This document shows positions 1-64,000 of a stretch of DNA of 64,000 bases, in pieces. Below the pieces are notes generated by a model that was not told the origin of the DNA, made no database searches, and saw only the letters and a program-made list of their open reading frames with translations. Origin of the DNA: Candidatus Dojkabacteria bacterium. Its GTDB lineage: Bacteria; Patescibacteriota; Dojkabacteria; J137. Both the position numbers and the translations under genes were made by a program. The stretch is from assembly GCA_030834985.1 (NCBI GenBank), contig JAUQWV010000002.1, positions 4,435 to 68,434 on the forward strand, written 5' to 3'. The stretch's first letter is position 1; the number at the start of each line of letters is the position of its first letter.

Positions 1-2381
1 ATTTTGCAGATGCTGATTATAGAGGTACAACATGGCTAGAAACAAGCAATACTGCTTATTACTTATACATTGCAGCTGTTGATAATGCTGGTAACATTAC
101 AGATGAACCGTTAGTATCTTTTAATTTCAGATTTGATAACGGTCTTCCTACTAATGTTGCTTATTTATCTTGTGCTGCTGCAATTTTTGCAAGTGTTGCA
201 GATATGAATTTTTCGTGGCCTATAGAAGGGGCGGTATCTTCAAGTGATTCTAGTCCTGGAGCCGGTCTTTTAGGTTGGCAATATCAAATCAACTCGATAG
301 CTGGTCCTTGGCTTGGAACAGCTGAAGATACTGCATTAGGCATTGGTAGTTATATTCCTCTTAATGAGTCTTCTAGAACATTAACTCAAGATCAAGATGG
401 TGAGGCAATTGATATAGGCGATAATATTGTTTACTTTAGAACTGTTGATGCAGCTGGTAATGTATCATCTGAAGCTACAATACGAACCTGTAAATTAGCT
501 TTTGGCGGTGCTGCTCCAACATTTGGAGGTGCCGACAGTGTAACTGTTACACCATCTATATCGGAATCGAATAGCTTTGCTTTAAGCTGGCCCGAAGCTA
601 CACCTTCGTTTGATAGAACAATCCAGAAATACTACTATATGGTAAATGCAGCGCCGCCTTCAATATTAAGTACCTTACAAACTAATCCTGTAACATACAT
701 AGATAATGGCAATAATTTAACTGTAAGTGCAACATCATTACCAAATGTCAATAAAGGTACGAATACAGTTTATGTTGTTGCAATAGATGACAATAATAAT
801 TATTCGCCGTCTAACTATATTACTGGAACATTTACATTAGATTCTAATGATCCTGATAATGTAGGCAGCCTAACAGCATCTGATTCATCAATTAAAGCCG
901 AAAGCAGGTGGATGGTAACGTTAACTTGGTTACTTCCTGTTTACCAAGGAGCAGGTAATTTAACTTATATAGTACTGCGTTCAGAAAACGGAACAGATTT
1001 TACTGAAGTTGGCACATCAACAGGCTTATCGTATGTAGATTTAACCCCGGAATCAAAAATATATTATTACAAAGTAATTACTAAAGATGGAGCTAATTCT
1101 TTAAGTTCGGGAACGAATGCAGTAAGCATATTACCGACAGGTAGATTTGTAGAACCTGCTCCATTAGAAAGTGAACCGGTTGCAATAAATATAACCGCTA
1201 AAAAAGCAGAAATTCAATGGTCAACTAGTAGGCCTTCTGATTCAAAAATTGCAAATGGTACTGAAAGTGGAAATTATCATCCTGAAGAGACAGCTAATTC
1301 TGAGCAAAAAACCTTTCACTCAATTAATCTACAAGGATTAAATCCCGATACTACATACTATTATAGAGCAAAATGGACTGATGGAGACGGTAATACAGGT
1401 ATATCAGAAGAAAAAACATTTACAACAGCTCCGCCGCCTTTTATAAAAGATGTTGTGGTAAGTAGCGTGAATTTAAGTAGTGCCGTAATAAAATTTACTT
1501 CTGTTGGCGCATCTAAAGTAAAAGTATATTATGGAACAACAACTGCATTTGGAGGTGTTGTTGAAACTGGTACTTCTATAGCAGAAACTATTTACTTTAC
1601 TCAATTAACAGGTTTATCCGATGGAACAAAGTACTTTTATAGAATTAATGTTTTAGACGAAGAAAATGCCGAGTACTCAGGTACAATTTTAGATTTTACA
1701 ACACCTCCAAGACCAAATATTAGTAATTTAAGACTACAGCAGGTGCAAGATACTGCAGAATCAACAGTGTTAGTTACATTCGAAACAAATACTGCAACGT
1801 CTTCAATAGTATCTTATTATCCGCAGTCTGATCCTTCTGATGTAAAAGAAGTGGTAAGAACAGAATACGTTGGAGGCGAACAGAGCATGCAAGTAGGAGG
1901 TCTTTTACCGAATACTAATTATATGCTAACTGTTAAAGCTAGGGACTCTTTTGGTAATGAAGTGTCAAGTAACTTACAACGTTTTACTACCGCTACAGAT
2001 ACAAGACCGCCTAAGATATCTGATTTAAGAGTGGAAACTACGATTGTGCAGGGTGCTAATACATCTACTGATACATCAGCACAGATAATTATAAGCTGGA
2101 CAACAGATGAGCCTGCAACTTCCCAAGTGGAATTTGGAGAAGGTACCGGAACAGCTTACACTCAAAAAACGCAGGAAGATTTAAATTTGGTTTTAAATCA
2201 CACAGTGATTATTTCAAATCTATCGCCAGCCAAAGTTTATCATGTAAGAGCTATTTCTAAAGATGAAGCAAATAATTCAGCGTTTTCTGTAGATATGGCA
2301 ACTATTACGCCAAAGGCATCAGACAATATTTTGGAAATTATAATTAGGAGTTTATTACAGTTATTTCAGTTTGGAACCTAG
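1..2381 (+). CDS. Large secreted surface protein with repeated fibronectin-III/purple-acid-phosphatase-N-like beta-sandwich modules (5' partial; the frame is open from base 3 to the annotated ATG at 204, with no stop)
   Basis: The reading frame continues upstream of the track ORF to the window edge. It has recurring ~90-aa modules ending in Y(Y/F)YR motifs (TTYYYRAKWTDGDGNTG, TKYFYRINVLDEEN, KVYHVRAISKDEANNS) typical of FN3-like repeats and is Thr/Ser-rich. It lies immediately upstream of an ABC ATPase and FtsX-type permease. Confidence 0.6.
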   Translation, partial: FADADYRGTTWLETSNTAYYLYIAAVDNAGNITDEPLVSFNFRFDNGLPTNVAYLSCAAAIFASVADMNFSWPIEGAVSSSDSSPGAGLLGWQYQINSIAGPWLGTAEDTALGIGSYIPLNESSRTLTQDQDGEAIDIGDNIVYFRTVDAAGNVSSEATIRTCKLAFGGAAPTFGGADSVTVTPSISESNSFALSWPEATPSFDRTIQKYYYMVNAAPPSILSTLQTNPVTYIDNGNNLTVSATSLPNVNKGTNTVYVVAIDDNNNYSPSNYITGTFTLDSNDPDNVGSLTASDSSIKAESRWMVTLTWLLPVYQGAGNLTYIVLRSENGTDFTEVGTSTGLSYVDLTPESKIYYYKVITKDGANSLSSGTNAVSILPTGRFVEPAPLESEPVAINITAKKAEIQWSTSRPSDSKIANGTESGNYHPEETANSEQKTFHSINLQGLNPDTTYYYRAKWTDGDGNTGISEEKTFTTAPPPFIKDVVVSSVNLSSAVIKFTSVGASKVKVYYGTTTAFGGVVETGTSIAETIYFTQLTGLSDGTKYFYRINVLDEENAEYSGTILDFTTPPRPNISNLRLQQVQDTAESTVLVTFETNTATSSIVSYYPQSDPSDVKEVVRTEYVGGEQSMQVGGLLPNTNYMLTVKARDSFGNEVSSNLQRFTTATDTRPPKISDLRVETTIVQGANTSTDTSAQIIISWTTDEPATSQVEFGEGTGTAYTQKTQEDLNLVLNHTVIISNLSPAKVYHVRAISKDEANNSAFSVDMATITPKASDNILEIIIRSLLQLFQFGT

Positions 2382-2387
2382 TAATTT

Positions 2388-3179
2388 ATGAAAAGTATAA
2401 TCAAGATTAAAAATGTATCAAAAACGTTCTACACTAAAGTTCAGGAAATACACGTACTTAAAAATATTGATTTTGAAATTGCAGATGAAGATTTCTTGAT
2501 TATTTTTGGTAAATCAGGTTGCGGTAAATCAACTCTTTTACACATTTTGCTTGGTTTAGAAGTTCCAACTGCTGGTAATGTTGAGTTCTTAGGAGAATAT
2601 TTGTATCCGAACTCTGCTGATATAAATAACTCATTAGTGAATGATGATCAAAGGGGTGAGTTACGTAAAAAATATATAGGTATGGTTTATCAACAACCAT
2701 ACTGGATAAAATCTTTAAGTGTTGTAGAAAATGTTGCAGTACCACTTGCTTTAAGTGGTGTTAGCGAAAGTAAAAGACTTAAAACAGCAGAGCAATTGCT
2801 TGAGCAACTTGGTCTTTTGGAGTGGGCTGCTCTTAGCCCAAAAGAGCTTTCTAGCGGACAGCAGCAGATAGCTGCTTTGGCAAGAGCATTGGCAACAGAC
2901 CCTAAAATAATAATTGCTGATGAACCAACGGGTAACTTAGATTATGAATCTGGTCAGAAACTTATTGAGCTGCTGTCCGAACTGAACACTAAACATAAAA
3001 AGACAGTAATAATGGTTACGCATGATCTTGAATATCTACCTTACGGTAAAACAGTAGTAAAAATGTTTAATGGCGAAATTTTAAATACATCTATTTATAA
3101 AGATGAAGAAAAGAAAAAACTTATTGAAAAAATAAGGCAACAAAGAGAGCAGGATCAAAAAGATATTATTGATTTATAA
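2388..3179 (+). CDS. ABC transporter ATP-binding protein (MacB/LolD/FtsE-like)
   Basis: Walker A GKSGCGKST, ABC signature LSSGQQQ, Walker B IIIADEPTGNLD and the H-loop VTHD are present. Confidence 0.85.
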   Translation: MKSIIKIKNVSKTFYTKVQEIHVLKNIDFEIADEDFLIIFGKSGCGKSTLLHILLGLEVPTAGNVEFLGEYLYPNSADINNSLVNDDQRGELRKKYIGMVYQQPYWIKSLSVVENVAVPLALSGVSESKRLKTAEQLLEQLGLLEWAALSPKELSSGQQQIAALARALATDPKIIIADEPTGNLDYESGQKLIELLSELNTKHKKTVIMVTHDLEYLPYGKTVVKMFNGEILNTSIYKDEEKKKLIEKIRQQREQDQKDIIDL

Positions 3180-4722
3180 ACTGTTAAGAAGTATGGAAAC
3201 AATAAAAGCAATATTAAAAGATGTGGTAAATAGTATTTTATATACTGTTTTTTTAACAATTTACTTAATCTCTAAACTTTTACAGTTAATCTTTGGTATA
3301 AGAATTTTTCCGCCAATTTTAAAGCAATGGTTAAAATCTGCTACTACTTATATATTAAACAGTTTAAATACCTTATTCCCTAGTGGTGAAAATGTAAAAA
3401 GACTAGATTTAGTAGAAATGTCGCTTAAAACTTTAGTATTTAAAAGAGTTAGAACAATTGTAACTGTAGGAGGGATGGCTATTGGTATTGGCGTAATAGT
3501 TCTTTTAGTTTCTATCGGCTATGGTTTGCAAGATTTTGTTATCTCTCAGGTGGCTACTTTTGAAGCAATGAAACATATTGATGTTACACCACAAATCGGA
3601 CAGAAAGTTAGTCTTAACAGCAAATCTTTAGAAAATATTAAAGAGATAGAAGAGATTAATCAGGTTTTTCCAATTTATGCAGTAATTGCACAAGTAAGTT
3701 ACGCAGGTTCAGTATCTACTGTAGCAGCTTATGGAATAGATTCAGAATATTTAGTTACGTCTGAAATTGATCCAGTACAAGGTCAGCTTTTTGAAAATCG
3801 TCCCGGTTTGGAATCTAACTCAAAAAATAGAGTTCTAGGTATCGAAATAGAAGAAGATGCAGTACTTGAAACGGTATCTATTTCAGAAGAAGTAGATGAA
3901 CCGGTAGCCACAAAAGTACTTACACTAGGTGAAAATATACAAAATGAAATTGTAGTAAATACCGAAATGCTAAAACTTTTAGGGATTGGTGAGGGTAATA
4001 TTATAGATAAAAATATTAAGGTGATTTTTAGAATACCGTCAGAGTTATTATCTGAAAATGAAAAGCTAGAAACAGAGACAGTAGAGTATAGGATTGTTGG
4101 GTTAATTGAAGAAGGATCTACTCCAATCTTTTATTTCCCAATTGAAAATTTAAATAATCTACAGTTACAGAATTATTCATCTTTAAGAGTAATTGTTTCT
4201 AATGTGTCAGATGTTGTACAAATCCGAGAAAAGATAAATGCAATGGGTTTTGCTACTGGGTCAGTTGTAGATACAGTAAATCAAATCCAAATTCTTTTTG
4301 ATAATATTAGAGTATTTTTAACTTTGCTAGGAATGGTAGCCTTGCTTGTTGCTTCGTTAGGTGTATTTAATACACTAACTGTTTCCTTATTAGAAAGAAC
4401 AAAAGAAGTTGGTTTATTAAAAGCAATGGGAATGAATTCTTTAGAAATACAGCAGCTGTTTTTAACTGAAAGTTTACTCTTAGCACTTACAGGATGTTTT
4501 TTAGGAATAGGTATTGGAATAGTTGTGGGTAAAATATTAAGCGCTTTATTGTCTTTAGTTGTTTTACCAAAAGGCATGGGCTGGCTTGATATATCACATG
4601 TGCCACCTTCATTAGTGTTGCTTGTGATTTTTTTATCTTTACTTGTTGGTTTAGCTACGGGTATTTATCCTGCACAAAGAGCCAAAAAGATTTCTGCTTT
4701 AGATGCACTAAGGTATGAATAA
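3169..4722 (+). CDS. ABC transporter permease, FtsX/MacB-type (N-terminal TM, large extracytoplasmic domain, C-terminal 3-TM FtsX domain)
   Basis: Its 4-nt overlap with the upstream ATPase suggests translational coupling. It has a hydrophobic N-terminus, a ~250-aa soluble loop, and a C-terminal region (LLKAMGMNSLEIQQLFLTESLLLAL ... YPAQRAKKISALDALRYE) typical of the FtsX-like permease family. Confidence 0.75.
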   Translation: MIYKLLRSMETIKAILKDVVNSILYTVFLTIYLISKLLQLIFGIRIFPPILKQWLKSATTYILNSLNTLFPSGENVKRLDLVEMSLKTLVFKRVRTIVTVGGMAIGIGVIVLLVSIGYGLQDFVISQVATFEAMKHIDVTPQIGQKVSLNSKSLENIKEIEEINQVFPIYAVIAQVSYAGSVSTVAAYGIDSEYLVTSEIDPVQGQLFENRPGLESNSKNRVLGIEIEEDAVLETVSISEEVDEPVATKVLTLGENIQNEIVVNTEMLKLLGIGEGNIIDKNIKVIFRIPSELLSENEKLETETVEYRIVGLIEEGSTPIFYFPIENLNNLQLQNYSSLRVIVSNVSDVVQIREKINAMGFATGSVVDTVNQIQILFDNIRVFLTLLGMVALLVASLGVFNTLTVSLLERTKEVGLLKAMGMNSLEIQQLFLTESLLLALTGCFLGIGIGIVVGKILSALLSLVVLPKGMGWLDISHVPPSLVLLVIFLSLLVGLATGIYPAQRAKKISALDALRYE

Positions 4723-4782
4723 AAAGCGTATTGACTTTAACCTTTAAGTTTTGTTTAATAGCTTTAAAGGAATTTCTTTAAA

Positions 4783-5880
4783 TTGATAAGAAAAATGGTC
4801 AAACGCTTTACAAAACTTCGCATATATTTTTTGTGTCTAGTGCTTGTATTCGGTTTTGGAATAGAATTTAGTAATCTATTCTCAAATAGATTAAGCGCAG
4901 CTACATTTGCAAAATTTAGTATTAAACCCTCTCGGGTAGAGGCAAGTATTACAGATGTTAACTTTTTAATTAAGGTTGAACCTACTACCGCTGACACCGA
5001 AGATGAGGTTACAGTTACCTTTGATGCAGGCTATACAGTAGATTCTACAGCTTCAAATATAACTGTAAGTACAAGTGGTATTCTTGATTGGGATTCTGAA
5101 TGTGCTAATGCATGGCCAGGTATTGGTTCCCAGGCAACTGGAGTATCATCACAGGCCGTTACTTTTGCATCTAGTGACTTAACAGTTGGCCAAGTTTACT
5201 GTTTTATAATTACAGGTGGTGTTGATAATCCGGCTTCACTTGGTAACTATGTAATTTCGGTAGAAACCTTTGATACGTCAGCTTCGGTAGATATGGGAAT
5301 AATGTCTTTACCGATTATTGATGATGACTCTGTTGTTATAACTGCAAGTGTTGCACCTTTTGTAAGATGCGATGTTGGTACTACAAATGGATTTAGTGAT
5401 AATGCTATTGATTTAGGTGTTTTAAGATACGGTACAGTTACATCTTCAACTGAAGATATTAGAATCGGTTTAGGAACAAATACAGTAAGTGGAGCAGAGG
5501 TTTCGTATACAAGTGAAAACGGAGGCTTATCTTCAATATTGGGATCTTACACTTTAACAGGCGCTGATGCAGAAGATACCTTATCGGCAACTACTTTAAG
5601 TTGTTCAGGAACTGATCCATGTTTTGGTATTTATGCTAGTGGAGTTTCATCTGCTTCAACAGGTTCAATTGCAGCAAATACCAACTTTACAGGATTAACA
5701 GCTACAACAGCAGTGGGACCAATTACAACTGATGCGTATGGTGTTCCTATCGCTTCTTCTACCGGTGCCTTATCAAATGGCGTTATAGAATATAATGTAA
5801 ATGCAACTGCTTCTGAAGAGGCTCCTGCAGCAGTAGATTATACAGATACACTAACATTTACTTGCAAAGCTAATTTGTAA
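4783..5880 (+). CDS. Secreted Ser/Thr/Gly-rich hypothetical protein (signal peptide); C-terminal ~170 aa paralogous to the 7791..8972 protein
   Basis: It has a hydrophobic N-terminus. Its C-terminal segment IDLGVLRYGTVTSS...DYTDTLTFTCKANL aligns with IDLGTLTYNSVTTA...DYSETIIFTVQGKL of the minus-strand gene at 7791..8972. Confidence 0.5.
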   Translation: MIRKMVKRFTKLRIYFLCLVLVFGFGIEFSNLFSNRLSAATFAKFSIKPSRVEASITDVNFLIKVEPTTADTEDEVTVTFDAGYTVDSTASNITVSTSGILDWDSECANAWPGIGSQATGVSSQAVTFASSDLTVGQVYCFIITGGVDNPASLGNYVISVETFDTSASVDMGIMSLPIIDDDSVVITASVAPFVRCDVGTTNGFSDNAIDLGVLRYGTVTSSTEDIRIGLGTNTVSGAEVSYTSENGGLSSILGSYTLTGADAEDTLSATTLSCSGTDPCFGIYASGVSSASTGSIAANTNFTGLTATTAVGPITTDAYGVPIASSTGALSNGVIEYNVNATASEEAPAAVDYTDTLTFTCKANL

Positions 5881-5897
5881 GGTGTTAATCTTTTTTT

Positions 5898-6947
5898 GTG
5901 CGAACAATTCAGACTACAATATTACTCATAGTTGGTGCAATTAGTATATTTACTTTTGTTGCAGTACAAAGTGTTAAAGCACAGCAAACTGGAGTAATAG
6001 TTTCTCCGCCTGTGCTCAATCAAAATCTTACTGGCGGCACCACCTACGATGAGATCATTCATGTATCTAATTTTAAATTAACTGATAATCAGTTTTATAT
6101 AACTACCCGCGATATGATGATTGATGAAAGAGGTAACTTTATATCAGTTACATATCCCGATGGTGATAATAGATCTGAATTTGAAAAGAAAGGATGGTTA
6201 ACAATATCGCCTAATGAATTCTTTTTGAGTTCGGGTGACTCCACAACTTTTACAGCTCACTTTGATTTACCAACTGATTTTCCTACCCAAGGCTATTATT
6301 TTGAAATTGTGATTTCTACTCAAAAGCCAGATTCTCAAGATGGTGTTGTAGGGCTTGTAACAGAAATTGTGTTACCTGTTGGTATAAACTACTTAGGTAA
6401 GGATGATATTAGAAGATTTATTGCGATTGCAGAATTCGAAGCTGCTAACGAATTTGGTGTTTCAAGCTGGTTATATGAATATCCACCAGTTGAATTTAAA
6501 ACTCTTTTACAAAATATTGGTAACGTAAATATTATTCCAACAGGCGAGATTTTTATTTCGCGTGATGAAAATTTTTCTAATGTTGTAACAACTATTCCAT
6601 TTAATCAGAATGGGCTCACAATCTTTAATGGTTCTTTTAGAGAATTTAAAAATGTTTGGGATGGAGGATTTTTAACATTAGATGAAAATAATAGATTAAG
6701 TGTTAATTTTGATAAGATAGATGATTTTCGGTTTGGCCGATACTTTGCTCAATTAAATGTGGTGTGGGACGGCCAAACCGGCAAAGAGTTCGAAAGAAGA
6801 GTAGTAACATTCTGGATTATTCCTTGGAAGCTAATACTTTTAATTCTTGCTATTGTAGTTATAATCACTTATATAATTATTAGAATAAGACGCAAAAAGA
6901 AAAAAAGTGCAGCAATTAATAATAAACAAAAAAATTTAAATGTCTAA
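5898..6947 (+). CDS. Secreted protein with signal peptide and C-terminal TM anchor plus basic tail (IRIRRKKKKS)
   Basis: It has an N-terminal signal-like segment, a C-terminal hydrophobic helix followed by a Lys/Arg cluster, and an architecture shared with the next gene. Confidence 0.5.
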   Translation: MRTIQTTILLIVGAISIFTFVAVQSVKAQQTGVIVSPPVLNQNLTGGTTYDEIIHVSNFKLTDNQFYITTRDMMIDERGNFISVTYPDGDNRSEFEKKGWLTISPNEFFLSSGDSTTFTAHFDLPTDFPTQGYYFEIVISTQKPDSQDGVVGLVTEIVLPVGINYLGKDDIRRFIAIAEFEAANEFGVSSWLYEYPPVEFKTLLQNIGNVNIIPTGEIFISRDENFSNVVTTIPFNQNGLTIFNGSFREFKNVWDGGFLTLDENNRLSVNFDKIDDFRFGRYFAQLNVVWDGQTGKEFERRVVTFWIIPWKLILLILAIVVIITYIIIRIRRKKKKSAAINNKQKNLNV

Positions 6948-7794
6948 TGCATTAACATTTCAACCATCTATTTATGAACTAACACTTAATTCAGAAGAAA
7001 GTGTTAACTTAACAGGTGCTGTTACAAATAATACAAATAAAGATATTACATTTAAAATTTATAATAAAAATGTAAATATTGATTCTGTTGCTAATGGAAA
7101 GTTTGATGTAGTAGATTATGCGCAATTTACGCCGGCCGACTGGATTAAGCTTAATCAAACTGAAATAACAGTAGGAGCAGCTCAAACAAAAGATTTCAGT
7201 TTTACAGTTACGTTGCCCAGATCGGCCGAAATAAGAGATTATTATCCGCTACTTATTTTAGAAAATTATGATTCATCGAATGCTTCTAATGTAGGTGTAA
7301 ATTTTAATATTGCAGTACCTGTATTAGTGAATGTTGCTGATCAACTACAAAGCACAAGAGATTTTATTAAAATTGGTAACTTTGAAAGTGCAAATAGTTT
7401 AGTAACAGATTTAAATTTGAATTTGTCTTTTAGTATTAATAATTTAAGTAAAAATTTTATTAAGCCAACCGGAATTATAAAGATTTATAACAGCGAAAAC
7501 GAATTATTGGGCAACTTACCAAGGGTAAACAATAATTTTAAAACTATGCTGCCTGGACAAAGCTTAAGTGAAAATATTGTTTGGAACGGCGCAGACAATT
7601 CGTTTTCGCTCATTCCTAAATTCGGCAACTATAAAGCAGTGCTGGAAGTTTACACCAGTGCAGGCAGTAATCCTGTAGTAATGGAATCAACATTTTTTGT
7701 TTTGCCGATCTATCATATATTGGGATTAATAACTTTATTAGTTTTAGCAGCAGTATTGGCTTTTAGATTTAAAAGAAAGTCAGCTCGTTCTTAA
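6940..7794 (+). CDS. Hypothetical protein with C-terminal TM anchor and basic tail (RFKRKSARS), no obvious signal peptide
   Basis: The ORF overlaps the upstream gene by 8 nt. Its C-terminal hydrophobic helix plus KR tail mirrors 5898..6947. Confidence 0.45.
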   Translation: MSNALTFQPSIYELTLNSEESVNLTGAVTNNTNKDITFKIYNKNVNIDSVANGKFDVVDYAQFTPADWIKLNQTEITVGAAQTKDFSFTVTLPRSAEIRDYYPLLILENYDSSNASNVGVNFNIAVPVLVNVADQLQSTRDFIKIGNFESANSLVTDLNLNLSFSINNLSKNFIKPTGIIKIYNSENELLGNLPRVNNNFKTMLPGQSLSENIVWNGADNSFSLIPKFGNYKAVLEVYTSAGSNPVVMESTFFVLPIYHILGLITLLVLAAVLAFRFKRKSARS

Positions 7795-8972
7795 AGCTTA
7801 CCCTGAACTGTAAAGATAATAGTTTCTGAATAATCGCTGGCGCTTAAAGTACTTTCATCCATTTTAGCTTTTATATAAAAAGCAGCTCTACCTTCAAAAA
7901 TAGGCTCTCCGGAAGTATTTAAAATTTCTACGCCTCCTGGATTAGATGTAACAGCTCCAACTGTGTTACCTGCTTGATTAAAATTAGTTGTAGCAATTAA
8001 AGGACCTAAAAAAGTTTCTGATATATTAAAATTTTGTAAACCATAACCAAAAACATTATCTAAGTTATCATTTACCGCTAGGATTGTATAATCCACTGAT
8101 GCGCTATAAAGGCCATCGTTAATGCTTGTTCCAAATATAGAAGCACCTGAAGTCATATTTGTTCCAAGATCAAACCAGATTAAATCAGATGCTGTAGTCA
8201 CACTGTTATAAGTTAGTGTTCCTAAGTCTATTAAATAAGGAGAACTTGTTTCGGCTGTACTACCTGCTGTATCTGAAAGATCAATATCAAAAATGATTTG
8301 TGGATATGCAGTAGTTGCACTTTGTGCACTGCCTGGAATACTTTCAGTAAAATCACCGTGCAGTGCTGTAATTCTTATATAATATGTTGTGTTAGGTGTT
8401 AAACTTAAAATATTGAATATTGGATTTTCCCATGAACTTTGAGTTAAATAATCATTAATATCGTGAGTAGCTTCTTCTTCAATTAAAAAAGTTGCACCAT
8501 CTATATACTGCCAGCTATTCCAATTAGAATCAGTAGTTATTTGTACACTATATAAAGTATCTGTAGGATTACTTTGTGGATCAATTTCAAATCTTGCTTT
8601 ATTAAAACATCCTCCTTGTCCACACACTTGTATCATACCGTTTACAATTGAAGGATTATTACAACCTGAGGATCCGCTTGTAGTAGTTTCAAAACAATGC
8701 ACTAACGGAACATTTGCCTGCCATGTATTTACAGCTCCGACTCCTATTCTGTAATGCTCAGAATTAAATCGTATATCGTTTAATATAGTATCTCCTGTTA
8801 AAAGTAGTTTGGAATTTGTTCCTTCTAGATTATTTGAACCTGTTGTTGAAAATGAAAAATCAAGAATTTTTAAATTGTTTGAATCAATATCTTCAGCGTA
8901 TGTGTTTACTGAAAATATTAAACTTACAAATAAAAGTGTAAATAAAATTTTTAAATTAAAATGTTTCTTCAT
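7791..8972 (-). CDS. Secreted hypothetical protein (signal peptide); C-terminal domain paralogous to 4783..5880
   Basis: It has an N-terminal hydrophobic leader (MKKHFNLKILFTLLFVSLIFSVNTYA) and C-terminal similarity to the 4783 protein. Confidence 0.5.
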   Translation of the reverse strand: MKKHFNLKILFTLLFVSLIFSVNTYAEDIDSNNLKILDFSFSTTGSNNLEGTNSKLLLTGDTILNDIRFNSEHYRIGVGAVNTWQANVPLVHCFETTTSGSSGCNNPSIVNGMIQVCGQGGCFNKARFEIDPQSNPTDTLYSVQITTDSNWNSWQYIDGATFLIEEEATHDINDYLTQSSWENPIFNILSLTPNTTYYIRITALHGDFTESIPGSAQSATTAYPQIIFDIDLSDTAGSTAETSSPYLIDLGTLTYNSVTTASDLIWFDLGTNMTSGASIFGTSINDGLYSASVDYTILAVNDNLDNVFGYGLQNFNISETFLGPLIATTNFNQAGNTVGAVTSNPGGVEILNTSGEPIFEGRAAFYIKAKMDESTLSASDYSETIIFTVQGKL

Positions 8973-9083
8973 TTAAAAACATTCTAAGTGTTTATAAGTT
9001 TTGAAGTCAATCAAACCTTATAAATTATTGACACCAATATTTAATTTCTATAAGCTAGTTAGTGAATACTCATTAACGAAAAC

Positions 9084-12000
9084 TTGCACAACTGCTCATT
9101 GTATCTATTAGTGTATGCAATGATCGGCGTTAATATCTTTCGAACAGCGAAAATATTAATAGTACCCGCCTGGGTAATATTTTTATGTCTATTTATTTTT
9201 AATATTCAAAATAATCAAAAGGTTTACGCTGCCGCAAATAGTACAATCACAATTCAAGGAAAAATAGTAGATAAAACAAATGGTACTAACTTAACTTCTA
9301 CAAGCGCCGTATGCATAAATAACGGTGGAGCTGATAGCTGTAATATTAGAGTTAGCATTTATGATGATAACGATGGCGGTGCAAACTTGTTATGGCAGGA
9401 AATTCATGAAAATGTAGAACTAGGCGATACCGGCGGTATCTTCAGTCTATCTTTGAATTCTATTTGCAGCAGCTGGAGTAATCCTACCGGTTCATGTAGC
9501 GGTGATGGAATTTTATGGGGAGCGGCCGATCTTTATATAGAATTAGAAGTAGATACCGATGGCGATGATACTTTTGCTGAAGTATTCCCTGAAGCGCCGG
9601 AAGATCGGCCGCTATTCACCAGTGTTCCATATGCTTACTATGCAGATGTTGCGGGAAGTGTAGCTGCTAATAGTCTAGACTTTAGTGAATTTAAAGATTC
9701 CATGACTTTAGATGCTTCTACAGTAATAGGCCTGGGGGCTTCTGATTTCAATTTTACTTTATTAAATAATGGATCTGGTAATGTAGGAATTAACTTAACT
9801 TCTACCGGAAGCTTTAATGTACAAAGTAATGGGAGTCCTTTTGCAATCTTTAACAGTAGTGGCAGTGCAGATATACTAGGTGATCTATTCGCAGGTAGTG
9901 AAACAGCAGGAATTAAATTAAGCGGAACAACTATTTCTTCTGCATACGCACCTGATGTTGCAGGGCCAAGTGATATACCATTAACAGTTACTAGTACTGG
10001 TCTTTCGGTTCTAACTTTAAATGGACTAGATGGTATAAAGTTAACTGGTGGCAATGTAGCAGTCGGAACAGATCCTACTGCATTTAAATTTGCAGTTGTA
10101 GGTAGTAGTACCGGCCTTGCTCTTGTTAGAAGTACAGGAGCTAATAATGCTGAGCTGTGGATTGATAATGACGCTGGTGGTAATCAATCATCTATAAAGT
10201 TTGCCAATCAAGGAACAATGGCTTGGCAGATAGGAAAGCAAACAGATAATACTTTCTTTATTTACGACAGTGCTCATACCCGTAGTATATTAATTACTGA
10301 TACTTTAGGAAATTTATTATTAGCTCCAGCAGGGGGTACTATAGGTATTGGTACGTTTAGCCCTGCCGCTCTTTTGGATGTTCAGGGCGCTGCTGAAATC
10401 GGCAGTGGCAGTTTTACTTATCCTACAACTCCGGCTCAAGCTGGACTAACTCTTTATAATAGCTCGGCTGTGGGCAGATTAGTTATGAATGATGGTGACG
10501 GATACTTTAATCTATATGTGAATGCTTATAGAGATGCATCCAGTACAAAATACGCTGTCAGTTCTCAAGCTGCTTCGCGAATGCGAATGCATTTAGGTAC
10601 TATTGGTTTTGATGTAGCTGCAGCAGGCACTGCAGGTAATACAGTAACTTGGACAAGCGGCTTGAATATTAACGGTGCGGGTTATATTGGATTAGGAATA
10701 GATGCTACTCAAAAACTTGAGGTAAGTGGTGGAATTCAAATTCAAAATGGTAATATTATGTATTCAAAGAATTCTTCTGGAGGAGTAGAAGCTTTTCTGT
10801 GGCCAAGATGGACAGATAATGCAACTTACTTAAACTACGGATCGGCAGGATTCAATATTAGAAATAGCTCTAGTGTATCAACAATGTTTCTATCGCCAGC
10901 AGGAAATGTAGGAATCGGAACTTCAACAACAACTTACAAACTTAATATTACTGATACTATTTATTCTTCTAAATTACTGGCAACATTAGTAAATAGAACA
11001 GATGCTAAATTGCTGTTATATGATTTTGGAACTGAAAATTGGGCAGGAATTGGTGTTAATGGTAATGGAGATATACAATATAAAACAGGAACTTCAGGTT
11101 CAAACTATTTTGTAATGACAAATGCAGGGCGTTTTGCGGTAGGCCACATTAATCCATGTTCTCAACTTGCAGTTTCAAATACAACAATTCAAGGGGTAAT
11201 TGATGCAGGATGCCCAACTCTGTTTTCAGCAATAAAAGGTACCACCATTGCAAATAATGAAACTTTAACTGGAGTACTTACAAACCAACCTAATTCTAAT
11301 GCTTGGCATGCGTGGGCGGTGGCTACTAGCAATACAGGCGCTTTTGATTGGGAATATCGATTTTTAGGTAATGGTAATGCATTAGCAGATGGAGGATGGT
11401 CGGGAAGTGGTGCAGATGTTGCTGAGGTTTACACCATAAATGGACCTGGAGAACCTGGAGATCTAGTTAGTATTAGTACGGCTGAATTAGCCCAAAACAA
11501 TCCTGGCAAAACATTATTTATGAGTGTTGGAAAGCCGTATGACACTTTGATGACAGGTGTTATATCAACAAACCCTGGTTTAGTTGCAGGGATTGGAGGT
11601 GCCGAAAATATGATTGATCCTAATTTTCAATTACCAGAAAAGCCAGTGGCTTTATCAGGAAGAGTTCCCGTAAAAGTTAATCTTGAAAATGGTCCTATCA
11701 AAGCAGGTGATTTTTTAACATCTTCTTCTACTCCTGGCGTTGCTATGAAAGCAACAAAAACAGGAAGAGTACTTGGGCAGGCAATGGAAGATTACGATGG
11801 AAGCATTAAAATGTCTTTGGGTGTACTAGCAGTTGAAGAAGAAAGATTAAACCTTTCTGCAGAATATTTACCTTTAAACCAACCACAAGAAGGGGTAGGT
11901 AAAATAATGGTGTTTGTTAATTTGTCTTGGTATATACCAGAAATACTTGAAGGAGCAACCTTAGCTGAAAATTGCTTAGATAATTCTACTGATTGTACTT

Positions 12001-12389
12001 TAGATAGTAATTATCCTAGTATTGTTAACATTAATGATAGCTCAATAGATGCAGATAAATTACATTTAGCATTATCGTTAACGGACTTAATTTCAATACA
12101 AGAAAATAGTATTGTGATATCGGGTAACCTAATTGCTGATATCGTTCAAGTTAAACAAATCAATATATCTTCCAATCGAGTTGGCAGCTTTACAATAAAT
12201 TCAGAGCAAACAAGTTATCAAGTAGATATTACGGGTATTACAGAAAGCTCAAAAGTTATCCTAACTCCAAAATCACAAGTTGTAAGCGGAACTACTTATT
12301 GGGTAGAAAATTATACCGATAGGTTTATAGTAAAGCTTAGTACACCTGCAACAAACTCACTAACCTTTGATTACATAGTGTTGAATTAG
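9084..12389 (+). CDS. Very large secreted protein (1101 aa) with Gly-rich (G)xIGIGT-type repeats reminiscent of tail-fibre/adhesin repeats
   Basis: A signal-like segment is followed by a long ORF with repeated motifs GNVGIGTST, GTIGIGTFSP, GYIGLGIDATQKLEV. The true start may be the internal Met near 9120. Confidence 0.5.
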   Translation: MHNCSLYLLVYAMIGVNIFRTAKILIVPAWVIFLCLFIFNIQNNQKVYAAANSTITIQGKIVDKTNGTNLTSTSAVCINNGGADSCNIRVSIYDDNDGGANLLWQEIHENVELGDTGGIFSLSLNSICSSWSNPTGSCSGDGILWGAADLYIELEVDTDGDDTFAEVFPEAPEDRPLFTSVPYAYYADVAGSVAANSLDFSEFKDSMTLDASTVIGLGASDFNFTLLNNGSGNVGINLTSTGSFNVQSNGSPFAIFNSSGSADILGDLFAGSETAGIKLSGTTISSAYAPDVAGPSDIPLTVTSTGLSVLTLNGLDGIKLTGGNVAVGTDPTAFKFAVVGSSTGLALVRSTGANNAELWIDNDAGGNQSSIKFANQGTMAWQIGKQTDNTFFIYDSAHTRSILITDTLGNLLLAPAGGTIGIGTFSPAALLDVQGAAEIGSGSFTYPTTPAQAGLTLYNSSAVGRLVMNDGDGYFNLYVNAYRDASSTKYAVSSQAASRMRMHLGTIGFDVAAAGTAGNTVTWTSGLNINGAGYIGLGIDATQKLEVSGGIQIQNGNIMYSKNSSGGVEAFLWPRWTDNATYLNYGSAGFNIRNSSSVSTMFLSPAGNVGIGTSTTTYKLNITDTIYSSKLLATLVNRTDAKLLLYDFGTENWAGIGVNGNGDIQYKTGTSGSNYFVMTNAGRFAVGHINPCSQLAVSNTTIQGVIDAGCPTLFSAIKGTTIANNETLTGVLTNQPNSNAWHAWAVATSNTGAFDWEYRFLGNGNALADGGWSGSGADVAEVYTINGPGEPGDLVSISTAELAQNNPGKTLFMSVGKPYDTLMTGVISTNPGLVAGIGGAENMIDPNFQLPEKPVALSGRVPVKVNLENGPIKAGDFLTSSSTPGVAMKATKTGRVLGQAMEDYDGSIKMSLGVLAVEEERLNLSAEYLPLNQPQEGVGKIMVFVNLSWYIPEILEGATLAENCLDNSTDCTLDSNYPSIVNINDSSIDADKLHLALSLTDLISIQENSIVISGNLIADIVQVKQINISSNRVGSFTINSEQTSYQVDITGITESSKVILTPKSQVVSGTTYWVENYTDRFIVKLSTPATNSLTFDYIVLN

Positions 12390-12757
12390 TCTGCAAGAAC
12401 GGGAGCAAAGCTTACAATTTTATTTTCACTCTCTCGATAAATTATTGCCATAGATGTATAAATAATTAGTGTATCCCCATCTAATGCATTTTTATAGAAT
12501 TCAGGATTTCCGGATTTTAATTTTTGAACATCTTTTATAGTTGCAATTGTAGGGTCTTTTTCGTTAGGTAAAATCATTATTTGCGATAATTTTTCTAAAA
12601 CTGATTTGGAACTATTTGCATTGTATGTAATTTGTAATTGATTTATATAGTCAGGATTCGCAATATTATTTTTTAAAGTTATATAGTCGTAAAAAAAGTA
12701 GGCAACAATAAATAAAGTTAATAAAATCGCTGCCAATATAAAATGTTTTTTATTCAT
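12386..12757 (-). CDS. Small N-terminally membrane-anchored protein carrying one copy of an NPEFYK-containing domain
   Basis: It has an N-terminal TM and a C-terminal segment GNPEFYKNALDGDTLIIYTSMAIIYRESENKIV similar to both halves of the divergent neighbour 12826..13560. Confidence 0.45.
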   Translation of the reverse strand: MNKKHFILAAILLTLFIVAYFFYDYITLKNNIANPDYINQLQITYNANSSKSVLEKLSQIMILPNEKDPTIATIKDVQKLKSGNPEFYKNALDGDTLIIYTSMAIIYRESENKIVSFAPVLAD

Positions 12758-12825
12758 ATTATTAAAAGTATAACCTGAACAACTTTTTGTTTGAATAAAT
12801 TTTATCTTTAATATATTCTAATAGT

Positions 12826-13560
12826 ATGCAAATCCAAACTGATTTAGACAATACACTTAAGCGAAGCCAACAGCCTTCTTATTCTCAAATTACAAGATCA
12901 GCAGGTAAAAGATTAACTTCATTACGTTTGAACAAAAGTACTTTTAATCAAATTTTAAATAATAGAGCATTGCTAATTGTTATTATTGTATTGCAGATAA
13001 TAATAATAGTTTTGTTATTTGTTAATCCTATCTCTTTAATTCAAGAGTATAGAAATCAACAGATAATAGAACAAGTTGCTGCTAAAACAGATATCGACTC
13101 TTCTGAAACTCCACTAGTTGCTGAAATTACCGATATAGCTTCACTCAAAGCTGCAAACGATATACAAGCTCAAGTATATAAAGATGCACAAAATGGTGAT
13201 TACGTTCTGGGATATACAAACAAAATGATTATATTTAGACCAAGCACTCAAGCTATAATCTATGAAGGTGATAATCCGAATGACCTATTAACGAAAGCTC
13301 AAGAGAAAGTTATTGAGGATATTATAAGAGTAGCTAAAGAACAAAATTTACTTCCTGCAGAATCAACTGAAACTCCTCAAATATCAATAGTTACAGATAC
13401 TAGGGCATTACAGCAGTCAAATCCAGAATTCTATAAAGTTGCCAGAAATAACGATTTGATTGCCTTATTCCCCGCTCACCAGCTTATTATCCTTTATAAC
13501 CAGGAAACAAGTTCGATAATAAATTCAGGTAGTTACTCCACAACAATAAACGGCTTTTAA
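12826..13560 (+). CDS. Membrane-anchored protein with two tandem copies of the same NPEFYK-type domain
   Basis: It has an internal TM (ALLIVIIVLQIIIIVLLFV) and two repeated segments (AQVYKDAQNGDYVLGYTNKMIIFRPSTQAIIYEG and NPEFYKVARNNDLIALFPAHQLIILYNQETSSIIN). Confidence 0.45.
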   Translation: MQIQTDLDNTLKRSQQPSYSQITRSAGKRLTSLRLNKSTFNQILNNRALLIVIIVLQIIIIVLLFVNPISLIQEYRNQQIIEQVAAKTDIDSSETPLVAEITDIASLKAANDIQAQVYKDAQNGDYVLGYTNKMIIFRPSTQAIIYEGDNPNDLLTKAQEKVIEDIIRVAKEQNLLPAESTETPQISIVTDTRALQQSNPEFYKVARNNDLIALFPAHQLIILYNQETSSIINSGSYSTTINGF

Positions 13561-13621
13561 AATTCATACTTCTAGCTTGTGTAAATGCTTAGTGCATAAA
13601 ATAATGCTAAAATTCTAGAGT

Positions 13622-14146
13622 ATGAGAAAGATATTGCAGTATGGGAGTCCAATACTAGAAACGCCGTCTAAGCCGGTAAAAAATATTAATGCTCCCGAAG
13701 TCCAAAATATAATCAATGAGATGTTAAAGATCTTAAAAGTAGAAGCCGACCGAAGTGCCGGTTTGTCTGCACCTCAAATAGGGGAATTACTAAATATTGC
13801 TATTTGCAGAAGAACAGATTTAGAAAATGATGACTTAAATACAAAACCATCTTTAATAGAATGGGAGGTTATGATTAATCCTAAGATTTTGTCTAAATCT
13901 AAAGAGAAATCAATAAATTGGGAAGGCTGCTTAAGTGTTAATGATGGTGATTTGTTTGGTCGTGTAGAGCGGCCACAGGAAATAGAGGTTGAATATATAG
14001 ATATTGCAGGTAAGCCAAAAAAGTTAGGAGCAAGCGGATTTTTTTCGCATGTTGTTCAGCACGAGGTGGATCATTTAAAGGGAATTTTATTTTTAAAGTA
14101 TATTCCAGATCCAACCGAGCTTTATACTTCAGATGAACTTGAATAA
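13622..14146 (+). CDS. def: Peptide deformylase
   Basis: The three PDF motifs are present: GLSAPQIG, EGCLSV and HEVDHLKG (metal-binding HExxH). Confidence 0.9.
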   Translation: MRKILQYGSPILETPSKPVKNINAPEVQNIINEMLKILKVEADRSAGLSAPQIGELLNIAICRRTDLENDDLNTKPSLIEWEVMINPKILSKSKEKSINWEGCLSVNDGDLFGRVERPQEIEVEYIDIAGKPKKLGASGFFSHVVQHEVDHLKGILFLKYIPDPTELYTSDELE

Positions 14147-15588
14147 TGACAAGCATTGATTTCAAAAATAAAATTCCCGACTATGTAACAAAGGTCGCGA
14201 ATAGACTTATCGAAAACGGCTATGAAGCATACTTAGTTGGAGGGTCTATTCGCGACATCATCACCGGTAAAACTCCAGATGATTTTGATATTGCTACTAA
14301 CGCATACCCTGAGCAAATTACTAAAATATTTGATAAGTCTATTCCTACAGGAGCAAAATTCGGAACAATAACAGTAATTTCAGAAGATGCACATGGTGAA
14401 AAATTTGATGTTGAAGTTACAACTTACAGATCTGAAGCTGATTATGTAGGCGGTCGATGGCCAAGCAGAGTAGAGTTTGCTCGTTCAATTGATGAAGATC
14501 TATCAAGGCGTGATTTTACAATTAATGCAATTGCTTTAAATTTAGATGAGTCAAACAATTTTCAGATTGTTGATCCGTTTAATGGTCTTGAAGATATCAA
14601 TAATAAAATAATTAGAGCAGTCGGTAATCCAATCGATAGATTTGAAGAAGATGGTTTAAGAGCTGTTAGGGCTTGTAGATTAGCTTCTCAGTTAAATTTT
14701 ACTATCGAGCAAGCCACATTCGATGCAATTAAACAAACACTTCATGTTACAAAATTAGTATCGATTGAAAGATTTCGAGACGAACTTTTAAAATTGTTAT
14801 ATAAATCACCCAAACCATCTGTTGGATTAAGATTGTTAAAAGAGAGCGGAATCCTACAATTATTTATACCGGAACTTTTAGAAGGAGTTGATGTTACTCA
14901 GCCAGAATTCCATTCTAATGATGTTTTTGAACATTCGATATTAACAGTTGATGAAGCTGAAGATTCAATTAAGCTTGCAGCACTTTTTCACGATATCGGT
15001 AAACCAAGAACAATAAGTAAAGATGAAAAAGGTACACACTTTTATGGTCATGATATTGCTGGAGCTGAAATCACTAAAGAGGTAATGAAAAGGCTAAAGT
15101 TTCCAAATATAGAAATTGATAGAACTGTTAAATTAGTAAGATGGCATATGTTCTATTACCCATCTGCAGACTGGCGTAAATCAGAAGAGGAAGCTAAAGG
15201 TGCAGAGCATGGCTGGACTGATGGAGCTATTAGAAGATTAATTCAAAATGTAGGCGGTGAAGAAGCTATTGATGATTTGTTAAAGCTAAGAATTGCTGAT
15301 CAATTGTCTAATAAAAAATATCAATTTGATCAAGAAGAGTTAGATGCTATTACTAGAAGAATTGCAGATGTAAGAGCAAAAGAAATGGCATTAAAGATTT
15401 CAGACTTAGATATTACTGGTAATGATCTAATTGAAAACTTTGATATCCCTGCTGGGCCTATAGTTGGGCAAACTCTAAAATTTTTACTTGAAAAAGTAAT
15501 AGATGAGCCGGGTTTAAATAAGAAAGTAGACCTATTAATCTTAGCCAAGGAGTATTTAACAAAAAACAATTTTTTGACTTCACACTAA
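14146..15588 (+). CDS. cca: CCA-adding tRNA nucleotidyltransferase (class II polbeta NTase + HD domain)
   Basis: It has GGSIRD...DFDIAT nucleotidyltransferase motifs and an HD motif LFHDIGKP. Its start overlaps the def stop (ATGA). Confidence 0.85.
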   Translation: MTSIDFKNKIPDYVTKVANRLIENGYEAYLVGGSIRDIITGKTPDDFDIATNAYPEQITKIFDKSIPTGAKFGTITVISEDAHGEKFDVEVTTYRSEADYVGGRWPSRVEFARSIDEDLSRRDFTINAIALNLDESNNFQIVDPFNGLEDINNKIIRAVGNPIDRFEEDGLRAVRACRLASQLNFTIEQATFDAIKQTLHVTKLVSIERFRDELLKLLYKSPKPSVGLRLLKESGILQLFIPELLEGVDVTQPEFHSNDVFEHSILTVDEAEDSIKLAALFHDIGKPRTISKDEKGTHFYGHDIAGAEITKEVMKRLKFPNIEIDRTVKLVRWHMFYYPSADWRKSEEEAKGAEHGWTDGAIRRLIQNVGGEEAIDDLLKLRIADQLSNKKYQFDQEELDAITRRIADVRAKEMALKISDLDITGNDLIENFDIPAGPIVGQTLKFLLEKVIDEPGLNKKVDLLILAKEYLTKNNFLTSH

Positions 15589-15632
15589 ATTTATATTAAC
15601 TTAGTATTTGTATAAATTAGTTTTTTTAGACA

Positions 15633-16238
15633 ATGAAATCACACTGTAAAGTTTTAGGATTTTTCTCTTTCTTAGTATTTGCAGTGTTAGCGGTTTTCCC
15701 ATTCAGTAGAGTTTTGGCAGTAACAATGAATCCAAGCAGCGGTAACTATTACCCAGGTACCCAGCTTACAATTAATGTTACCGCTGCCCCAACTGGCGCT
15801 AATTCCAATGCAGTAGCAATAAGATTAGCAGTAACAGGAGCTACAGTAGTATCTTTTGTTCCAGTTTCTGGAGGTGCATGGGTTGGGGCTACAGCTGATT
15901 GTGCAGGTTCATCGCATTATACATCTACAACAGTTTGCTCAAGTTTAGCCAAAGTTAGCACTATTGTAGCTGGCGAAACTTTAGGTACATTAGTAATTCA
16001 ACTTCCTGCAACTCCGGGAACAGTTACCATAGAAAGAACTGCTGGTAACGAATATTCAAACGGTTTAACTTCATTTCCAAGCACAGGTACTGCTGCATCA
16101 TTTACAGTAAGTACATCTGGAGTACTACCCAATACAGCAATAACAGACACCCACGGATTAATAATAGTTATGGTAAGTATCTTACTTGTAGCTACCGGGT
16201 TTGTTCTTATAAAACTAAAACCATTAAATCAAAATTAA
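15633..16238 (+). CDS. Secreted/anchored hypothetical protein; N-terminal domain paralogous to the next gene
   Basis: It has a signal peptide, a shared motif DCAGSSHYTSTTVCSSLAKVSTIVAGETLGTLVIQ (vs DCNNGESYFTADSVCLSLAKTTHITQDELIGVLSVK in the next gene), and a C-terminal TM (LIIVMVSILLVATGFVLIKL). Confidence 0.5.
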   Translation: MKSHCKVLGFFSFLVFAVLAVFPFSRVLAVTMNPSSGNYYPGTQLTINVTAAPTGANSNAVAIRLAVTGATVVSFVPVSGGAWVGATADCAGSSHYTSTTVCSSLAKVSTIVAGETLGTLVIQLPATPGTVTIERTAGNEYSNGLTSFPSTGTAASFTVSTSGVLPNTAITDTHGLIIVMVSILLVATGFVLIKLKPLNQN

Positions 16239-16248
16239 TCTTACTTTT

Positions 16249-18231
16249 ATGATAAAAAAAGCCTTTCTTTTTTCGATTGGATTATTGGTACTTGTACCAG
16301 GAGTTCTGGTAAATGCATTAAGAATTGATCCAGTAAGTGGTCTTTTTGACGCTGAAACAGTAGTTGAGGCTAAATTGTATGCAACTCCTTTTGCTGACGA
16401 TCAGAATGGATTAAGCGTTATGTTAAGCATTACTGGAGGTGAGTTTGTAGACTTCGTTCCTGAAAGTAATCCTGAATGGATGGCATTAACTAAAGATTGT
16501 AATAATGGCGAAAGCTACTTTACTGCAGATTCAGTTTGCTTGTCATTAGCAAAAACTACTCATATTACCCAAGATGAATTGATTGGTGTATTAAGTGTTA
16601 AAGTTAGCGGAACTGAACAAACAAAGATAGTTAAAGTAGAAGGTACTAAATATACAAATGGAGTAGACACAGTCGAGAGCTTAGGCGATGCTGCGTTGTA
16701 TTTCACACCACAAATGTTATTAGATGTTCCGGTATCAGCTCCAACAGATGAGGAGCAAGTTACACCATCTTCAGACACAGCGTTATTAGTACTAGGTTTT
16801 ATCCTGTTAGTTGTTATAGCTCTTTTAGTAGGAGGCTACATTATTTTAAGAAAAAGAAATGTAAATTTAAGAAGATTAAGTTCTTCAGGAAAAGTAGTCG
16901 CAATTATTATGTCACTTGTAGTTTTAGGAGTATCTACGGTAGCAGTTGGAATAGCTGTAACAAATAATCAGGCTCCTGAAGAAAGTGCTGCTATGGGTGG
17001 AGGTGGCGGAGGAGGAGGTGGTGGTGCTCAAATTTCTTTCTGTAATACAGGAGCAGGTTGTAGTGTTGATATTTCTACTTGTCCTTCAAATATGGAATTA
17101 GATTCTTCAAAGTCAACATGCAGAATATCAGTTAGTGGTGGCTCTGTAAGAAACGGAATATGTTGTAAACCTAAAGTGACTGATCCTTGCCCAGGAAAAG
17201 GCTACTGTTCTGATCCTAAAAGTGGAAATACATGTACCCCGTCCAATCCAGCAAACTCTGTAAGTACATCCTTGTGTAGCTATGGTGCAAAATGCTGTCC
17301 TGTAGCTCAGGGATCTGGCAATGAAGGTGGTGGAAATCAAGGCCCAGGTAATGAAGGAGGTGGTGATCAGGGAGGTGGAGATACAGGAGGTAGTTCATCT
17401 GGAGGCGGGCAAACATCAACACCTAGAAAAGCTGTATGCGGTGAATCATGTAATACAGATGCTGATTGTGCAACTTCAGGATTTGGCGTAACCGTAGTAT
17501 GTAATGCAAATAAAAAGTGTGCAAGCCCTGCTTGTCCAAATGATACTGAACCTGGCACTTTGTGTGGTTGTAAAACAGCGGCTGGAAAGTGCGGTGATAG
17601 ATGCGGAATCTGGAGTGATGGCTTCCAGCCGCTATGTGGTGACGGTATTAGTACATGTAGCTGGATAAATGGTCCAACCTGTGGTGGTAATAATAAAACT
17701 TATTGTTTACCAATAACAGTGACAGGTGGTTTCCAAAAAAGAAATTGTACACAAGAATCTGGATATCAATATATTGTTGACGCACAAGGTAATGTTGTTA
17801 CAACTCAAGCTCAGATTAGTCAGTTGTGTAACCCTGTAACTCCAAAGACAACTTGTTACAGATGTACATTATCCACTTCTGACGCCAACACTTGCGAATC
17901 TCAGCAAGTTGATGGAACTAGTTGTCCATCAGGCTGGACTACGAATTCTAACTGTGCTCAAGCTTCCGGAGGCAGTTGCTCGACTGATACAATTCCTATT
18001 GATCCAGATGAACCAGCAGCAGAATGCGGAAATATAGACTCAGACGGTGATGGCAAATTAACAGTTATTGACTTTGCAAGCTTTGCACAGAATTACAATA
18101 AGAGTTGTTCGAATTCAGGCTTTACACCTAACTCTTGTGGTAGTAGAGATACTAATAATGACGGTAAAATCGATATTGTAGATTTTGCTAGTTTTGCCAA
18201 TAGGTACGATAAACCATCGTGTGCAATTTAA
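16249..18231 (+). CDS. Membrane-spanning Cys-rich secreted protein with poly-Gly linker and C-terminal tandem dockerin-like Ca-binding repeats
   Basis: A signal peptide is followed by the domain shared with 15633, two TM helices and G11 (MGGGGGGGGGGAQ). Then comes a >350-aa Cys-rich region (about 60 Cys) and a C-terminus DSDGDGKLTVIDFASFAQNY...DTNNDGKIDIVDFASFANRY matching the DxNxDGxIxxxD dockerin/EF-hand-like loop twice. Confidence 0.55.
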   Translation: MIKKAFLFSIGLLVLVPGVLVNALRIDPVSGLFDAETVVEAKLYATPFADDQNGLSVMLSITGGEFVDFVPESNPEWMALTKDCNNGESYFTADSVCLSLAKTTHITQDELIGVLSVKVSGTEQTKIVKVEGTKYTNGVDTVESLGDAALYFTPQMLLDVPVSAPTDEEQVTPSSDTALLVLGFILLVVIALLVGGYIILRKRNVNLRRLSSSGKVVAIIMSLVVLGVSTVAVGIAVTNNQAPEESAAMGGGGGGGGGGAQISFCNTGAGCSVDISTCPSNMELDSSKSTCRISVSGGSVRNGICCKPKVTDPCPGKGYCSDPKSGNTCTPSNPANSVSTSLCSYGAKCCPVAQGSGNEGGGNQGPGNEGGGDQGGGDTGGSSSGGGQTSTPRKAVCGESCNTDADCATSGFGVTVVCNANKKCASPACPNDTEPGTLCGCKTAAGKCGDRCGIWSDGFQPLCGDGISTCSWINGPTCGGNNKTYCLPITVTGGFQKRNCTQESGYQYIVDAQGNVVTTQAQISQLCNPVTPKTTCYRCTLSTSDANTCESQQVDGTSCPSGWTTNSNCAQASGGSCSTDTIPIDPDEPAAECGNIDSDGDGKLTVIDFASFAQNYNKSCSNSGFTPNSCGSRDTNNDGKIDIVDFASFANRYDKPSCAI

Positions 18232-18408
18232 ATACAATTTGCTTAGGGTAATAAAATAGAATATAATTCTATAGGGCTTATAAAGCGAAGGAAGGTAAAA
18301 AGGTATAACACCTGCCAATCTTCGGTAAAGTTGTAAATTTTTGTTTCTCTTCGTTAGTTAAGCCTTATAGGCAATCCCTATACGTTTTTATATTTTTATA
18401 AGTTTATT

Positions 18409-20691
18409 ATGGAATTTTCCAAAACCTATAACTTGGGAGGTGTAGATATTGATATCTCTACAGGAAAGCTAGCAAAGCTATCCCAAGGCTCAATTTTATT
18501 AAAAATGGGCGGAACATCTTTGCTGGCAACAGTTACAGTTGATAAGAAACAAGCAGAAGCTGACTTTTTCCCATTAACAGTTGAATACATTGAAAAAATG
18601 TATGCTAGAGGCGCAATTAGCGGAGCTAGATTTCAAAAAAGAGAAGGTTTACCTTCTGAAGAAGCAATAATTAAAGCAAGACAGGTTGATCATTCTGTTC
18701 GCTCTTTATTCCCAAAAAGCTTTAAAAAAGCAACAAACGTTATTTTAACAGTTCTAAGTTACGATCAAGAACACGATCCTGAAGTTTTAGCAGTATTAGG
18801 TGCTAGCTTAGGCTTAAGTTTAACAGGTATCCCATTCTATGGACCTTGCTCTGGAGTTGTTGCAGGCTATACAGCTGACGGTAAAGTAGTTTTAAATCCG
18901 TTAGTAGAAGGCCGAGAAGAATTTTTAGCAGAGTTCTTAATAACAGGTGTGGACGATAAAGCTTTAAGTATTGAAGGTTGGGCAAAAGAATTAACTGAAG
19001 AGCAAATGGATCAGGTTTTAGATGAATCTATGACTTTGATTAAACAAATGAATGCTGCTCAAACAGACTTTATAAATGAATATAAAAAAGCTGGTGGTGA
19101 AATTACTGTAGAAACAGAAGTTGAATACAACGATCTACCTGCACCAGAAGAATTGATTAATTCAATTAAAGAAGCTAAGTACGATGCAATTAAAGACAGC
19201 TTATTTCAACCTGAGCGTGCTGATAGACAAAAACTAATTAATACAATAAAAGAAGAATTAGTAGCTCAACATGTTAGTCCAGAAGCTACTGTTACTGAAA
19301 TGGATATCTCAAATGCAATTGAATATATTGCTAGAAAAATCATTCGAGAATCTATATTAAAAGAAGATAAAAGAAGATTAGGACGCGGATTAAAAGAAAT
19401 TCGACCGTTAAGTGCAGAAATTGACTTAATTCCAACAGTTCATGGATCTGCATTATTCAACAGAGGTTTAACACAATCATTATCGATTGCTACATTGGGT
19501 CCAATCGGAATTGCTCAAATTCTAGATGAAATGGAAGGTGAACGAACAAAACGATTCTTACATCACTATAATATGCCTCCTTATTCAACTGGTGAAGTTG
19601 GCAGATTCGGCTATCACCCAGGCAGACGTGAAATTGGTCACGGAGCAATAGGAGAAAACGCATTAAAAAATATGTTGCCAACAGAGGAAGAATTTCCATA
19701 TACAATTCGTGTTGTATCTGAAATCTTAAACTCTAACGGCTCAACATCAATGGCAGCTACTTGCGCTTCATCTATGGCATTAATGGTTGCAGGTGTTCCA
19801 TTAAAGAAAGCCGTTGCAGGAATCGGTGTTGGTTTAATGACAGAAGATAACAATGAAGATTCCTATAAACTATTATTAGATATTGAAGGAATTGAAGACT
19901 TTTATGGCGATATGGACTTTAAAGTTACAGGAACTGATACAGGAATTACTGCTGTTCAATACGAAAATAAACTTAGAGGCGTAAAGTTAAATGTTCTAAA
20001 AGAAGCATTTAGATTAGCAAAAGAAGGAAGATCTCAAGTTTTAGAAGTGATGAATTCAGTAATAAGTGCGCCAAGACCAAACTTGCCTGCCAACGCGCCA
20101 ATTGTCGAAAAAATTACAATCGACAAAGAATCAATTGGCGCTTTAATCGGCCCAGGTGGAAAGAATATTAAAGATTTAGTGGCTAAAGCTACAGAGTTTG
20201 GTAAAGAAGCACCAGATATTAATATTGATGACAATGGTATTGTTACAATTTCTGCAAGCAACGGCGAACAGCTTCAATTTATTAAAGATACAATTGAAAA
20301 AAACTTTGCAGAAGCAGAAGTTGGTGAAATATATGAAGGTGTAGTTGATAAAGTTATGTCTTATGGAGTATTTATTAATGTAAGCAATAACATAACAGGA
20401 CTTTGCCACTTATCTGAAATATTTAAAGAAAGAGTAAACGTTGATATGGAAAAAATCTTTAACGAGGGTGATATAGTAAAAGTTAAAGTAATTAGTATTG
20501 AAAACGGTAAAACTAACTTTAGCATGAAAGATATCGAGCAGGATCCAAGTATTCAGCAAAAGATTGATAATCCTCAAGATTATCCAGCTCCTGAGTTCAA
20601 AAGAGAAGATAGACGTGATGATAGAGGAGACCGCCGAGGAAGCTTTAACAGAGACCGTGGCGAAAGACGATTTAAAAGATCTAGGTTCTAA
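18409..20691 (+). CDS. pnp: Polyribonucleotide nucleotidyltransferase (PNPase)
   Basis: It has two RNase PH domains, KH (ESIGALIGPGGKNIKDL) and S1 (GEIYEGVVDKVMSYGVFINV), plus an unusual RD-rich C-terminal tail (REDRRDDRGDRRGSFNRDRGERRFKRSRF). Confidence 0.95.
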   Translation: MEFSKTYNLGGVDIDISTGKLAKLSQGSILLKMGGTSLLATVTVDKKQAEADFFPLTVEYIEKMYARGAISGARFQKREGLPSEEAIIKARQVDHSVRSLFPKSFKKATNVILTVLSYDQEHDPEVLAVLGASLGLSLTGIPFYGPCSGVVAGYTADGKVVLNPLVEGREEFLAEFLITGVDDKALSIEGWAKELTEEQMDQVLDESMTLIKQMNAAQTDFINEYKKAGGEITVETEVEYNDLPAPEELINSIKEAKYDAIKDSLFQPERADRQKLINTIKEELVAQHVSPEATVTEMDISNAIEYIARKIIRESILKEDKRRLGRGLKEIRPLSAEIDLIPTVHGSALFNRGLTQSLSIATLGPIGIAQILDEMEGERTKRFLHHYNMPPYSTGEVGRFGYHPGRREIGHGAIGENALKNMLPTEEEFPYTIRVVSEILNSNGSTSMAATCASSMALMVAGVPLKKAVAGIGVGLMTEDNNEDSYKLLLDIEGIEDFYGDMDFKVTGTDTGITAVQYENKLRGVKLNVLKEAFRLAKEGRSQVLEVMNSVISAPRPNLPANAPIVEKITIDKESIGALIGPGGKNIKDLVAKATEFGKEAPDINIDDNGIVTISASNGEQLQFIKDTIEKNFAEAEVGEIYEGVVDKVMSYGVFINVSNNITGLCHLSEIFKERVNVDMEKIFNEGDIVKVKVISIENGKTNFSMKDIEQDPSIQQKIDNPQDYPAPEFKREDRRDDRGDRRGSFNRDRGERRFKRSRF

Positions 20692-20723
20692 TAGAAGATA
20701 TTAAAGTAATAATAGAATATTAA

Positions 20724-20753
20724 GAGCCCAGCCTTCGGCTGGGCTCTTTTTTA
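20724..20753 (+). terminator. Rho-independent terminator after pnp
   Basis: A perfect 10-bp stem GAGCCCAGCC-TTCG-GGCTGGGCTC is followed by TTTTTT. Confidence 0.85.
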
Positions 20754-20819
20754 GTATGAATTCTTCGTGAATTTTATCTACTTTCCATATATACTATCAA
20801 TAGAATTATATAGTTATAT

Positions 20820-21410
20820 ATGTCCAAAATAAGGTTTGATTTAGTTGCGGCTCACATAATTTCATGGGTATTAGATCCATTTCTTGTAGTTATAGTTACA
20901 TTGATTGCTTCTCACTTAGTACAAATAGATCAAAATCCTGGCCCATTTGTACTTTTCTTGTGTGTAGCAGGTTTACCATTATTCTTCTATTATCTGTACG
21001 TTGAATATCAACATAAAGAAAAGCCATGGCAATTTTTTATAAATGTTCCTAGAGAGCGTAGAAATACTTTACTATTAATGGCTACTTATACTTTTTTGTT
21101 TAATACATTGATATTTGCAACACAGGGAATTGTACTTTGGCAAAAAATATCAATTATGTTTGTTATATATGCTGGAATTATGTATTTAGCTAATCGGTTT
21201 TTAGATAAAGCCAGCTGGCATGCAGGAGCTTTTGCGTTTAGTGTACTTTATTTAGCAGATAAAATTGCTATTCAATATGCACTGCTGTTAATATTACTCC
21301 CTGTAGTCTATTGGGCTAGAATGAAATTAAATAGACACACCTGGATACAATTATATTTAGGTACAGTAATAGGTCTAATAATGGGTCTGTTATCGTGGTT
21401 GATCTCGTAA
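20820..21410 (+). CDS. Polytopic membrane protein, unknown function
   Basis: It has 5-6 hydrophobic helices and no recognisable catalytic motifs. Confidence 0.4.
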   Translation: MSKIRFDLVAAHIISWVLDPFLVVIVTLIASHLVQIDQNPGPFVLFLCVAGLPLFFYYLYVEYQHKEKPWQFFINVPRERRNTLLLMATYTFLFNTLIFATQGIVLWQKISIMFVIYAGIMYLANRFLDKASWHAGAFAFSVLYLADKIAIQYALLLILLPVVYWARMKLNRHTWIQLYLGTVIGLIMGLLSWLIS

Positions 21411-21447
21411 TTATGTGTAAAGTACACTTATTGATACTATATTAAGT

Positions 21448-23214
21448 ATGCCTCAAGTTTTTAGAAATAGAATAAAAAGTATAACTTCGGTTTTAAGCAA
21501 AGAGCAGACTGTAATCCTGGAAACAGCCTTTTTAACAATGATTCCTATTTTACTGACCAAAATTACTGGTCAGTTTTTTAACCTTTTGGCGGCTTCGTAT
21601 TTTGGTACTAATAATGTTGGGTGGAATCAGTTTCTGTTAGCAACCTCGATTCCTGACATGCTTACGAATGTATTATTGGGCGGAGCAATTGGGTCTGTAA
21701 TAATTCCGGGTCTTATTGCTATTAAAAAGAAAAAAGGTGCAGAGGAATTCCTTAAAGCATATAACTCAGTAATAACTTCTGCAATATTAATTTTCTCTTT
21801 AATATCTCTGATTCTGGCTCTATTAGCAGACTTTATATTCCCGTTATTCTTAAGAACATTAATTCCTGGTCAAACATCTCTTTCTGGTGAAGATATTGCA
21901 TCAATAACTTCTATGATGAGAGTTTTGCTTATTCCTCAAATAATTTTAGGTGTAAGCGTATTAGTTTCTAGCGGGCTTAATATTTACAACAGATATTTAG
22001 TTCCTCAGCTTGCTCCATTATTTTTTAATGTAGGAAGGATTTTAGGTTTGGTAATTTTAGTTCCATTAATGAATTATAGCCCATGGGCAATTGTTATTGG
22101 AGTAATTACAGGTTCTGTTCTGCATTTGGGAATACAATTGCCCTTATTTAGGCAAATTGGTTTCCGCTATAAATTGTTCTTTTCTTACACCAAAGATTTA
22201 AGAAACATGCTTTTAATAAGTCTGCCAAGAACTTTTGCTTTAATGAGCGAAAATATTGCTTTAACTTTTAATGACTTTTTAGCATTTCAAATAGGTGGCT
22301 TAGCATCTTTAAATTATGCTAATTCACTTTCTTTAATTGTTCCAAGCCTGTTTGGAGCAACATTTGCATATGCTTCATTCCCGGCTTTGACTGAATTTTT
22401 TGAAGATGAAAATCTTGAAAAAGTAAAATATATAATTACAAAAACCCTTAACGAGATGCTGTTTTTAGCGCTTCCATTTGTAATAACAATTTTAATTTTA
22501 AGAGTTGCTGTTGTTAGATTAGCTTTTGGTATTTTACCTAATACAAGACTTGATTTAGAAGGTACTTATCAGATTGCGTGGGTGCTGTTATGGTTTGCAG
22601 TCGGGCATATTTTTATTTGCGGAAAATGGTTTATGTATAGAGTGTTTTATGCCGCAAAGCAAACAGTGATTCCGCTTATAGTTTCTTTAATAAGTTTAGT
22701 TTTGACTATTGTACTTGGCGTTTTGTTTACAAACTTATTTAGTCATAATGCTGAATTTTCTATAACTTCAACACAGTTATCGTTAGAAAACTTCTTTGAA
22801 AGATCTACATCTATTGCTGCTGTTGGAGGAATTGCGCTTGGTATAAGTGTAGCGTATTCAATTGAATTTATTATGCTGTTAATAATATTCCACAAAACTA
22901 AAGTTAAGTTGGATATTAAGCAATTATTAGTTTCAGTTTCAAAAAAATTGATAGCTGGTGCGTCTATGTTTGTAGTAATGTACTTAGTTTACAAAACATG
23001 GAATATCTTAACTTATGCGTTGCCGGTTTCAGCAACATTCAGCTATCGAGGTTCTACTACTATAAACTTGTTCCTACTTACTTTAATAACAGTTGCAACT
23101 TCATTTATGGTTTACTACCTGGTATGTTTATTCTTAAAAGTAGAGGAATTAAAGATACTTAAGAGATATTTAAATCCGATATTTAAGATTGGTGGAGTGC
23201 AAATTAAAGATTAA
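21448..23214 (+). CDS. MurJ/MviN-like (MOP superfamily) polytopic flippase-type membrane protein
   Basis: It is a 588-aa protein with about 14 predicted TM helices and length and pattern consistent with lipid-II/polysaccharide flippases. The family assignment is by architecture only. Confidence 0.45.
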   Translation: MPQVFRNRIKSITSVLSKEQTVILETAFLTMIPILLTKITGQFFNLLAASYFGTNNVGWNQFLLATSIPDMLTNVLLGGAIGSVIIPGLIAIKKKKGAEEFLKAYNSVITSAILIFSLISLILALLADFIFPLFLRTLIPGQTSLSGEDIASITSMMRVLLIPQIILGVSVLVSSGLNIYNRYLVPQLAPLFFNVGRILGLVILVPLMNYSPWAIVIGVITGSVLHLGIQLPLFRQIGFRYKLFFSYTKDLRNMLLISLPRTFALMSENIALTFNDFLAFQIGGLASLNYANSLSLIVPSLFGATFAYASFPALTEFFEDENLEKVKYIITKTLNEMLFLALPFVITILILRVAVVRLAFGILPNTRLDLEGTYQIAWVLLWFAVGHIFICGKWFMYRVFYAAKQTVIPLIVSLISLVLTIVLGVLFTNLFSHNAEFSITSTQLSLENFFERSTSIAAVGGIALGISVAYSIEFIMLLIIFHKTKVKLDIKQLLVSVSKKLIAGASMFVVMYLVYKTWNILTYALPVSATFSYRGSTTINLFLLTLITVATSFMVYYLVCLFLKVEELKILKRYLNPIFKIGGVQIKD

Positions 23215-24023
23215 ATATCTACATTATTCAGGGATTCAGTTAATGCTACCCATTCTTCAAAAGTAAGTTCAGCCGGTCTTGCGGTAGATTTAATACTTAA
23301 GTTTGCATACGAATCTTGAATATTTTGTTCTATAAATTTTTTTGATGACTTTAAATTATTATTTAAAGTTTTTCGAGGATTTGAAAATCCGATTCTTAAA
23401 AGTTTATTAATTTCAGCATAATTAGTAGAAATGTTCTCATGGATTTCAAATCTCAAAATCCCACCATTTACTTTAGGTTCAGGATAGAACATATACTTAG
23501 GAATGCTTTCAAGTTTTCTGACCTTTGCAAATATTTTTGCATAATTACTTAGAAAGCTGGCTTTAGGGACAGCAGCAACATAATCTTTTGCCACTTCTTC
23601 CTGCACAATAAATGTGCAGATTTTTATATTATATTTGTCATTTTCAAGATTGAACCTAAGGCATAGATCAATAATCTTTTTAGAGATATTGTAAGGTAAA
23701 GCACCTGTTACTTTTATTGATTGAGTAGCGTTATGCTGAGCTAGGACTTCTGGTAGGTCGACTTGTAGAATATCTTGATGCACTAATACAAAGTTACTAT
23801 ATTTTTCAAATTGTTTTAATAATTTAGGTACTAAGTCATAGTCGACCTCAAAAGAGATTACTTTACAGCCTGTTTCGAGCAAAAACTTTGTTACAGCGCC
23901 ATCTCCGGGGCCGATTTCTACTATTGTATCTTCCGGAGTTAATTTAAGTTCGCTAACTAAAGTTTTTGCGTATTTTGTATTTTTCAAAAAGTTCTGGCCG
24001 AACTGTTTCTTAAAGTTATGCAT
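23211..24023 (-). CDS. rsmA: 16S rRNA (adenine1518/1519-N6)-dimethyltransferase RsmA/KsgA
   Basis: GQNFL near the N-terminus and the SAM motif VEIGPGDGAVT are present, with typical length and organisation. Confidence 0.9.
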   Translation of the reverse strand: MHNFKKQFGQNFLKNTKYAKTLVSELKLTPEDTIVEIGPGDGAVTKFLLETGCKVISFEVDYDLVPKLLKQFEKYSNFVLVHQDILQVDLPEVLAQHNATQSIKVTGALPYNISKKIIDLCLRFNLENDKYNIKICTFIVQEEVAKDYVAAVPKASFLSNYAKIFAKVRKLESIPKYMFYPEPKVNGGILRFEIHENISTNYAEINKLLRIGFSNPRKTLNNNLKSSKKFIEQNIQDSYANLSIKSTARPAELTFEEWVALTESLNNVDI

Positions 24024-24096
24024 AATCGGATTATACCTTATATATGACGGTATTTCTGTATAGGAAATGACGTCATAACATGTATAATAAAAAGGT

Positions 24097-25869
24097 ATGA
24101 AGAATTTGATTACATTAGTTTTATTTGCCTTAGTAAGTATTATTACTACCAGCAGCGTAAAAGCTGATGTAGTGTCTGAATATCATCTTAATTTAAATAT
24201 AACCAACGACTTAAGCGCTCAAATCAGCCTAGAAGTGGATTTGCATAATAACGCTACAGGCTCAGTAATAAGAGCCTATAGTTTAGATTTCCCTTTTACT
24301 ATTGTAAATGCTGAAGCTAAACTTAATGGCGAAACAGTAGATATAAGCATCGATAAGCTTTCAGATGGCTCAAGAATTAATGTAACTTTCTTTAATAAGG
24401 TAATAAATGACAATTCAGATGGTAGGTTGAATATAACTTTATTTGCTGATAGTCCCATAGTTCAGAAATACGACATATCTCAATTATTGCTGCCGTATCC
24501 TGAATCGAATTTTAGCTATCAGGAAGTAACTGCAAATGTAACATATCCAGTATCACTTGGAACTCCTACTTTAATATCAGAATATAAATATAACTTTACT
24601 TCGCTAAACAGTGAACAGAATCAAATATCGTTATCGCAGAAAAATCCTTTGATGATAATTTGGGGAACTCCTAAATATAATGTAGGTTTTGATCTGACTT
24701 TAAGGAATCTTAAAGATACATCTAATCACTATCTGCTTGGTTTAGTTCCTGAATACAAAAACCAAATAGTTCATTATATAAATGTAAACACAGCTGAATA
24801 TGCTTTAACAGATAAACTTGGCAATGCATTTTCTTATTTAAAACTAGAACGTAATAGTAATATTCCTATAAATAATTCAGTGAATATAGAAGTTAATTCA
24901 GATAACTCGGAATCTGGATATCCTGAAAAATATAATTGGAGTTTAAATTTGGATTCTACTTTAGGACAAAAGATATACTCACAAATTAACCAGGGCACTG
25001 AAGTTATAGGTAAATTAAATGCACTCAATGATTTTCTAGTTTCTAATTTTGAAGTAGATGATAAAAGAATTGATGCTGGATCGTTAGACAAGATATGGGA
25101 AAATGGTAATAAAAGCTTAAATCAGCTGCAATTCTGTTATTTAATAGTATCTACTGCTGAATATTTAGGATTACCAGCACGTATAAATTATGGGTATTCA
25201 ATTTTAAATCCAGGATTACAGGCAGGAGCTCATCCGTCTATTTGGTGCGAGGTATTGGTAGATGGCAGAGATATTTCGTTTGATGTTCCAAATCAAAAAT
25301 TATTTAAGATATCGTATTTCAATACCTCGCACATAGACAAGCTTAGAATGGGAACTTGGCATCCTGTACAGTCATATAACGATATTCTAGGGCTTTTAAT
25401 TAATAATCCTTACGAGATAACTATTAATCCGTTGGCGGTTAAGCAAGGACTTGAAACTAATGTTTCCATGCAGCTAGAGTTTCCAGAAAAAGTCTTTTCC
25501 GGTGAATTTTATTCGGGAATAATAAAGATTAAGAATAATTCAACTAAGCTGCTTACATTTACGGAGCTGAAGTTAAATGGTGGATCAATTTTAAATAATA
25601 TAGTTGTTGGCGATTTAACTAAAGCAGTAATGCCTTTACAGGAGAATTCGTTAAAAGTAGATTATTTGCGCGAAACTGATTTTATTCTTGATAAAACAAT
25701 TTCAGTTAACATCGAAGCAGAATTAAACAAAAATATAAGTTTAAAAGCACAGGAAAATGTAACCTTTGAACCAGATTATAAGTTGATTGCCATTTTTGTT
25801 GTAATAATTTTAGTAGTTGTATTTATTTTGTTATTCTTAGTTAGCAGATTGTTAAAGAAGAAGTTTTAA
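24097..25869 (+). CDS. Secreted, C-terminally TM-anchored protein with transglutaminase-like (papain-fold Cys-His-Asp) core
   Basis: It has a signal peptide. The core QFCYLIVSTAEYLGLPARINYGY...AHPSIWCEVLVDGRDISFD matches the TGase-like C ... (G)IPAR ... H.W.EV ... D pattern. It has a C-terminal TM plus KKKF tail. Confidence 0.6.
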   Translation: MKNLITLVLFALVSIITTSSVKADVVSEYHLNLNITNDLSAQISLEVDLHNNATGSVIRAYSLDFPFTIVNAEAKLNGETVDISIDKLSDGSRINVTFFNKVINDNSDGRLNITLFADSPIVQKYDISQLLLPYPESNFSYQEVTANVTYPVSLGTPTLISEYKYNFTSLNSEQNQISLSQKNPLMIIWGTPKYNVGFDLTLRNLKDTSNHYLLGLVPEYKNQIVHYINVNTAEYALTDKLGNAFSYLKLERNSNIPINNSVNIEVNSDNSESGYPEKYNWSLNLDSTLGQKIYSQINQGTEVIGKLNALNDFLVSNFEVDDKRIDAGSLDKIWENGNKSLNQLQFCYLIVSTAEYLGLPARINYGYSILNPGLQAGAHPSIWCEVLVDGRDISFDVPNQKLFKISYFNTSHIDKLRMGTWHPVQSYNDILGLLINNPYEITINPLAVKQGLETNVSMQLEFPEKVFSGEFYSGIIKIKNNSTKLLTFTELKLNGGSILNNIVVGDLTKAVMPLQENSLKVDYLRETDFILDKTISVNIEAELNKNISLKAQENVTFEPDYKLIAIFVVIILVVVFILLFLVSRLLKKKF

Positions 25870-25932
25870 TTTTGAACTTTAGCTCACTTACCTTTATACT
25901 GATAAATGCTATAGAATTAATTTAATATACCA

Positions 25933-27315
25933 ATGGTCGAATTCAAAAATGTTTCAAAAGTTTATGATAATAGAATCTTCGCAGTAAACGAAGTTAACTT
26001 TAGTATTGAGCAGGGTGAATTTGTATTTTTAATTGGCCCTTCGGGCAGCGGTAAAACTACAATCATCAAAATGCTTATTAGAGACGAAATTCCTTCTTCA
26101 GGAAAGATAATCTTTAATGATATGGATATTACTAAAATAACCAGAAATAAGGTCTATACTTTAAGACGCGAAATCGGTGTGATTTTTCAAGACTATAAAC
26201 TGGTGCAAGAAAAAACTGCTTACGAGAATGTTGCCTTTGCAATGGAAGCTGCAGGTAAAAAAGATAAAGAGATCAGAGAAACTGTGCCTTATGTTTTAGA
26301 TATTGTGGGACTTTCAAGTAGAATGAAAGCTTTTCCTAGACAATTATCGGGAGGTGAACAACAAAGGGTAACTATTGCAAGAGCTATTGCCAATAACCCA
26401 AAAATTTTGATTGCAGATGAGCCCACTGGGAATCTTGATCCTGCTAGTGCTTGGGATATTGTTCAAATACTTTCAAAGATTAATAACTGGGGTACAACAG
26501 TGATAATGTCTACTCATGGTACAGATATTGTTAATGCGCTAAATAAAAGGATTATTCAAATGGATGGCGGCAAAATTGTCAGAGACGACAGCGGTGGTAC
26601 TTACGATGAATCCAACGACAATTTTGCCGCTAAACTATTAGAAAAAACACAGGAAGAAGAAGTAACTCATCCTAAGACTACTTTTAAAGTAAAAATTACC
26701 TCTAAGGATGAAGGGAATTTATTAGATGAACCTGAAGCTTTAGAAGAAGATGGAACAGAGCCTTCTAAAAAAGGAGTTTTAGGTATTTTTGATAGACTTA
26801 AGCGAAAACCAGTAACTGAAGAAGTAGAAGAAATCGTAGAAGATGAAGCTGAAGTAGAGCAAGAACCTGAATCAGATGATGAAATAATAGGTAAGAATGA
26901 AGAAAGTATTGTAGATGTAATTGAAAATACAGAAAGCAACTTAGACGATACCGTTCCTGATATTTTAGATCCGATTCCAGTTCCGGAGGCAAAACCGCAG
27001 ACTTTAGCTCGTAAAAGAACTCCAAAATCAGAAGAGTTAGAGCCAGAAGATGAAAAAGTTCATGTTGCAGGAAAAATTAAAATAAGTAATAAAAAAGCAA
27101 AAGAATTAGTATCTAAAGCAAAAACTCCAATTAGTAAATTAAAATTAAGTAAGGAGATCCTTAAAGATTTAAAAACTGCAGGGTACAAATATGTGGAAGA
27201 GATAATAGAAGATGGCCCAGAAGGTTTATCGGATAATCTTATGATTGATCCGGAAGAGGTTGTTTTAGTTTCTAAGGAAATAAAAAGATTCTTAGAAGAA
27301 AAAGATAATATATAA
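25933..27315 (+). CDS. ftsE: Cell-division ABC ATPase FtsE with a ~240-aa acidic C-terminal extension
   Basis: The N-terminal 220 aa are a canonical FtsE (GPSGSGKTT, LSGGEQQRVTIARA, ILIADEPTGNLD). The extension is E/D/K-rich low complexity and ends in a helix-hairpin-helix-like segment (ISKLKLSKEILKDLKTAGYKYVEEII). Confidence 0.85.
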   Translation: MVEFKNVSKVYDNRIFAVNEVNFSIEQGEFVFLIGPSGSGKTTIIKMLIRDEIPSSGKIIFNDMDITKITRNKVYTLRREIGVIFQDYKLVQEKTAYENVAFAMEAAGKKDKEIRETVPYVLDIVGLSSRMKAFPRQLSGGEQQRVTIARAIANNPKILIADEPTGNLDPASAWDIVQILSKINNWGTTVIMSTHGTDIVNALNKRIIQMDGGKIVRDDSGGTYDESNDNFAAKLLEKTQEEEVTHPKTTFKVKITSKDEGNLLDEPEALEEDGTEPSKKGVLGIFDRLKRKPVTEEVEEIVEDEAEVEQEPESDDEIIGKNEESIVDVIENTESNLDDTVPDILDPIPVPEAKPQTLARKRTPKSEELEPEDEKVHVAGKIKISNKKAKELVSKAKTPISKLKLSKEILKDLKTAGYKYVEEIIEDGPEGLSDNLMIDPEEVVLVSKEIKRFLEEKDNI

Positions 27316-27326
27316 TAATTTAGATT

Positions 27327-28343
27327 ATGTTTGGAAGAATTTTATCGAATACAAGAAAACAAATTACTAGAAGCGGATGGTCTGCATGGGCTTCTATTTG
27401 TGTAATGACATTAGCTTTTTTGGTAGCAACAATTTTTGGTGGACTTGCTTATGTTTCAAATGTCTATATTCAATACATAGAATCAAAGAGTAATGTTCTA
27501 GTGTTTTTTGAAGAAGGTATGAATGTAGAGGTTATTGATTCATTACGCGAAAAATGGGCAAATAATCCCAAAATTAAGGGTATTACATATACTTCAGAGT
27601 CCGATGCATATCAATTATATGCAGACTATACAGCAGTAGTTCAAAAGGAAGTTTATACAGTACTTAAAACTAAAGAAAGCAAAACCCTGCCATCAAGCTT
27701 AGATATACAAATTTATTCGTTGGAAGATTTACAATCTTTAAAGAGTGAACTTGAACAAGATATTGAAGAAGCAAATAAATCACTACAGATTGTAGATACA
27801 TCAGAAGCAGAAAGTCCCGCTTCTTATCCTCAACAAGCCAGGTATCAATATTCTAAAGATCCTACACAAAAACCGATTGTATTAAAAGTTGACGATCAGA
27901 GTTTAGATCAGCTAAGGCAAGTCCTTTATTTCTTACGTGTAGTTGGAATTGCAGTATTAACAATATTATTTATAGGTATATTCTTCTTTACTTTCTTAGC
28001 AATTGAGTTTAGACTTCAAAGCCAAACAGAAGAGATAGGTGTTATGCAGCTGGTTGGTGGAAGTCTGTTCTTTATTAGATCGCCATATGTACTTGAGGGT
28101 GGCTTTTACGGCTTTGTGGGTGCGGCCGTATCAACCCTGATAATAGGCTCGTTTCTATTTGGAGTATTTGTGCTGAATAAATCATCAACTGTATCCGTAT
28201 TCTTATTTAAGATGTTCAATCAGCTACCTTGGCCGCACATTAGTGACTTAGGGTGGATAGTAATAATATTTGGATTATCAGGAATAGGATTCTTAATTGG
28301 AGCTTTAAGTAGTTACTTATCTATTAGAAGATATATTAGATAA
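27327..28343 (+). CDS. ftsX: Cell-division permease FtsX
   Basis: It lies immediately downstream of ftsE. It has an N-terminal cytoplasmic segment, a TM, an extracytoplasmic loop and a C-terminal 3-TM FtsX domain. Confidence 0.8.
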   Translation: MFGRILSNTRKQITRSGWSAWASICVMTLAFLVATIFGGLAYVSNVYIQYIESKSNVLVFFEEGMNVEVIDSLREKWANNPKIKGITYTSESDAYQLYADYTAVVQKEVYTVLKTKESKTLPSSLDIQIYSLEDLQSLKSELEQDIEEANKSLQIVDTSEAESPASYPQQARYQYSKDPTQKPIVLKVDDQSLDQLRQVLYFLRVVGIAVLTILFIGIFFFTFLAIEFRLQSQTEEIGVMQLVGGSLFFIRSPYVLEGGFYGFVGAAVSTLIIGSFLFGVFVLNKSSTVSVFLFKMFNQLPWPHISDLGWIVIIFGLSGIGFLIGALSSYLSIRRYIR

Positions 28344-28355
28344 TAATTTAAGCCT

Positions 28356-28763
28356 ATGATAATTAAGAAAATATATTTAATAGTTCAAAATATCTTAGTT
28401 TTCTTTTTTGTTTGGGCGATTTTTAGAAAAACTTTAATAATTGGCGGCAGTTTGTTTGTTGATGAATTTATGGTTGCTTTACTGTATGGACTGTTAATTG
28501 CATTTACTCCAAATCTATTAAAATTCTTCAAACTGCCTGTTAATTTCGGCTCATTATTTTTAATAACTTTAATAATTTCGTTTTTATATTTTTTTGTAGA
28601 GATCTCGGTTTTAAATATAATTAACTTAACAGGTCAAAACTTAAATCTTGGGTTGGATTTTGTGGGTACTATAGTTCTTGAAGATAAAACATATGCTTTG
28701 GTACTTTTAAGTGTTATAACCTCGCTTCTATCTGTAAGCATGGAACTGTTAAAGAAAAAATAA
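28356..28763 (+). CDS. Small polytopic membrane protein, unknown function
   Basis: It has four hydrophobic helices in 135 aa. Confidence 0.4.
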   Translation: MIIKKIYLIVQNILVFFFVWAIFRKTLIIGGSLFVDEFMVALLYGLLIAFTPNLLKFFKLPVNFGSLFLITLIISFLYFFVEISVLNIINLTGQNLNLGLDFVGTIVLEDKTYALVLLSVITSLLSVSMELLKKK

Positions 28764-28829
28764 AACTGCGAATGGTTAAGCCAGCTTTAGTGTTATAATA
28801 AAACGAATTTACTTTGAATCTACATAATT

Positions 28830-29063
28830 ATGAGTATTACAGATATCCTAAAATACGTTCTTGTAGTTATCTCTATATTATTAATGGTAGCCGTTTTACT
28901 TCAAAACCGCAGTGGCGGTATTGGTACTGTCTTTGGTGGATCAGGCGGCGGCGAGTTTTATAGATCAAAAAGAGGAATTGAAGCATTTTTATATAACGGA
29001 ACAATTATTTTAGGTATACTATTTGCAATAGTATCTTTAAGTATTGCCGTTCTAAATGCCTAA
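28830..29063 (+). CDS. secG: Preprotein translocase subunit SecG
   Basis: It is 77 aa with two TMs flanking the Gly-rich loop LLQNRSGGIGTVFGGSGGGEF characteristic of SecG. Confidence 0.75.
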   Translation: MSITDILKYVLVVISILLMVAVLLQNRSGGIGTVFGGSGGGEFYRSKRGIEAFLYNGTIILGILFAIVSLSIAVLNA

Positions 29064-31023
29064 ATTTTTCAATTTTCTAGAACAATCGATTTATCGGATT
29101 CGAGACATCTTTTGGGACTATCCCGAAAAACTATTCGGTGAAAGATCACTAAGAACAAACCTTATAGCTTTGTACCAGATCTCAGTACCTTACTCGCACT
29201 TTGTTATTGCATTTGCTACTTTTGCTCTAATATTTGTTACTTTTAGCGATACTCACTATAAAGCCATAATCAACAATCCTAACAAAGTTTTAGTTGAAGC
29301 TGTTGTAATGGGAGTAGATTCAGAAGGAAGAATTCAAAGAATCAATAAAGTAAATCCAATTCTTCCAACAAATATTCAGCTTGAAAAAGACCTTGTAGAT
29401 TTGATTTATGAACCTTTAATTAAGTACGAATATATTGATAAAGGTAATGATACATGGGAGCCTCAAGTTATTAATGTGTTAGCAAATGATGTAATTAGAA
29501 TTAAAGAAGGATCAGACTATCAATTTAATCTAAAAAGAGGTGTTAGATGGCATGATGATCGTGAATTTACTGCTGATGATGTAATAGCTACCTTAAATTT
29601 AGTTGCAAGCTTAAATCGGACAGATAACGCATATATTAGAGCTATCAAGCAAATGAGATGGGAAAAGGTGAGTGATTACTCAATTCGTCTTTGTACAAAA
29701 GGCTCAGATCAACAGGCAACTTGCAACGAGAGCCAGGATAATCCAATTTTTTCTAACTTTCTTGAACTAGTAAGCATTAGAATTGCTCCTGCTCATAAAA
29801 TCAGTACATTAACCGAAGTTCAAGTTAATAACTCGGATGCAGATATCTTTAGATCTCCTGTAGGAACAGGAAAGTATAAATTTTATTCAGCAGATAATGC
29901 CAGTGTTACACTTGTAAAAAATCCTGACTATATTTATGCTGTAGATCATCCTCAGCCTCAAATTTCTACAATCAGATTTAAATATTATAAAACTTTAGAA
30001 GAAGCTGTTAAATCAATAAAAAATGGAGAATCTCATAGTTTAGCAAGCATATCAGTTGAATATAAAACAGATTTGGAAAAAACAACAAATGTTGATATTA
30101 ATTTAAGCCCTGTTCTAGATAATCAATATTGGGGGTTATATTTCAATTTAAAAAAAGACCCTGATGGAAACTCAAAAGGTCCTAAGTTCTTTCAGGATGT
30201 TCAAGTACGAAGAGCAATTTCTGCTGCAATAAGCCGATACGAGATAATAGAAAATGCATTATTAGGTGTAGGAGATGAATCCTTTGGCCCAATCACGCAA
30301 AAATCAGAATTCTTTAATAAGAATGCCGGCTGGGAAACTTATGATCCGGAAAAAGCAAAAAGGCTTTTAGATGAAGCCGGATGGAGCTTAAAAGGCAGTA
30401 GTAAAATAAGAACAAACGATCTAGGTGAGGAAATGGTATTCTCGCTTTATTTTGTGAATAGTTATGACAGGTTGAATGTTGCGCGGGTAATTCAAAAAAA
30501 TCTGGAAGATATTGGAATTAGAGCAATTATAGATAGAAGGCAGATGCCTGGCCAAGATTCTTCAAGCGAAGCTCCATCCGGCTGGAGTTTGGATGAAATA
30601 AATAGGGAAGTTCTTGCTCCAAGATCCTTTGATGCAATTTTGTACGGTATGAATACTTTTATAGATCCTGATAGATATGAACTATTTCATAGCTCTCAGT
30701 CAGTAGATCCTGGATTAAATATTGCTAGCTATATAGGTTCAGCTGAAACAATACAGGTAAAGGAAAGTCAGCTGGAAAGGCTACCAAGAATAGACAGGCT
30801 TTTAGAGGTAACTAGAACTTTTGATCCCTTACAGGCTAAAAGTGAGCGTCTTCGAAACTACTTAGATATACAAACGCTAATTGCCGAAGACGCTCCCGTA
30901 GTCTTCTTATACCATCCGCAGTTTATTTACTATGCAAATACAAATGTAAGCCACGTAGACTTATCGAATGTAGCAAGTGTAGAAGATAGATTCCGCAATA
31001 TTGAAAACTGGGAGATAAAATAA
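29056..31023 (+). CDS. Extracellular solute-binding protein, family 5 (Opp/Dpp-like peptide/nickel SBP), N-terminally membrane-anchored
   Basis: It has an N-terminal TM. The motif NLKRGVRWHDDREFTADDVIATLNLVAS and overall length match SBP_bac_5 proteins. Confidence 0.65.
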   Translation: MPKFFNFLEQSIYRIRDIFWDYPEKLFGERSLRTNLIALYQISVPYSHFVIAFATFALIFVTFSDTHYKAIINNPNKVLVEAVVMGVDSEGRIQRINKVNPILPTNIQLEKDLVDLIYEPLIKYEYIDKGNDTWEPQVINVLANDVIRIKEGSDYQFNLKRGVRWHDDREFTADDVIATLNLVASLNRTDNAYIRAIKQMRWEKVSDYSIRLCTKGSDQQATCNESQDNPIFSNFLELVSIRIAPAHKISTLTEVQVNNSDADIFRSPVGTGKYKFYSADNASVTLVKNPDYIYAVDHPQPQISTIRFKYYKTLEEAVKSIKNGESHSLASISVEYKTDLEKTTNVDINLSPVLDNQYWGLYFNLKKDPDGNSKGPKFFQDVQVRRAISAAISRYEIIENALLGVGDESFGPITQKSEFFNKNAGWETYDPEKAKRLLDEAGWSLKGSSKIRTNDLGEEMVFSLYFVNSYDRLNVARVIQKNLEDIGIRAIIDRRQMPGQDSSSEAPSGWSLDEINREVLAPRSFDAILYGMNTFIDPDRYELFHSSQSVDPGLNIASYIGSAETIQVKESQLERLPRIDRLLEVTRTFDPLQAKSERLRNYLDIQTLIAEDAPVVFLYHPQFIYYANTNVSHVDLSNVASVEDRFRNIENWEIK

Positions 31024-31161
31024 CTTTCTAAAAATTTCTTCAAAAATCTAATTCAGCTAATTAAAAGCTACATTCTTTATCTGTCGGCCTCTACAACTGT
31101 CGTATACCATTATTGATATCTTAAAGTTCCATATTCAACCAATATTTAGCAATAAATGTTG

Positions 31162-31190
31162 TTGACATAGTTTTTTATAGCTTTTAATAT
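31162..31190 (+). promoter_or_regulatory. Sigma70-type promoter upstream of mraZ (TTGACA-17 nt-TAATAT)
   Basis: A consensus -35 TTGACA (31162-31167) and a -10 TAATAT (31185-31190) are separated by a 17-nt spacer. Confidence 0.6.
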
Positions 31191-31192
31191 AA

Positions 31193-31217
31193 GTGGTAGA
31201 AAGTGGTAAAAAGTGGA
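31193..31217 (+). promoter_or_regulatory. Candidate MraZ operator: three direct GTGG(T/A) repeats phased at exactly 10 bp
   Basis: The sequence is GTGGTagaaaGTGGTaaaaaGTGGA, starting 3 nt after the -10 hexamer. This mirrors the known arrangement of MraZ-box direct repeats just downstream of Pmra. Confidence 0.55.
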
Positions 31218-31302
31218 AACACCAGGAAACAAACTTTGCACTAAAAAATTGAACTTTTAACTGTTTCTACTGCTTTAACTTCCACAATTTACTACCGACA
31301 AA

Positions 31303-31728
31303 ATGTTAATAGGCGAGTATTTAACAACTTTAGGAGATAAGAACCGAGTTGGTATACCAAAGCGGCTCCGAGATAACTTAAACGGGAAGGTCTATATAAC
31401 CCGCGGATACGAACAATGCTTAATAATGGTTGATTCAGAACGTTGGGATTATCTCGTAGACGAAATAAATAAAAGTCCGTTGTTGTCTTTGAACGTCAGA
31501 GATACCAAAAGATTTATTATCGGAGGAGCAACTGAAGTTGAATATGACTCATTGGGAAGGTTTGTAATCCCAGAAAGCCTAAAAGCGTTTGCCAAAATCG
31601 ACCAAAAAATAGTTTTTTTAGGAGTAGGGGAATGGGCTGAGATTTGGAGTGAAGAGAGATGGCAAGAGAAGTTGAATGATTTAAATAAAAATGTAGCCGA
31701 TTTGGCAGAAAGACTAAGCTCAAAATGA
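31303..31728 (+). CDS. mraZ: Transcriptional regulator MraZ
   Basis: It is a 141-aa protein with two SpoVT/AbrB-like halves (LGDKNRVGIPKRLRDNL and DSLGRFVIPESLKAF) and is the first gene of the dcw cluster. Confidence 0.9.
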   Translation: MLIGEYLTTLGDKNRVGIPKRLRDNLNGKVYITRGYEQCLIMVDSERWDYLVDEINKSPLLSLNVRDTKRFIIGGATEVEYDSLGRFVIPESLKAFAKIDQKIVFLGVGEWAEIWSEERWQEKLNDLNKNVADLAERLSSK

Positions 31729-32693
31729 TACATAAAGCTGTTTTATTAAAAGAATTAACAGATTGCCTAGAAGTAAGAAAGGGCGGAATTTATGTTGATT
31801 TAACTTTGGGGGCAGGAGGCCATAGTCTAAAAATTTTAGAGGAATTAAAAGAAGGTACTTTAATAGGTTTTGATTTAAGTTTTAAAGCTATTGATCACTT
31901 TCATAAAAAGCTTGTGAAAGAAGGCTTTGAAGTAGCAAACGAAACAGAAAAACAAATTGAATTAAAAAAAGGTTCTTTAAAAATAATATTAGTAAATCGG
32001 AACTTTACTGATTTAGCTGATGTATTGTCTGAATTAAACATAAATTCCGCTAATGGAATTATTGCTGATTTAGGCTGGTCAAGCGATGAATTAACCGAAA
32101 TCGAAGGATTATCTTACGACTCAAACGTTGATGACTATTTAGATATGAGATTTGATAAATCATTAGCAGTAACTGCTGCAGATTTGTTGAATGCACTAGG
32201 TAGAAGTGAGCTTTCAAAGATGTTCGAAAGATATGCTGATGTTTACGGTAAATCAAATCAGAATTTAGTTAGTAATATTCTAACCTTTAGAAAAAAAGGA
32301 GCATTTAATAAAGTGCGCGACTTAAAACTAGTTATAGATCGAAGTTTTAAATTTAAACAATCGAATAGGTTTCAAAAAAACGAAGTATACAAAACGTATT
32401 CAAGAGTTTTTCAGGCTTTAAGAATAGCTGTTAACAGCGAATTGGTAAACCTTGAAAAGCTTTTAGAAAGTTCACTAGATTTGCTTGTCAAAAATGGATC
32501 AATGGGAATAATCACTTTTCATAGTGGTGAAGATAAAGTTATTGTTTCTTTTTTGGAAAGTAAATTAAGCCAAAACAAGGTTATGGTTACAAGCCAAAAT
32601 GGGGAAGATTTATTTATAAGACCAAGTGTAGAGGAGATAAAAGGCAATATAAGAGCCAGAAGTGCCAAATTATATATATTTAAAAAACTTTAA
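31725..32693 (+). CDS. rsmH: 16S rRNA (cytosine1402-N4)-methyltransferase RsmH/MraW
   Basis: It has HKAVLLKEL...GIYVDLTLGAGGHS and overlaps the mraZ stop by 4 nt. Confidence 0.85.
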   Translation: MIHKAVLLKELTDCLEVRKGGIYVDLTLGAGGHSLKILEELKEGTLIGFDLSFKAIDHFHKKLVKEGFEVANETEKQIELKKGSLKIILVNRNFTDLADVLSELNINSANGIIADLGWSSDELTEIEGLSYDSNVDDYLDMRFDKSLAVTAADLLNALGRSELSKMFERYADVYGKSNQNLVSNILTFRKKGAFNKVRDLKLVIDRSFKFKQSNRFQKNEVYKTYSRVFQALRIAVNSELVNLEKLLESSLDLLVKNGSMGIITFHSGEDKVIVSFLESKLSQNKVMVTSQNGEDLFIRPSVEEIKGNIRARSAKLYIFKKL

Positions 32694-32703
32694 AGACAAA
32701 TAT

Positions 32704-33018
32704 ATGAGCGAATATAAAAGCAAAAAAGACTTTCACAAACTAAATAGAATACTAACTATCTTGATTGTAGCTCTATTTATTGTATATGTAGGCTTACAGA
32801 TGGTTGTAACCTCTATGGTTGGTACAAAGAGTGAAGAAATTGATAATGTAAGAGCTCAAAAAGCTGAATTAAGGTTAGAAAACGAGATTTTGACTTCTAA
32901 AATTGACGGAGCCAGATCTTTAGATAATGCAAAGGATCTTCAAGAAAAATCTAATCTTGAAACTAAAAATGTAAACTTCTTAGAAAAAGCAGACGGTTCA
33001 AATGTTGCTTTGAATTAA
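32704..33018 (+). CDS. ftsL: FtsL-like cell-division protein (small bitopic, coiled-coil)
   Basis: Its position is between rsmH and ftsI. It has a single TM (ILTILIVALFIVYVGL) followed by a coiled-coil-like region. The start is taken at the internal ATG at 32704 (the track ORF begins at 32662 inside rsmH). Confidence 0.55.
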   Translation: MSEYKSKKDFHKLNRILTILIVALFIVYVGLQMVVTSMVGTKSEEIDNVRAQKAELRLENEILTSKIDGARSLDNAKDLQEKSNLETKNVNFLEKADGSNVALN

Positions 33019-33020
33019 TA

Positions 33021-34796
33021 ATGAATAACAATAACTTAGTAAAAAAAGTTAAAACTATTCATATAATCATCCTTATTTTCGGTTTTCTGCTTTTGTTGGC
33101 TACCTTTAGGTGGCAGGCAGTGGAAGCTTCAAGGATGAGCAAACTAGCACGAGAAAGGTCTTCAACTTCTGAAATTAATTCTGTACGAGGAACGGTTTAT
33201 TCAAGTGACGGTACTACTTTAGCTTACAGCGAACCTAGATTTGATATATTTATATGGATTAAAGATTTAGAATATTACGAGAGTTTGAAACTACAAACCA
33301 GAGATGAGTTTTTAAAGAAAGTAGCTCCAATAATTGAAATGACACCAGAAAAACTCCAGGCAACTATAGACGAATTTGTAAATAAAGGAATTTTATGGGT
33401 TCCTGTTAGTAAGGGTTTATCTGATCAGCAATGGAATGAGCTAAATAATTTAAAAGCAGATGCTTTTGATACACCATTGAAAGGCTTTCAGTTTGAAAAT
33501 AAATCTAAACGTATTTACCCTGAAAAAAGACTTGCCAGCCACCTTGTAGGCTTAACTAATGTAGTTAACGATAAAACAATAGGGCTTGGCGGAGTTGAAG
33601 AAAGCTGGAATGAAATACTAAATCCTATTAAAGGGGTTTTGGTTCAAGAAACGAATGCTAAAGGAGAAGCCATTGCAACTGCATTAACAGCTACAATTGA
33701 ACCTAAAAATGGAAGTGCTGTATATACATCAATCAATAAAAGACTTCAGGCAGTAGTTGAACAAAAGCTGAAAGATGGTGTAGAACAGTATCGAGCATTA
33801 TCAGCTTCTGCTGTGATCATGGATCCTAAAACAGGACAGATTATGGCTTTAGCTAATTATCCGGATTACGATCCTAATCAAAGAGAAGAAAAGGATCCAA
33901 ATGTTTATGGCAACAAAGCAATATCTTCTCCATATGAGATGGGTTCAATAGGTAAAGCGCTTACAATTTCGGCTGCGGTAGACTTAGGTAAAGTAGATGC
34001 TAATACTATTATTTTACCCAATGGGCACCAAGGCTGTGAAAAATTTACTGATGAGCTAGGACCTTTGTGTACCTGGGATAAGGTGCCGCAGCCGCCAATG
34101 CCTTTACGTGATTGCTTTGCTAAATCAGATAACATTTGTTTGTATCATGTGGCTAAAGAGTATCTTTCTACCGAGGAATTTCATAATTATTTAGTTAAAT
34201 TCGGAATTGGCCAAAGTACAGGTATTGATTTGGCAGGAGAATCGTATTGGCCACTTAAAGATGCACAGTACTTTAATATCGGTGATATAGCTGCTATGTC
34301 TTATGGTCATGGATATTTAGTTAATCTGGTACAAGCAGCTGACGCAATTTCTGCAATTGCAAATAATGGAGTTAGAATGAAGCCTTATGTAGTAACTAAA
34401 GTTATAGATAGTGACGGCAATGTAAGCGAATACAAACCTCAAATTATTGATACTGTTATAAGTAAAGAAACTTCTGACAGAATGTTAGAAATGATGAGAT
34501 ATAACTTTGAAAACTCTATTTACTATGGTGAGTGGTGGTATGAAGATTTGAAAAATTATGACCTAGGCGTTAAATCCGGTACCGCTTTAATTGCTACTCA
34601 AAGCGGATACTCAGAGGAAATAAATGCATCATTTATAGGTTTTGACCAATCGCCTCAAAGAACCTTTATTATGGCAATAAAGCTTGAAAAACCTCAGCTA
34701 CCTGAAGGTCAAAACCTTTCTGCTTATAACGTCCGTCCTTTATGGCTCGATACTTTTGCTGCAGTTAAAGACATTATCGGTGTTCCAAGAAAATAG
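33021..34796 (+). CDS. ftsI: Penicillin-binding protein 2/3-type transpeptidase (FtsI)
   Basis: It has an N-terminal TM, the SxxK motif (SIGK), an SxN-like motif and KSGT (the KTG-box equivalent), in the dcw position after ftsL. Confidence 0.85.
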   Translation: MNNNNLVKKVKTIHIIILIFGFLLLLATFRWQAVEASRMSKLARERSSTSEINSVRGTVYSSDGTTLAYSEPRFDIFIWIKDLEYYESLKLQTRDEFLKKVAPIIEMTPEKLQATIDEFVNKGILWVPVSKGLSDQQWNELNNLKADAFDTPLKGFQFENKSKRIYPEKRLASHLVGLTNVVNDKTIGLGGVEESWNEILNPIKGVLVQETNAKGEAIATALTATIEPKNGSAVYTSINKRLQAVVEQKLKDGVEQYRALSASAVIMDPKTGQIMALANYPDYDPNQREEKDPNVYGNKAISSPYEMGSIGKALTISAAVDLGKVDANTIILPNGHQGCEKFTDELGPLCTWDKVPQPPMPLRDCFAKSDNICLYHVAKEYLSTEEFHNYLVKFGIGQSTGIDLAGESYWPLKDAQYFNIGDIAAMSYGHGYLVNLVQAADAISAIANNGVRMKPYVVTKVIDSDGNVSEYKPQIIDTVISKETSDRMLEMMRYNFENSIYYGEWWYEDLKNYDLGVKSGTALIATQSGYSEEINASFIGFDQSPQRTFIMAIKLEKPQLPEGQNLSAYNVRPLWLDTFAAVKDIIGVPRK

Positions 34797-34840
34797 CTTC
34801 ATTTAAAAATTTTAAACATCTTATAGTATAATTATTACCT

Positions 34841-35743
34841 ATGCATCAAATACTCTTATACTACAAGTACGTAAATATCGAAGATCCTCAAGCTCTGTTA
34901 AATGAACAGAGAAGTTTTTGTGAGTCATTAAATCTGAAAGGTCGAATTATTCTATCAAAAGAAGGTATTAACGGTACTGTTGAGGGTTTAGCTGAAGATA
35001 CCCAAAAGTATATTAGTGTTATGCTGGCTGACACGCGCTTTAAAGATATGAACTTCAAAATTAGTGAAGGTACTGGAAATGCTTTCCCAAAGCTTTCTAT
35101 TAAGCTTAGAAATGAACTTGTAAGTGGGCATTTGGGCGAGGATGATGTTGACCCAAATGTAACTACCGGAAAATATATTACAGCCGAGCAACTTCATGAG
35201 CTCTTTAAATCAGGTGAGGAGTTTTACATTATTGATATGCGTAACGACTATGAACATAAAGTTGGCTATTTTAAAAACTCAATACTACCTGCTTTAAGTA
35301 ACTTTAGAGATTTACCTAAAATACTTGGAGATTTAGAGCACCTAAAGGATAAGAAAATTATAACGGTATGCACCGGAGGTGTAAGATGTGAAAAAGCCTC
35401 GGGATACTTAGTAAAAAAAGGTTTTAAATACGTATACCAGCTGCATAATGGAATAGTAACTTATATGGAAAAATATCCAAATGAAGACTTTTTAGGTAAG
35501 CTATATGTGTTTGATGGTAGAGTAGTAATGGGCTTTGATACAGAATCAGATAAACATGTAATTGTTTCTAACTGCGATAAGTGCGGTAAGCCGTCAGAAA
35601 ATTATGTAGACTGTGCATACAAGCATTGCAAAGGGCATAGACACTTTATATGCTGTACCAATTGCTATTCTGAAGATGGAAAGCCATACTGTAGTCAAGA
35701 ATGTTTTGAAAAATCCAGAGTTGAGATTAACGCTACAAGATAA
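34841..35743 (+). CDS. trhO: Rhodanese-domain tRNA uridine(34) hydroxylase TrhO (YceA/UPF0176) with C-terminal Cys-rich extension
   Basis: It has the characteristic N-terminus ILLYYKYVNIEDP...GRIILSKEGINGT, a rhodanese active-site Cys loop (CTGGVRCEKA) and a C-terminal CxxC...C...H...CC cluster. Confidence 0.8.
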   Translation: MHQILLYYKYVNIEDPQALLNEQRSFCESLNLKGRIILSKEGINGTVEGLAEDTQKYISVMLADTRFKDMNFKISEGTGNAFPKLSIKLRNELVSGHLGEDDVDPNVTTGKYITAEQLHELFKSGEEFYIIDMRNDYEHKVGYFKNSILPALSNFRDLPKILGDLEHLKDKKIITVCTGGVRCEKASGYLVKKGFKYVYQLHNGIVTYMEKYPNEDFLGKLYVFDGRVVMGFDTESDKHVIVSNCDKCGKPSENYVDCAYKHCKGHRHFICCTNCYSEDGKPYCSQECFEKSRVEINATR

Positions 35744-35871
35744 CTTAAGCTTAGATACAAAAGATCTTAGCTTGTATCGTAAAAGGTTTGAGGATTTTAA
35801 GACTTTATTTACAGCTGCCAAAAGACAACTATCTCCCGAAAGATTTAAAGATTTTATAGATCAGGAGTTTT

Positions 35872-36471
35872 TTAACTAAAGCTTACTTGAACGTTTTCTC
35901 GTTCTGCTGCATTTGCAACTTCAAAGAATTCTCTTACTTTAATTCCAAAAATTCCAGCAATAAAACTGTTTGGGAAAGTAACGATCTTTGCGTTTAAGTC
36001 GCGCACTGTACCGTTATAATATCTTCTTGCGCTTTCCAGGTCACCCTCAACTGTTTGTAAGGAGTTCTGGAGTGAGATAAAGTTTTCATTTGCTTTTAAT
36101 TCAGGGTAATTCTCTGCAACAGCAAATAAAGACTTTAGTGTTTCTCTTAACTCACCTTCATATTTACCAAGCTCTTCAGGAGTTTTAGCATTCATCATTC
36201 CACTTCTTAACTCTGCAACTTTTTCAAAAATAGCTGATTCGTGTTTAGCATATCCTTTAACTGTTTCAACAAGGTTAGGGATTAAATCAAATCGTTTCTT
36301 TAACTGAACATCGATTCCGCTCCAGCCTTCGTCAACTAAAACATTTTGTGTTCTTAAGGAGTTATATACACTTAAAACATAACCTCCAACAACAATAAGC
36401 GCTACTAATGCTATTCCGCAAACTATAAGAAATATTTCCATATCGGATTTGTAAGATGTAATTACAATCAA
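35872..36471 (-). CDS. lemA: LemA family protein
   Basis: It has an N-terminal TM plus the conserved LemA motifs (DVQLKKRFDLIPNLVETVKGYAKHE, ENYPELKANENFISLQNSL). Confidence 0.85.
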   Translation of the reverse strand: MIVITSYKSDMEIFLIVCGIALVALIVVGGYVLSVYNSLRTQNVLVDEGWSGIDVQLKKRFDLIPNLVETVKGYAKHESAIFEKVAELRSGMMNAKTPEELGKYEGELRETLKSLFAVAENYPELKANENFISLQNSLQTVEGDLESARRYYNGTVRDLNAKIVTFPNSFIAGIFGIKVREFFEVANAAERENVQVSFS

Positions 36472-38001
36472 TTATATATTATTTTCCTCAATTATCAATG
36501 ATTCCCCTGTCATGATGCTTGGTTTTTTAATTCCCATTAAATCTAGAATTGTAGGTGCAATGTCACTTAAGGTTTCTCTTCTATGCAGTTTGCAGTTTAG
36601 ATCTGAAACTAAAATAAAGGGTACAGGTGATGTAGTGTGCTGCGTATGCGGCTGTTTATTCTTATAATCCCACATAATGTCAGAGTTACCGTGATCTGCA
36701 GTAATTATCAAAGCATAATCAGTAAGCTTCTCTTTAATTGCTTCATGTATTTTTCCTAAACAGTAATCCACTGATTCAGCTGACACAACAGCCGCTTCAT
36801 AGTTGCCTGTATGGCCGACCATATCAGCGCTAGATAAGTTAGCAACAATAAAATCAAACTTATCTTGTATAATGGAATCAATAACCTCTTTAGTGATATC
36901 AAAATTCCTCATAGAAGGCTCAAAACTATAGATTGGTTTTACAAATCTATTAGATTCAAACATCTTCCAGGTTTCTAATGTAAACTCTTGTTCTCTTTCG
37001 CCATTTAGGAAAAAGGTCAAATGGGGGAATTTTTCAGTTTCAGTTACATGTAATTGGCTCTTCCCTGCTTTAGCAATAGTTTCAGCTAATGTATCTGTAA
37101 CTTTCTGTCTTGGAAAAGCAACCTTTACAGTCGTAAATTCTTCGCTTGCCTGAATAAAAGTAGTTATTTCAAAGTTCTTAAACTTTTCATCTAAAATTCT
37201 CCTAACAATCTGATAAAGTCTATCTGTTCTATAATGGTAGATAATTAAACCATCATTATCTTTTAACAATCCATTCTGATTTAGAATAAATTGCGGCAGC
37301 TGTTCATCTGTAGAGTAAGTAGCGTATGCTAAATTTAAAACTGCCTGCCAATCACTAATAGGGTTGCCCTCGCCCTTGGCAATTAACTTAAATGCTGTTT
37401 CTGTACGATCCCAATCTCTATCTCGATCTAAATAGGAACGTCCCTGTATTGTTGCAATTGATACATTAATATTTTTTAGTTTTATTAATGCTTTTTCAAG
37501 CTTCTGAAAATATTTGAAAGCAGATTTAGGAGCAACGTCTCTTCCATCGGTAAATACGTGTAAATAAATCTGCTGTTTAAACTTCTGTTTATTTAATAAC
37601 TTTAAGATTGCAATTAGATGATCAATATGAGTATGAACTCCGCCATCACTTAATATTCCAAGTAAATGTAAATGTGATTTATTCTTTTCAACATGTTTAA
37701 CTGTTTTTAAAATAGCTTCGTTATCGAAAAAGGATTTGTCTTCTATAGCCATGTTTATTCTTGGTAAATCCTGGAAAATAACTCTTCCGGCACCAATTGT
37801 TAAATGGTTAACTTCAGACGTGCCGAATTGACCTTCCGGTAAACCTACTGCTAAGCCGTCAGACTTTAATCGTGTGTTTGGATATTCTCTTACTAAGCGA
37901 TCAAAGTTAGGTGTTTTTGCATTTGCAATTGCATTAAATTTATTCTCAGGAGCTAGTCCCCATCCGTCCATTATTATCAAAACTACTTTTTTCTTTTTCA
38001 T
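36472..38001 (-). CDS. gpmI: 2,3-bisphosphoglycerate-independent phosphoglycerate mutase
   Basis: It has the N-terminus MKKKKVVLIIMDGWG and the metal-binding/phosphoserine region typical of iPGM, at full length 509 aa. Confidence 0.9.
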   Translation of the reverse strand: MKKKKVVLIIMDGWGLAPENKFNAIANAKTPNFDRLVREYPNTRLKSDGLAVGLPEGQFGTSEVNHLTIGAGRVIFQDLPRINMAIEDKSFFDNEAILKTVKHVEKNKSHLHLLGILSDGGVHTHIDHLIAILKLLNKQKFKQQIYLHVFTDGRDVAPKSAFKYFQKLEKALIKLKNINVSIATIQGRSYLDRDRDWDRTETAFKLIAKGEGNPISDWQAVLNLAYATYSTDEQLPQFILNQNGLLKDNDGLIIYHYRTDRLYQIVRRILDEKFKNFEITTFIQASEEFTTVKVAFPRQKVTDTLAETIAKAGKSQLHVTETEKFPHLTFFLNGEREQEFTLETWKMFESNRFVKPIYSFEPSMRNFDITKEVIDSIIQDKFDFIVANLSSADMVGHTGNYEAAVVSAESVDYCLGKIHEAIKEKLTDYALIITADHGNSDIMWDYKNKQPHTQHTTSPVPFILVSDLNCKLHRRETLSDIAPTILDLMGIKKPSIMTGESLIIEENNI

Positions 38002-38117
38002 TACAAGCTTTAGAATTAATATATATACCGGCTAATATACCACAAAGTATTCAACTCGATTAATATATCTGATATGATTTTCTAGAAAGAGTTTTTCAGA
38101 TTTAATATTTCTTCTAA

Positions 38118-39203
38118 ATGGTAAAAAAAATTGGAATTCTTAATGGAGGTGGTGATGTTCAGCCGATTAATGCTGTTATTGCTTCTATAGTTAAATCTGG
38201 TTCTAAAAGAGGATTTGAATTTATAGGTTTTGAACGAAGCTGGGAAGGCGTTTTAAATCCAATGCTTTACAGAACTCTAGATCAAAAATCAGTTAGAGGT
38301 ATAAGCCATGTTGGAGGAACAATTTTGGGTACAGTCAACAGAGGTAGATTTTCTGCTAAAAAAGGTGCAGGGGAAGTAAATAAGATACCAGACGACGTGT
38401 TGCAAGAAGCAAAAGCAAATTTAGAAAAAGTTGGTGTTGAAGCGTTAATTGTAATTGGAGGCGATGGAACGTTATCTGGCGCTCTTCAGTTAGCTGAGCT
38501 TGGCGTAAAAATCGTTGGTGTTCCAAAGACAATAGATAACGATTTAGATAGTACCGATAAAACTTTTGGATTTTCTACCGCAGTAGATATTGTAACTGAG
38601 GCTTTGGATAGGCTACATACTACGGCCACCAGCCACGACAGAGTTATTTTTGTTGAAGTTATGGGGCGAAACACTGGTTGGATTGCTGTTAATTCAGGTT
38701 TGGCTGGTGGCGCCGATATGATTTTGATTCCTGAAATACCGTTTGACTACAATAAAATTGTTGAATTCTTAAGAAAGCGTAAAGAAACAGGCTATAGAGC
38801 TAGTGTAGTAGTAGTTGCAGAGGGTGCTGCGCCTAAAAAAGGGTTAGTAACCTCTATGAAAGTAGGGGATACATTTGAAGTTAAACTAGGTGGAATATCT
38901 AATACGATAATCCAAAAAATAGAGGAGCTTGCCCCAGGCGAGTTTGAACTTAGGAATACAATATTGGGACATATTCAGCGTGGAGGCTCTCCTAATGCAG
39001 AAGATAGGATTTTAGCAAAAGAATATGGAGTTGCTGCTATGGATGCAGTTGAACGTGGTGATTTTGGAATGATGGTAAGCCTTAAAGGTGACCAAATTGT
39101 AACAGTCCCAATTGCAGAAGCTGTAAAGAAATTAAAACTTGTCACAACTGACAGCTTAACTGTTCAAACTGCTAAAAAAATCGGGGTATTCTTTGGGGAT
39201 TAA
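38118..39203 (+). CDS. pfkA: 6-phosphofructokinase
   Basis: GGDGT (IVIGGDGTLSGA), PKTIDNDL and MGR motifs are present. The ATP- versus PPi-dependence cannot be decided from sequence here. Confidence 0.85.
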   Translation: MVKKIGILNGGGDVQPINAVIASIVKSGSKRGFEFIGFERSWEGVLNPMLYRTLDQKSVRGISHVGGTILGTVNRGRFSAKKGAGEVNKIPDDVLQEAKANLEKVGVEALIVIGGDGTLSGALQLAELGVKIVGVPKTIDNDLDSTDKTFGFSTAVDIVTEALDRLHTTATSHDRVIFVEVMGRNTGWIAVNSGLAGGADMILIPEIPFDYNKIVEFLRKRKETGYRASVVVVAEGAAPKKGLVTSMKVGDTFEVKLGGISNTIIQKIEELAPGEFELRNTILGHIQRGGSPNAEDRILAKEYGVAAMDAVERGDFGMMVSLKGDQIVTVPIAEAVKKLKLVTTDSLTVQTAKKIGVFFGD

Positions 39204-39250
39204 ATATCTGCTAAACTAAATTAAATTTCTTATTTTTTAATAAGCCTACA

Positions 39251-39814
39251 ATGGCAGTATCAAAAAATCCGCTAAAAGCTTTAAAAGATAAAGTTGCAGT
39301 AAGAACACGAGTAAAAAGAGCATTTGACAGAAAGGGTTCAGACTTAATTGTTATCGCAGGTCCAATAAGTCTAGGATTCTTTACTTTGGCATTTTTAGTA
39401 TTTTTACCTTTATTAAGAAGAGATTCTGACTGGTTAAGAGCGCTAATTGTGCTGTACGGAGCTTTTGTTGTTCTTTGGGCTTGGATGGTAATTTATGAAT
39501 TTCTAGTTAAAGGTTCAAGATTATTAGCTAACAAAAGAGTTCACAACTATAGTCAGCTTGCTGCTTTAAACACAATTTTGGGCTTAGCCTTTCCATTATT
39601 TGTTCTTAACTCTGTAAAAGCAATTGTTGTTAATACACTTAGTGAATTTACCTATTTTGGCACAGCAATTTGTGAAATTAGACTCTCTTTGGTTAGATTT
39701 TATTATGCATCTAACATTTACGAGCAAATAAATAGTGTTATATTTTGGATAGTTGTACTATCGCTAGTCTTGCTGATTATCGGTGGCCTCTTTGAGAGAG
39801 TATTCAAGAAGTAA
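39251..39814 (+). CDS. Polytopic membrane protein, unknown function
   Basis: It has four hydrophobic segments and no recognisable motif. Confidence 0.35.
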   Translation: MAVSKNPLKALKDKVAVRTRVKRAFDRKGSDLIVIAGPISLGFFTLAFLVFLPLLRRDSDWLRALIVLYGAFVVLWAWMVIYEFLVKGSRLLANKRVHNYSQLAALNTILGLAFPLFVLNSVKAIVVNTLSEFTYFGTAICEIRLSLVRFYYASNIYEQINSVIFWIVVLSLVLLIIGGLFERVFKK

Positions 39815-39854
39815 TGGGAATATATGAATTAGAGCAGCTTATAGCCAATTCGCT

Positions 39855-41039
39855 CTACTGATTTATAACTATATCTAGAGTTGGAAATTCATTATAAGCA
39901 ATAAATGCTAACATTGCCCCTCCGCCGGTAGATATGTGATTGAATCCCGTTAAGCCTAGTTTGTTGATTGCGGCAATTGAATCGCCGCCGCCGGCAAGTT
40001 TGTAAGCAGAAGAATTCTGCGAAATAGCTTTGCCAACCGCTAAAGTGCCGGCGGCAGAAGTTTCCCATTCAAAAACCCCCATTGGACCATTCCATAAAAT
40101 GTTTTTTGCTCCAGAAATTGTTTGCACAAAAAGTTCGGTTGTTTTTGAGCCAATATCAATTGCTACTGTATTATCAGGTACTTGTTCGTCTAATGTAACG
40201 TGTGCTGATTTTGAGGCAACTTCATTAAATTCACTTGCAATTAAATGATCAACTGGCAGCACTAACTTATTCTCATAGTTGTTTAAAATTTCTTTAGCTA
40301 GACTTAATTTATCTTCTTCATAAAGTGAATTACCAATATTTACTCCTTTAGCTTTTAATAGTGTATAAGCCATTGCACCACCTATAACAACTTTTTCAGA
40401 AATCTCTGCCAATGCTTTTAAGGCATCTAACTTTTCAGATAACTTTGCACCTCCTAAAACGGAAACTAAATTGGCAGCGTTAGAAAATTTAGATAAAGCT
40501 TCAACTTCTTCAATAAATTTATATCCTAAATAACTTGGTAAGATTTTAGCTATGTCATAAGTAGATGCAGATTCTCTATAATCAGCAAATGCATCGTTCA
40601 CAAAAACTTCTCCAAATTGTGCAAGGTCTTTTGCAAAATTCATTCTAGTATCAGGATCTTTACTTTCTTCTTCTTTAAAAAATCTTATATTGTCTCCTAA
40701 AATTATTTTAGCCTCAAGATTTTTGGGGCTATTCTGGAATAGAACAAACTCAATTTCTTGACCTAGCTTTTCTTGAAGAACTTGATGAACATTCCAAAAG
40801 CTTAGTTCTTTGGAATAACTTTCAGGACGCCCCAAATGGGCAAGTATCGTTACTTGTTTAGCATTCTCAGCAAGATATTTAATTGTTTTTATTGATTCAT
40901 CTATTCTTGTTGCATCTATAACTTTCCCTTCTTTATCTACTGTAACATTAAGACATGCTCTTAATACAATACGTTTATTTTTTAAGTCTGCAATCTTATC
41001 TACTGAAAAATTTTGCAGATCACCACTTAGTTGATACAT
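39855..41039 (-). CDS. pgk: Phosphoglycerate kinase
   Basis: The N-terminal substrate-binding region RACLNVTVDKEGKVIDATRI and the hinge/ATP motifs (ILAHLGRPE, GGGDS) are present. Confidence 0.9.
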   Translation of the reverse strand: MYQLSGDLQNFSVDKIADLKNKRIVLRACLNVTVDKEGKVIDATRIDESIKTIKYLAENAKQVTILAHLGRPESYSKELSFWNVHQVLQEKLGQEIEFVLFQNSPKNLEAKIILGDNIRFFKEEESKDPDTRMNFAKDLAQFGEVFVNDAFADYRESASTYDIAKILPSYLGYKFIEEVEALSKFSNAANLVSVLGGAKLSEKLDALKALAEISEKVVIGGAMAYTLLKAKGVNIGNSLYEEDKLSLAKEILNNYENKLVLPVDHLIASEFNEVASKSAHVTLDEQVPDNTVAIDIGSKTTELFVQTISGAKNILWNGPMGVFEWETSAAGTLAVGKAISQNSSAYKLAGGGDSIAAINKLGLTGFNHISTGGGAMLAFIAYNEFPTLDIVINQ

Positions 41040-41049
41040 AGTTGTTTAC

Positions 41050-42075
41050 TTATAGATTTGAGTTTTTAACTACAGTTTCAATTAACTCTGCCATTCTATT
41101 TGAGTATCCCCATTCGTTGTCATACCAAGCAACAAGTTTAAAGAACCTAGGATTAAGTTCAATAGAAGCAGATGCGTCGTAAGTGCTTGAATAGGTATCA
41201 TGCGTAAAGTCACTTGAAACAACAGGATCTTCTGTATATTCTAGTATGCCTTTTAGGTATGTCTCACTAGCATTTTTCATTAGTTTATTAATTTCTTCTA
41301 AGCTAGTATCACGTGTTGTCCTAAAAGTTAAATCAATAACGGATCCTACAGCTACAGGTACTCTAAATGCCATTCCTGTAAGCTTTCCTTTTAAGTCAGG
41401 AAAGATTTCTCCCATCGACTTAGCTGCGCCTGATGTTGTAGGCACAATATTTGCAGCGGCAGCTCTTCCTCTTCTAAAATCACGATGAGGTGCATCTTGT
41501 AATTCTTGATCTGCAGTGTAAGCATGAATAGTAGTCATTAAACCTTCCTCAATTCCTATTCCTTCTTTAATCAACACATGAACAACTGGTGCTAAACAGT
41601 TTGTAGTACAGCTTGCATTTGATATTAAATCTTCACTTGCATATTCAGCCTCATTAACACCCATTAAGTAAGTTCTTACATCTTCATCACTTGGTGCTGA
41701 GATAATTACTTTTTTTGCTCCAGCTCGAATGTGACCTGCAGCATCAATCTTTTTTGTGAATGCTCCGGTTGATTCTACAACTATATCAATACCAAGATCT
41801 TTCCATGGTAGTTCTTCTGGCTTAACTTTCATTGATAAAGCTTTGATTGGTTTACCGTCAACTTCAATTGTATTTGCATCTACTGCTTTTATGGTACTTT
41901 TTAATTTACCATGTACTGTATCGTATTTAAGAAGATAAGCTAAGTTTTCTGCTCCAACTAAATCATTAACTGCAACAACTTCTATTAGTCCATCAAAAAA
42001 GTTTTTTTCAAGTAGCGCTCTATAAACTAATCGACCAATTCTTCCAAACCCATTAATAGCAACTTTAACTGCCAT
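41050..42075 (-). CDS. gap: Glyceraldehyde-3-phosphate dehydrogenase
   Basis: AINGFGRIGR (NAD-binding) and the catalytic ASCTTNCLAP are present. The start is taken at the internal Met (MAVKVAINGFGRIGR); the track ORF extends to 42102. Confidence 0.9.
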   Translation of the reverse strand: MAVKVAINGFGRIGRLVYRALLEKNFFDGLIEVVAVNDLVGAENLAYLLKYDTVHGKLKSTIKAVDANTIEVDGKPIKALSMKVKPEELPWKDLGIDIVVESTGAFTKKIDAAGHIRAGAKKVIISAPSDEDVRTYLMGVNEAEYASEDLISNASCTTNCLAPVVHVLIKEGIGIEEGLMTTIHAYTADQELQDAPHRDFRRGRAAAANIVPTTSGAAKSMGEIFPDLKGKLTGMAFRVPVAVGSVIDLTFRTTRDTSLEEINKLMKNASETYLKGILEYTEDPVVSSDFTHDTYSSTYDASASIELNPRFFKLVAWYDNEWGYSNRMAELIETVVKNSNL

Positions 42076-42164
42076 AGTGCAAACATAATATTTAAATTTC
42101 ACTTCATTCTAAATCTTTATGTGTATAATGGTCAATATAAAGATAGTTCTTAACGTTATTAAAC

Positions 42165-42824
42165 ATGTTGCTGCTTAATCTAAAGACTTATCCAGAGTCA
42201 ACACAAGGTAATGCTAAAAATTTATTAGACGTTGTAAATAACGTTATTACTGAAAATCCAAGTATAAAAGATAGAATAATAGTTTTGCCGGCTGCAACAG
42301 ATCTATTTTGGGTTAAGCAGAATTATCCTAATTTAATAATAGCTGCACAGCATGTTGATAATGTTGCAGCCGGCAAAAGCACAGGAGGAATTCCAGCTGA
42401 GTTAATTTTATCTTATGGCATTGAATATAGTTTATATAATCATAGCGAGAAAAGAGTAAATACTGACACTATAGTTGAAGATATTAAAGCTATTCAATCT
42501 AAAGGCTTAAAGTTGATTATATGCTGTGAAAATTCTACAGAGGCAAAGACAATAATGCAGGCAGAACCTTTTTCTATTGCTTACGAAACGCCTGATTTAA
42601 TAGGAAGTGGCATTTCAGTAACAACAAGACCTGAAGCTGTAAAAGAATTTGTTGATTCAGTTGCAGGTCAAAAGAATATTTTGATTGGTGCAGGTGTAAC
42701 AACAGGTGAAGATGTAAATAAATCTATTGAACTGGGCGCCGAAGGGGTTTTAGTTGCTTCAGCTTTTGTTAAGGCAGAAGATCCTTATCAAAAACTAAAA
42801 GAGCTTGTTCAACCGTGGTTATAA
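42165..42824 (+). CDS. tpiA: Triose-phosphate isomerase, short archaeal-type (~220 aa)
   Basis: LLLNLKTY (vs the NxK substrate loop), YNHSEKR (vs GHSERR) and AYETPDLIGSG (catalytic-Glu loop) are present. Length and motif spacing fit archaeal-type TIMs rather than ~250-aa bacterial ones. Confidence 0.75.
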   Translation: MLLLNLKTYPESTQGNAKNLLDVVNNVITENPSIKDRIIVLPAATDLFWVKQNYPNLIIAAQHVDNVAAGKSTGGIPAELILSYGIEYSLYNHSEKRVNTDTIVEDIKAIQSKGLKLIICCENSTEAKTIMQAEPFSIAYETPDLIGSGISVTTRPEAVKEFVDSVAGQKNILIGAGVTTGEDVNKSIELGAEGVLVASAFVKAEDPYQKLKELVQPWL

Positions 42825-42858
42825 GTATATTATATTAATATATTAGTAATTTAAATTT

Positions 42859-43929
42859 ATGAATTATTCCGAGATCCAGACTCTTTTGGCAGATAAGGCA
42901 GACTACTTATTAAATTTTAAATCTCAAACTTTTCAAGAACAGCAGTTTTATGTACCTTCACCTAATTGGCCAAACGATATTATGTCTTATTCCGATAGAA
43001 ATAATAGAGTGGTAGAACATTTAAATTTGCTTTATAAAACTGGAAGATTAGGCGGTTCTGGATATTTATCTATATTACCGATCGATCAAGGAATAGAGCA
43101 TTCTGCGGGGGCGAGCTTTGCCGCAAACCCTATGTATTTTGACCCAGAGAATATTGCAAAGCTCGCCTTAGAAGCAGGCAGCAGTGCAGTAGCTTCAACA
43201 TTGGGGGTATTGGGTTTAGTAAGTAAAAAATATGCCGACAAAATTCCTTTTATTGTTAAATTAAACCACAATGAACTTTTAACTTATCCAAATAAGCACG
43301 ATCAGATTTTCTTTGGACAAGTGCAGCAGGCATACGATATGGGAGCAAAAGGAGTTGGTGCCACAATATACTTTGGTTCCAAAGAATCCAATAGGCAGCT
43401 TCAAGAAGTATCGCAGGCATTTGCAGAAGCTCATAGATTAGGAATGTTTACTGTTTTATGGTGTTACGTTCGAAATCCGGGGTTTAAAAAAGATGGAGTA
43501 AATTATGAATTATCTGCAGATATTACAGGCCAAGCTAATCATTTAGGTGTGACAATTGAAGCAGATATTATTAAACAAAAATTACCAGAACTTAACGGCG
43601 GATTTAAGGCTTTAAGTACAGCAGAATCTTCATACGGAAAATTAGAAGAAAGAATATATACTCAATTATCAAGTGATCATCCAATAGACTTAGCTAAGTA
43701 CCAAGTAGCTAACTGCTATATGGGTAAAATTCCTTTAATCAGTTCAGGAGGTGCAAGTGGACAGAATGATTTAAAAGAAGCAGTCGAATTAGCAGTTATT
43801 AACAAACGTGCAGGAGGAAGCGGCTTGATTTTAGGCAGAAAGGCATTTCAGCATTCTCTTGAAGAAGGTATTAAAATCATAAATGCGGTACAAGATGTTT
43901 ACTTATCACAGGAAATAACAATTGCATAA
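42859..43929 (+). CDS. fbaB: Class I fructose-bisphosphate aldolase, DhnA/FbaB type
   Basis: There are near-identical blocks to the E. coli FbaB family: [80 protein letters not shown]. The length is 356 aa. Confidence 0.9.
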
Positions 43930-44878
43930 TCTAACTTTCAAAATACCACAAATGAACCCTTCTGGAAGGGTGGTTATTGTTGGCGCCGGCATGGTCGGCT
44001 CATCATCAGCTTATTGCTTGTTAATGCAAGAAGTTACTAAAGAGATTCTAATTATAGATATCGATGAGGATATGGCAAGAGCACAGGTCTTAGATATGCA
44101 TGATGCAGCTAATTTTACTAACGGCGCAGAAATTAAATATGCTACATATAATGATTTAGCTGATGGAGATATTGTTGTAATAACTGCCGGCGCCGCACAA
44201 AAAGAGGGCCAAAGCCGCCTAGATTTATTAAATACTAATGTAAAAATAATTAAGGATATTGTTGGGAAGATAAAAGACACAGAAAAAAAAGTATATATAC
44301 TTATGATTACAAATCCTGTTGATGTATTAACATATATTGCTGCAAAGGAATCGGGCTTGCCTAAAGGAATGGTATTTGGAAGCGGAACATTTTTAGATAC
44401 TGCTAGATTAAGAGGAATGCTCCACGAGGATTTAGGCGTTAATCCAATAAATGTTCATGCATATATTCTTGGCGAACATGGTGATAGTTCTTTTCCGGTA
44501 TTAAGTAGTGCCAACATTGGAGGAGTATCTTTATCAAATATTGTAAACGTTGACGAAGCTTACAGAAAAGAAACAGCAACTCGAGTTCGAGAAACTGCAT
44601 ACAAAATTATTGAAAGTAAAAAAGCAACATATTATGGAATAGGAGCTGCTGTTTCAAAAATATGCAGAGCAATAATTAGAGATGAGAATAGAATAATACC
44701 CCTAAGTGTAGTATTAGAAGGTGAATATGAACTCAGCGATTTAGCTATAGGTGTACCGGCCAAACTAGGATCAAAAGGTGTGGATGTGTATAAGGAAATA
44801 TCCTTAGATGATAATGAAAGAGAACTTCTAAAAAAATCTGCTGATATAATTAAACAAGCTATCTCACAAGTTAAGTAA
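43922..44878 (+). CDS. ldh: L-lactate dehydrogenase (LDH/MDH superfamily; LDH-type GEHGDS motif)
   Basis: It has the Rossmann motif [16 protein letters not shown] and GEHGDS. The true start may be the internal Met at about 43952. Confidence 0.8.
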
Positions 44879-44886
44879 CAAATAAT

Positions 44887-45180
44887 ATGACAGATGATAT
44901 TCCCAATATTCCTTTGGATGATAATGGAATTCCACAGGTAAGTCCTGAAGTTAAAAAAGATTTAGAATCGGCTTTAGAAAGTGCATTAAATGGTAAGCCT
45001 GCGATATTTGGGCCTTACCTCTTTTCTAATATCGTGTATAGCTATAAAGAAGGTGAAGATAAATATTATTCAGATTCTGGTAGATTAATATACCCAATAA
45101 CAGAGTACTGGGTATATTTAGATTCTAGAGATGGAATTATGTACGATATTGTTCCTATTAAAGATAGGCTTAATTTATAG
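44887..45180 (+). CDS. Small hypothetical protein
   Basis: This is a 97-aa ORF between ldh and the convergent eno. It has no recognisable motif and is retained only because the genome is AT-rich and random ORFs of this length are uncommon. Confidence 0.3.
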   Translation: MTDDIPNIPLDDNGIPQVSPEVKKDLESALESALNGKPAIFGPYLFSNIVYSYKEGEDKYYSDSGRLIYPITEYWVYLDSRDGIMYDIVPIKDRLNL

Positions 45181-46422
45181 TTCTTCAGAAATCCTTAAGA
45201 TCTCATTGTATTTTGCTGTTCTTTCCCCGCGGCTTGGTGCACCTGTTTTAATTTGTCCGCAACCTGTTCCTACAGCAATATGACTTATTGTGACGTCTTC
45301 AGTTTCTCCACTTCGGTGTGATAATACGTTATTCCAGCCTGCATCTGCAGCCATCCGCATAGCCTTTAACGTTTCTGTTAGTGAGCCAATTTGATTAACT
45401 TTTACAAGCAGAGCATTACAAGCTTTTTGCGCAATTGCTTCTTCAATTCTGCTAGTATTAGTTACTAATAAGTCGTCACCTACTATTTGTAGTTTGTCGC
45501 CAACTTTTGCAGTGAATGTACCCCAGCTTGCCCAATCATCTTCAGAAAATGGATCTTCAATGCTTATAAATGGATATTTTTCTACCCAACCTAATACAGT
45601 GTTTAGCCATTCTTCTTTTGATAATTCTCGATTTTCTGTTTTTAAAGTATATGTTCCTTTTTCTGAGTTATAGAATTCACTTGATGCAACATCTAGTGCA
45701 AAGAATACATCGGTACCCATTTTATATCCGGCAGCTTCAACTGCAGCAGTAATATTTTCCAAAGCTTCCTCATTGTTTTTAAATCCAGGAGCAAATCCAC
45801 CTTCATTCCCAACGTTAATGCTCATACCTTTATCTTTTAAGATCTTTTCTAAATGTAAGAAGATCTCACACCCTGCTCTTAACTGATCTACGTATTCCAT
45901 ATTTGGCATTACAACCATAAATTCCTGAATATCTGTTGACCAGTTTGCATGTTTACCTCCATTCATTATATTAAACATGGGTCTTGGTAATGTTATTTGG
46001 GGATTACCAAAAAGGTCATTGACATGTTTAAATAATGGAACTCCTTTAGATGCTGCCACAGCTTTTGTAAAAGCTAAAGATACGCCTAGAATTGCATTTG
46101 CTCCTAAGTTTGATTTAGTTTCAGTTCCGTCTAAAGCAATTAATGCATTGTCTAACTCTTCTTGTGAATTAAATTCTTTACCAACAATTGCATTAGCAAT
46201 TGTTGTCTTAACATTTTCAACTGCTTTTAATACACCTTTACCTAAAAAATTAGATTTATCTCCATCTCTTAATTCCAAAGCTTCGTGAGTTCCTGTAGAA
46301 GCACCGCTAGGTACAGCAGCTCTTCCAAATGAACCATCTTCTAAATATAAATCAACTTCGACTGTTGGAGTTGCTCTTGAATCTATAATTTGTCTAGCAT
46401 GAACTTTTGTAATTTTAGCCAT
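45175..46422 (-). CDS. eno: Enolase
   Basis: It has the N-terminus MAKITKVHARQIIDSRATPTVEVDL and the enolase signature SHRSGETED. Confidence 0.95.
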   Translation of the reverse strand: MAKITKVHARQIIDSRATPTVEVDLYLEDGSFGRAAVPSGASTGTHEALELRDGDKSNFLGKGVLKAVENVKTTIANAIVGKEFNSQEELDNALIALDGTETKSNLGANAILGVSLAFTKAVAASKGVPLFKHVNDLFGNPQITLPRPMFNIMNGGKHANWSTDIQEFMVVMPNMEYVDQLRAGCEIFLHLEKILKDKGMSINVGNEGGFAPGFKNNEEALENITAAVEAAGYKMGTDVFFALDVASSEFYNSEKGTYTLKTENRELSKEEWLNTVLGWVEKYPFISIEDPFSEDDWASWGTFTAKVGDKLQIVGDDLLVTNTSRIEEAIAQKACNALLVKVNQIGSLTETLKAMRMAADAGWNNVLSHRSGETEDVTISHIAVGTGCGQIKTGAPSRGERTAKYNEILRISEEL

Positions 46423-46562
46423 AATAAAAATTGGTGTAACAAATATTTATCTTCTGTGAGTGTTAGTAACAAATTATAATCGCTTTAAAAGAATTAGTCA
46501 TCTAATAATAGAATTATTAGATGAAATGATTTAAAATTCCCTTTGATTATAAATATTAAAAC

Positions 46563-47987
46563 TTGAATATGGATTTTTCCAAAAAGACAAAGATTGTGTG
46601 CACAATCGGGCCCTCAAGCTGGGATCCCGAGGTGATGAGAAAAATGATTGAAGCTGGTATGAATGTTGCAAGAGTAAATGGAGCATTTGCTGATGAGGCT
46701 GAGCTGGATAAAGTTACTAAACTTGTAAGAGATGTATCTGATGAAGTAGCTTTAATGATGGATATTAAAGGGCCAGAGGTAAGAATGAATAAGTTTGTAG
46801 AGCCAAAGCAGATTAAAGCAGGGGATCAAGTTGTTATAGGAAATACTGAAGCAGATGCAATTTATCCTGCTAACTATAAAGACTTATACACTTACCTAAA
46901 ACCAGGACAAAGATTAGTCGTTGGTGATGGAGATGTTGAATTAGTATTAAAAGAGATTCAAGGAGATAAAATGATTACAGAAGTAGTATTTGGTGAAGTA
47001 TTAAAACCAGGTAAAGCTTTAAATTTACCTGGAGCTAACTTTACTACATCTGCATTAACTGAAAAAGATATTATCAATTTAAAACATTCAATTTCGTTAG
47101 GCTGGGATTTTGTTTCTGCATCTTTTGTACAAAGTGCAGAATCTGCAAGAGAAATTAAAAAATATCTTGAAGGTTCAAGCATGAAGCTAATTGCAAAAAT
47201 TGAAGATGCAGAAGGTGTAAAAAATATTGAGGAAATTCTAGAAGAAGTAGAAGGCATAATGATTGCTCGAGGAGGTTTAGGAGTTGAATTAGGTTTAGAA
47301 AAAGTTCCAATGGTAGAAAAACTTTTAATAGAAAAGGCTACGACCGTTGGAAAACCAGTAATAACAGCAACTCAATTACTTGAGTCAATGACATATAACC
47401 CAAGACCAACAAGAGCTGAAGTAAATGATGTGGCGATGGCAGTTTTAATGGGTTCAGACTCAGTTATGTTATCAGGTGAAAGCTCTGCAGGAAAATATCC
47501 TGTTGAAGCTGTAAAAGAATTAACTAAAATATCTTTAGAGATTGAAAAACATATTGAGCCTGAGATAATGAAAACTAGAGCTTCAGCTTCAATAGTAGGA
47601 GATGCCATAACCAAAGCGGCTGCAGAAATGTGCATAAGTATGGAAACTCATATTGATGTAGTAATTATTGCTTCCAGAACGGGATCAACTCCAAGATTAT
47701 TAGGAAGGCATAGAATAAAACAACCGATCTATGCATTTGTAAGCGATAGTGCATATGCTAGAAGATTATCATTAAGTAAAGGAATAAATAGAGTGTTTAC
47801 TTTTGCAAAAACTTTTAAAGATAGAGATTTAGCAATAAACGAACTTGTTAAGGAGAGTTTAAGACTAGGAATTGTTACTAACGAATCTAGAATTTTATTT
47901 ATAGGTAAAGGTCCTATAGATGGCGGAAGCTACTTCCCAAATCTATTTGAAGTAATTAAGGTTGGAGATGTTATTCAGCAAAGTTAA
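46563..47987 (+). CDS. pyk: Pyruvate kinase
   Basis: KTKIVCTIGPSS and the catalytic-core motifs (MIARGGLGVE, MVARGDLG-like) are present, at 474 aa. Confidence 0.9.
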   Translation: MNMDFSKKTKIVCTIGPSSWDPEVMRKMIEAGMNVARVNGAFADEAELDKVTKLVRDVSDEVALMMDIKGPEVRMNKFVEPKQIKAGDQVVIGNTEADAIYPANYKDLYTYLKPGQRLVVGDGDVELVLKEIQGDKMITEVVFGEVLKPGKALNLPGANFTTSALTEKDIINLKHSISLGWDFVSASFVQSAESAREIKKYLEGSSMKLIAKIEDAEGVKNIEEILEEVEGIMIARGGLGVELGLEKVPMVEKLLIEKATTVGKPVITATQLLESMTYNPRPTRAEVNDVAMAVLMGSDSVMLSGESSAGKYPVEAVKELTKISLEIEKHIEPEIMKTRASASIVGDAITKAAAEMCISMETHIDVVIIASRTGSTPRLLGRHRIKQPIYAFVSDSAYARRLSLSKGINRVFTFAKTFKDRDLAINELVKESLRLGIVTNESRILFIGKGPIDGGSYFPNLFEVIKVGDVIQQS

Positions 47988-48007
47988 TTAACTTTGTAGA
48001 AAGTTTG

Positions 48008-48037
48008 AGGGCGCACCGTAGGTGCGCCCTTTATTTA
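48008..48037. terminator. GC-rich stem-loop terminator after pyk (also closes the last small ORF of the minus-strand island)
   Basis: The structure is AGGGCGCACC-GTA-GGTGCGCCCT followed by TTATTT on the plus strand. Confidence 0.7.
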
Positions 48038-48048
48038 TGTTGAAGCCC

Positions 48049-48324
48049 TTATGCAGGGACTTCTTGAAGGTTTGACAACTCGACAAACTCGTCAGGCGCA
48101 TCAGCTCGTTGAACGAACTTTGCTCCTGTCTCTGGTTCTATGATCACCACACCGGTGATTTGAGAACCGGGTGACAAGAACTCACCTTTCGCAGTAAATG
48201 TTGAGTTGATTGTCCTGATTTGCCCCCCATAGTCAAACGTGCCACCTACTATGTCCCGCTTTGTGTATAACGGTACCATAGTAAGCCCTTGTTTGACTTG
48301 GTACTTGCGCGCATCATCTGTCAT
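48049..48324 (-). CDS. Small hypothetical protein (91 aa) in GC-rich island
   Basis: It is one of four same-strand small ORFs in a compositionally atypical segment. There is no recognisable family. Confidence 0.35.
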   Translation of the reverse strand: MTDDARKYQVKQGLTMVPLYTKRDIVGGTFDYGGQIRTINSTFTAKGEFLSPGSQITGVVIIEPETGAKFVQRADAPDEFVELSNLQEVPA

Positions 48325-48468
48325 TATGTCCTCCTAAAATATTGATGCATACTCATTATATCATTTTTTTTGGGCATTTGAGCGTAAGGTGATCAGATAA
48401 GCATCTCTATAAGTCTTAATAAAGAAAGGTTTTGTTGTCGGCGAGCTACTCGCCGACAACAGGTGTGC

Positions 48469-48720
48469 TTACGCGGCAACGGGGTTTGCTTCAAAATCTT
48501 CTACCTTGATGGCGATTTCAAGTCCTTCGCCACCTACAAAAGGTAGGACAGATTTGACCGAGGCTAGACCTTCGTTGCCGTGGGGCGCGTCCAACTCGAC
48601 CTGCAAGAAGGTCCGTTCGCTCAGTGTTTGAGGGAAGGCGATAAATTCTTGCAGATGTTTGTTAAACCAATAAATGGATGCGCCGTTTTTGTTTACCTTG
48701 ACTTCCATGGTTTCCTCCAC
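48469..48720 (-). CDS. Small hypothetical protein (83 aa) in GC-rich island
   Basis: It is followed (on the minus strand) by the perfect hairpin 48433..48461. Confidence 0.35.
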   Translation of the reverse strand: MEETMEVKVNKNGASIYWFNKHLQEFIAFPQTLSERTFLQVELDAPHGNEGLASVKSVLPFVGGEGLEIAIKVEDFEANPVAA

Positions 48721-48833
48721 GAGATATTCAGGTAATGGATTTTATCACAATGTCGCTTGAAAGTATTGACAGACTATTGTTATAGAAAAGTTAAGAAGGT
48801 TGCACTGATAAGTCAGTGCAACCTTCAAAGACG

Positions 48834-49112
48834 TTATACGCTCGCGAGAGCGCTTACGTCCTTTTTCAGGACATAGGAGGGCTGTTTGGCCCCCACTACT
48901 TTGAGAAACGGACTGTCGTTTGTATCTTCGACAACAATTTCTCTCCCACACGGGATTTTAACGCTCCCATACGGGGTGAAGGTCTGCCGCCCTCCTGCCT
49001 TAAAATATGTTTGAGCGCCTTTCTGGGCAGTAACTACTACCTTCGTGCTGTTCATTTTTCTTACTCTCCCTTTCGAGGAAGAACACAATGAGCGATAGGA
49101 GAATGTTAACAC
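48834..49112 (-). CDS. Small hypothetical protein (92 aa; probably starts at the internal Met, giving about 73 aa) in GC-rich island
   Basis: It is followed by the perfect hairpin 48798..48823. The plus-strand antisense ORF here looks non-protein-like. Confidence 0.3.
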   Translation of the reverse strand: MLTFSYRSLCSSSKGRVRKMNSTKVVVTAQKGAQTYFKAGGRQTFTPYGSVKIPCGREIVVEDTNDSPFLKVVGAKQPSYVLKKDVSALASV

Positions 49113-49187
49113 TTTTATAGAGAATTACAAGCTTTAAGAAGCTTTCAGGAGGCTCGGGCCAAAGCCCGAGCCTCCTTATATGAAGGA

Positions 49188-49451
49188 CTAATTGGCAAGG
49201 TCTTGACTGTCGACAATGTCGGTTAGGAACACAAAACCTTCCACAACTCCTTGTCCTTCCGTGATGTCGATAGCAAGCATTGACTCTACCATTTCATTGC
49301 CGTTGCTATCGTTACCCAGTGTTACTAGGTTGCATGACTTTATCGTATATGATTCTGGCGGTACTGTTCCCGCTTCTTCAAATTCTTTCCCTGAATGAAC
49401 ATAATAAGGGATCTCCTCATCTTCAAGGACTTCAAGCACGAGCGATGCCAT
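49188..49451 (-). CDS. Small acidic hypothetical protein (87 aa) in GC-rich island
   Basis: It is followed by the perfect hairpin 49148..49175. Confidence 0.35.
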   Translation of the reverse strand: MASLVLEVLEDEEIPYYVHSGKEFEEAGTVPPESYTIKSCNLVTLGNDSNGNEMVESMLAIDITEGQGVVEGFVFLTDIVDSQDLAN

Positions 49452-49493
49452 TATCTTAATCCTTTTCTACTGGGCGATATATTGATTATATCA

Positions 49494-50738
49494 TCAATAA
49501 ATGAATTTTTCGTCATCTTTTTCGTCGTCATAGACAGTTTTGATGACTATCTCCTTTTCTGGGTTTTCTGAAGCATGCATTTCATCCAAAATTTCGTCTG
49601 CTTTTGATCTACGTTTGCCTCGTTTTTTAAGAACAAATACAACAGCAAAGCTAACAAAGATGAAAGCGATTCCAAGAATAAAAGCAAGAACATCTGTTCT
49701 TAAATTACTGAATATTAGAGCTATTGTACATACAACTACCATCATTGCTGTTTCAATAAGGGTTACTGTTTTTTTTGAATAGCCGGCATCCAAAAGCCTA
49801 TGGTGTAAGTGATTTTTATCACTTATCTGTAATATTTTTAACGGAGTTTTAATTAATTCAGGGTTGGATTTAAACCTCATATAAACAACTAAAATACCGT
49901 CTATAATTGGCATTGCTAGTATAATCAATGAAGCTGTCCATTTAGTACTACCCAAAATTGCAAATACTGCCAATAGAAATCCATTAATATAGTCGCCAAT
50001 TGATCCATACATAATTTTTCCTGGTGGATAGTTAAAGGGTAAAACTCCTAAAGTTGCTCCTAAATGGATTCCAATAAGAGCAGCTAACACAATATTTCCA
50101 TTGGCCAGGTTAATTAATAGTAATGTTACTAATGCAATGCTGGTTACGGAGCCATTTAATGCGTCTACACCTCCCACCCAATTAACAACATTAATTAGAC
50201 CTACAATCCATAATATAGTTAGAATATCTGCAGGGAATATAAAGTTATAAGTAAATCCTGCAAATCTAATGATCGTAGAAAACCAGTCAAAATGCAGTTG
50301 AATATCTAAAAAGTTTATTGATGTAATGCTGATTCCTGAAGCAACAACTATTGCAGCAGCTAACAATTGTCCAAGCAGCTGCAGTTTACTGTTTAATTCA
50401 AATTTATCATCTAAAAAGCCTGTAATAGCAATAATTATTATCCCAAGGATTACACCTTTTCCTACAGTAACAAAATCTCGGTTTAAAAATAGAGTAATTA
50501 AAATTGCACTTACAACTGCTAATCCCCCTAGTTTAGGATAAACATATTCATGAATTCTAGTTGCAATTCCTCTTTCACCTTTTGTCCTTAGCCTTGCAGG
50601 AAGATCCAATGCTCCAATTTTTAATGCTAGTTTACCCATTAGTGGGGTAAGAAGGAATGCAATTATAAAAGCAGTCAAAACAATTCCTGCAATTAAACTA
50701 AAATTGTTAGCTATGTATGGATTGGTAAATAAGTCCAT
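49494..50738 (-). CDS. Glycosyltransferase family 4 polyprenyl-phosphate N-acetylhexosamine-1-phosphate transferase (WecA/TagO-like; MraY superfamily) with basic/acidic C-terminal tail
   Basis: It has about 10 TMs, the DD motif (GFLDDKFEL), NVVNWVGGVDALNG (the NxxNxxDGxDGL equivalent) and HLHHRLL (the WecA-type HIHH motif). Confidence 0.7.
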   Translation of the reverse strand: MDLFTNPYIANNFSLIAGIVLTAFIIAFLLTPLMGKLALKIGALDLPARLRTKGERGIATRIHEYVYPKLGGLAVVSAILITLFLNRDFVTVGKGVILGIIIIAITGFLDDKFELNSKLQLLGQLLAAAIVVASGISITSINFLDIQLHFDWFSTIIRFAGFTYNFIFPADILTILWIVGLINVVNWVGGVDALNGSVTSIALVTLLLINLANGNIVLAALIGIHLGATLGVLPFNYPPGKIMYGSIGDYINGFLLAVFAILGSTKWTASLIILAMPIIDGILVVYMRFKSNPELIKTPLKILQISDKNHLHHRLLDAGYSKKTVTLIETAMMVVVCTIALIFSNLRTDVLAFILGIAFIFVSFAVVFVLKKRGKRRSKADEILDEMHASENPEKEIVIKTVYDDEKDDEKFIY

Positions 50739-50747
50739 TTTGTTATT

Positions 50748-51587
50748 TTAAGTTATTAAAGCGTAAATCTGTAAGGCAGCTATTAGAATTAATGCATTAA
50801 TAAATGTTACCATCCAAGATAATGTTAATGCGAATCTTCTATCTGATCTGAATATTTTTGTTATCACATTAAGCAGAAAACCTTCTATAAGCACTATCAC
50901 AATTCCTGCTATAAATATGATTGATTTATCTGACTGTTCCCATGATTTTTCTACATGATTATAAAAAACGGGGATGCTTAGGGGAATCCTATCAAATTCA
51001 AAAATCCCGCCTATAAATAATATGCCTGCGATTGCTATTAAAGATACGATCATAAAAGGGAGCGCCGGATTCTTCCACAACATAGATATCTCTAGCAGCT
51101 CTTGCCGGCGCTCAAAGTATACTCTAATAAATTCTAGTCTATCCTGCAGGCTTGGCTTTTTAGGAGTAATCTCAAATATCAGCTGATCACGGGATACCGG
51201 TGTGTCATCTATTCGTGTGTGTATTACTCTTTCTTCTTTAGGTATATCGGCTGATATTGGTTGATTTACCAATATAGGTTCTATGAGTTGCGCATCTTGC
51301 TGATTAAAAACCTTGATTCGCCTAGGCCTTGGTTTTGGTTTAACTACATTAGCTGCCTGAGCAAAGGAAGCTCCAAGACTACTAAATAAGCTTTTTTTGG
51401 GTTTTCTTTGTTCTATTTCATTTTCGTATCTATCCTCTTCATACTCGGGCTCGTTTTCAAAAGGCTCTGGTTGAATCTCTGTAAGGCTATCGGTATCTAT
51501 AATTTCATTCTGTTTTCGAGTTTCTTCCTGTTGCTCTTCGGAATCGTCTTCGTATAAAGGGTTTATTAGTGATCTTCTGATTTTCAT
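50748..51587 (-). CDS. Membrane protein with acidic, Glu-rich cytoplasmic N-terminal region and 4 C-terminal TMs
   Basis: An E/D-rich low-complexity N-terminus is followed by hydrophobic helices. Confidence 0.4.
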   Translation of the reverse strand: MKIRRSLINPLYEDDSEEQQEETRKQNEIIDTDSLTEIQPEPFENEPEYEEDRYENEIEQRKPKKSLFSSLGASFAQAANVVKPKPRPRRIKVFNQQDAQLIEPILVNQPISADIPKEERVIHTRIDDTPVSRDQLIFEITPKKPSLQDRLEFIRVYFERRQELLEISMLWKNPALPFMIVSLIAIAGILFIGGIFEFDRIPLSIPVFYNHVEKSWEQSDKSIIFIAGIVIVLIEGFLLNVITKIFRSDRRFALTLSWMVTFINALILIAALQIYALIT

Positions 51588-51719
51588 ACTGCCTCATTTT
51601 AACTTAATTTAAGTAAATGTGATATAATTCTAGGTAGTTGAAGCTGAATACTTTACTGTGGTTCAGCTTTTTTTGTACTTAATGTACAATGATTTTAGAT
51701 TAGTTATTAAACTTAAAAT

Positions 51720-52844
51720 ATGTCTCAAACAACAGAAATGATGTCTGCAATTAGACAGATTGCAGCAGAACGAAAAATTGATGCTGATGAAATTTTAGAG
51801 GCTATTAAATTCTCTTTAAAAACTGTTTTCATGGATTCCCATGGTATCGACAAAGAGAGTGGAGACTATGTAGAAGTCAATATGGATCCAGAGCAGGGTG
51901 ATCTATCTGTAACTGTAACTAAAGAAGTTGTAGATATACCTAGCAAAAATATTTTAGAAATTAGCCTTGATGAAGCTAAAAAGCTTAAAAAGAATGCTCA
52001 AGTTGGCGATTCTGTTAAAGTTGATGTAACTGGCGATGTAGATTTCGGCAGAATCGCCGCTCAAACCGCTCGTCAGGTAATTTTGCAAAAACTCAGAGAT
52101 TCTGAAAAGGAAGCTGTACTTAGACAGTTTACTGATAAAGTAGGTAAAATTATTAATGTTACAGTTCAAAGAGTATTACCTGAAGGTGATGTGATATGCG
52201 AAGTGGGTAAGGCAAAAGCAATTATGCCAAAAGAAGAGCGGGTAATGACAGAATTTTATAGACTGGGTTCTCAATTAAAAGTTCTCTTAAAGGCTATTGA
52301 CGAAGATATTAAAGGCAAATTTATGCTTATTTCTAGAGCAGATCCTGCATTCTTAGAAGAGCTTTTTGCTATGGAAATTCCAGAAATTGAATCTGGAACT
52401 GTAGAAATTATGAATATAGCTCGAGAAGCAGGTTCTAGATCAAAAGTTGCTGTAAGAAGTGTATCACAAGGTGTAGACCCAATTGGATCATGTGTTGGTC
52501 AAAAAGGTGTAAGAATTAATGCAATTTCTAACGAATTGAAAAATGGTAACTTTGAAGAAAAGATTGATATCATCTTGTGGGATGAAAACATTGAACAGTA
52601 CATAATGAATGCTATTAGACCAGCAAATTCAATAAGAGTAGAGATTACAGATAAAAAAGAAAAGACAGCGTTAATTGTTGTTCCCGATGATGAATTATCA
52701 TTGGCAATAGGTAAAGATGGTCAAAATGCAAGATTAGCATCTAAGCTAACTGGCTGGAATTTAGATATTGAGGGTGAAAGCGGACCTGGATCTAAGGCTT
52801 CAGAGGAAGAAATTCAGGAAGAAGCTACACCTGCTGTTGAGTAA
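51720..52844 (+). CDS. nusA: Transcription termination/antitermination factor NusA
   Basis: It has the N-terminal RNAP-binding domain, S1, and two KH motifs (GSCVGQKGVRINAI, AIGKDGQNARLASKLTGW). Confidence 0.9.
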   Translation: MSQTTEMMSAIRQIAAERKIDADEILEAIKFSLKTVFMDSHGIDKESGDYVEVNMDPEQGDLSVTVTKEVVDIPSKNILEISLDEAKKLKKNAQVGDSVKVDVTGDVDFGRIAAQTARQVILQKLRDSEKEAVLRQFTDKVGKIINVTVQRVLPEGDVICEVGKAKAIMPKEERVMTEFYRLGSQLKVLLKAIDEDIKGKFMLISRADPAFLEELFAMEIPEIESGTVEIMNIAREAGSRSKVAVRSVSQGVDPIGSCVGQKGVRINAISNELKNGNFEEKIDIILWDENIEQYIMNAIRPANSIRVEITDKKEKTALIVVPDDELSLAIGKDGQNARLASKLTGWNLDIEGESGPGSKASEEEIQEEATPAVE

Positions 52845-52848
52845 TTTT

Positions 52849-53199
52849 ATGAGTGTTCCTGTAAGAACCTGTATAGTAACAAAACAACGACATAATAAAT
52901 TTGATATGGTTAGGATAGTCTACTTTAACGACTACGTTAAAGTAGACCCTACTTTTAAAGAAAAGGGCAGAGGAGTTTATGTTCTTCCGGATCTTACAGT
53001 TTTTGACGAAGGAATTTTAAAGCACAGAATTGAACAAGGGTTAAAACTCAAGAGAACACTTGAGCAGGTTGAAGTTCTAAGATTAAAACAAGAATTTGAA
53101 GAAGCTGTAAAATTAAGAGAACAGGAAGCTTTAGAAGAGCATCAGGAAAAAATTGAAGAATTAAGAGCAGAAGAAGAGAATAAGCCGACAAATATTTAA
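52849..53199 (+). CDS. ylxR: YlxR/RnpM (DUF448) family RNA-binding protein
   Basis: It lies immediately after nusA. VPVRTCIVTK...GRGVYVLPD matches the YlxR RTC...GRGaY signature. The start is taken at the ATG at 52849 (the track ORF starts inside nusA). Confidence 0.75.
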   Translation: MSVPVRTCIVTKQRHNKFDMVRIVYFNDYVKVDPTFKEKGRGVYVLPDLTVFDEGILKHRIEQGLKLKRTLEQVEVLRLKQEFEEAVKLREQEALEEHQEKIEELRAEEENKPTNI

Positions 53200-53208
53200 C
53201 AAATACTG

Positions 53209-53281
53209 GCCCTATCGTCTAGTGGTCTAGGACATCACATTCTCAATGTGGTAACCCGGGTTCGAGTCCCGGTAGGGTCAT
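53209..53281 (+). tRNA. tRNA-Glu (anticodon CUC), CCA not encoded
   Basis: It has a cloverleaf: acceptor GGCCCTA/TAGGGTC, a D-arm, an anticodon stem TCACA/TGTGG with loop TTCTCAA, and a T-arm CCGGG-TTCGAGT-CCCGG. Confidence 0.8.
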
Positions 53282-53626
53282 AATATTGTTTTTCTCAGAT
53301 TTTTCTTCAATTGTTTCGTCTATAAATTCGAACAGTAAAGACTTTTTAATGGTTCGTAATCTGACTTCTGAACTACTATTGAAAAGGATACCTTCTGGAA
53401 AAATTTTAGTAAGAAAACGTCTTTTATTTGTAGGACTGAAGCCCATATACAGTGGTTCGAGGTTTGTAAGAAATAGTTCAGCTTGATTTAACAAAACTTC
53501 GAGCTCATTACGATCAATTAGGTTCTCACTTACTTCTAATTTAGCAACAGCAATTCCATTTATAATTCTACTTAATTCCTCTTTTCCTGCTTCTTCTGGA
53601 AACACTCCCTTCTTTATAAGTTCCAT
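53243..53626 (-). CDS. Hypothetical protein (127 aa); 3' end of the ORF runs into the tRNA on the opposite strand
   Basis: The open frame extends further upstream to about 53790 without another ATG, so a non-ATG start is possible. No motif was recognised. Confidence 0.3.
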   Translation of the reverse strand: MELIKKGVFPEEAGKEELSRIINGIAVAKLEVSENLIDRNELEVLLNQAELFLTNLEPLYMGFSPTNKRRFLTKIFPEGILFNSSSEVRLRTIKKSLLFEFIDETIEEKSEKNNIMTLPGLEPGLPH

Positions 53627-53975
53627 AGTTTTGATTTTATCCTCTTCTAAACTTTGCAGTCTGATTTCAGCTAATCTCCTAGCTACTTCAAAATCTTCGT
53701 GTTCCTTTTCCCATTTTTTTACAACTGTTTCTTTAAAGAATTCAGCATATTCTTTAGTAGGAGTTATAGATCTTAAATATGCTATAGGGAATGAATTTAT
53801 TTTTTGTTACTTAGATTAACTAAGTAAAAACAACTTTAGTTGATTATAAGGTATTAGATAAATGAAAATTATTAAAATTGAATAGTTACCTTAATTTTTA
53901 AAAATTAAATATGGCAGATCCAATTTCAAATCACCATATTTCCGATCACTATCATCTGATATAGAACTTGATTTT

Positions 53976-54365
53976 ATGAATAAAGAAGAGGTGTTGAATA
54001 ATTTGAATACAATTATAAACTTATTACATGAAAGGAAAATAATACCGAGCAATCAGGTAATACTTTGGTCATTACAGCTTGCAGGAATTAAACATTTCGG
54101 TAATGATTTCAACTTCCATAATTCCATGTACTCAACATTAAATGATTTATCTATTAAGAATGATATTAATTCAATGCAAATAACACTACCTAAACAGGAT
54201 GGATCTAATTTTATTGAATTTGATAAGGTGAAAAGTTATCATATACAACAATACAAAGATAGGAAAAGAATTGTAAAGACTCAAACAAAAAAATCAAGGG
54301 TAAATGATATTCCCAACTTATACTTACATTTGATGGAATTAGAGAAAATTCAAATGGTGAATTAG
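53976..54365 (+). CDS. Hypothetical protein (129 aa)
   Basis: It is an ORF in an otherwise degraded-looking AT-rich region with no motif. A NUDIX-box-like fragment follows in another frame. Confidence 0.3.
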   Translation: MNKEEVLNNLNTIINLLHERKIIPSNQVILWSLQLAGIKHFGNDFNFHNSMYSTLNDLSIKNDINSMQITLPKQDGSNFIEFDKVKSYHIQQYKDRKRIVKTQTKKSRVNDIPNLYLHLMELEKIQMVN

Positions 54366-54453
54366 AATTTCTATTAACGAAAAGATTAAAGCATACTTTC
54401 TATGGAAAGATTGCTGAACTTACAGGGAAAATAAGATTTGGAGAAGACTTTGA

Positions 54454-54630
54454 AGAAGCAGCAAGGTAAAAGGCGATTTTAATAACGATAAAATTGTAAA
54501 TTTATCTGACTTAAGTATATTAGCTACATATTGGAATCAAAATTCAAGTGTTGCTGATGCAAACAACGATAATGTTGTAAATATATCTGATCTAAGCATC
54601 TTGGCTCAAAACTGGATGCAGGGTTTTTAA
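54454..54630 (+). pseudogene. Orphan 3' gene fragment encoding only a tandem dockerin-like module (no start codon; frame opens after a TGA)
   Basis: It translates to KGDFNNDKIVNLSDLSILATYWNQNSSVADANNDNVVNISDLSILAQNWMQGF*. It is about 80% DNA-identical to the 3' ends of the NHL genes at 57235-57393 and 60820-60977. Confidence 0.6.
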
Positions 54631-54633
54631 ATA

Positions 54634-57393
54634 ATGAAATACATAAAAGTCATAATAACTTTTATTTTTATAGTAATTTTAAGTGCGGCGCCGCTTAATC
54701 TTTATCCAAATTTATTAGCGGAGAGCGCCGTGCGTGGAGTTCCTGGTGATGGCTGGGCCGATGTAATAATCGGCCAGCCTGATTTTTCAGAAGTCTCACC
54801 GTATTCGGTTGTTTCAACTATGATGCATCTTCCTCACGGAGTCTATATTGATACTAATAATCCACTAGATAATAAGATGTATGTTTCAGATGCAGGGAAT
54901 AACAGAATATTAGGTTATAACCTTGCAGAGTGTTTGGAATCAGAAACAAATCCTTTAAATTGTGAACCAAACATAATAATAGGACAGCCAAGTGCGAATA
55001 CATCTGCATGTAATGGAGATTCTGCATATCAAAATTACCCAATACGTGCGCCGGCAACTGCATCTACACTTTGTTTATTGCAAGAAGATCAGCTTTCAAT
55101 TTCAGAAGGCGGCTCTGGCGCAAGTATGGCGGTTGATAGTCAAGGTAATTTATATTTCCCTGACTTTTGGAATAATAGGGTCTTAAAATATAATGCTCCC
55201 CTTTCAGAAGACACAAGTGCCGGTAAAGGAGACGCAATTGCAGATGAAGTCTGGGGGCAGGCTGATTTTACAGGAATACTTTGTAATCGTGGACTTGCGC
55301 AGCCAGCTGCTAATACTTTATGTTTTAGCTGGGGTAATTCAAATAACTGGACAGCAGGTGTAGATATAGATAGTCAGGATAATTTATGGATAGTTGATAG
55401 TGGTAATAATAGAGTTTTAAGATTTAATAATACTTCCGGTTCAATTAGTAAAACTCCAAGCCTAGTTTTAGGACAATCAAATTATACAAGTGCTACATCT
55501 GGAAGTACATTAAGCAAGCTTAGAGATCCTAATGCTGTTAGAGTTAACGATGATGGTGTAGTTTACGTTTCAGAAAGATACAATAATAGAATTCTTAAAT
55601 TCAGTCCACCTCTAACTAATGGAATGAGCGGGTCAACTTTTGGTTCAGGGTTTAATGCGCCATCAGGAGTAGATTTTGACCCCACAGAACCAGACAGCTT
55701 ATGGATATCTAATACTAACGATAATTCATTAGAATTATGGAGTGAAAATTCAGGTACTCTTGTTAGAACATTAGGCGGTGCAGATGGAAATATCATAGGA
55801 GATGTTACGGGCTCTATTGGAGTGGATTCAGAAGGTAATGTTTATGCAGCAACGGGATTAGGTAATTACAATAATACAGTAATTATATTTGAAAAAGATG
55901 GTGATGATGTTATTCCTTCCACTACTTTAACTCAGCCAACATCAGTAGGTAATTTTAAGGATATTAATCAATTAGCTGTTGGCAGAGGGTTGGCTGTTAC
56001 TGAAGATCAAGTTATTGTTGCAGATCAAGATAGGATAATGTTCTGGAATACTCCAAATGGTATAACAGATCTATATACAGGAAAGCCGGCAGATGGAACG
56101 GTTAGCAGGCCTACGGAAGACTACGGACCTTGCTGTATGTATCTTAAAACTGACGAAGATGGACACTTATACACATCTTTTGGCACGCATAATCTGCCGG
56201 CTAGAATTGCGGTATACAATCTGCCGCTTACACAGGGTGAAATACCATTTAAGGAAATCGCATTTCCTTTGAATCTTTTAGGCGGAGGAACAATACAAGC
56301 TGGACCATCTTATTCTGACGGTATTCCAGGCTTTTTGCCCACACCACATTCGGAGTTCTTATGGGTTTCGACAAGTATGTATAACAGAGTAGTAAGAATA
56401 CGTGATCCTTTAGGTGTTAGTCCGGTAGTTGATTATGTAATAGGGCAAACTAACGCTACTAATAACCAATGTAATCGAGGAGGCAACCCTGTAAGTGGAG
56501 CAACAAGTGTGACTATATGTAATGCAGGTGCATTAGCGCTTGATCGGTTTGGAAACTTTTATCTAGCTGATCACTGGCTAGAAGCATATGGCAATAATAG
56601 AACTTTAATATACTTAAACGGGACCTTGCCTACCGATAACACATCAGTTATTTATAATATTATTGCACCGGACGTAATTGTTCAGAATATTGCTATGTGG
56701 GAGCCAGCATTTGATTCGCAAAACCGGATGGTAGTAGGTTTTAATCCTTATTGGACAGGAACACCTTTTCCGATAGAAGATAGATGGTTTCCTGCGGTAT
56801 ATGAAGATATCATTGATTCAGGCAGTGGAACTCCGGATTATTTCCTAAAAGATTACCATTCTATGGTATTTAACGCAGCTTTTGATGAAGATGATAACCT
56901 TTATATTACAGATTTAAATCGAGGTAGAGTTCTAATATACTTGGCGCCACTTGCCGATAATAATCCCCAACTAACGCAAGTCACTCCAGTACCATCAGTA
57001 GTTTCTGATAGAACCCCTAATTATACTTTCCATACAGATAAAGCAGGTACTTTAACGTATGGAGGTGATTGTTCAAGTTCAGTTACAAACGCAGTAATAG
57101 GAAACAACACTATTACATTTAATACTTTATCTATTGGTATTCACTCTAACTGTACAATAAGGCTTACAGATAGTCAGGATTATCAAAGTAACATCTTAAA
57201 TGTAAACACATTTACTATTAGCTTTAAATCCCGGGGAGATTTCAACAGCGATGGCAATATTAACTTATCTGATCTAAGTATACTTGCTACATATTGGATG
57301 AAATCTAATACAGCTGCAGATGCTAACAATGATAATTCTGTAAATATATCTGACTTAAGCATTCTAGCTCAATACTGGATGCAAAATTTTTAA
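54634..57393 (+). CDS. Secreted NHL-repeat beta-propeller protein (919 aa) with C-terminal tandem dockerin-like module
   Basis: It has a signal peptide and repeated NHL-type blades (GNNRILGYN, NNRVLKYN, GNNRVLRFN, NNRILKFS). The C-terminus is RGDFNSDGNINLSDLSILATYW...DANNDNSVNISDLSILAQYWMQNF. Confidence 0.7.
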   Translation: MKYIKVIITFIFIVILSAAPLNLYPNLLAESAVRGVPGDGWADVIIGQPDFSEVSPYSVVSTMMHLPHGVYIDTNNPLDNKMYVSDAGNNRILGYNLAECLESETNPLNCEPNIIIGQPSANTSACNGDSAYQNYPIRAPATASTLCLLQEDQLSISEGGSGASMAVDSQGNLYFPDFWNNRVLKYNAPLSEDTSAGKGDAIADEVWGQADFTGILCNRGLAQPAANTLCFSWGNSNNWTAGVDIDSQDNLWIVDSGNNRVLRFNNTSGSISKTPSLVLGQSNYTSATSGSTLSKLRDPNAVRVNDDGVVYVSERYNNRILKFSPPLTNGMSGSTFGSGFNAPSGVDFDPTEPDSLWISNTNDNSLELWSENSGTLVRTLGGADGNIIGDVTGSIGVDSEGNVYAATGLGNYNNTVIIFEKDGDDVIPSTTLTQPTSVGNFKDINQLAVGRGLAVTEDQVIVADQDRIMFWNTPNGITDLYTGKPADGTVSRPTEDYGPCCMYLKTDEDGHLYTSFGTHNLPARIAVYNLPLTQGEIPFKEIAFPLNLLGGGTIQAGPSYSDGIPGFLPTPHSEFLWVSTSMYNRVVRIRDPLGVSPVVDYVIGQTNATNNQCNRGGNPVSGATSVTICNAGALALDRFGNFYLADHWLEAYGNNRTLIYLNGTLPTDNTSVIYNIIAPDVIVQNIAMWEPAFDSQNRMVVGFNPYWTGTPFPIEDRWFPAVYEDIIDSGSGTPDYFLKDYHSMVFNAAFDEDDNLYITDLNRGRVLIYLAPLADNNPQLTQVTPVPSVVSDRTPNYTFHTDKAGTLTYGGDCSSSVTNAVIGNNTITFNTLSIGIHSNCTIRLTDSQDYQSNILNVNTFTISFKSRGDFNSDGNINLSDLSILATYWMKSNTAADANNDNSVNISDLSILAQYWMQNF

Positions 57394-57436
57394 TTTTGCT
57401 GTAAATTATCTTTATTACTTATTATCTCCTCTTCCT

Positions 57437-58198
57437 ATGTTTTCACTGCAAGATAAAGTTGCAATAGTTACTGGCGCTGCTTCTGGGCTAGGTAAGGAGA
57501 TTGCTCTTTTGTTCGCCAGACAAGGTGCAAAGGTTGTTGCTGCTGACTATAACAAAGAAGCATTAGATCAATTCAAAAGTCAGATCTCTACAGACTTGAC
57601 AATTTCACCAGTAGCAGGTGATATTTCTAATTTAGAAGATGTTAAAAATATATATGCTCATGCTCAAAGTGAATTCGGCGGCGTTGATATTGTTGTAAAT
57701 AATGCTGGAGTTATGGATAAGTTAGAACCTATTGGAGACTTATCAGACGAAGTATACGATAAAGTTATAAACACAAACCTAAAAGGAACTTTTTATATGA
57801 TGAGAGAAGCTGTAAAGATATTTGAAAAGAAAAGAGCCGGCACAATTGTGAACATCGCATCAATCGCTGGACTTGAAGGTGGAAGAGCAGGAGCAGCTTA
57901 TACTGCCAGCAAACATGGAATCATCGGTTTAACAAAGAATACAGCATACTTTTATACAAAGGCAAATATTAGAGTGAATGTAATCGCTCCTGGTGCAATG
58001 AAAACAAATATAATGAGCGGTAATATCGATTTATCGAATATAAGTGATTTAGTTAAGTCAATGTTGTCTACACAGGGTAATCAAAAGGTGGCAGATCCAT
58101 CGGAAGTTGCAAATGTAGCATTATTTTTAGCTTCAGATGAAGCAAGCTTTGTAAACGGAGCTGTAGTAGTAGCAGATGGAGGTTGGACGACATACTAA
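57437..58198 (+). CDS. Short-chain dehydrogenase/reductase (SDR) family oxidoreductase
   Basis: It has VAIVTGAASGLGKEIA (TGxxxGxG), NNAGV and the catalytic YTASK (YxxxK) with an upstream Ser. Confidence 0.85.
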   Translation: MFSLQDKVAIVTGAASGLGKEIALLFARQGAKVVAADYNKEALDQFKSQISTDLTISPVAGDISNLEDVKNIYAHAQSEFGGVDIVVNNAGVMDKLEPIGDLSDEVYDKVINTNLKGTFYMMREAVKIFEKKRAGTIVNIASIAGLEGGRAGAAYTASKHGIIGLTKNTAYFYTKANIRVNVIAPGAMKTNIMSGNIDLSNISDLVKSMLSTQGNQKVADPSEVANVALFLASDEASFVNGAVVVADGGWTTY

Positions 58199-58205
58199 AC
58201 TTTTT

Positions 58206-60977
58206 ATGTTGAATAAAAGACTATGTGCTACAGCGTTTATATTGCTTGTACTAATTAGTGCATTTTCTTTTTATACCAATATTAATGCAGCCGCAGTAAG
58301 AGGCATATCGGGTGATTTTTGGGCTGATACAATTTTAGGCAAAAGAGATTTTACCGAAATGGGATTAAACAAGATTGTTGATTATGAAGTTTTTAATCCA
58401 GGTGGAGTAACTATTGATAATAGTGTTGAAGACGGCAGAATGTATGTATGGGATTCTGGAAATAATAGGATTTTAGGTTTGAATCTAGGAGATTTAGATG
58501 GCTCACCATACCATGCTGATATTGTAATTGGCCAGCCGTCTGGAACAGATTGGGGTGCTTGTAATCAAGATGGTAGCTTTCAAAATGATCCCAATTCATC
58601 TATTCCCAATGCTTCTACATTATGCGGTATTCCCGATTACACGCACACAACTGGAGAACATAAAACTTTCTCTAATATGTTTGTGGATAGCTCTGGCAAT
58701 TTATATGTTCCGGATATATTTAATAATAGGGTTTTAAAATACAATTCTCCATTTACAACAGATACAATAGCAGATGAAGTTTGGGGACAACCTAACTTTA
58801 GTGGGCAAAGATGTAATTTAACTACACAAAGATTTGAGTGGCCACCGCCGGCGCCAACAGCAGCTTCGATTTGTTTTTCGTATTGGGATGGCGCCGGCGG
58901 TGGCGGTGCAGTTATTGATTCAGAAGGGAATCTTTGGATAGCTGATTCACTTAATAATCGTGTTCTAAGATTCCCTTCAGTAGAAGGCACGATAAGTAAA
59001 ACTGCAAATCTAGTGCTAGGTCAATCTAACTTTACAACAGGCCCAGAGGCAGGAGGCAGTGCAATAAATAAATTATCTGCACCTCAATCCGTAAGATTTG
59101 ATGATTCAGGCAAGTTATATGTTGCAGACTCCGGTAATAATAGGGTTATAGTCTTTACTCCTCCTTTTACAACAGGAATGAATGGGAGTGTTTTCTTGTC
59201 ATCGTCGTCATTTGAAGAAGCAGTTCAAGGTTTAGAGTTTAGTATAGATAAAACCAGACTATATACACTTTCTAATCCAGGCCCAGTTGTTGATGAATGG
59301 GATTTAGCAGGAAATTATATTCAAGAAGTTGGCGGCGGATACAATTGGGGCGGAGGCAGTATTGGAGTAGATCTAAATGACAATGTTTATTTAAGTGACT
59401 ATATTTATGGTCAGCACGTTTACCAGTTTGTAAGACAGATAAATGATTCTTACGAGATAGGTATTACTTTTTTCCATGATGAAGAAGGAATAGGTTTACG
59501 AATGTTTAATGAAGTAGCGGCAGATAGATCTATTGCGCCTGCAGGCATAAAAACAATAGATGATAGGGTTTATGTTGCAGATGGAAGATTATTATTTTGG
59601 GATAATAAAGATGAATTAACAAATGGACAAGCTCCAGATGGTTATTTAAACTCAACTTCTTTTACAGACTTACCTAATCAAAATTACAGATATGATTCAC
59701 AAATTCAGGTTGATGAACAAGGACGGTTATGGGCCGCCGCCAACAACTTTTACGAAGGTGGCAGAGTTGATGTTTTCTTTCCGCCAATAAATTCTGAAGA
59801 TACCCCAGATTTAACAATAAATGGCACAATACCTCTTGTTGGCGGCGGCTCTATAACAATTGGAATGGATGGCGAAAACTCAGTAGGTTTTAACGGTATA
59901 GAAGTTTCAGATGATGCTCAATATTTATGGATTACAGAAACGAATAGACACCGGGTAATAAGAATTAAAGATCCATTAACTAACCCTGTAGTTGATGTAA
60001 TACTTGGCCAAGTAAACTCTACTGGTAAAACATGCAATCGTGGTTTAAGTGGTTATGATTGGGATGCAAATCCTACTTACTTATGTTTACCGTCATACTT
60101 AAGTTTTGATAATTTTGGCAACTTATATGTTAGCGATCACTTCTTTGAATGGGATGGGAATTATAGACTTTTAATGTTTACTGCAAATACATTTCCTGAT
60201 GATTTAACTTCAGTTTTATATGCTCCGGCAGCAAAAAAGGGCTTTCCTGCTGCCAGTTTTGAGGTTACATTTGATGAGGAAAACACAATGGTATTGGGTA
60301 CTAATCCATATACAGGTAATAGATATTTAAGATACTATAATAATCCGCAGAATTTTAATCCTTCTAATCCATTTGATACAGCGTTTAACACTTATGTAGG
60401 AACGCTCAATGATTTTTACGGCTGGCCGATTGGATTAGAATTTGATGAAGAAGGTAACTTATATGTAGGAGATGGTAATAGGGGAAAAATTTTGATATAT
60501 GACCGACCTTTTAATACATCTAATACACTACCTGTTTTAACACAAGTTACTCCAGTGCCAACACCGACTATAGATTCAACTCCAGACTATACCTTTAATT
60601 CTACAAAAGCAGGGACAATAAGCTATGGTGGTAGTTGTTCAAGCACAACGACTATAGCAATCACTGGTAATAATACTATCACCTTCAATCATTTAGCTGA
60701 TGGAACTTATTCTAACTGTACAATAACAGTAAGTGATAGCCTTGATAATAGCAGTAATGTGTTAAATGTTTCAGCTTTTACAATAACCGCAAGAACTCAT
60801 TTTCTTAGGACAAAAGGAGATTTTAATACAAATGGGAAAATTGATTTGTCAGATTTAAGCATACTTGCTACGTACTGGCTACAAGCCAATGCTATTGCAG
60901 ATGCTAATCTTGACGGTGTTACAAATATATCTGATCTTAGCATTTTGGCTACCTATTGGCTGCAAAACTTTTCTTAA
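58206..60977 (+). CDS. Secreted NHL-repeat beta-propeller protein (paralog of 54634..57393) with C-terminal tandem dockerin-like module
   Basis: It has a signal peptide (MLNKRLCATAFILLVLISAF) and NHL blades (GNNRILGLN, NNRVLKYN, NNRVLRFP, GNNRVIVF). The C-terminus is KGDFNTNGKIDLSDLSILATYW...DANLDGVTNISDLSILATYWLQNFS. The start is taken at the ATG at 58206. Confidence 0.7.
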   Translation: MLNKRLCATAFILLVLISAFSFYTNINAAAVRGISGDFWADTILGKRDFTEMGLNKIVDYEVFNPGGVTIDNSVEDGRMYVWDSGNNRILGLNLGDLDGSPYHADIVIGQPSGTDWGACNQDGSFQNDPNSSIPNASTLCGIPDYTHTTGEHKTFSNMFVDSSGNLYVPDIFNNRVLKYNSPFTTDTIADEVWGQPNFSGQRCNLTTQRFEWPPPAPTAASICFSYWDGAGGGGAVIDSEGNLWIADSLNNRVLRFPSVEGTISKTANLVLGQSNFTTGPEAGGSAINKLSAPQSVRFDDSGKLYVADSGNNRVIVFTPPFTTGMNGSVFLSSSSFEEAVQGLEFSIDKTRLYTLSNPGPVVDEWDLAGNYIQEVGGGYNWGGGSIGVDLNDNVYLSDYIYGQHVYQFVRQINDSYEIGITFFHDEEGIGLRMFNEVAADRSIAPAGIKTIDDRVYVADGRLLFWDNKDELTNGQAPDGYLNSTSFTDLPNQNYRYDSQIQVDEQGRLWAAANNFYEGGRVDVFFPPINSEDTPDLTINGTIPLVGGGSITIGMDGENSVGFNGIEVSDDAQYLWITETNRHRVIRIKDPLTNPVVDVILGQVNSTGKTCNRGLSGYDWDANPTYLCLPSYLSFDNFGNLYVSDHFFEWDGNYRLLMFTANTFPDDLTSVLYAPAAKKGFPAASFEVTFDEENTMVLGTNPYTGNRYLRYYNNPQNFNPSNPFDTAFNTYVGTLNDFYGWPIGLEFDEEGNLYVGDGNRGKILIYDRPFNTSNTLPVLTQVTPVPTPTIDSTPDYTFNSTKAGTISYGGSCSSTTTIAITGNNTITFNHLADGTYSNCTITVSDSLDNSSNVLNVSAFTITARTHFLRTKGDFNTNGKIDLSDLSILATYWLQANAIADANLDGVTNISDLSILATYWLQNFS

Positions 60978-61127
60978 GAAAAATTAAATTTTTTTAGTGT
61001 TGCTGGTTGGTGTTTATCTGCGTTATTGCCATTGTAATATAGATTCTAGAGGTTGTTTTCATAACATCTTTTTATTAAACTTGCATTAACTATAAACACT
61101 TCTTTTTTTATGTTTTAAATTGTACGT

Positions 61128-64000
61128 ATGAAGAATTCAAGGCAGCATTTCAATGTAGTTATATTAGATGATGATTTTCTAATAAAAGAAGTACTAAAGA
61201 AACTGATAAAACGTTATCTGCCTGATGCAGAATTTTTCGTTTCTAATAATGGACTTGAAGGTATTGGTTTGATTGAACTTCATGCGCCTCAGCTAATAAT
61301 TGCAGATGCTACATTGCCTAAATATGCTGGTGCAGAGTTAGTAAATCGTTTAAAAAATACTAAAGGTTTTACTGCAGATACAAATGTTGTATTTCTTCAT
61401 GAAAGTGATAAATTCCCAGAATTAAATGATCCTGCAATTATTAAGTTAAATAAGAGTGATATATCTTTCATTAAAGAATTTGAAAAATACCTTGCTTTTA
61501 CTTTTTCTAAAACACCACAATACAGCTTTAGAGAAAAAGCTCAAAATATTTTAGGTGGAGTAATTGTAAAAGTAAGCAATTATTGTGATGTTTTAATGCA
61601 TAGTGTTTCCAAAAGTAGATCGCTTTTACATATTCCCAGATACCTTATTTGGATAATTTTGCAAGTATATTTAAGCTTTGTAATGACAATTTTTTATATC
61701 TTTACAGGGGGTCGGGTTCCTGAAAATAAAAATACTTCTGCTAGAGAATTAACATTGTATAGAGTGCGGTACTATCCAACAATTGTAACAATTACTTTAG
61801 CTGTAATTGGGATTGTATTTCAAACATTTGCATTTTTAGTAGCAGGACTTGCAATATTAAATCAAAATATAAACTTTTTAATAGCACAAAGTGTATGTCC
61901 ATTGCCTGCTGCTCCTTCTATAATTAATAATCAGGTAACCTTAACTCCAGACAATGAGGATGGAATAATTGATTGCTCGGCTGTAGATATTATAGTTGGG
62001 TCAACTGGAGAATTAATAATAGAAAAAAGAGTAGATGGTAATGGCAATACACAAGGCGACTATGGTGTAACACTTTTAGTAAATAATTTAACAGTACAAA
62101 GCGGAGGAAAGGTTAATGCAGACGGCAAAGGATATAGCATAGTTGAAACGGATGCTGGAGCAGGAAAAGGTGGAAGCTCTTCTGGTCAAACTGGTGGAGC
62201 TGGTGGAGGTCATGGTGGAGCCGGTGGTCAAGGTATTGAAGATGGTGTCAACGCATCAGGTTTTGGAGGAACTCCGTATGGTAATAATGAAACTCCAATT
62301 ACACTTGGAGCCGCTGGTGGTAATGGCGGAAATACTGCAGGTAACTTTCAGCGTAGCTGGTCAAGTAATGCACACTTTACGGCTTTAGGTACAAGCTTTT
62401 CTGAAGGGTTAGAATCTCCAGTTGCTGGAGGTTTGGCTTTAAAAGCAAGTTCTCAAGATCCTCTAACATATTCAACTGGTGAGCAGACTTGGTTTTCTGG
62501 AATTATAGATGCTGCTCAATTCGAACTATTTAAACCAACTAATATAACTGCAGACTGGACCTTAGACGGTACAGATAATATTGCACCTAAATTTCAGATA
62601 TGGGGTTCTGCTACAGGAAGCTTTTCTGGTGAACAGGCAGTATATCCAGCAGCGGATGCTTATTATCAAAATGGAGGTACTTATTCAATTAACGATAACT
62701 CACAGCTTTCAATAACTGATCAGGTGCAAACATTCTATAGATACTGGCAAGTTAAAATTATTCTTGAAACAGGAGCTACTGATACAGATACACCAAAGGT
62801 GGTGTCGTTAACTATTAATGGAGCGACGCAACAATCTTCGAATCCTTCGGGCGGAGCAGGTGGAGGCGCATTAAAGATTGTTGCGTCGCAAGCAGTAGTA
62901 ATCGATGGAACTATCTCTGCTAATGGTCTAGATGGTCAAGCTTCTGGCAATACTTCCGGTGGAGGTGGCGCAGGAGGAAGCATTTGGATCCTAGCCAATA
63001 CATTTGCAGGTAGCGGTAGTGTGCAGGCTAAAGGTGGTAGTGCTGCAGAAGTTACATATCAAGGTGGAGGTGGCGGAGGTGGAAGAATTGTAATGCTTTG
63101 TACAACAAGCAACGGATTTACCGGTACAGCCAGTGTGACTCCAGGAGTAACCGCTAATTCACAAGATGGAGGAGTAGGAACAATTATTGGAGCAACGTGT
63201 AGTCCAAATGCTCCTACAATTTTAAAACAATTTAAATCTAATCAATTAACTGAGGTACCTATTGGAGGTATAACAACAGAGTCTACTGTTGTATTTGTTG
63301 GTGATTTATCCGATGTAGACGCCTCTGATGTATTGTCTTTACAAATAGAAGTAAGACCATTAGGTCAAGAATTTACAGGTGTTCCAACTCATACACAATC
63401 AACTGCATTTGCAAATCCTCAGCCATGTTCTTCACCTGTTGCAAATTGTGGAAGAATTACTGTTACAGGAATGACAAGATCTTTAGAATACCATTGGAGA
63501 GCTAGAGTCAGAGATAATAAAGGTGGTTATAGTGCATGGATAAGTTTTGGAGCTAATAATGAAAATGAAAGAGATATTTTATTAACAGGTAATCCAGCAG
63601 CAATTCAATTTGTATCTGGCAACTCGCAAAGTGGTACGGTAAATACGAATCTGCCAAGTCCTTTAGTAGTAAGAGTTGTTGATGTTGAAGGGTATCCTGT
63701 ACCCGGCTATACAGTTAATTGGACCGTAGTGGCTGGTGCAACAGGCGGTCAGCTAGTAGCTGGAAATGCTGTTACAGATAATGATGGTTATAGTTCACGA
63801 ACTTATAAGCTAGGGCAAAAGATAGGTACTAATACAATTAGAGCAGCCGGCTCAGGCTTGGCAGGAAGTCCTATCGACTTTTCTGCAACGGGTAATCCAG
63901 ATGTAATTGCCAAATTTACTGTAACTGGACCTCAATACGCTATTACAAATGAACAATTTGGCCCTGTGACTGTCACAGCTTACGATCAATATGATAATGT
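61128..64000 (+). CDS. Giant protein (3' partial, >957 codons; missing from the ORF track because it runs off the window): N-terminal REC receiver domain, two TM helices, a long Gly-rich beta-helix-like repeat region and a Big_1 (invasin/intimin-type) Ig-like domain
   Basis: I read the frame codon by codon from the ATG at 61128 to the window end and found no stop. The REC hallmarks are VVILDDDF (the acidic pair), IIADATLP (phospho-acceptor Asp), VVFLHES and IIKLNK (Lys). The TMs are YLIWIILQVYLSFVMTIFYIF and TIVTITLAVIGIVFQTFAFLVAGLAIL. The Gly-rich repeats are GGAGGGALKIVAS...GGGGAGGSIWILANTF...GGGGGGGRIVML. The Big_1-like domain is PLVVRVVDVEGYPVPGYTVNWTVVAGATGGQLVAGNAVTDNDGYSSRTYKLG. Confidence 0.65.
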   Translation, partial: MKNSRQHFNVVILDDDFLIKEVLKKLIKRYLPDAEFFVSNNGLEGIGLIELHAPQLIIADATLPKYAGAELVNRLKNTKGFTADTNVVFLHESDKFPELNDPAIIKLNKSDISFIKEFEKYLAFTFSKTPQYSFREKAQNILGGVIVKVSNYCDVLMHSVSKSRSLLHIPRYLIWIILQVYLSFVMTIFYIFTGGRVPENKNTSARELTLYRVRYYPTIVTITLAVIGIVFQTFAFLVAGLAILNQNINFLIAQSVCPLPAAPSIINNQVTLTPDNEDGIIDCSAVDIIVGSTGELIIEKRVDGNGNTQGDYGVTLLVNNLTVQSGGKVNADGKGYSIVETDAGAGKGGSSSGQTGGAGGGHGGAGGQGIEDGVNASGFGGTPYGNNETPITLGAAGGNGGNTAGNFQRSWSSNAHFTALGTSFSEGLESPVAGGLALKASSQDPLTYSTGEQTWFSGIIDAAQFELFKPTNITADWTLDGTDNIAPKFQIWGSATGSFSGEQAVYPAADAYYQNGGTYSINDNSQLSITDQVQTFYRYWQVKIILETGATDTDTPKVVSLTINGATQQSSNPSGGAGGGALKIVASQAVVIDGTISANGLDGQASGNTSGGGGAGGSIWILANTFAGSGSVQAKGGSAAEVTYQGGGGGGGRIVMLCTTSNGFTGTASVTPGVTANSQDGGVGTIIGATCSPNAPTILKQFKSNQLTEVPIGGITTESTVVFVGDLSDVDASDVLSLQIEVRPLGQEFTGVPTHTQSTAFANPQPCSSPVANCGRITVTGMTRSLEYHWRARVRDNKGGYSAWISFGANNENERDILLTGNPAAIQFVSGNSQSGTVNTNLPSPLVVRVVDVEGYPVPGYTVNWTVVAGATGGQLVAGNAVTDNDGYSSRTYKLGQKIGTNTIRAAGSGLAGSPIDFSATGNPDVIAKFTVTGPQYAITNEQFGPVTVTAYDQYDN

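Follow-up and report, generated by a model that had tools for sequence, protein, structure and literature searches.

Paired dockerin-type calcium-binding repeats, bracketed by cysteines, in a Dojkabacteria surface protein with a domain of predicted cohesin-like fold

Cellulosomes are classically built from cohesin-dockerin pairs, which bind with high affinity; to our knowledge, the role of such pairs beyond cellulose degradation is mostly unknown. Patescibacteria (CPR bacteria) are tiny, mostly uncultivated episymbionts, which attach to their hosts via surface proteins. In a 64-kb stretch of DNA from a Candidatus Dojkabacteria bacterium, referred to here as the window, one gene encodes a Cys-rich protein of 660 residues that a first-pass annotation described as ending in a dockerin-like double calcium-binding module. 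The features discussed below are listed in Table 1.

Table 1. Positions, in window coordinates, of the gene pair, its encoded parts and the other dockerin modules
Feature	Position	Strand	Details
Upstream gene	15633-16238	+	201-aa protein; 10 bp 5' of the focal gene
Upstream protein, signal peptide	15633-15719	+	
Upstream protein, N-domain paralogue	15720-16112	+	
Upstream protein, LPNTA motif	16125-16139	+	
Upstream protein, hydrophobic segment	16155-16211	+	followed by KLKPLNQN tail
Focal gene	16249-18231	+	660-aa Cys-rich surface protein, predicted to be anchored by a membrane hairpin
Predicted signal peptide	16249-16317	+	aa 1-23, ends ...VNA; called from sequence, cleavage putative
N-domain	16318-16710	+	aa 24-154, all-beta, predicted cohesin-like fold (AF2, Foldseek); conserved Cys84/Cys97
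Transmembrane hairpin	16780-16959	+	TM1 aa 178-200, basic loop RKRNVNLRRLSSSGK, TM2 aa 216-237; called from sequence, conserved in the family
Gly10 run, then variable Cys/Gly-rich segment	16996-17424	+	aa 250-392
Conserved Cys-rich core	17437-17706	+	aa 397-486, CGESCNxDxDC...CGDRCGIWSDGFQPLCGDGISTCSW; 24 invariant columns, chiefly Cys and Gly
Small Cys module	17851-17979	+	TCYRCT...NTCES...SCPxGW...C...GGxC; repeated in paralogues too
Dockerin-type module	17998-18228	+	aa 584-660
F-hand repeat 1, CGNIDSDGDGKLTVIDFASFAQNYNKSC	18025-18108	+	aa 593-620; Cys593, Ca loop DSDGDGKLTVID (18037-18072), helix FASFAQNYNKS, Cys620
Linker SNSGFTPNS	18109-18135	+	joins the two repeats; exceeds the NHL dockerin linker by about 10 residues
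F-hand repeat 2, CGSRDTNNDGKIDIVDFASFANRYDKPSC	18136-18222	+	aa 630-658; Cys630, Ca loop DTNNDGKIDIVD (18148-18183), helix FASFANRYDKPS, Cys658
Orphan dockerin remnant	54454-54627	+	Dockerin_1 34.3 bits; stop codon directly 5', no start codon
Dockerin_1 module ending NHL protein 1	57217-57390	+	gene 54634-57393; Cys-free; Dockerin_1 36.2 bits, NHL 56.8 bits
Dockerin_1 module ending NHL protein 2	60801-60974	+	gene 58176-60977; Cys-free; Dockerin_1 28.4 bits

The module forms the in-frame last 77 residues of the ORF and consists of two repeats of 28 and 29 residues, each built from a C-G-x-x lead, a 12-residue DxDxDG loop, a DFASFAxxY helix, and a closing Cys; Gly, Pro, Ser, and Cys are abundant in the segment preceding each loop. 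Thirty-six units from the family give the consensus C(-4)-G-x-x-D1-x-N/D3-G-D5-G-K-L-T/D9-x-I/V-D12-F-A-x-F-A-x-x-Y-N-K-x-C24, in which Asp occupies loop position 12 in 35 units, and Cys(-4) and Cys24 are present in 34 and 28, respectively. The relatives are 40 to 77% identical in this module, and in an alignment of seven family members 22 of the 76 positions are invariant, the four Cys residues among them. At the 50% identity level, the Cys-bracketed module was found in more than 30 clusters.

Comparison with type I dockerins (PF00404), as known from Clostridium thermocellum and Acetivibrio cellulolyticus, reveals a common anatomy: about 60 to 70 residues that end a secreted protein and hold two F-hands in tandem, whose loops carry D/N at positions 1, 3, 5, 9, and 12 (Asp at position 12) and whose helices are hydrophobic at positions 13, 16, and 20, with no entering helix predicted. 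The focal repeats differ from them in being bracketed by Cys (at -4 and +24) and in their longer linker and borderline score, and the carrier is a membrane-anchored, Cys-rich protein of a CPR bacterium, not an enzyme. Pfam Dockerin_1 matched the isolated module at 24.6 to 24.9 bits and the whole protein at 19.4 bits, around the cutoff of 22.9; it also matched 7/7 family modules at an E value of ≤0.01 (best, 1e-7), covering both repeats (profile positions 3 to 52 of 57). The sole NCBIfam model to match was that of the GC-type dockerin, NF041540, with 21.5 bits for the module and 17 for the full protein, below the curated cutoff of 29; again 7/7 family modules matched over both repeats (profile positions 6 to 64 of 67; best E value, 1.3e-5). 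A literature search for a paper describing the "GC-type dockerin" family did not find one. Dockerins (2y3n_B, 4wi0_B, 4u3s_B, and 5nrm_B) are also among the PDB profile matches. AF2 gave a weak model of the module (pLDDT 64): at low confidence, this model comprises coil or loop, a helix at residues 23 to 37, coil or loop, and a helix at residues 60 to 69, with no entering helices, and its best Foldseek match, the type II dockerin 5g5d_B, is not significant (E value, 0.58; TM score, 0.36). Thrombospondin type 3 and FG-GAP repeats were considered and ruled out (no TSP_3 match; FG-GAP_3 E value, 0.15; helices follow the loops).

The proposed double module at the C terminus was thus borne out by its in-frame coordinates and two conserved repeats, and sequence comparison confirms that 17998-18228 encodes a conserved pair of repeats of the dockerin type, with predicted calcium-binding loops. 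The accompanying expectation of a dockerin HMM hit held for the isolated module and for all seven family modules, but not for the full protein, and EF-hand models score the module nearly equally.

The carrier was described as a membrane-spanning, Cys-rich protein, which agrees with its sequence: a predicted signal peptide, a basic loop flanked by two hydrophobic segments, and a total of 40 Cys residues, 38 of which lie after residue 250. By the positive-inside rule, the two hydrophobic segments would form a hairpin, with both the N-terminal domain (N-domain) and the C-terminal module probably outside the cell. In a near-identical protein from another strain (P0002), the variable segment is swapped, with 46 of 169 columns identical over aa 249 to 392, between flanks that are more than 97% identical. 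The Cys-rich core that follows gave no Pfam match and no PDB sequence match. An identical protein is encoded on Logan contig SRR25397370_1962, and a search of 5.8e9 proteins identified 10 relatives.

A candidate for the partner lies in the same protein. The AF2 model of the N-domain is of high confidence (pLDDT 91.9, pTM 0.83), and a Foldseek search of the PDB returned cohesins from several species as the eight best matches and as most of the top 30, with TM scores of 0.52 to 0.63 and E values of 1e-4 to 5e-3. Among them, 6kgf, 5aoz, 3ul4, 2zf9, and 2xdh match mostly at TM scores of 0.59 to 0.63 (E values, 1e-4 to 2e-3), 2zf9 and 2xdh both at 0.61; Ig-type folds reach at most 0.36 and YcnI-type sandwiches about 0.5. 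The N-domain is accordingly predicted to adopt the cohesin beta-sandwich fold. Sequence searches returned no such relationship: no Pfam model matched the N-domain, Pfam Cohesin (PF00963) matched neither protein of the gene pair (E≤1; N-terminal 184 residues alone, E≤0.1) and none of 146 N-domain relatives, PDB profile searches with two N-domain alignments (A3 and the 146-member A8) gave no cohesin and nothing meaningful, and an hhalign comparison of the N-domain family with three cohesins of C. thermocellum CipA (sequences confirmed by comparison with 1anu, 1aoh, and 3kcp) gave a probability of 0.2%. The cohesin-like partner that the annotation called for therefore has candidates by predicted fold, in the focal protein and in its upstream neighbor, but none by sequence-level cohesin match.

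The upstream protein aligns with the N-terminal ~200 residues of the focal protein at 30 to 31% identity (E values, 1e-18 to 1e-20); the two align with a single one-residue gap and share the 15 columns that are invariant in all eight aligned family sequences, and the upstream paralogue is likewise predicted to have a cohesin-like fold (pLDDT ~92). Its C-terminal end, LPNTA followed by a 19-residue hydrophobic stretch and KLKPLNQN, has the makeup of an LPxTG-type sorting signal, and the orthologues P0011 to P0023 all carry LP[NDE]T[AGS], a TM segment, and KLKP. Across the family, 62 of 170 members have the sorting signal, and Pfam Gram_pos_anchor matches three relatives; TIGR01167 scored the upstream protein at 12.9 bits, below the cutoff of 15.9. 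This layout has a precedent in ScaE of Ruminococcus flavefaciens (2zf9), a sortase-anchored single type III cohesin with a signal peptide, one cohesin, and an LPxTG-type signal. Compared with ScaE, the domain of the upstream protein is smaller and has no detectable cohesin sequence similarity, and its attachment by sortase is a prediction. No ORF with a TLxTC-type sortase motif was found in the window; CPR bacteria commonly have sortases and a machinery for extracytoplasmic disulfides (PMC6744442).

The gene pair is part of a conserved neighborhood, with the order def-cca-short-long-pnp kept at four loci of related Patescibacteria (L002, L003, L005, and L006). A scan for promoters and terminators around the two genes detected no signal above shuffled expectation. 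The N-domain family comprises 271 cluster representatives, and some members combine the N-domain with Cys-bracketed F-hands (cF) in several orders: N-cF-cF (22), cF-N-cF (5), cF-N-N-cF (2), and N-N-cF-cF (1). The F-hands are always paired, even where they are split around the fold domain, as in the second and third of these orders. The repeated fusion of the N-domain to such pairs in permuted orders suggests that the two are functionally coupled. A genome scan with alignment A1 identified eight loci from about five species; with the module profile A2, a homologue search added only one match, which is fragmentary, and a metagenome scan yielded no confirmed locus. Separate cargo proteins bearing the Cys-bracketed module were sought at 13 loci, where only the orthologues themselves were recovered, besides PNPase false positives, and the one protein found to carry the module without an N-domain is a fragmentary one from Dojkabacteria.

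Given these observations, we favor a model in which the locus encodes a calcium-dependent surface docking pair, a variant of the non-cellulosomal cohesin-dockerin systems; we put its probability, including the predicted binding, at about one half. Each loop would bind one Ca2+, and a disulfide (C593-C620 and C630-C658) would close each repeat, so that the module could serve as a Ca2+-dependent plug that docks onto a cohesin-fold domain. The likely target would be the wall-anchored upstream protein, acting in the manner of a ScaE-type anchoring scaffoldin, the N-domain of neighboring copies, or both, and docking would build a small, non-cellulolytic surface assembly. The caution in the annotation that such an assembly need not be cellulolytic was apt, as this is a CPR bacterium and no glycoside hydrolase is attached. 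Non-cellulosomal cohesin and dockerin modules, including proteins with both, occur in Archaeoglobus fulgidus (2xdh) and in ANME archaea (PMC9012536; Peer et al. 2009 as cited there). The focal locus resembles these systems in having cohesin-like and dockerin-like modules, both on one protein, in an organism without a cellulosome. It differs in that those modules are recognised by Pfam models; the focal cohesin-fold domain is not, and the focal F-hands are bracketed by Cys and can be split around it. What appears to be new, on the evidence of the models, is the predicted combination of Cys-bracketed F-hands with a cohesin-like fold in the same protein and in its upstream neighbor.

The strongest competing explanation, which we consider possible at clearly less than even odds, is that no cohesin-type partner exists for the double loop-helix, which would instead cap the structure in a calcium-dependent way or form an end that binds ligands such as host glycans or anionic polymers of the wall. 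The N-domain would then be an unrelated stalk, adhesin, or pilin-like sandwich, and the likeness to dockerins would stem only from the widespread DxDxDG motif. The borderline HMM scores shared with EF-hand models, the nonsignificant fold search with the module, and the missing sequence link between the N-domain and cohesins are all consistent with this explanation. Single N-domains also occur beside Amidase_2, Peptidase_M4, beta-helix, and Kazal domains, as expected of a surface module of general use, and most family members are small proteins with sortase signals, like pilins and adhesins. A cap or ligand-binding end is harder to reconcile with the dominance of cohesins among the fold matches of a high-confidence N-domain model, with the recurrent, permuted fusions to Cys-bracketed repeat pairs, and with the dockerin anatomy of the module itself, in which two repeats, Asp at position 12, and the lack of an entering helix coincide.

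It is unlikely, in our estimation, that the two cohesin-fold domains instead dock the secreted NHL beta-propeller proteins encoded elsewhere in the window, leaving the focal module to bind another partner, such as the surface of another cell or of the host. The two NHL proteins (41% identical) have signal-like N termini and end in clear Dockerin_1 modules, whose paired loops, like those of an orphan dockerin remnant (72% identical to the dockerin of NHL protein 1), were located with a looser F-hand pattern. The window contains no Pfam cohesin to receive these dockerins and no N-domain copies beyond the gene pair, and the ScaE-like layout of the upstream protein (signal, single domain, and sortase signal) would suit such a role. 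The NHL-dockerin genes, however, lie 36 kb from the gene pair, and the N-domain is recurrently fused to repeats of the Cys-bracketed type, not the NHL type. The first-pass annotation had assigned all of these dockerins to the same module type. That assignment holds in part: paired Dockerin_1 loops are indeed present in the NHL and orphan modules, but these are of a Cys-free subtype with a linker 10 residues shorter, and hhalign aligns both repeats of the focal family with them at a probability of 60.5% (E value, 8.4e-5).

We regard it as very improbable that the module senses or buffers calcium as a canonical pair of EF-hands. The case for one is the resemblance to EF-hand pairs such as Entamoeba CaBP1 (1jfj) and the polcalcin Phl p 7, which have DxDxDG loops ~37 residues apart and give significant profile matches; CaBP1 is the top PDB sequence match of the module (E value, 2.6e-6), and EF-hand_1 (PF00036) scores the isolated module at 25.9 bits against a cutoff of 25.4. 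The full protein scores 18.9 bits with the same model, and EF-hand_7 (PF13499) gives 25.8 to 26.1 bits against a cutoff of 30. The EF-hand_1 match, however, spans only profile positions 10 to 26 of 29, that is, the loop and the exit helix, and the EF-hand fold matches of the weak module model have rmsd values mostly of about 8 to 17 Å. In canonical EF-hands, a helix enters the loop and position 12 of the loop is Glu; in the focal module no helix is predicted before either loop and position 12 is Asp, which is the dockerin pattern and not the EF-hand pattern. The module is also bracketed by putative disulfides and probably extracellular. A chance or low-complexity match, conceivable for short motifs in a compositionally biased protein, is effectively refuted by the conservation described above and by a six-frame search of the whole 64-kb window with a strict pattern for F-hands, D.[DNS].[DNS]G.[IVLMTA]..[IVLMF]D. 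It yielded only two matches, adjacent and in frame in the one ORF, at a spacing of 37 codons.

We conclude that a calcium-dependent surface docking pair remains the preferred reading. The overall interpretation given in the first-pass annotation is partly supported: neither outcome that it named as refuting was observed, since there is a dockerin match and a nearby candidate of predicted cohesin-like fold, with the qualifications that the match is borderline and the NHL subtype differs. A more speculative extension, to which we attach a low probability, is that Dojkabacteria-like Patescibacteria have a self-complementary cassette of their own, formed by the cohesin-fold domain and the single, disulfide-bracketed F-hand. 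As the F-hands are always paired, even when split, the modules would clasp each other or be joined head-to-tail; the product might be a surface lattice or attachment structure stabilized by Ca2+ and disulfides, with the strain-variable Cys-rich cassette at its tip for host recognition in an episymbiotic lifestyle.

A dockerin-domain envelope protein, SEML1_0315, is reported to be essential in the cultivated Saccharibacterium Southlakia epibionticum, the sole genetically tractable member of the Patescibacteria (PMC10633639). It belongs to another phylum-level lineage and is likened to the focal protein by its annotation as a dockerin-containing envelope protein of Patescibacteria, not by sequence. 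The locus described here represents a compact, two-gene candidate pair, namely a putatively wall-anchored protein of predicted cohesin-like fold and a membrane-anchored protein that combines a cohesin-fold domain with a dockerin-type module, and the pair is directly testable in vitro. Sequence models can wholly miss cohesin-like partners, and censuses of "orphan" dockerins may therefore underestimate the number of complete systems.

The C-terminal double repeat of the focal protein (the module) is, we estimate with a probability of roughly 75%, a dockerin-type Ca-binding F-hand pair. The first-pass annotation had described two loop-helix copies within the last ~75 residues of a membrane-spanning, Cys-rich protein. 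Both repeats lie in frame with the focal ORF, whose last 77 codons form the module; the protein also has a signal-like N terminus, two hydrophobic segments flanking a basic loop (RKRNVNLRRLSSSGK), a Gly10 run, and 40 Cys, of which 38 lie beyond residue 250. That description is therefore correct. A strict F-hand pattern run over six frames of the whole 64-kb window gave two matches, both in these repeats; a looser pattern added three more pairs, at the C termini of the two NHL beta-propeller proteins and in an orphan stretch. The window has a GC content of 34.7%, and its PNPase is identical to MBE0573641.1 (Candidatus Dojkabacteria bacterium).

Coordinates of features in the window and in the focal protein
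Feature	Window position	Strand	Residues or length	Sequence
Predicted surface-protein cluster	204-12389			
Two ORFs amid the cluster	2388-4722			
Upstream (short) gene	15633..16238		201 aa	
Focal (long) gene	16249..18231	+	660 aa	
N-domain			aa 24-154	
Hydrophobic segments			aa 178-200, 216-237	
Variable segment	16996-17424		aa 250-392	
Conserved Cys-rich core	17437-17706			CGESCNxDxDC...CGDRCGIWSDGFQPLCGDGISTCSW
Module	17998-18228	+	aa 584-660	
Repeat 1			aa 593-620	CGNIDSDGDGKLTVIDFASFAQNYNKSC
Repeat 2			aa 630-658	CGSRDTNNDGKIDIVDFASFANRYDKPSC
Lower-glycolysis block	36472-47987			
Region of small acidic ORFs	48049-49451	-	~1.5 kb	
tRNA-Glu(CTC)	53207-53281			
Orphan dockerin stretch	54454-54627			
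NHL protein, first	54634..57393			
NHL protein, second	58176..60977			
Receiver/Big_1 ORF	61128-64000		at least 957 aa	

Searching 5.8e9 proteins recovered only 10 relatives of the focal protein, and scanning 185,579 species genomes with a pattern yielded 8 loci in ~5 Patescibacteria genomes. Full-length relatives share one layout: a signal peptide, the N-domain, a TM hairpin, and a variable Cys/Gly-rich segment, followed by a conserved Cys-rich core, a small Cys module, and the C-terminal double repeat, in which 22 of 76 positions, four Cys among them, are invariant. The gene order def-cca-short-long-pnp is kept in loci L002, L003, and L006, and also in L005, with a tandem duplication of the long gene; the short gene is missing in P0008, a divergent relative. 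The window contained no N-domain copy outside this gene pair, no Pfam cohesin among its remaining surface proteins, and no sortase-like ORF. The near-identical strain protein P0002 matches the focal protein at 242 of 248 positions over residues 1 to 248 and at 265 of 268 over residues 393 to 660, with 46 of 169 aligned columns identical over residues 249 to 392; judged from this alignment, the exposed variable segment looks like a cassette swapped between strains. Neither Pfam nor a PDB sequence search gave a match for the Cys-rich core, which recurs in a P0009-type paralogue (L012, 3482-5815), without N-domain or dockerin-like module and with an IPETA-type sorting signal at the C terminus.

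The upstream gene lies 10 bp from the focal ORF, and its product is a paralogue of the focal N-terminal ~200 residues (30 to 31% identity; E, 1e-18 to 1e-20), aligning with a single 1-residue gap; 15 columns, invariant across 8 aligned family sequences, are common to both. All its orthologues carry C-terminal LP[NDE]T[AGS], then a hydrophobic segment, then KLKP, together a predicted sortase-type sorting signal (TIGR01167 gave 12.9 bits on the upstream protein, below 15.9). The equivalent LPxT-type motif is degenerate in the long proteins, a pattern suggesting that an extended short protein gave rise to the long form. From an alignment of 21 sequences, AlphaFold produced a confident, all-beta model of the focal N-domain (pLDDT 91.9, pTM 0.83). 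Its top Foldseek matches in the PDB were cohesins (TM score, 0.59 to 0.63; E, 1e-4 to 2e-3): Clostridium acetobutylicum CohA2, Ruminococcus flavefaciens ScaB Coh3 and ScaE, C. thermocellum OlpA, and a non-cellulosomal cohesin of A. fulgidus; YcnI-type sandwiches scored ~0.5 and Ig domains at most 0.36. Pfam gave no cohesin match at E ≤ 1 for the upstream or whole focal protein, no match at E ≤ 0.1 when the first 184 focal residues were searched alone, and no Cohesin match among 146 N-domain relatives; PDB sequence searches with two N-domain profiles found no match, and hhalign against verified CipA cohesins returned a probability of 0.2%. The N-domain is therefore not a demonstrable member of PF00963 and is cohesin-like only in its predicted fold. 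Thus the proposed cohesin-like partner has a candidate, by predicted fold but not by sequence, in the same protein and in the upstream gene product.

An exhaustive N-domain profile search returned 271 cluster representatives at E ≤ 1e-3, 120 of them at E ≤ 1e-10 and most ~200 residues long. A sorting-type signal was present in 62 of 170 family sequences, and Cys-bracketed F-hand units (cF) in 36 to 42, depending on pattern strictness; under the looser pattern, 30 of 42 proteins have two units, and in some apparent single-unit proteins the second is visible by eye, as in P0083, whose beta-helix enzyme-like domain accompanies the order cF-N-cF where the pattern finds one unit only. The order N-TM-TM-X-cF-cF occurred in 22 proteins, cF-N-cF in 5 (e.g., P0105), cF-N-N-cF in 2, and N-N-cF-cF, behind Kazal domains, in 1. 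In P0105, P0113, P0084, P0097, P0083, P0169, P0032, and P0031, one or two cohesin-fold domains are flanked on each side by a single cF, and beta-helix or Kazal domains sometimes precede the F-hands. The putative partner domain can therefore sit inside the dockerin-like pair and divide it, and since units standing apart retain both Cys, a separate disulfide probably closes each repeat. Such repeated fusion in differing orders, in a set biased by having been collected through the N-domain, argues in Rosetta-stone style that N-domain and F-hands function jointly.

These observations can be cast as a docking model. By the positive-inside rule, the signal peptide and TM hairpin would place the N-domain and module outside the cell. 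By analogy with dockerins, each loop would hold one Ca2+ through positions 1, 3, 5, 7 (backbone), 9, and 12, disulfides would staple each loop-helix, and the helix pair would dock on the sheet of a cohesin-fold domain, in the putatively sortase-anchored upstream protein, in the N-domain of neighboring molecules, or in both, giving a small non-cellulolytic surface assembly. Many CPR bacteria carry genes for sortases and for extracytoplasmic disulfide machinery (PMC6744442). In one cultivated Saccharibacterium, an envelope protein with a dockerin domain is essential (PMC10633639), and cohesin-dockerin systems outside cellulosomes have been described from both archaea and bacteria (PMC9012536). 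We give docking about even odds. The module might instead be a Ca-dependent cap, structural or glycan-binding, that has no partner. Set beside the permuted fusions, this explanation is possible but rather unlikely.

The N-domains could also serve the NHL dockerins rather than the focal module, which we consider improbable. The NHL proteins (NHL domain, 55 to 57 bits) end in clear Dockerin_1 matches (36.2 and 28.4 bits), as does the orphan stretch (34.3 bits); no N-domain is fused to them in the orders listed, where the Cys-bracketed units recur. The NHL and orphan dockerins are Cys-free, share 65 to 71% identity, and are of another subtype, so that the annotation of one module type throughout is only partly right. 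The orphan has no start codon, a stop codon directly upstream, and 72% identity to the dockerin of the next NHL gene, which starts 7 bp downstream; it is likely a relic of a paralogue that has been lost.

Returning to the dockerin-type reading, Dockerin_1 gave 24.6 to 24.9 bits on the isolated module (cutoff, 22.9) and 19.4 on the whole protein, a borderline outcome for the proposed HMM check; every one of the 7 distinct family modules matched (best E, 1e-7), and these alignments ran across both repeats. EF-hand_1 scored similarly (25.9 bits; cutoff, 25.4), and a PDB profile search mixed EF-hand proteins, led by Entamoeba CaBP1 (E, 2.6e-6), with dockerins (2y3n_B, E of 0.0019; 4wi0_B; 4u3s_B; 5nrm_B). 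Sequence scores alone therefore cannot decide between the two. A canonical EF-hand is nonetheless very unlikely. EF-hand model matches were limited to the loop and exit helix (profile positions 10 to 26 of 29), Gly, Pro, Ser, and Cys abound in the segments preceding both loops, and loop position 12, Glu in canonical EF-hands, is Asp in 35 of 36 family units (consensus, C(-4)-G-x-x-D-x-N/D-G-D-G-K-L-T/D-x-I/V-D-F-A-x-F-A-x-x-Y-N-K-x-C(+24)). A weak AlphaFold model of the module (pLDDT 64) places helices at H23-37 and H60-69, each after a loop and none elsewhere, a predicted loop-then-helix order that is the F-hand arrangement of dockerins. Foldseek found nothing significant for this model (top, type II dockerin 5g5d_B; E, 0.58; TM score, 0.36), and EF-hand matches had rmsd values mostly of ~8 to 17 Å. 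With hhalign, both repeats aligned to the window's clear dockerins (probability, 60.5%; E, 8.4e-5), with a linker 10 residues longer in the focal family. The sole NCBIfam model matched was NF041540, "GC-type dockerin" (21.5 bits; cutoff, 29), reached below cutoff by 7 of 7 family modules. The probability of a chance resemblance of the repeats is negligible. The module thus has the anatomy of a dockerin, with borderline HMM scores and a predicted fold that drew no significant match.

Elsewhere in the window, the cluster of predicted surface proteins includes one of 725 aa bearing Pur_ac_phosph_N/FN3 repeats, one of 1101 aa, and four with a signal or TM segment (365, 349, 284, and 393 aa). Of these, the 284-aa protein has a weak WxLIP_PGBD match, the 365-, 349-, 393-, and 1101-aa proteins had no Pfam match, and the two ORFs amid the cluster resemble an ABC transporter by eye. 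The near-complete lower-glycolysis block encodes iPGM, PFK, PGK, GAPDH, TIM, a DeoC/LacD-type aldolase, lactate/malate dehydrogenase, enolase, and pyruvate kinase. A region with only small acidic ORFs (83 to 91 aa) and no Rfam match separates pyruvate kinase from a gene resembling, by eye, a polyprenyl-phosphate glycosyl-phosphate transferase; the tRNA is the window's sole RNA gene. The ORF running off the window end unusually combines an N-terminal response-regulator receiver domain (33.4 bits) with a Big_1 Ig-like match near its end (26.1 bits, below the cutoff of 34.9).

Dockerin annotations in CPR bacteria and non-cellulosomal cohesin-dockerin pairs are already known. What is new here, as a variant, is the Cys-bracketed F-hand unit, able to stand apart from its partner unit on the far side of another domain, a predicted cohesin-fold family undetected by sequence models, and their compact two-gene arrangement.

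Follow-up and report, generated by a model that had tools for sequence, protein, structure and literature searches.

The pyk–GT4 gap

The window, a 64,000-nucleotide stretch of a Candidatus Dojkabacteria bacterium genome, carries four small genes in the gap between pyk and GT4. The flanking genes are convergent, as the earlier note had proposed, with the pyk product matching PK/PK_C and that of the WecA-like gene matching Glycos_transf_4 (MraY/WecA family). The wider neighbourhood includes eno and ldh on the pyk side and nusA and ylxR on the GT4 side. The gap does contain the four minus-strand ORFs of 73–91 aa described previously (91, 79, 73 and 87 aa, with ORF2 counted from its SD-preceded ATG), and the spacers between them, put at 110–150 bp, measure 144, 125 and 132 bp. 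Each ORF has the perfect hairpin ascribed to it, although the arms are 10–14 bp long and not 11–13 bp. The features are listed below in window coordinates.

46563–47987, plus strand: pyk (pyruvate kinase), left flank; PF00224/PF02887
48008–48030: T1, perfect hairpin with 10-bp arms and a 3-nt loop; ΔG −20.3 kcal/mol; T-run on the plus strand
48049–48324, minus strand: ORF1, 91 aa, acidic, pI 4.8, orphan; GC3 0.47
48330–48335, minus strand: SD of ORF1, AGGAGG, 5 nt ahead of the ATG
48355–48363, minus strand: extended −10 of ORF1, TGATATAAT
48433–48461, minus strand: T2, perfect hairpin with 13-bp arms past the ORF2 stop, followed by a T-rich tract; ΔG −23.0 kcal/mol
48469–48708, minus strand: ORF2, 79 aa, acidic, C-terminus ...NPVAA, orphan; GC3 0.53
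48714–48718, minus strand: SD of ORF2, GGAGG, 5 nt ahead of the ATG
48739–48749, minus strand: extended −10 of ORF2, TGTGATAAAAT
48795–48826, minus strand: T3, perfect hairpin with 14-bp arms and a 4-nt loop past the ORF3 stop, with a T-rich tail; ΔG −23.9 kcal/mol
48834–49055, minus strand: ORF3, 73 aa, basic, pI 9.6; GC3 0.54
49064–49070, minus strand: SD-like GGGAGAG of ORF3, 8 nt ahead of the ATG
49103–49111 or 49114–49119, minus strand: candidate −10 of ORF3, TGTTAACAT or TATAAA respectively (ORF3 signals span 49064–49122)
49147–49176, minus strand: T4, perfect hairpin with 13-bp arms and a 4-nt loop past the ORF4 stop; ΔG −30.4 kcal/mol
49188–49451, minus strand: ORF4, 87 aa, very acidic, net charge about −16, orphan; GC3 0.42; NCBI entry hypothetical protein IH575_00925 [Candidatus Dojkabacteria bacterium]
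49460–49464, minus strand: SD-like AAGGA of ORF4, 8 nt ahead of the ATG
49485–49493, minus strand: extended −10 of ORF4, TGATATAAT, directly abutting the GT4 stop codon
49494–50738, minus strand: GT4, right flank; PF00953

The four hairpins are 23–32 nt long, perfectly paired and each unique in sequence, with RNA ΔG values of −20 to −30 kcal/mol. T1 is predicted to be a bidirectional terminator common to pyk on the plus strand and ORF1 on the minus strand. TGnTAnAAT elements are located 30–40 nt upstream of the ORFs, leaving a leader of ~25 nt that includes a canonical SD; the promoter assignment for ORF3 is less certain than those for the other units. In all units the SD is placed 5–8 nt ahead of the ATG and the frame from that ATG ends at the terminator. 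Each unit is, judging by these signals, a putative monocistronic and autonomous transcription unit with its own promoter, SD and terminator.

AGGAGG was found upstream of none of the 41 native ORFs, 35 of which score 3/6 or less, and across the 64 kb a correctly spaced SD and start at real gene starts is a property of the island ORFs only. The TGATATAAT promoter type is found upstream of native nusA too. A 97-aa gene at 44887–45180 with TGATATAAT upstream was considered as a member of the array class and rejected, as it is native in style.

The change in composition is abrupt at both island borders, as might be seen if a chimera or contaminant had been joined into the contig. The probability of such an artefact is negligible: misassembly was excluded, as the junctions recur identically in numerous independent assemblies from Logan, JGI and NCBI. 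There are 77 assembly blocks in which the exact ORF1 protein is indexed, the GT4–island–pyk context was found in 8 of the 8 places listed (24 contigs read) and the island is 100% identical across four loci. Furthermore, the ORF4 promoter is contiguous with GT4, T1 would be shared with pyk, and sister lineages are organised alike.

Composition, folding and protein products

The segment had been described as compositionally foreign and GC-richer than its flanks, and GC, GC3, codon usage and k-mers all bear this out. The GC content of 48032–49460 is 0.448 compared to 0.342 for ~8 kb of flanks, with 300-nt windows at 0.42–0.48 within the island and 0.30–0.37 beyond. The GC3 values of the four ORFs (listed above) compare with a native mean of 0.217 (s.d. 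0.030, maximum 0.293; 37 long ORFs). The tetranucleotide L1 distance of the island is 0.495 versus a native mean of 0.261 (s.d. 0.035; z 6.7), a value matched by 0 of 298 same-size windows, making the island the outlier of the window. Its codons are GC-rich (CGG, CTC, GCG, CCG) and not the typical translationally optimal ones.

Further GC-rich patches occur in the window at 10.3, 17.0–17.7 and 62–63.3 kb. The first two were rejected as comparable islands, because they lie inside large Gly/Ser/Thr-rich surface-protein ORFs and owe their GC to the amino-acid composition of these proteins. The sole ORF listed for the third is 81 aa long.

The coding sequences of the units are unusually self-complementary, with z about −3 compared to about −0.2 in controls. 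The folding z is negative in 12 of 12 units and reaches −5.3 for ORF1 and −4.9 for ORF3, with none of 200 shuffles equally stable. The excess folding stays when synonymous codons are shuffled (z −0.7 to −5.05), and the pS of the units is four-fold lower than that of pyk (0.10 versus 0.42). Synonymous sites are thus arranged in favour of base-pairing, and together with the low pS this means that part of the “foreign” GC3 could be selected.

Units that have a promoter and terminator of their own, and bodies far more stably folded than their shuffles, might also be structured non-coding RNA genes, yielding GC-rich, stable RNAs in an AT-rich genome, with ORFs that are there by chance; an open frame as long as that of a single unit arises in 2–18% of shuffles. 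This reading is very unlikely given that an SD precedes the ATG at the proper distance and the frame runs exactly to the terminator in every unit. In the sister lineage, the units display a pN/pS of 0.12 (nonsynonymous changes 13 of 44, p 1.6e-11) and are protein-coding under purifying selection, while ORF3 has a confident protein fold and a homologue conserved at the protein level. L010 and L021 likewise give no support for a specific RNA structure under conservation: substitutions between them fall in predicted pairs 22 times (23.6 expected), 14 of the 22 break the pair, and pairs are neither avoided nor compensated. Nothing in Rfam scored close to a gathering threshold.

The units encode small, soluble single-domain proteins that are rich in beta structure and mostly acidic. 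The four proteins had been reported to lack a recognised family, and Pfam, PHROGs, PADLOC and NCBIfam indeed gave no match for window or BroJett ORFs. Only sub-threshold noise was seen in the family libraries (RNaseH_like E 0.15, PUA E 0.022, OB_RRP5 E 0.09), and none of 10 small proteins matched a PADLOC model at E ≤ 1. Neither a donor nor a homologue came up among 5.8e9 clustered proteins, IMG/VR, INPHARED and PLSDB, and a PDB sequence search with ORF1, ORF2 and ORF4 found nothing. An exhaustive HMMER search with ORF1 (1.84e9 representatives) retrieved ORF1 itself and a weak match to a WD40-blade-like repeat. Homology to this WD40 protein was rejected despite the E of 9.6e-10: the match covers one blade-like motif of 33 residues, and its score is summed over six repeats. 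A possible kinship of ORF2 with BroJett s1 (E 0.007 in a tiny database) is unsupported by pairwise BLASTP (E 1.1).

The model of ORF3 is confident: the protein is a standalone beta-barrel, SH3b-like, and its Ala-containing tail is disordered. It matches bacterial SH3b structures at a sequence identity of 10–19%, with no Pfam match to SH3 families (SH3_3, SH3_5 or similar) at E ≤ 1 and no signal peptide visible by eye in MNSTKVVVTAQ.... Barrels of the SH3-like type are so widespread that the likeness in fold gives no guide to ligand or function. For ORF4, the AF2 model (pLDDT 62) is too low in confidence for a fold search. Ala-rich C-termini recur among the units, and such tails may render the proteins short-lived.

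Small acidic orphans are typical of phage accessory genes, and the ORF3 fold resembles both standalone SH3 proteins and phage endolysin SH3b modules. The unit architecture also fits the definition of morons, which is based on their own promoter and terminator and a deviant GC (PMC3594210). The units could hence be true morons or anti-defence genes left over from a degraded prophage or mobile element, but this is unlikely. Within ~15 kb of the array there is no recombinase or integrase, no att-like repeat, no tRNA target and no phage structural or replication gene. There are no PHROG matches, and the phage remnant suggested by the earlier note lacks direct support because no phage or plasmid relatives were found in IMG/VR (six scans) or by tblastn in INPHARED and PLSDB. 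Different units at one site in three lineages would in addition need repeated insertion and complete erosion.

Variation among strains and related lineages

ORF1 is present and invariant in all strains examined, ORF3 is invariant in all strains, and pyk is invariant across six strains. ORF4 has been removed in L001, L002, L005 and L016 by a 272-bp deletion (49167–49438) between GCTCG microhomologies, and ORF2 is mostly deleted in L001, L008 and L016 (~207 bp, about 48507–48713). The promoter spacer of ORF2 carries 6 substitutions in 123 positions in the strains without ORF2, the deletion having been followed by decay of the spacer. Three haplotypes exist within the species: full, ΔORF4 and ΔORF2 ΔORF4. 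A TGG>TGA nonsense change inactivates one unit in BroJett037 (L010). The strain deletions sit inside coding sequence and leave the start codon behind, and do not correspond to precise cassette excision.

The small ORFs share one orientation, an inverted repeat follows each of them and their number varies by strain and lineage, which invites comparison with an integron-like array or another whose cassettes are moved by a recombinase, such as an array of orphan immunity genes. Integron cassettes are, however, mostly promoterless and expressed from Pc, whereas each unit here has its own promoter. The hairpins are short, perfect, unique and terminator-like, not attC; no tyrosine recombinase is located nearby; and the strains differ by microhomology deletions. 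With no integrase or attC and with own promoters for each unit, the array is not an integron, and a recombinase-driven origin merits hardly any weight. The term “cassette-like”, as used in the earlier note, is therefore appropriate for autonomous transcription units with their own promoter and SD, and not in the integron sense.

Two related lineages, located by way of pyk, in which Pyk is 75% and 83% identical, possess an orthologous pyk–GT4 gap, with GT4 orthologues flanking the arrays in L010 and L009/L017. The gap contains four units in the window, about seven in BroJett037 and one with a remnant in L009/L017. That of L010 comprises s1–s6 and a pseudogene, the counterpart of which is intact in L021 (at least seven intact units), and that of L009/L017 one gene and a stop-ridden, GC-rich remnant. 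A promoter-like element and a hairpin accompany each unit in the L010 and L017 arrays as well. Within an array the proteins bear no relation to one another, and for 10 of the 11 proteins no cross-lineage relative was found, even by tblastn against the other gaps. The sole gene family common to the lineages is that of ORF3, which is 37% identical to BroJett037 s4. Conservation of the ORFs at this locus in relatives, a point that the earlier note would have counted against its island, hence holds for ORF3 and not for the others.

The proposal of a single inserted island of ~1.45 kb does not survive this comparison. Since relatives have arrays of different units in the same gap, the locus is better described as a long-lived hotspot with gene turnover, and it displays both an orthologous core-gene interval with differing accessory genes and presence/absence variation within the species. 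No empty pyk–GT4 junction was found in any relative checked; in the more distant relatives L012, L013 and L018, synteny differs.

Origin of the array and comparison with known systems

The units could be native genes for fast-evolving small proteins, clustered and inherited vertically, which is possible though doubtful. The atypical GC3, SDs and promoters would then belong to a special expression regime of very stable, structured mRNAs and SD-driven translation, with gene sets diverged beyond recognition bar ORF3/s4. The locus type is kept in three lineages and ORF3 and s4 are homologous, yet the array proteins are mutually unrelated, nearly all are confined to one lineage and the units are readily lost by strains. 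The synonymous-site constraint implied by the folding excess and low pS could keep GC3 high, but the adjoining glycolytic genes, presumably well expressed, have neither a GC3 shift nor an SD, and the GC-rich island codons are not those expected for optimal translation. The nusA promoter and the host-like GC3 of BroJett s1 (0.205) are in keeping with native genes. A point against a foreign origin of the GC3 is that, if ORF3 and s4 are orthologues retained since the lineages split, the saturation of synonymous sites at 75% Pyk identity means that their GC3 should by now be ~0.2 unless kept up by selection.

We consider it probable that the gap contains a horizontally acquired tandem array of four autonomous mini-genes, situated in a lineage-conserved pyk–GT4 accessory hotspot. 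The horizontal origin is argued from composition and signals, as the databases searched yielded no donor or homologue; the failure to find an empty junction in the relatives checked also counts against it. Units would have been gained horizontally, one by one, from an unsampled, SD-using source of ~50% GC. They would have spread among strains via homologous recombination through the conserved flanks, with natural transformation as a plausible route, and been lost again through microhomology deletion and point inactivation. Such gain and renewed loss would explain why the gene sets of related lineages are almost non-overlapping. Natural competence occurs in Saccharibacteria, in which a gap between convergent ORFs has served as a neutral site for insertion by homologous recombination (PMC10633639). 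In function the units may be comparable to phage morons or anti-defence genes, and our best guess, tentatively made by analogy, is that their products act as dispensable accessory binders or inhibitors used in conflict or interaction with phages, hosts or competitors. The effector- or immunity-type proteins considered in the earlier note are likewise a conjecture.

The tiny genomes of Patescibacteria leave little space for accessory DNA. The pyk–GT4 locus is a compact, recombinase-free hotspot where orphan mini-genes come and go, bringing expression signals, notably the SD, that resident genes lack. A broader and improbable reading is that the units belong to a so far undescribed class of mini-cassettes, standardised and self-expressing, that circulate in Patescibacteria and possibly their phages or hosts. 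Unrelated proteins of 70–100 aa may then be carried in a common chassis, from extended −10 through terminator, with the SD making their translation privileged or conditional in a cell whose other genes have none. Synonymous sites may be selected for extreme self-complementarity, giving a hyper-stable mRNA or a single-stranded transfer intermediate, and the Ala-rich C-terminus may be a degron. Recombinase-free build-up at specific convergent-gene gaps may provide a lineage-specific toolkit for epibiont–host or phage conflict. If the syntax is functional, accessory genes in SD-less bacteria would have a translation and stability regime of their own, and the syntax would offer a practical genome-wide finder for such genes in CPR. 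It would also supply natural promoter, RBS and terminator parts and a neutral insertion site for Dojkabacteria-like genetics. If the array is no more than a small HGT islet encoding hypothetical proteins, it is a routine find.

Of the known systems, phage morons (HK97 gp15, lambda-like units) resemble the array units in being single small genes with their own sigma70-type promoter and factor-independent terminator. They also have a GC that deviates from that of their neighbours, lie between conserved genes and vary among relatives, and their function is often unknown or conflict-related (PMC3594210). At the sequence level, the units show the own transcription unit and deviant composition that mark a moron. 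Their location is not in a phage or prophage, but in a chromosomal region of glycolysis and cell-envelope housekeeping genes. In contrast to morons, the array stacks several unrelated units in tandem at one site, has no phage homologues among those searched, and carries SDs in a host without them.

Integron arrays share the co-oriented small ORFs, each with an inverted repeat, and the variable number. Their attC sites are imperfect palindromes of 55–140 nt with R''/L''...L'/R' cores (GTTRRRY), whereas the hairpins of the array are of unrelated sequence with no GTTRRRY core at the boundaries, and the genes flanking it include no IntI/attI or recombinase domain. Anti-defence (acr-type) loci and the recombinase-associated AID clusters of Bacteroidales also consist of small, often acidic orphans with fast turnover and heterogeneous GC. 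The array differs from these in having no aca-type regulator, recombinase, toxin/immunity family match or mobile-element context. SH3b domains such as the SlpA LTA-binding domain, lysostaphin and phage endolysin CBDs bind the cell wall or teichoic acids; they are like ORF3 in fold only, with ORF3 being a standalone protein of 73 aa with no catalytic partner or signal peptide.

In HGT hotspots and genomic islets, a fixed core-gene interval gathers different accessory genes without a dedicated recombinase, through homologous recombination in the flanks. Compared to these, the array is very small (0.8–2.5 kb) and its host has a reduced CPR genome of ~1 Mb. Its content furthermore consists solely of orphan genes of 67–98 aa built to one syntax, in which an extended −10 and an SD precede a self-complementary coding sequence, a hairpin follows and the product often has an Ala-rich C-terminus.

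Composition and surroundings of the island

The segment 48032–49460 (the island), located in the gap between the convergent genes for pyruvate kinase (pyk) and a MraY/WecA-family glycosyltransferase (GT4), has a GC content of 0.448 compared to 0.342 in the surrounding 8 kb. In 300-nt windows the change is abrupt at both sides (0.30–0.37 outside, 0.42–0.48 inside). The excess resides chiefly in third codon positions, with GC3 values of 0.47, 0.53, 0.54 and 0.42 for ORF1 to ORF4 compared to a mean of 0.217 (sd 0.030, maximum 0.293) for 37 long native ORFs. Codon usage of island versus native genes shows the same divide (Leu TTA 0.04 vs 0.56; Ile ATC 0.65 vs 0.11; Asn AAC 0.86 vs 0.26; Arg AGA 0.14 vs 0.65), and the island ranks first in tetranucleotide deviation among 298 same-size windows (z 6.7). 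All four measures agree with the foreign-looking composition described in the earlier note, and its modular layout of co-oriented small ORFs, each followed by a perfect hairpin (arms 10–14 bp, dG −20 to −30 kcal/mol), was confirmed:

48008–48030: perfect palindrome after the ORF1 stop codon, common to ORF1 and pyk
48049–48324, minus strand: ORF1, 91 aa
48433–48461: perfect palindrome after the ORF2 stop codon
48469–48708, minus strand: ORF2, 79 aa
48795–48826: perfect palindrome after the ORF3 stop codon
48834–49055, minus strand: ORF3, 73 aa
49147–49176: perfect palindrome after the ORF4 stop codon
49188–49451, minus strand: ORF4, 87 aa

The GT4 stop codon directly adjoins the ORF4 promoter. 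Across independent assemblies, 77 indexed blocks contain a protein identical to ORF1; in each of the 8 places displayed, among 24 contigs read, GT4 is followed by the island, pyk, eno and ldh. Four loci match the window at 100% identity over 1.7 kb, and the locus also occurs on one JGI metagenome contig and in one NCBI Dojkabacteria MAG. This recurrence across independent assemblies rules out the misassembly against which the earlier note had advised a check. Pyk relatives are Patescibacteria (BroJett037 75%, 'Saccharibacteria'-labelled MAGs 70–74%, Dojkabacteria 57%), and the ORF4 protein carries the NCBI source name 'Candidatus Dojkabacteria bacterium'. One related contig, L009 (JAWXCF010000087.1), was deposited as a 'Bacteroidota bacterium' MAG; its gene arrangement (pyk, small ORF, GT4, gene for a 279-aa protein) and its proteins are those of the Patescibacteria locus L017, and it is probably misbinned.

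Further GC-rich patches occur in the window. Those at 10.3 and 17.0–17.7 kb were rejected as comparable islands, being located inside large Gly/Ser/Thr-rich surface proteins; another lies at 62–63.3 kb. Putative very large surface proteins are encoded at 16249–18231, 9084–12389, 54634–57393 and 58176–60977. One of these (660 aa, Gly/Cys-rich, with a poly-Gly run) causes the 17.0–17.7 kb patch, while two of ~920 aa contain NHL repeats and C-terminal dockerin domains. A near-complete glycolysis supercluster spans 11.5 kb (36472–47987) and comprises gpmI, pfk, 187-aa gene, pgk, gap, tpi, DeoC-type aldolase, ldh, 97-aa gene, eno, pyk. The acidic 97-aa gene between ldh and eno (44887–45180) shares 6 nt with the 3' end of eno and is kept in all strains; it has native composition and TGATATAAT 37 nt upstream, and lacks both a Shine-Dalgarno sequence (SD) and a hairpin. 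The only tRNA in the window, tRNA-Glu (CTC) at 53207–53281, is 3.7 kb from the island and, not being adjacent, is no obvious integration target.

Expression signals and products of the units

A canonical or near-canonical SD is located 5–8 nt upstream of the ATG in all four ORFs (AGGAGG, GGAGG, GGGAGAG and AAGGA for ORF1 to ORF4). Most units also have an extended −10 element 30–40 nt upstream (TGATATAAT twice, TGTGATAAAAT once), the promoter of ORF3 being less clear than those of ORF1, ORF2 and ORF4. A scan of the 64 kb independent of start-codon choice found a correctly spaced SD and start at real gene starts for island ORFs only. For 41 long native ORFs, the best AGGAGG match at −20 to −4 never reached 6 of 6 and stood at 2 or 3 for 35 of them, and native leaders are A/T-rich; the resident genome is essentially without SDs. 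The 64-kb window contains no rRNA genes. Given their own promoter, SD and hairpin, and the SD scarcity of the resident genome, the units can be read as four promoter-SD-ORF-terminator modules, each monocistronic; in translation signals as in codon choice they are alien to the resident genome. The sole native gene with a partial SD-like sequence (ATGAGG) encodes a 279-aa protein (50748–51587) that adjoins GT4 in all three lineages; it has no Pfam match, its N-terminal half is acidic and of low complexity, and its transmembrane segments are C-terminal.

Single open frames of ORF1–ORF4 length arise in 2–18% of shuffles each. The joint improbability of four such frames, together with the SD-ATG-to-terminator geometry, argues that the window ORFs are protein genes. 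The small ORFs in the same gap of BroJett037 (L010) and a second BroJett-lineage contig (L021, 94% identical) differ by 31 synonymous and 13 nonsynonymous changes (neutral expectation 78% nonsynonymous; p 1.6e-11), and the resulting pN/pS of 0.12 pertains to these sister-lineage ORFs, the window ORFs showing no polymorphism. The sister-lineage small proteins are under purifying selection.

Judged by database searches, the ORF1–ORF4 proteins are orphans. Pfam, PHROG, PADLOC, NCBIfam and PDB-sequence searches gave no matches for the small proteins, and IMG/VR, INPHARED and PLSDB contained no relatives. An ORF3 profile searched against 5.8e9 clusters matched only ORF3 itself and its BroJett form, while ORF4 matched only itself. 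Exhaustive HMMER searching of 1.84e9 representatives with ORF1 returned itself and one WD40-blade-like match, residues 40–72 (NSTFTAKGEFLSPGSQITGVVIIEPETGAKFVQ) resembling one blade (SVAFSADGRYLATGS..TVRCYDPETGEE) in a WD40 protein of 1013 aa. WD40 homology was rejected, as the score is inflated by repeats, and the similarity is likely mere beta-hairpin motif resemblance. AlphaFold, applied to ORF3 and its sole homologue, confidently predicts a barrel of six to seven strands and a disordered tail (pLDDT 84.7, pTM 0.71), which also speaks for a protein gene. Seven of the 11 tabulated proteins are acidic, ORF4 having a net charge of about −16. A C-terminal Ala is found in 6 of 12 unit proteins compared to 6 of 69 native ones (Fisher p 0.0017), three unit proteins and no native protein end in AA, and Ala makes up 42% versus 6% of the final three residues. 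These Ala-rich C-termini are plausible as an ssrA-like candidate degron.

Turnover of the pyk/GT4 gap

Wherever pyk and GT4 are convergent neighbours among the related loci found, the gap is filled by units of the same anatomy; an empty pyk-GT4 site was not found among relatives, and synteny around these genes differs in more distant ones. BroJett037 holds six intact small ORFs (69–98 aa), each with its own hairpin, TGnTAnAAT and SD, plus one pseudogene in 2.5 kb. GC3 is 0.36–0.58 in five of these and host-like (0.205) in one. The pseudogene arose by a TGG>TGA change relative to L021, where its counterpart is intact (78 aa). The L009/L017 lineage (Pyk 83%) contains one unit and a GC-rich, stop-ridden remnant. 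All-against-all comparison revealed a single related pair across lineages, ORF3 and BroJett small ORF s4 (about 37–40% identity). The earlier note had proposed one inserted island; with similar units but different genes in the same gap of related lineages, the gap is a conserved turnover hotspot, not a single insertion.

The species has three haplotypes at this locus: full, ΔORF4, and ΔORF2 with ΔORF4. L002 and L005 have lost 272 bp (49167–49438) between two GCTCG microhomologies, leaving the ORF4 ATG and five codons fused to the residual terminator. L001 and L016 lack ORF4 as well as ~207 bp of ORF2; L008 shares the deletion in ORF2, and its contig stops before ORF4. Unit loss through deletion or nonsense mutation is thus directly observed. 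The former ORF2 promoter spacer carries 6/123 substitutions in the ORF2-deleted strains, reflecting decay after ORF2 loss. ORF1, ORF3 and pyk do not vary in any strain compared. In a comparison of 42049–53279 with L001–L008 and L016, the neighbourhood is a strain-level recombination mosaic (eno 83/1248 in L004, GT4 32/1245 in L001), and nusA differs at 14–20 positions between strains.

RNA folding, origin and known systems

Dinucleotide-shuffle folding z-scores range from −1.6 to −6.2 across all 12 units. The controls are close to zero: 36 native segments give −0.39 ± 1.19, and natural mid-GC coding segments (n = 41) −0.22 ± 0.72 (Mann-Whitney p 1.3e-7). The folding tool's own shuffles gave −5.3 for ORF1 and −4.9 for ORF3, and synonymous-codon-only shuffles −0.7 to −5.05. 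The excess self-complementarity affects both strands, no Rfam family matches the units, and L010/L021 substitutions do not spare predicted pairs, nor do they restore them by compensation. Hence, we read it as general foldedness, selected or inherited, rather than a specific ncRNA.

Between L010 (9423–11941) and L021, pS is 0.10 in small ORFs and 0.06 in intergenic spacers compared to 0.42 in the adjacent pyk C-terminus, a four-fold lower synonymous divergence for the small ORFs. Either recent exchange between these strains or synonymous-site constraint is responsible. Constraint on synonymous sites is real evidence for part of the main rival explanation, a native cluster of rapidly evolving small-protein genes, with an odd composition selected for expression or stability and not inherited from a donor. 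We consider such a native cluster improbable as a whole. Directly observed are the autonomous unit architecture, the foreign composition and signals, and a conserved hotspot with content turnover. In the favoured scenario, units would be acquired horizontally, one by one, into the only gap between convergent essential genes that tolerates them, and homologous recombination via the flanks may spread them; their products could, speculatively, be non-essential proteins with a binding or inhibitory role in conflict or interaction. Natural competence and a convergent-gene gap as neutral site are documented for Saccharibacteria, not for Dojkabacteria (PMC10633639).

An integron array differs from the island in its recombinase, attC sites and promoterless cassettes. 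The locus fits the concept of a chromosomal HGT hotspot with a putative donor. It is unusual for unrelated orphan genes to share Ala tails, exceptionally structured coding sequences, and SDs that their SD-less genome does not otherwise use. The nearest architectural analogue is the phage moron, by definition a unit with deviant GC and with a promoter and terminator of its own (PMC3594210); the units share these properties, but morons sit in a phage context and the island does not. Our classification is thus a CPR-chromosome hotspot of miniature size, free of recombinases and made up of moron-like orphan units.

Follow-up and report, generated by a model that had tools for sequence, protein, structure and literature searches.

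An orphan dockerin-coding segment beside tRNA-Glu as the probable 3' remnant of a third NHL-propeller gene in Candidatus Dojkabacteria

The locus lies near the right end of a 64,000-nucleotide stretch of a Candidatus Dojkabacteria contig, which was analysed as a whole and is called the window here. Two long propeller genes enclose an SDR gene, and a short dockerin-coding segment stands directly upstream of the first long gene. The main features are as follows.

54457 to 54630, forward strand: orphan dockerin, read here as the probable last 58 codons, stop included, of a lost paralog (gene 0)
54634 to 57393, forward strand: gene 1 (919 aa), with a signal peptide, tandem NHL-type beta-propellers, an Ig-like module and a type I dockerin (57235-57393)
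57437 to 58198, forward strand: classical SDR of the cytoplasmic type (253 aa), Pfam adh_short_C2 with E 2e-61
58206 to 60977, forward strand: gene 2 (923 aa), with the architecture of gene 1 and a dockerin at 60816-60977; its ORF opens at 58176
54472-54630, 57235-57393 and 60816-60977: the three dockerin-coding copies

The NHL repeats of genes 1 and 2 were recognised by Pfam with 56.8 and 55.1 bits, where the cut-off is 20. For gene 1, AF2 predicts an all-beta fold (pLDDT 81), and a Foldseek search with this model matched double-propeller proteins and NHL six-blade propellers. PorZ (5m11), the periplasmic sensor domain of BT4663 (4a2l/4a2m) and the NHL six-blade propellers were matched with E values from 1e-14 to 4e-16. 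However, the identities are 8-22% and the query-normalised whole-chain TM-scores are 0.13-0.31, values from which no function is transferable. The Ig-like module plus dockerin tail is also specific to the gene 1/gene 2 family. Judging from the model, the intact genes would encode secreted double-propeller proteins, which are presumably held at the cell surface via the dockerin. No cohesin was matched among the 10 largest ORFs of the window. For gene 2, the sequence itself makes the ATG at 58206 the more likely start, as it would give the signal peptide MLNKRLCATAFILLVLISAF; the alternative ATG at 58176 would create a 23-nt overlap with the SDR gene.

The first-pass annotation had described genes 1 and 2 as clear paralogs produced by a tandem duplication, with the SDR gene perhaps carried along in it. 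The paralogy was confirmed over the full length, with 41% amino-acid identity. The tandem duplication was not borne out. Closer relatives exist in other organisms, with 53-55% identity for gene 1 and 45-49% for gene 2 against the mutual 41%. As members of different subfamilies, the two genes either arose by an ancient duplication or were taken up in separate events. The idea of a hitch-hiking SDR was not supported either: the spacer that separates gene 0 from gene 1 is 3 nt long and holds no SDR. In the relatives examined, the propeller genes are single-copy with no SDR nearby. The SDR, which NCBIfam places among glucose 1-dehydrogenase/FabG-like proteins, belongs to no repeated unit; an identical protein is recorded in 50 blocks of the assembly collection. 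Gene 1 and P0001 had no record in exact look-ups, and a contig scan with gene 1 alone gave no match. A profile scan of contigs retrieved distant relatives only (at most 53% identity). These belong to Chloroflexota, Patescibacteria and other phyla, and a close genome was not among them.

A local HMM run on the six-frame translation found exactly three dockerin copies in the window, with E values of 5e-33, 1e-32 and 2e-31. The three copies could be aligned at the DNA level, as had been claimed, but their pairwise identities are 77%, 74% and 72% rather than about 80%. The third copy starts at 60816, and the earlier position of 60820 was 4 nt out of register. All three score above the gathering cut-off of 22.9 bits for Pfam Dockerin_1 (PF00404): 34.4 bits for the orphan (E 2.6e-8), 36.2 bits for gene 1 and 28.4 bits for gene 2. 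Like the type I dockerins of clostridial cellulosomes, all three copies consist of two tandem Ca-binding loop-helix segments of about 22 residues, with the patterns DFNxDGxxxLSD... and DANxDxxxNISD...; in the orphan these segments are GDFNNDKIVNLSDLSILATYW and ADANNDNVVNISDLSILAQNW. In contrast with the cellulosomal proteins, the dockerins here are found on non-enzymatic double beta-propellers and not on glycoside hydrolases. The orphan further differs in having Lys in place of the usual Gly in its first Ca-binding loop and in having no protein body. The dockerins of genes 1 and 2 form the C-terminus of a secreted protein, which is not true of the orphan. It has no signal peptide, and its frame holds no ATG, GTG or TTG that would yield even 20 codons. 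As the first-pass annotation had observed, it has no start codon and opens directly after an in-frame TGA (54454-54456). Its stop codon, TAA at 54628-54630, ends 3 nt upstream of the gene 1 ATG at 54634.

The origin of the orphan became clearer when the window was compared with contigs of other strains. It lies at the right edge of a variable segment linked to tRNA-Glu, of which at least four haplotypes (A, B, C and D) exist; the window carries haplotype B. The features of this region are listed below.

53207 to 53281, forward strand: tRNA-Glu (CUC), found by ARAGORN; the strain-variable segment is bounded on the left by its 3' end
53282 to 54456: haplotype B-specific segment of 1175 bp, delimited by blastn of the window against 20 strain contigs
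53243 to 53830, reverse strand: recombinase-like gene remnant (listed ORF 53243-53626, frame open upstream to about 53830)
53976 to 54365, forward strand: ORF of 129 aa for which no family was found, within the replaced segment
52100 to 56250: tract in which haplotypes A and B diverge strongly, with 1-14, mostly 3-10, mismatches per 100 nt in sliding counts
58657 to 59350, forward strand: stretch of gene 2 that is deleted in other strains (694 bp, out of frame)

The window is homologous to haplotype A up to 53280, next to the last base of the tRNA gene (53281), and again from 54456-54460. The latter is a unique sequence just upstream of the dockerin. The 1175 bp between these breakpoints are unrelated to haplotype A, in which 2046 bp (L083 4974-7019) stand in their place, with a GLUG-repeat ORF and the initial 165 codons of a gene 0 remnant. 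The same tRNA-Glu was found in L083, L111 and L001. The window junction was seen again in 12 contigs from 10 sequencing runs, which are 99.3-100% identical to the window over 53282-54640. Both haplotypes occur together in some runs, for example SRR27197503, SRR25397370 and SRR30634667. No SNP was found within the 1175-bp insert across the 12 haplotype-B/C contigs, though their flanks vary. From about 56250 to the end of the window, haplotypes A and B differ at only a few sites. To the left of about 52100 their divergence is mostly low, with a second divergent patch at 49934-50333. The allele patterns among the contigs form a clean mosaic, and alleles appear to be exchanged by homologous recombination around the variable segment. 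Since the strain contigs were assembled from short metagenomic reads, part of the mosaic could come from chimeric joins between strains.

Haplotype A (L083 and ten other contigs, plus P0121, which was seen on 51 contigs) carries at the same site an ORF of 222 codons that ends 3 nt upstream of gene 1. This ORF encodes the last propeller blade, the Ig-like module and the dockerin of the long genes. It aligns with residues 695-922 of gene 2 (58%) and residues 699-919 of gene 1 (57%), and its sequence reads MVTGYNPYAGIRFLEYYN...GDFNNDKVVNLSD... Its ATG corresponds to a conserved internal Met of the long genes. The orphan is 89% identical to the matching part of the L083 ORF, with 18 differences in 168 nt. 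The match to this longer ORF at the same position marks the orphan as the final 58 codons of another paralog, gene 0. The orphan shows the features of a 5'-truncated remnant: its homology is to the 3' end of paralogs, a longer orthologous version exists in other strains, and it is not translatable alone. The first-pass annotation had held that its model would fall if the fragment were part of a longer intact ORF in a corrected assembly. A longer ORF does occur in other strains, but it is still truncated. Intact gene 0 was absent from all strains and databases searched, the 222-aa query having been run against 5.8 billion proteins and the JGI metagenomes. Its best relative is P0065 of another organism, with 66% identity. 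Since no intact gene 0 was found, the full-length ancestor is deduced from the paralogs and P0065; the remnant falls into the same subfamily as gene 2.

The orphan is very probably the 3' end left from a third NHL-propeller/Ig-like/dockerin gene, gene 0, the body of which was lost via DNA replacement beside tRNA-Glu. Gene 0 would once have been part of the same operon-like array, immediately before gene 1. A mobile element may then have integrated at the 3' end of tRNA-Glu, which is the most likely route, and a later deletion would have taken out most of the element together with the body of gene 0. The stretch from the tRNA-Glu 3' end to about codon 165 of the surviving C-terminal part of gene 0 would thus have been replaced by 1175 bp of foreign DNA, which brought a decayed recombinase-like 3' end and the 129-aa orphan ORF. 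We infer that an integrase-mediated insertion caused the loss of the body. In haplotype A, a second and independent truncation would have removed the first ~700 codons of gene 0 by a different event, setting gene 0 head-to-head with the GLUG-repeat ORF. Both truncations seem to be recent; in the dockerin segment that the haplotypes share, nearly all differences are synonymous. The remnants of gene 0 would have lost their function, and the orphan would be a non-coding relic.

The frame of the recombinase-like remnant runs into the 3' end of tRNA-Glu. From its homologs, the reading frame at 53243-53830 probably encodes the C-terminus of a large serine recombinase; the assignment as a recombinase is a weak one. 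Two homologs with 71-73% identity, P0241 and P0242, have a CxxC...YYC..C motif, and their matches to Pfam Zn_ribbon_recom are weak and below threshold (E values of 0.006 and 0.037). Five of the six aligned database homologs, P0242 being the exception, run on into a sequence like a tRNA T-arm, and P0241 converges on tRNA-Glu in another organism. This family is tied to tRNA-Glu 3' ends in two organisms. The remnant gave nothing significant in PHROGs, Pfam at default thresholds, NCBIfam or PDB (the last searched with a single sequence and with a profile), and no catalytic recombinase domain or intact element was found. The 129-aa ORF had no Pfam, NCBIfam or PADLOC match and a weak PHROG match (E 0.028); an identical protein is recorded in 31 blocks of the assembly collection. 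No extra propeller fragments were detected in 53282-54471 by the local HMM on the six-frame translation.

The arrangement resembles the edge remnants of tRNA-linked genomic islands. The boundary falls exactly at the tRNA 3' end, the content varies among strains (haplotypes A-D) and includes accessory cargo, a recombinase-like remnant abuts the tRNA, and the neighbouring chromosomal gene is truncated. In haplotype C, the same spot is occupied by a defence island with a CBASS cyclase and GajA/GajB (Gabija), beside a degenerate copy of the tRNA 3' end. In L102, a degenerate copy of the tRNA end borders a further island. On the other hand, no intact integrase was found here, and the 24-nt tRNA end has no second copy in the window at up to 4 mismatches, so a distal direct repeat is lacking. 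A further difference is that the truncated gene comes from a decaying paralog array, in an uncultivated small-genome (Patescibacteria-like) host.

The alternative that survives best is that the orphan was kept for a function and would be an exapted element instead of a neutral relic. It would supply gene 1 with its promoter, 5' UTR or ribosome-binding context, or be translated from a non-canonical start. Two independent truncations both left the last 175 bp, ending 3 nt before the gene 1 ATG, and the sole deletion that removes the orphan (in L111) takes the gene 1 start too; however, two events are too few to claim a spared region. A promoter and terminator scan of 53200-54800 gave no more than chance, with 6 promoter sites against 7.7 expected from shuffled sequence, and haplotype B offers no start codon. 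A further point for a retained function is the low dN/dS of an intact frame. Between the orphan and its haplotype A counterpart there are 13 synonymous and 5 non-synonymous changes, which give a dN/dS of 0.063 (neutrality P = 1.2e-6); that of gene 1 is 0.07. Relaxed constraint, that is a dN/dS near 1 and disabling mutations, was therefore not found in the orphan. The value indicates that gene 0 was protein-constrained for most of the haplotype divergence, and it lowers the certainty that the orphan has long been functionless. Judged from these substitutions, the haplotype A remnant could instead remain translated and useful. We read the low dN/dS as a sign of recent truncation, which explains it equally well and has the SNP-free insert in its support. 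A retained function is regarded as quite unlikely.

The first-pass annotation had seen the stray third 3' end as fitting unequal recombination between the repeats, or gene conversion. It was right in seeing a bodiless remnant of a further paralog, and three related dockerin segments do lie in the same orientation within 6.5 kb in an array where strain-specific deletions happen elsewhere. However, the mechanism itself is very improbable. With its 72-77% identity the orphan is a copy of neither neighbour, and it is orthologous to the end of the distinct, longer haplotype A remnant. Neither breakpoint falls in a repeat: one is at the end of the tRNA, the other is in unique sequence, and foreign DNA separates the two. 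Third-codon-position identity is 0.46-0.62 in the dockerins against 0.49-0.55 in the adjoining blade/Ig-like part, so silent sites show no rise. The deletions elsewhere in the array rest on imperfect microhomologies of about 10 nt and not on paralogous repeats. An assembly artefact, in which metagenomic contigs were chimerically joined at repeated sequence, is hardly credible: the window does come from a metagenome-assembled genome (P0001 and P0243 are encoded on a contig of 72,984 bp) and the mosaic could include strain-chimeric assemblies, but the identical junction and insert recur across the independent runs and copies at 72-77% identity are too divergent to mislead an assembler.

Two further candidates were rejected. 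To read the 129-aa ORF plus the dockerin as one frameshifted gene, two frameshifts would have to be assumed; such a gene also lacks a signal peptide, and haplotype A assigns the dockerin to gene 0. A silent cassette for dockerin switching was discarded because there is no conversion signal and only one such fragment. The orphan is an ordinary gene remnant at a strain-variable spot. Therefore, 54457-54630 should be labelled as a gene remnant in annotations, and it should serve neither as a gene call nor as evidence of repeat-driven rearrangement.

The other genes of the array are also affected in natural strains. The 694-bp deletion in gene 2, with the junction ACAACTGGAG|CGGAGG, was found in L094, L095, L096, L098, L100 and L111. 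In L111, gene 2 has two further nonsense codons, and gene 0 is fused to gene 1, the fusion lacking a signal peptide. Genes 1 and 2 are dispensable, given that inactivated copies are carried by circulating strains. The propeller/dockerin array is decaying in natural populations, which is ordinary genome plasticity. The locus is thus a well-resolved case of between-strain structural variation in an uncultivated small-genome bacterium, with a secreted propeller/dockerin family undergoing step-by-step inactivation. The repeated losses would be biologically meaningful if the surface proteins mediate host or phage contact. A more speculative reading, which we consider unlikely, is that the locus is a hotspot of recurrent selected loss rather than passive decay. 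The propellers would then act as phage receptors or host-contact proteins under antagonistic selection, with the orphan kept for gene 1 expression signals. It is suggested by the repeated knock-outs in co-existing strains (gene 0 truncated twice, the deletion and nonsense codons of gene 2, and the gene 0-gene 1 fusion) and by their occurrence at a tRNA-Glu site that also takes up Gabija/CBASS defence islands.

A dockerin-domain protein of the cell envelope, SEML1_0315, was reported to be essential in the Saccharibacterium Southlakia epibionticum, and its authors speculated that host-cell glycans are its target, in adhesion or degradation (PMC10633639). It is likened here by its description, as another dockerin envelope protein in Patescibacteria. 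While SEML1_0315 was reported as essential, the dockerin-bearing genes at this locus have been repeatedly inactivated in natural strains.

The orphan dockerin piece is best read as a gene remnant, recently truncated at its 5' end, that borders a strain-variable segment linked to tRNA-Glu. The features concerned are the following.

Features of the tRNA-Glu and propeller/dockerin region (window positions)
53207-53281, tRNA-Glu gene
53243 to about 53830, minus strand, recombinase-like reading frame that opens the replacing DNA and reads into tRNA-Glu
54634-57393, same strand as gene 2, gene 1, a 919-aa ORF with NHL and C-terminal Dockerin_1 matches (Pfam)
57437-58198, between gene 1 and gene 2, classical SDR gene, 253 aa, adh_short_C2 at E 2e-61 (Pfam)
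58176-60977, same strand as gene 1, ORF of gene 2, with NHL and C-terminal Dockerin_1 matches (Pfam)

The proteins of gene 1 and gene 2 align end to end with 41% identity, and both carry NHL and Dockerin_1. The first-pass annotation had called them paralogs with dockerin ends, and this was confirmed. The start of gene 2 is probably ATG 58206 rather than 58176, because a signal peptide is gained and the 23-nt overlap with the SDR gene is removed. The dockerin-coding stretch of about 160 nt is present three times, as had been claimed, at 54472-54630, 57235-57393 and 60816-60977; a dockerin profile search of the six-frame translation of the window matched exactly these three. The copies do align at the DNA level, but their pairwise identity is 72-77%, slightly below the earlier value of about 80%. 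The orphan frame begins, as described before, after a TGA (54454-54456) and has no usable start codon. Its dockerin exceeds the Pfam threshold, and 3 nt separate its stop codon from the gene 1 ATG.

Strain contigs were collected by exact-protein look-ups with the SDR protein and the 129-aa ORF upstream of the orphan. Dozens of same-species contigs from independent public sequencing runs were returned, and they sort into haplotypes. The arrangement of the window, haplotype B, was found on 12 contigs from 10 runs with 99.3-100% identity over 53282-54640. Therefore, an assembly artefact is ruled out as the source of the orphan. Haplotype A (contigs L083-L086 and L088-L091; its marker protein P0121 is on 51 contigs) is homologous to the window up to 53280, the penultimate base of tRNA-Glu, and again from 54456 on. 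Between these shared flanks there are 2046 bp in haplotype A versus 1175 bp in the window. The 2046 bp contain, on the minus strand, a 512-aa ORF in which GLUG repeats and a choice-of-anchor U domain occur. They also include codons 1-165 of a 222-aa ORF (MVTGYNPYAGIRFLEYYN...TPNYTFSSTKSGTITYSGGCSS...GDFNNDKVVNLSD...), which ends 3 nt 5' of gene 1. The 222-aa ORF aligns to residues 695-922 of gene 2 (58%) and 699-919 of gene 1 (57%), from the final propeller blade through the Ig-like module to the dockerin, and its ATG corresponds to an internal Met that is conserved in the family. The alignment identifies this ORF, judged by sequence, as the remnant of a third paralog, gene 0, and the orphan of the window as the final 58 codons of that gene. 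The idea of a bodiless remnant copy is thus borne out by a longer version at the same site. In a neighbour-joining tree, the gene 0 remnant falls with gene 2 in one subfamily (with database proteins P0053, P0065 and P0066) and gene 1 in the other (with P0002, P0003 and P0005). No intact gene 0 was found among the strains or database entries searched.

The earlier reading of the orphan as a remnant therefore stands, the source being a third paralog, but the mechanism proposed with it, unequal recombination or gene conversion between repeats, does not. The left breakpoint is the 3' end of tRNA-Glu, the right one (54456-54460) lies in unique sequence immediately 5' of the dockerin, and the intervening DNA bears no relation to the propeller/dockerin array. 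Silent-site identity is 0.46-0.62 among the three dockerins versus 0.49-0.55 in adjoining coding sequence. Because it is not raised, the DNA-level likeness of the dockerins reflects amino-acid conservation in an AT-rich genome rather than recent conversion.

The recombinase-like frame and an island in haplotype C point instead to mobile DNA that would integrate repeatedly at the tRNA-Glu 3' end, with later deletions eating into gene 0. The database relatives of the frame (P0241-P0247) are short, and five of six continue into tRNA T-arm-like sequence. The two longest have a CxxC...YYC..C motif and sub-threshold recombinase zinc-ribbon matches (E 0.006 and 0.037). P0241 is convergent with a tRNA-Glu gene in a different organism. 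The 254-aa homolog in another organism (L109 1143-1942 of GCA_964635995.1 and L110 1118-1917 of a Logan contig) likewise runs into a tRNA-Glu (UUC) at its 3' end, the tRNA being encoded on the other strand, so this ORF family appears tied to tRNA-Glu genes. No catalytic domain was seen in any member, and the frame is at best a tentative integrase candidate. In haplotype C (L102 1-4970, contig of logan:SRR31189353), a defence island lies at the position corresponding to just left of window 53258. It encodes a CBASS-type oligonucleotide cyclase whose sensor domain is AGS_C (PADLOC E 9e-58), GajA (E 1e-207), GajB (E 7e-103) and a protein of 299 aa that weakly matches a receiver domain. Directly to its right the tRNA 3' end recurs in degenerate form (GGGTTCGAGGTCTTTCCCCTTAGGGTCAT), and the recombinase-like remnant, the 129-aa ORF and the orphan come next, as in the window. 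Searches for an intact mobile element and for a distal att repeat found neither. The gene 0 remnant of haplotype A stands head-to-head with the GLUG ORF, 3 nt away, and the GLUG ORF starts inside its own repeats without a signal peptide. This looks like a separate deletion joining two divergent genes.

Per 100 nt, haplotypes A and B show 1-14 mismatches (3-10 in most places) over about 52100-53280 and 54456-about 56250. Only a handful of differences follow to the window end, and divergence left of about 52100 is mostly low, with a second divergent patch at 49934-50333. Across the 56 shared codons of the orphan there are 13 synonymous and 5 non-synonymous changes (dN/dS 0.063, P = 1.2e-6 against neutrality), indistinguishable from gene 1 (0.07). 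The 1175-bp insert has no SNPs across the 12 contigs. Together, these values argue that gene 0 was constrained and functional through most of the A/B allele divergence and was truncated recently and independently in each lineage. Other contigs switch cleanly between A and B allele types at differing points, which indicates allelic homologous recombination between co-existing strains; strain-chimeric assembly may account for part of the switches. Over 54456-57390, L087, L092, L095, L100 and L102 carry block-wise window-type and haplotype-A-type alleles of the orphan and gene 1, and L095 and L100 are A-type over a short patch between 54548 and about 54700. Truncated remnants at tRNA-linked segments are already known; the lineage is a little-studied one. 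At the level of populations there is some interest in the four haplotypes, the double truncation by independent events, the recombination tracts and the defence island at the same site, none of them surprising.

The propeller/dockerin array is decaying. A 694-bp out-of-frame deletion in gene 2 (58657-59350), at an imperfect microhomology of about 10 nt, has an identical junction in six contigs, on haplotype B (L094-L096, L098 and L100) and haplotype A/D (L111) backgrounds. In L111 (JGI contig Ga0226835_1000885), gene 2 has two nonsense codons besides this deletion. At 6001-9024 of the same contig, a deletion of about 400 bp removes the dockerin of gene 0 together with the start and signal peptide of gene 1, fusing gene 0 remnant codon ~139 in frame to gene 1 codon ~53. 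The product (P0252) is a chimera of 1007 aa that lacks a signal peptide; with gene 2 disrupted as well, all three paralogs look inactive in L111. For a cultivated Saccharibacterium, a dockerin-domain envelope protein is reported to be essential, and its authors speculated on host-glycan targeting (PMC10633639), whereas the dockerin-bearing genes here are clearly dispensable.

In the AlphaFold model of gene 1 (pLDDT 81, pTM 0.71), the signal peptide forms a helix at the N-terminus; the other three parts are an all-beta body, a beta-sandwich at residues ~780-862 and a dockerin of two helices. Its tandem-propeller matches in Foldseek were the BT4663 periplasmic domain, LRP6 E1E2 and PorZ; six-blade NHL propellers were also matched. 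Proteins with this propeller body occur widely, in Chloroflexota, Patescibacteria, Acidobacteriota and other phyla, and the module at the C-terminus is interchangeable (dockerin, SLH, Fn3, Ig-like). Among the window's ten largest ORFs, none gave a cohesin match. The nearest genome, OY969472.1 (a 1.14-Mb chromosome), keeps the order GT4, hypothetical, NusA, tRNA-Glu; its one propeller/dockerin gene lies about 7.5 kb further downstream, and no SDR is close to it. The P0065 and P0066 homologs are single-copy, in unrelated contexts and without SDR. The SDR gene is thus no conserved partner, nor does it belong to a duplicated unit, given the 3-nt spacing between gene 0 and gene 1. Its proposed role as a hitch-hiker of the duplication is not supported.

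The Ig-like module (gene 1 residues ~780-862, gene 2 equivalents, L083 6760-7020), with the pattern TPxYTFxSxKAGTIxYGGxCSS...NCTI, has many matches, mostly at 57-69% identity. Most are short proteins of 187-202 aa, the larger share of them from ENA metagenome assemblies (Tara and marine-metagenome entries among these), and many carry Pfam PF19077 or PF16967. Close relatives excepted, the propeller body is far less similar to outside proteins than the module is. Two short stretches that lie upstream of the Glycos_transf_4 gene, 48507-48710 and 49172-49433, are missing in the haplotype A contigs L083 and L111; one of them corresponds to an 87-aa minus-strand ORF present in some strains only. At 61128-64000, a very long ORF continues past the window end. 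It begins with a response-regulator receiver domain and goes on through transmembrane segments to a large extracellular part, Gly/Thr-rich, in which a Big_1 domain lies. Its 95.8% identical allele in L085 and L086 is split by a frameshift into 250 aa and more than 846 aa.
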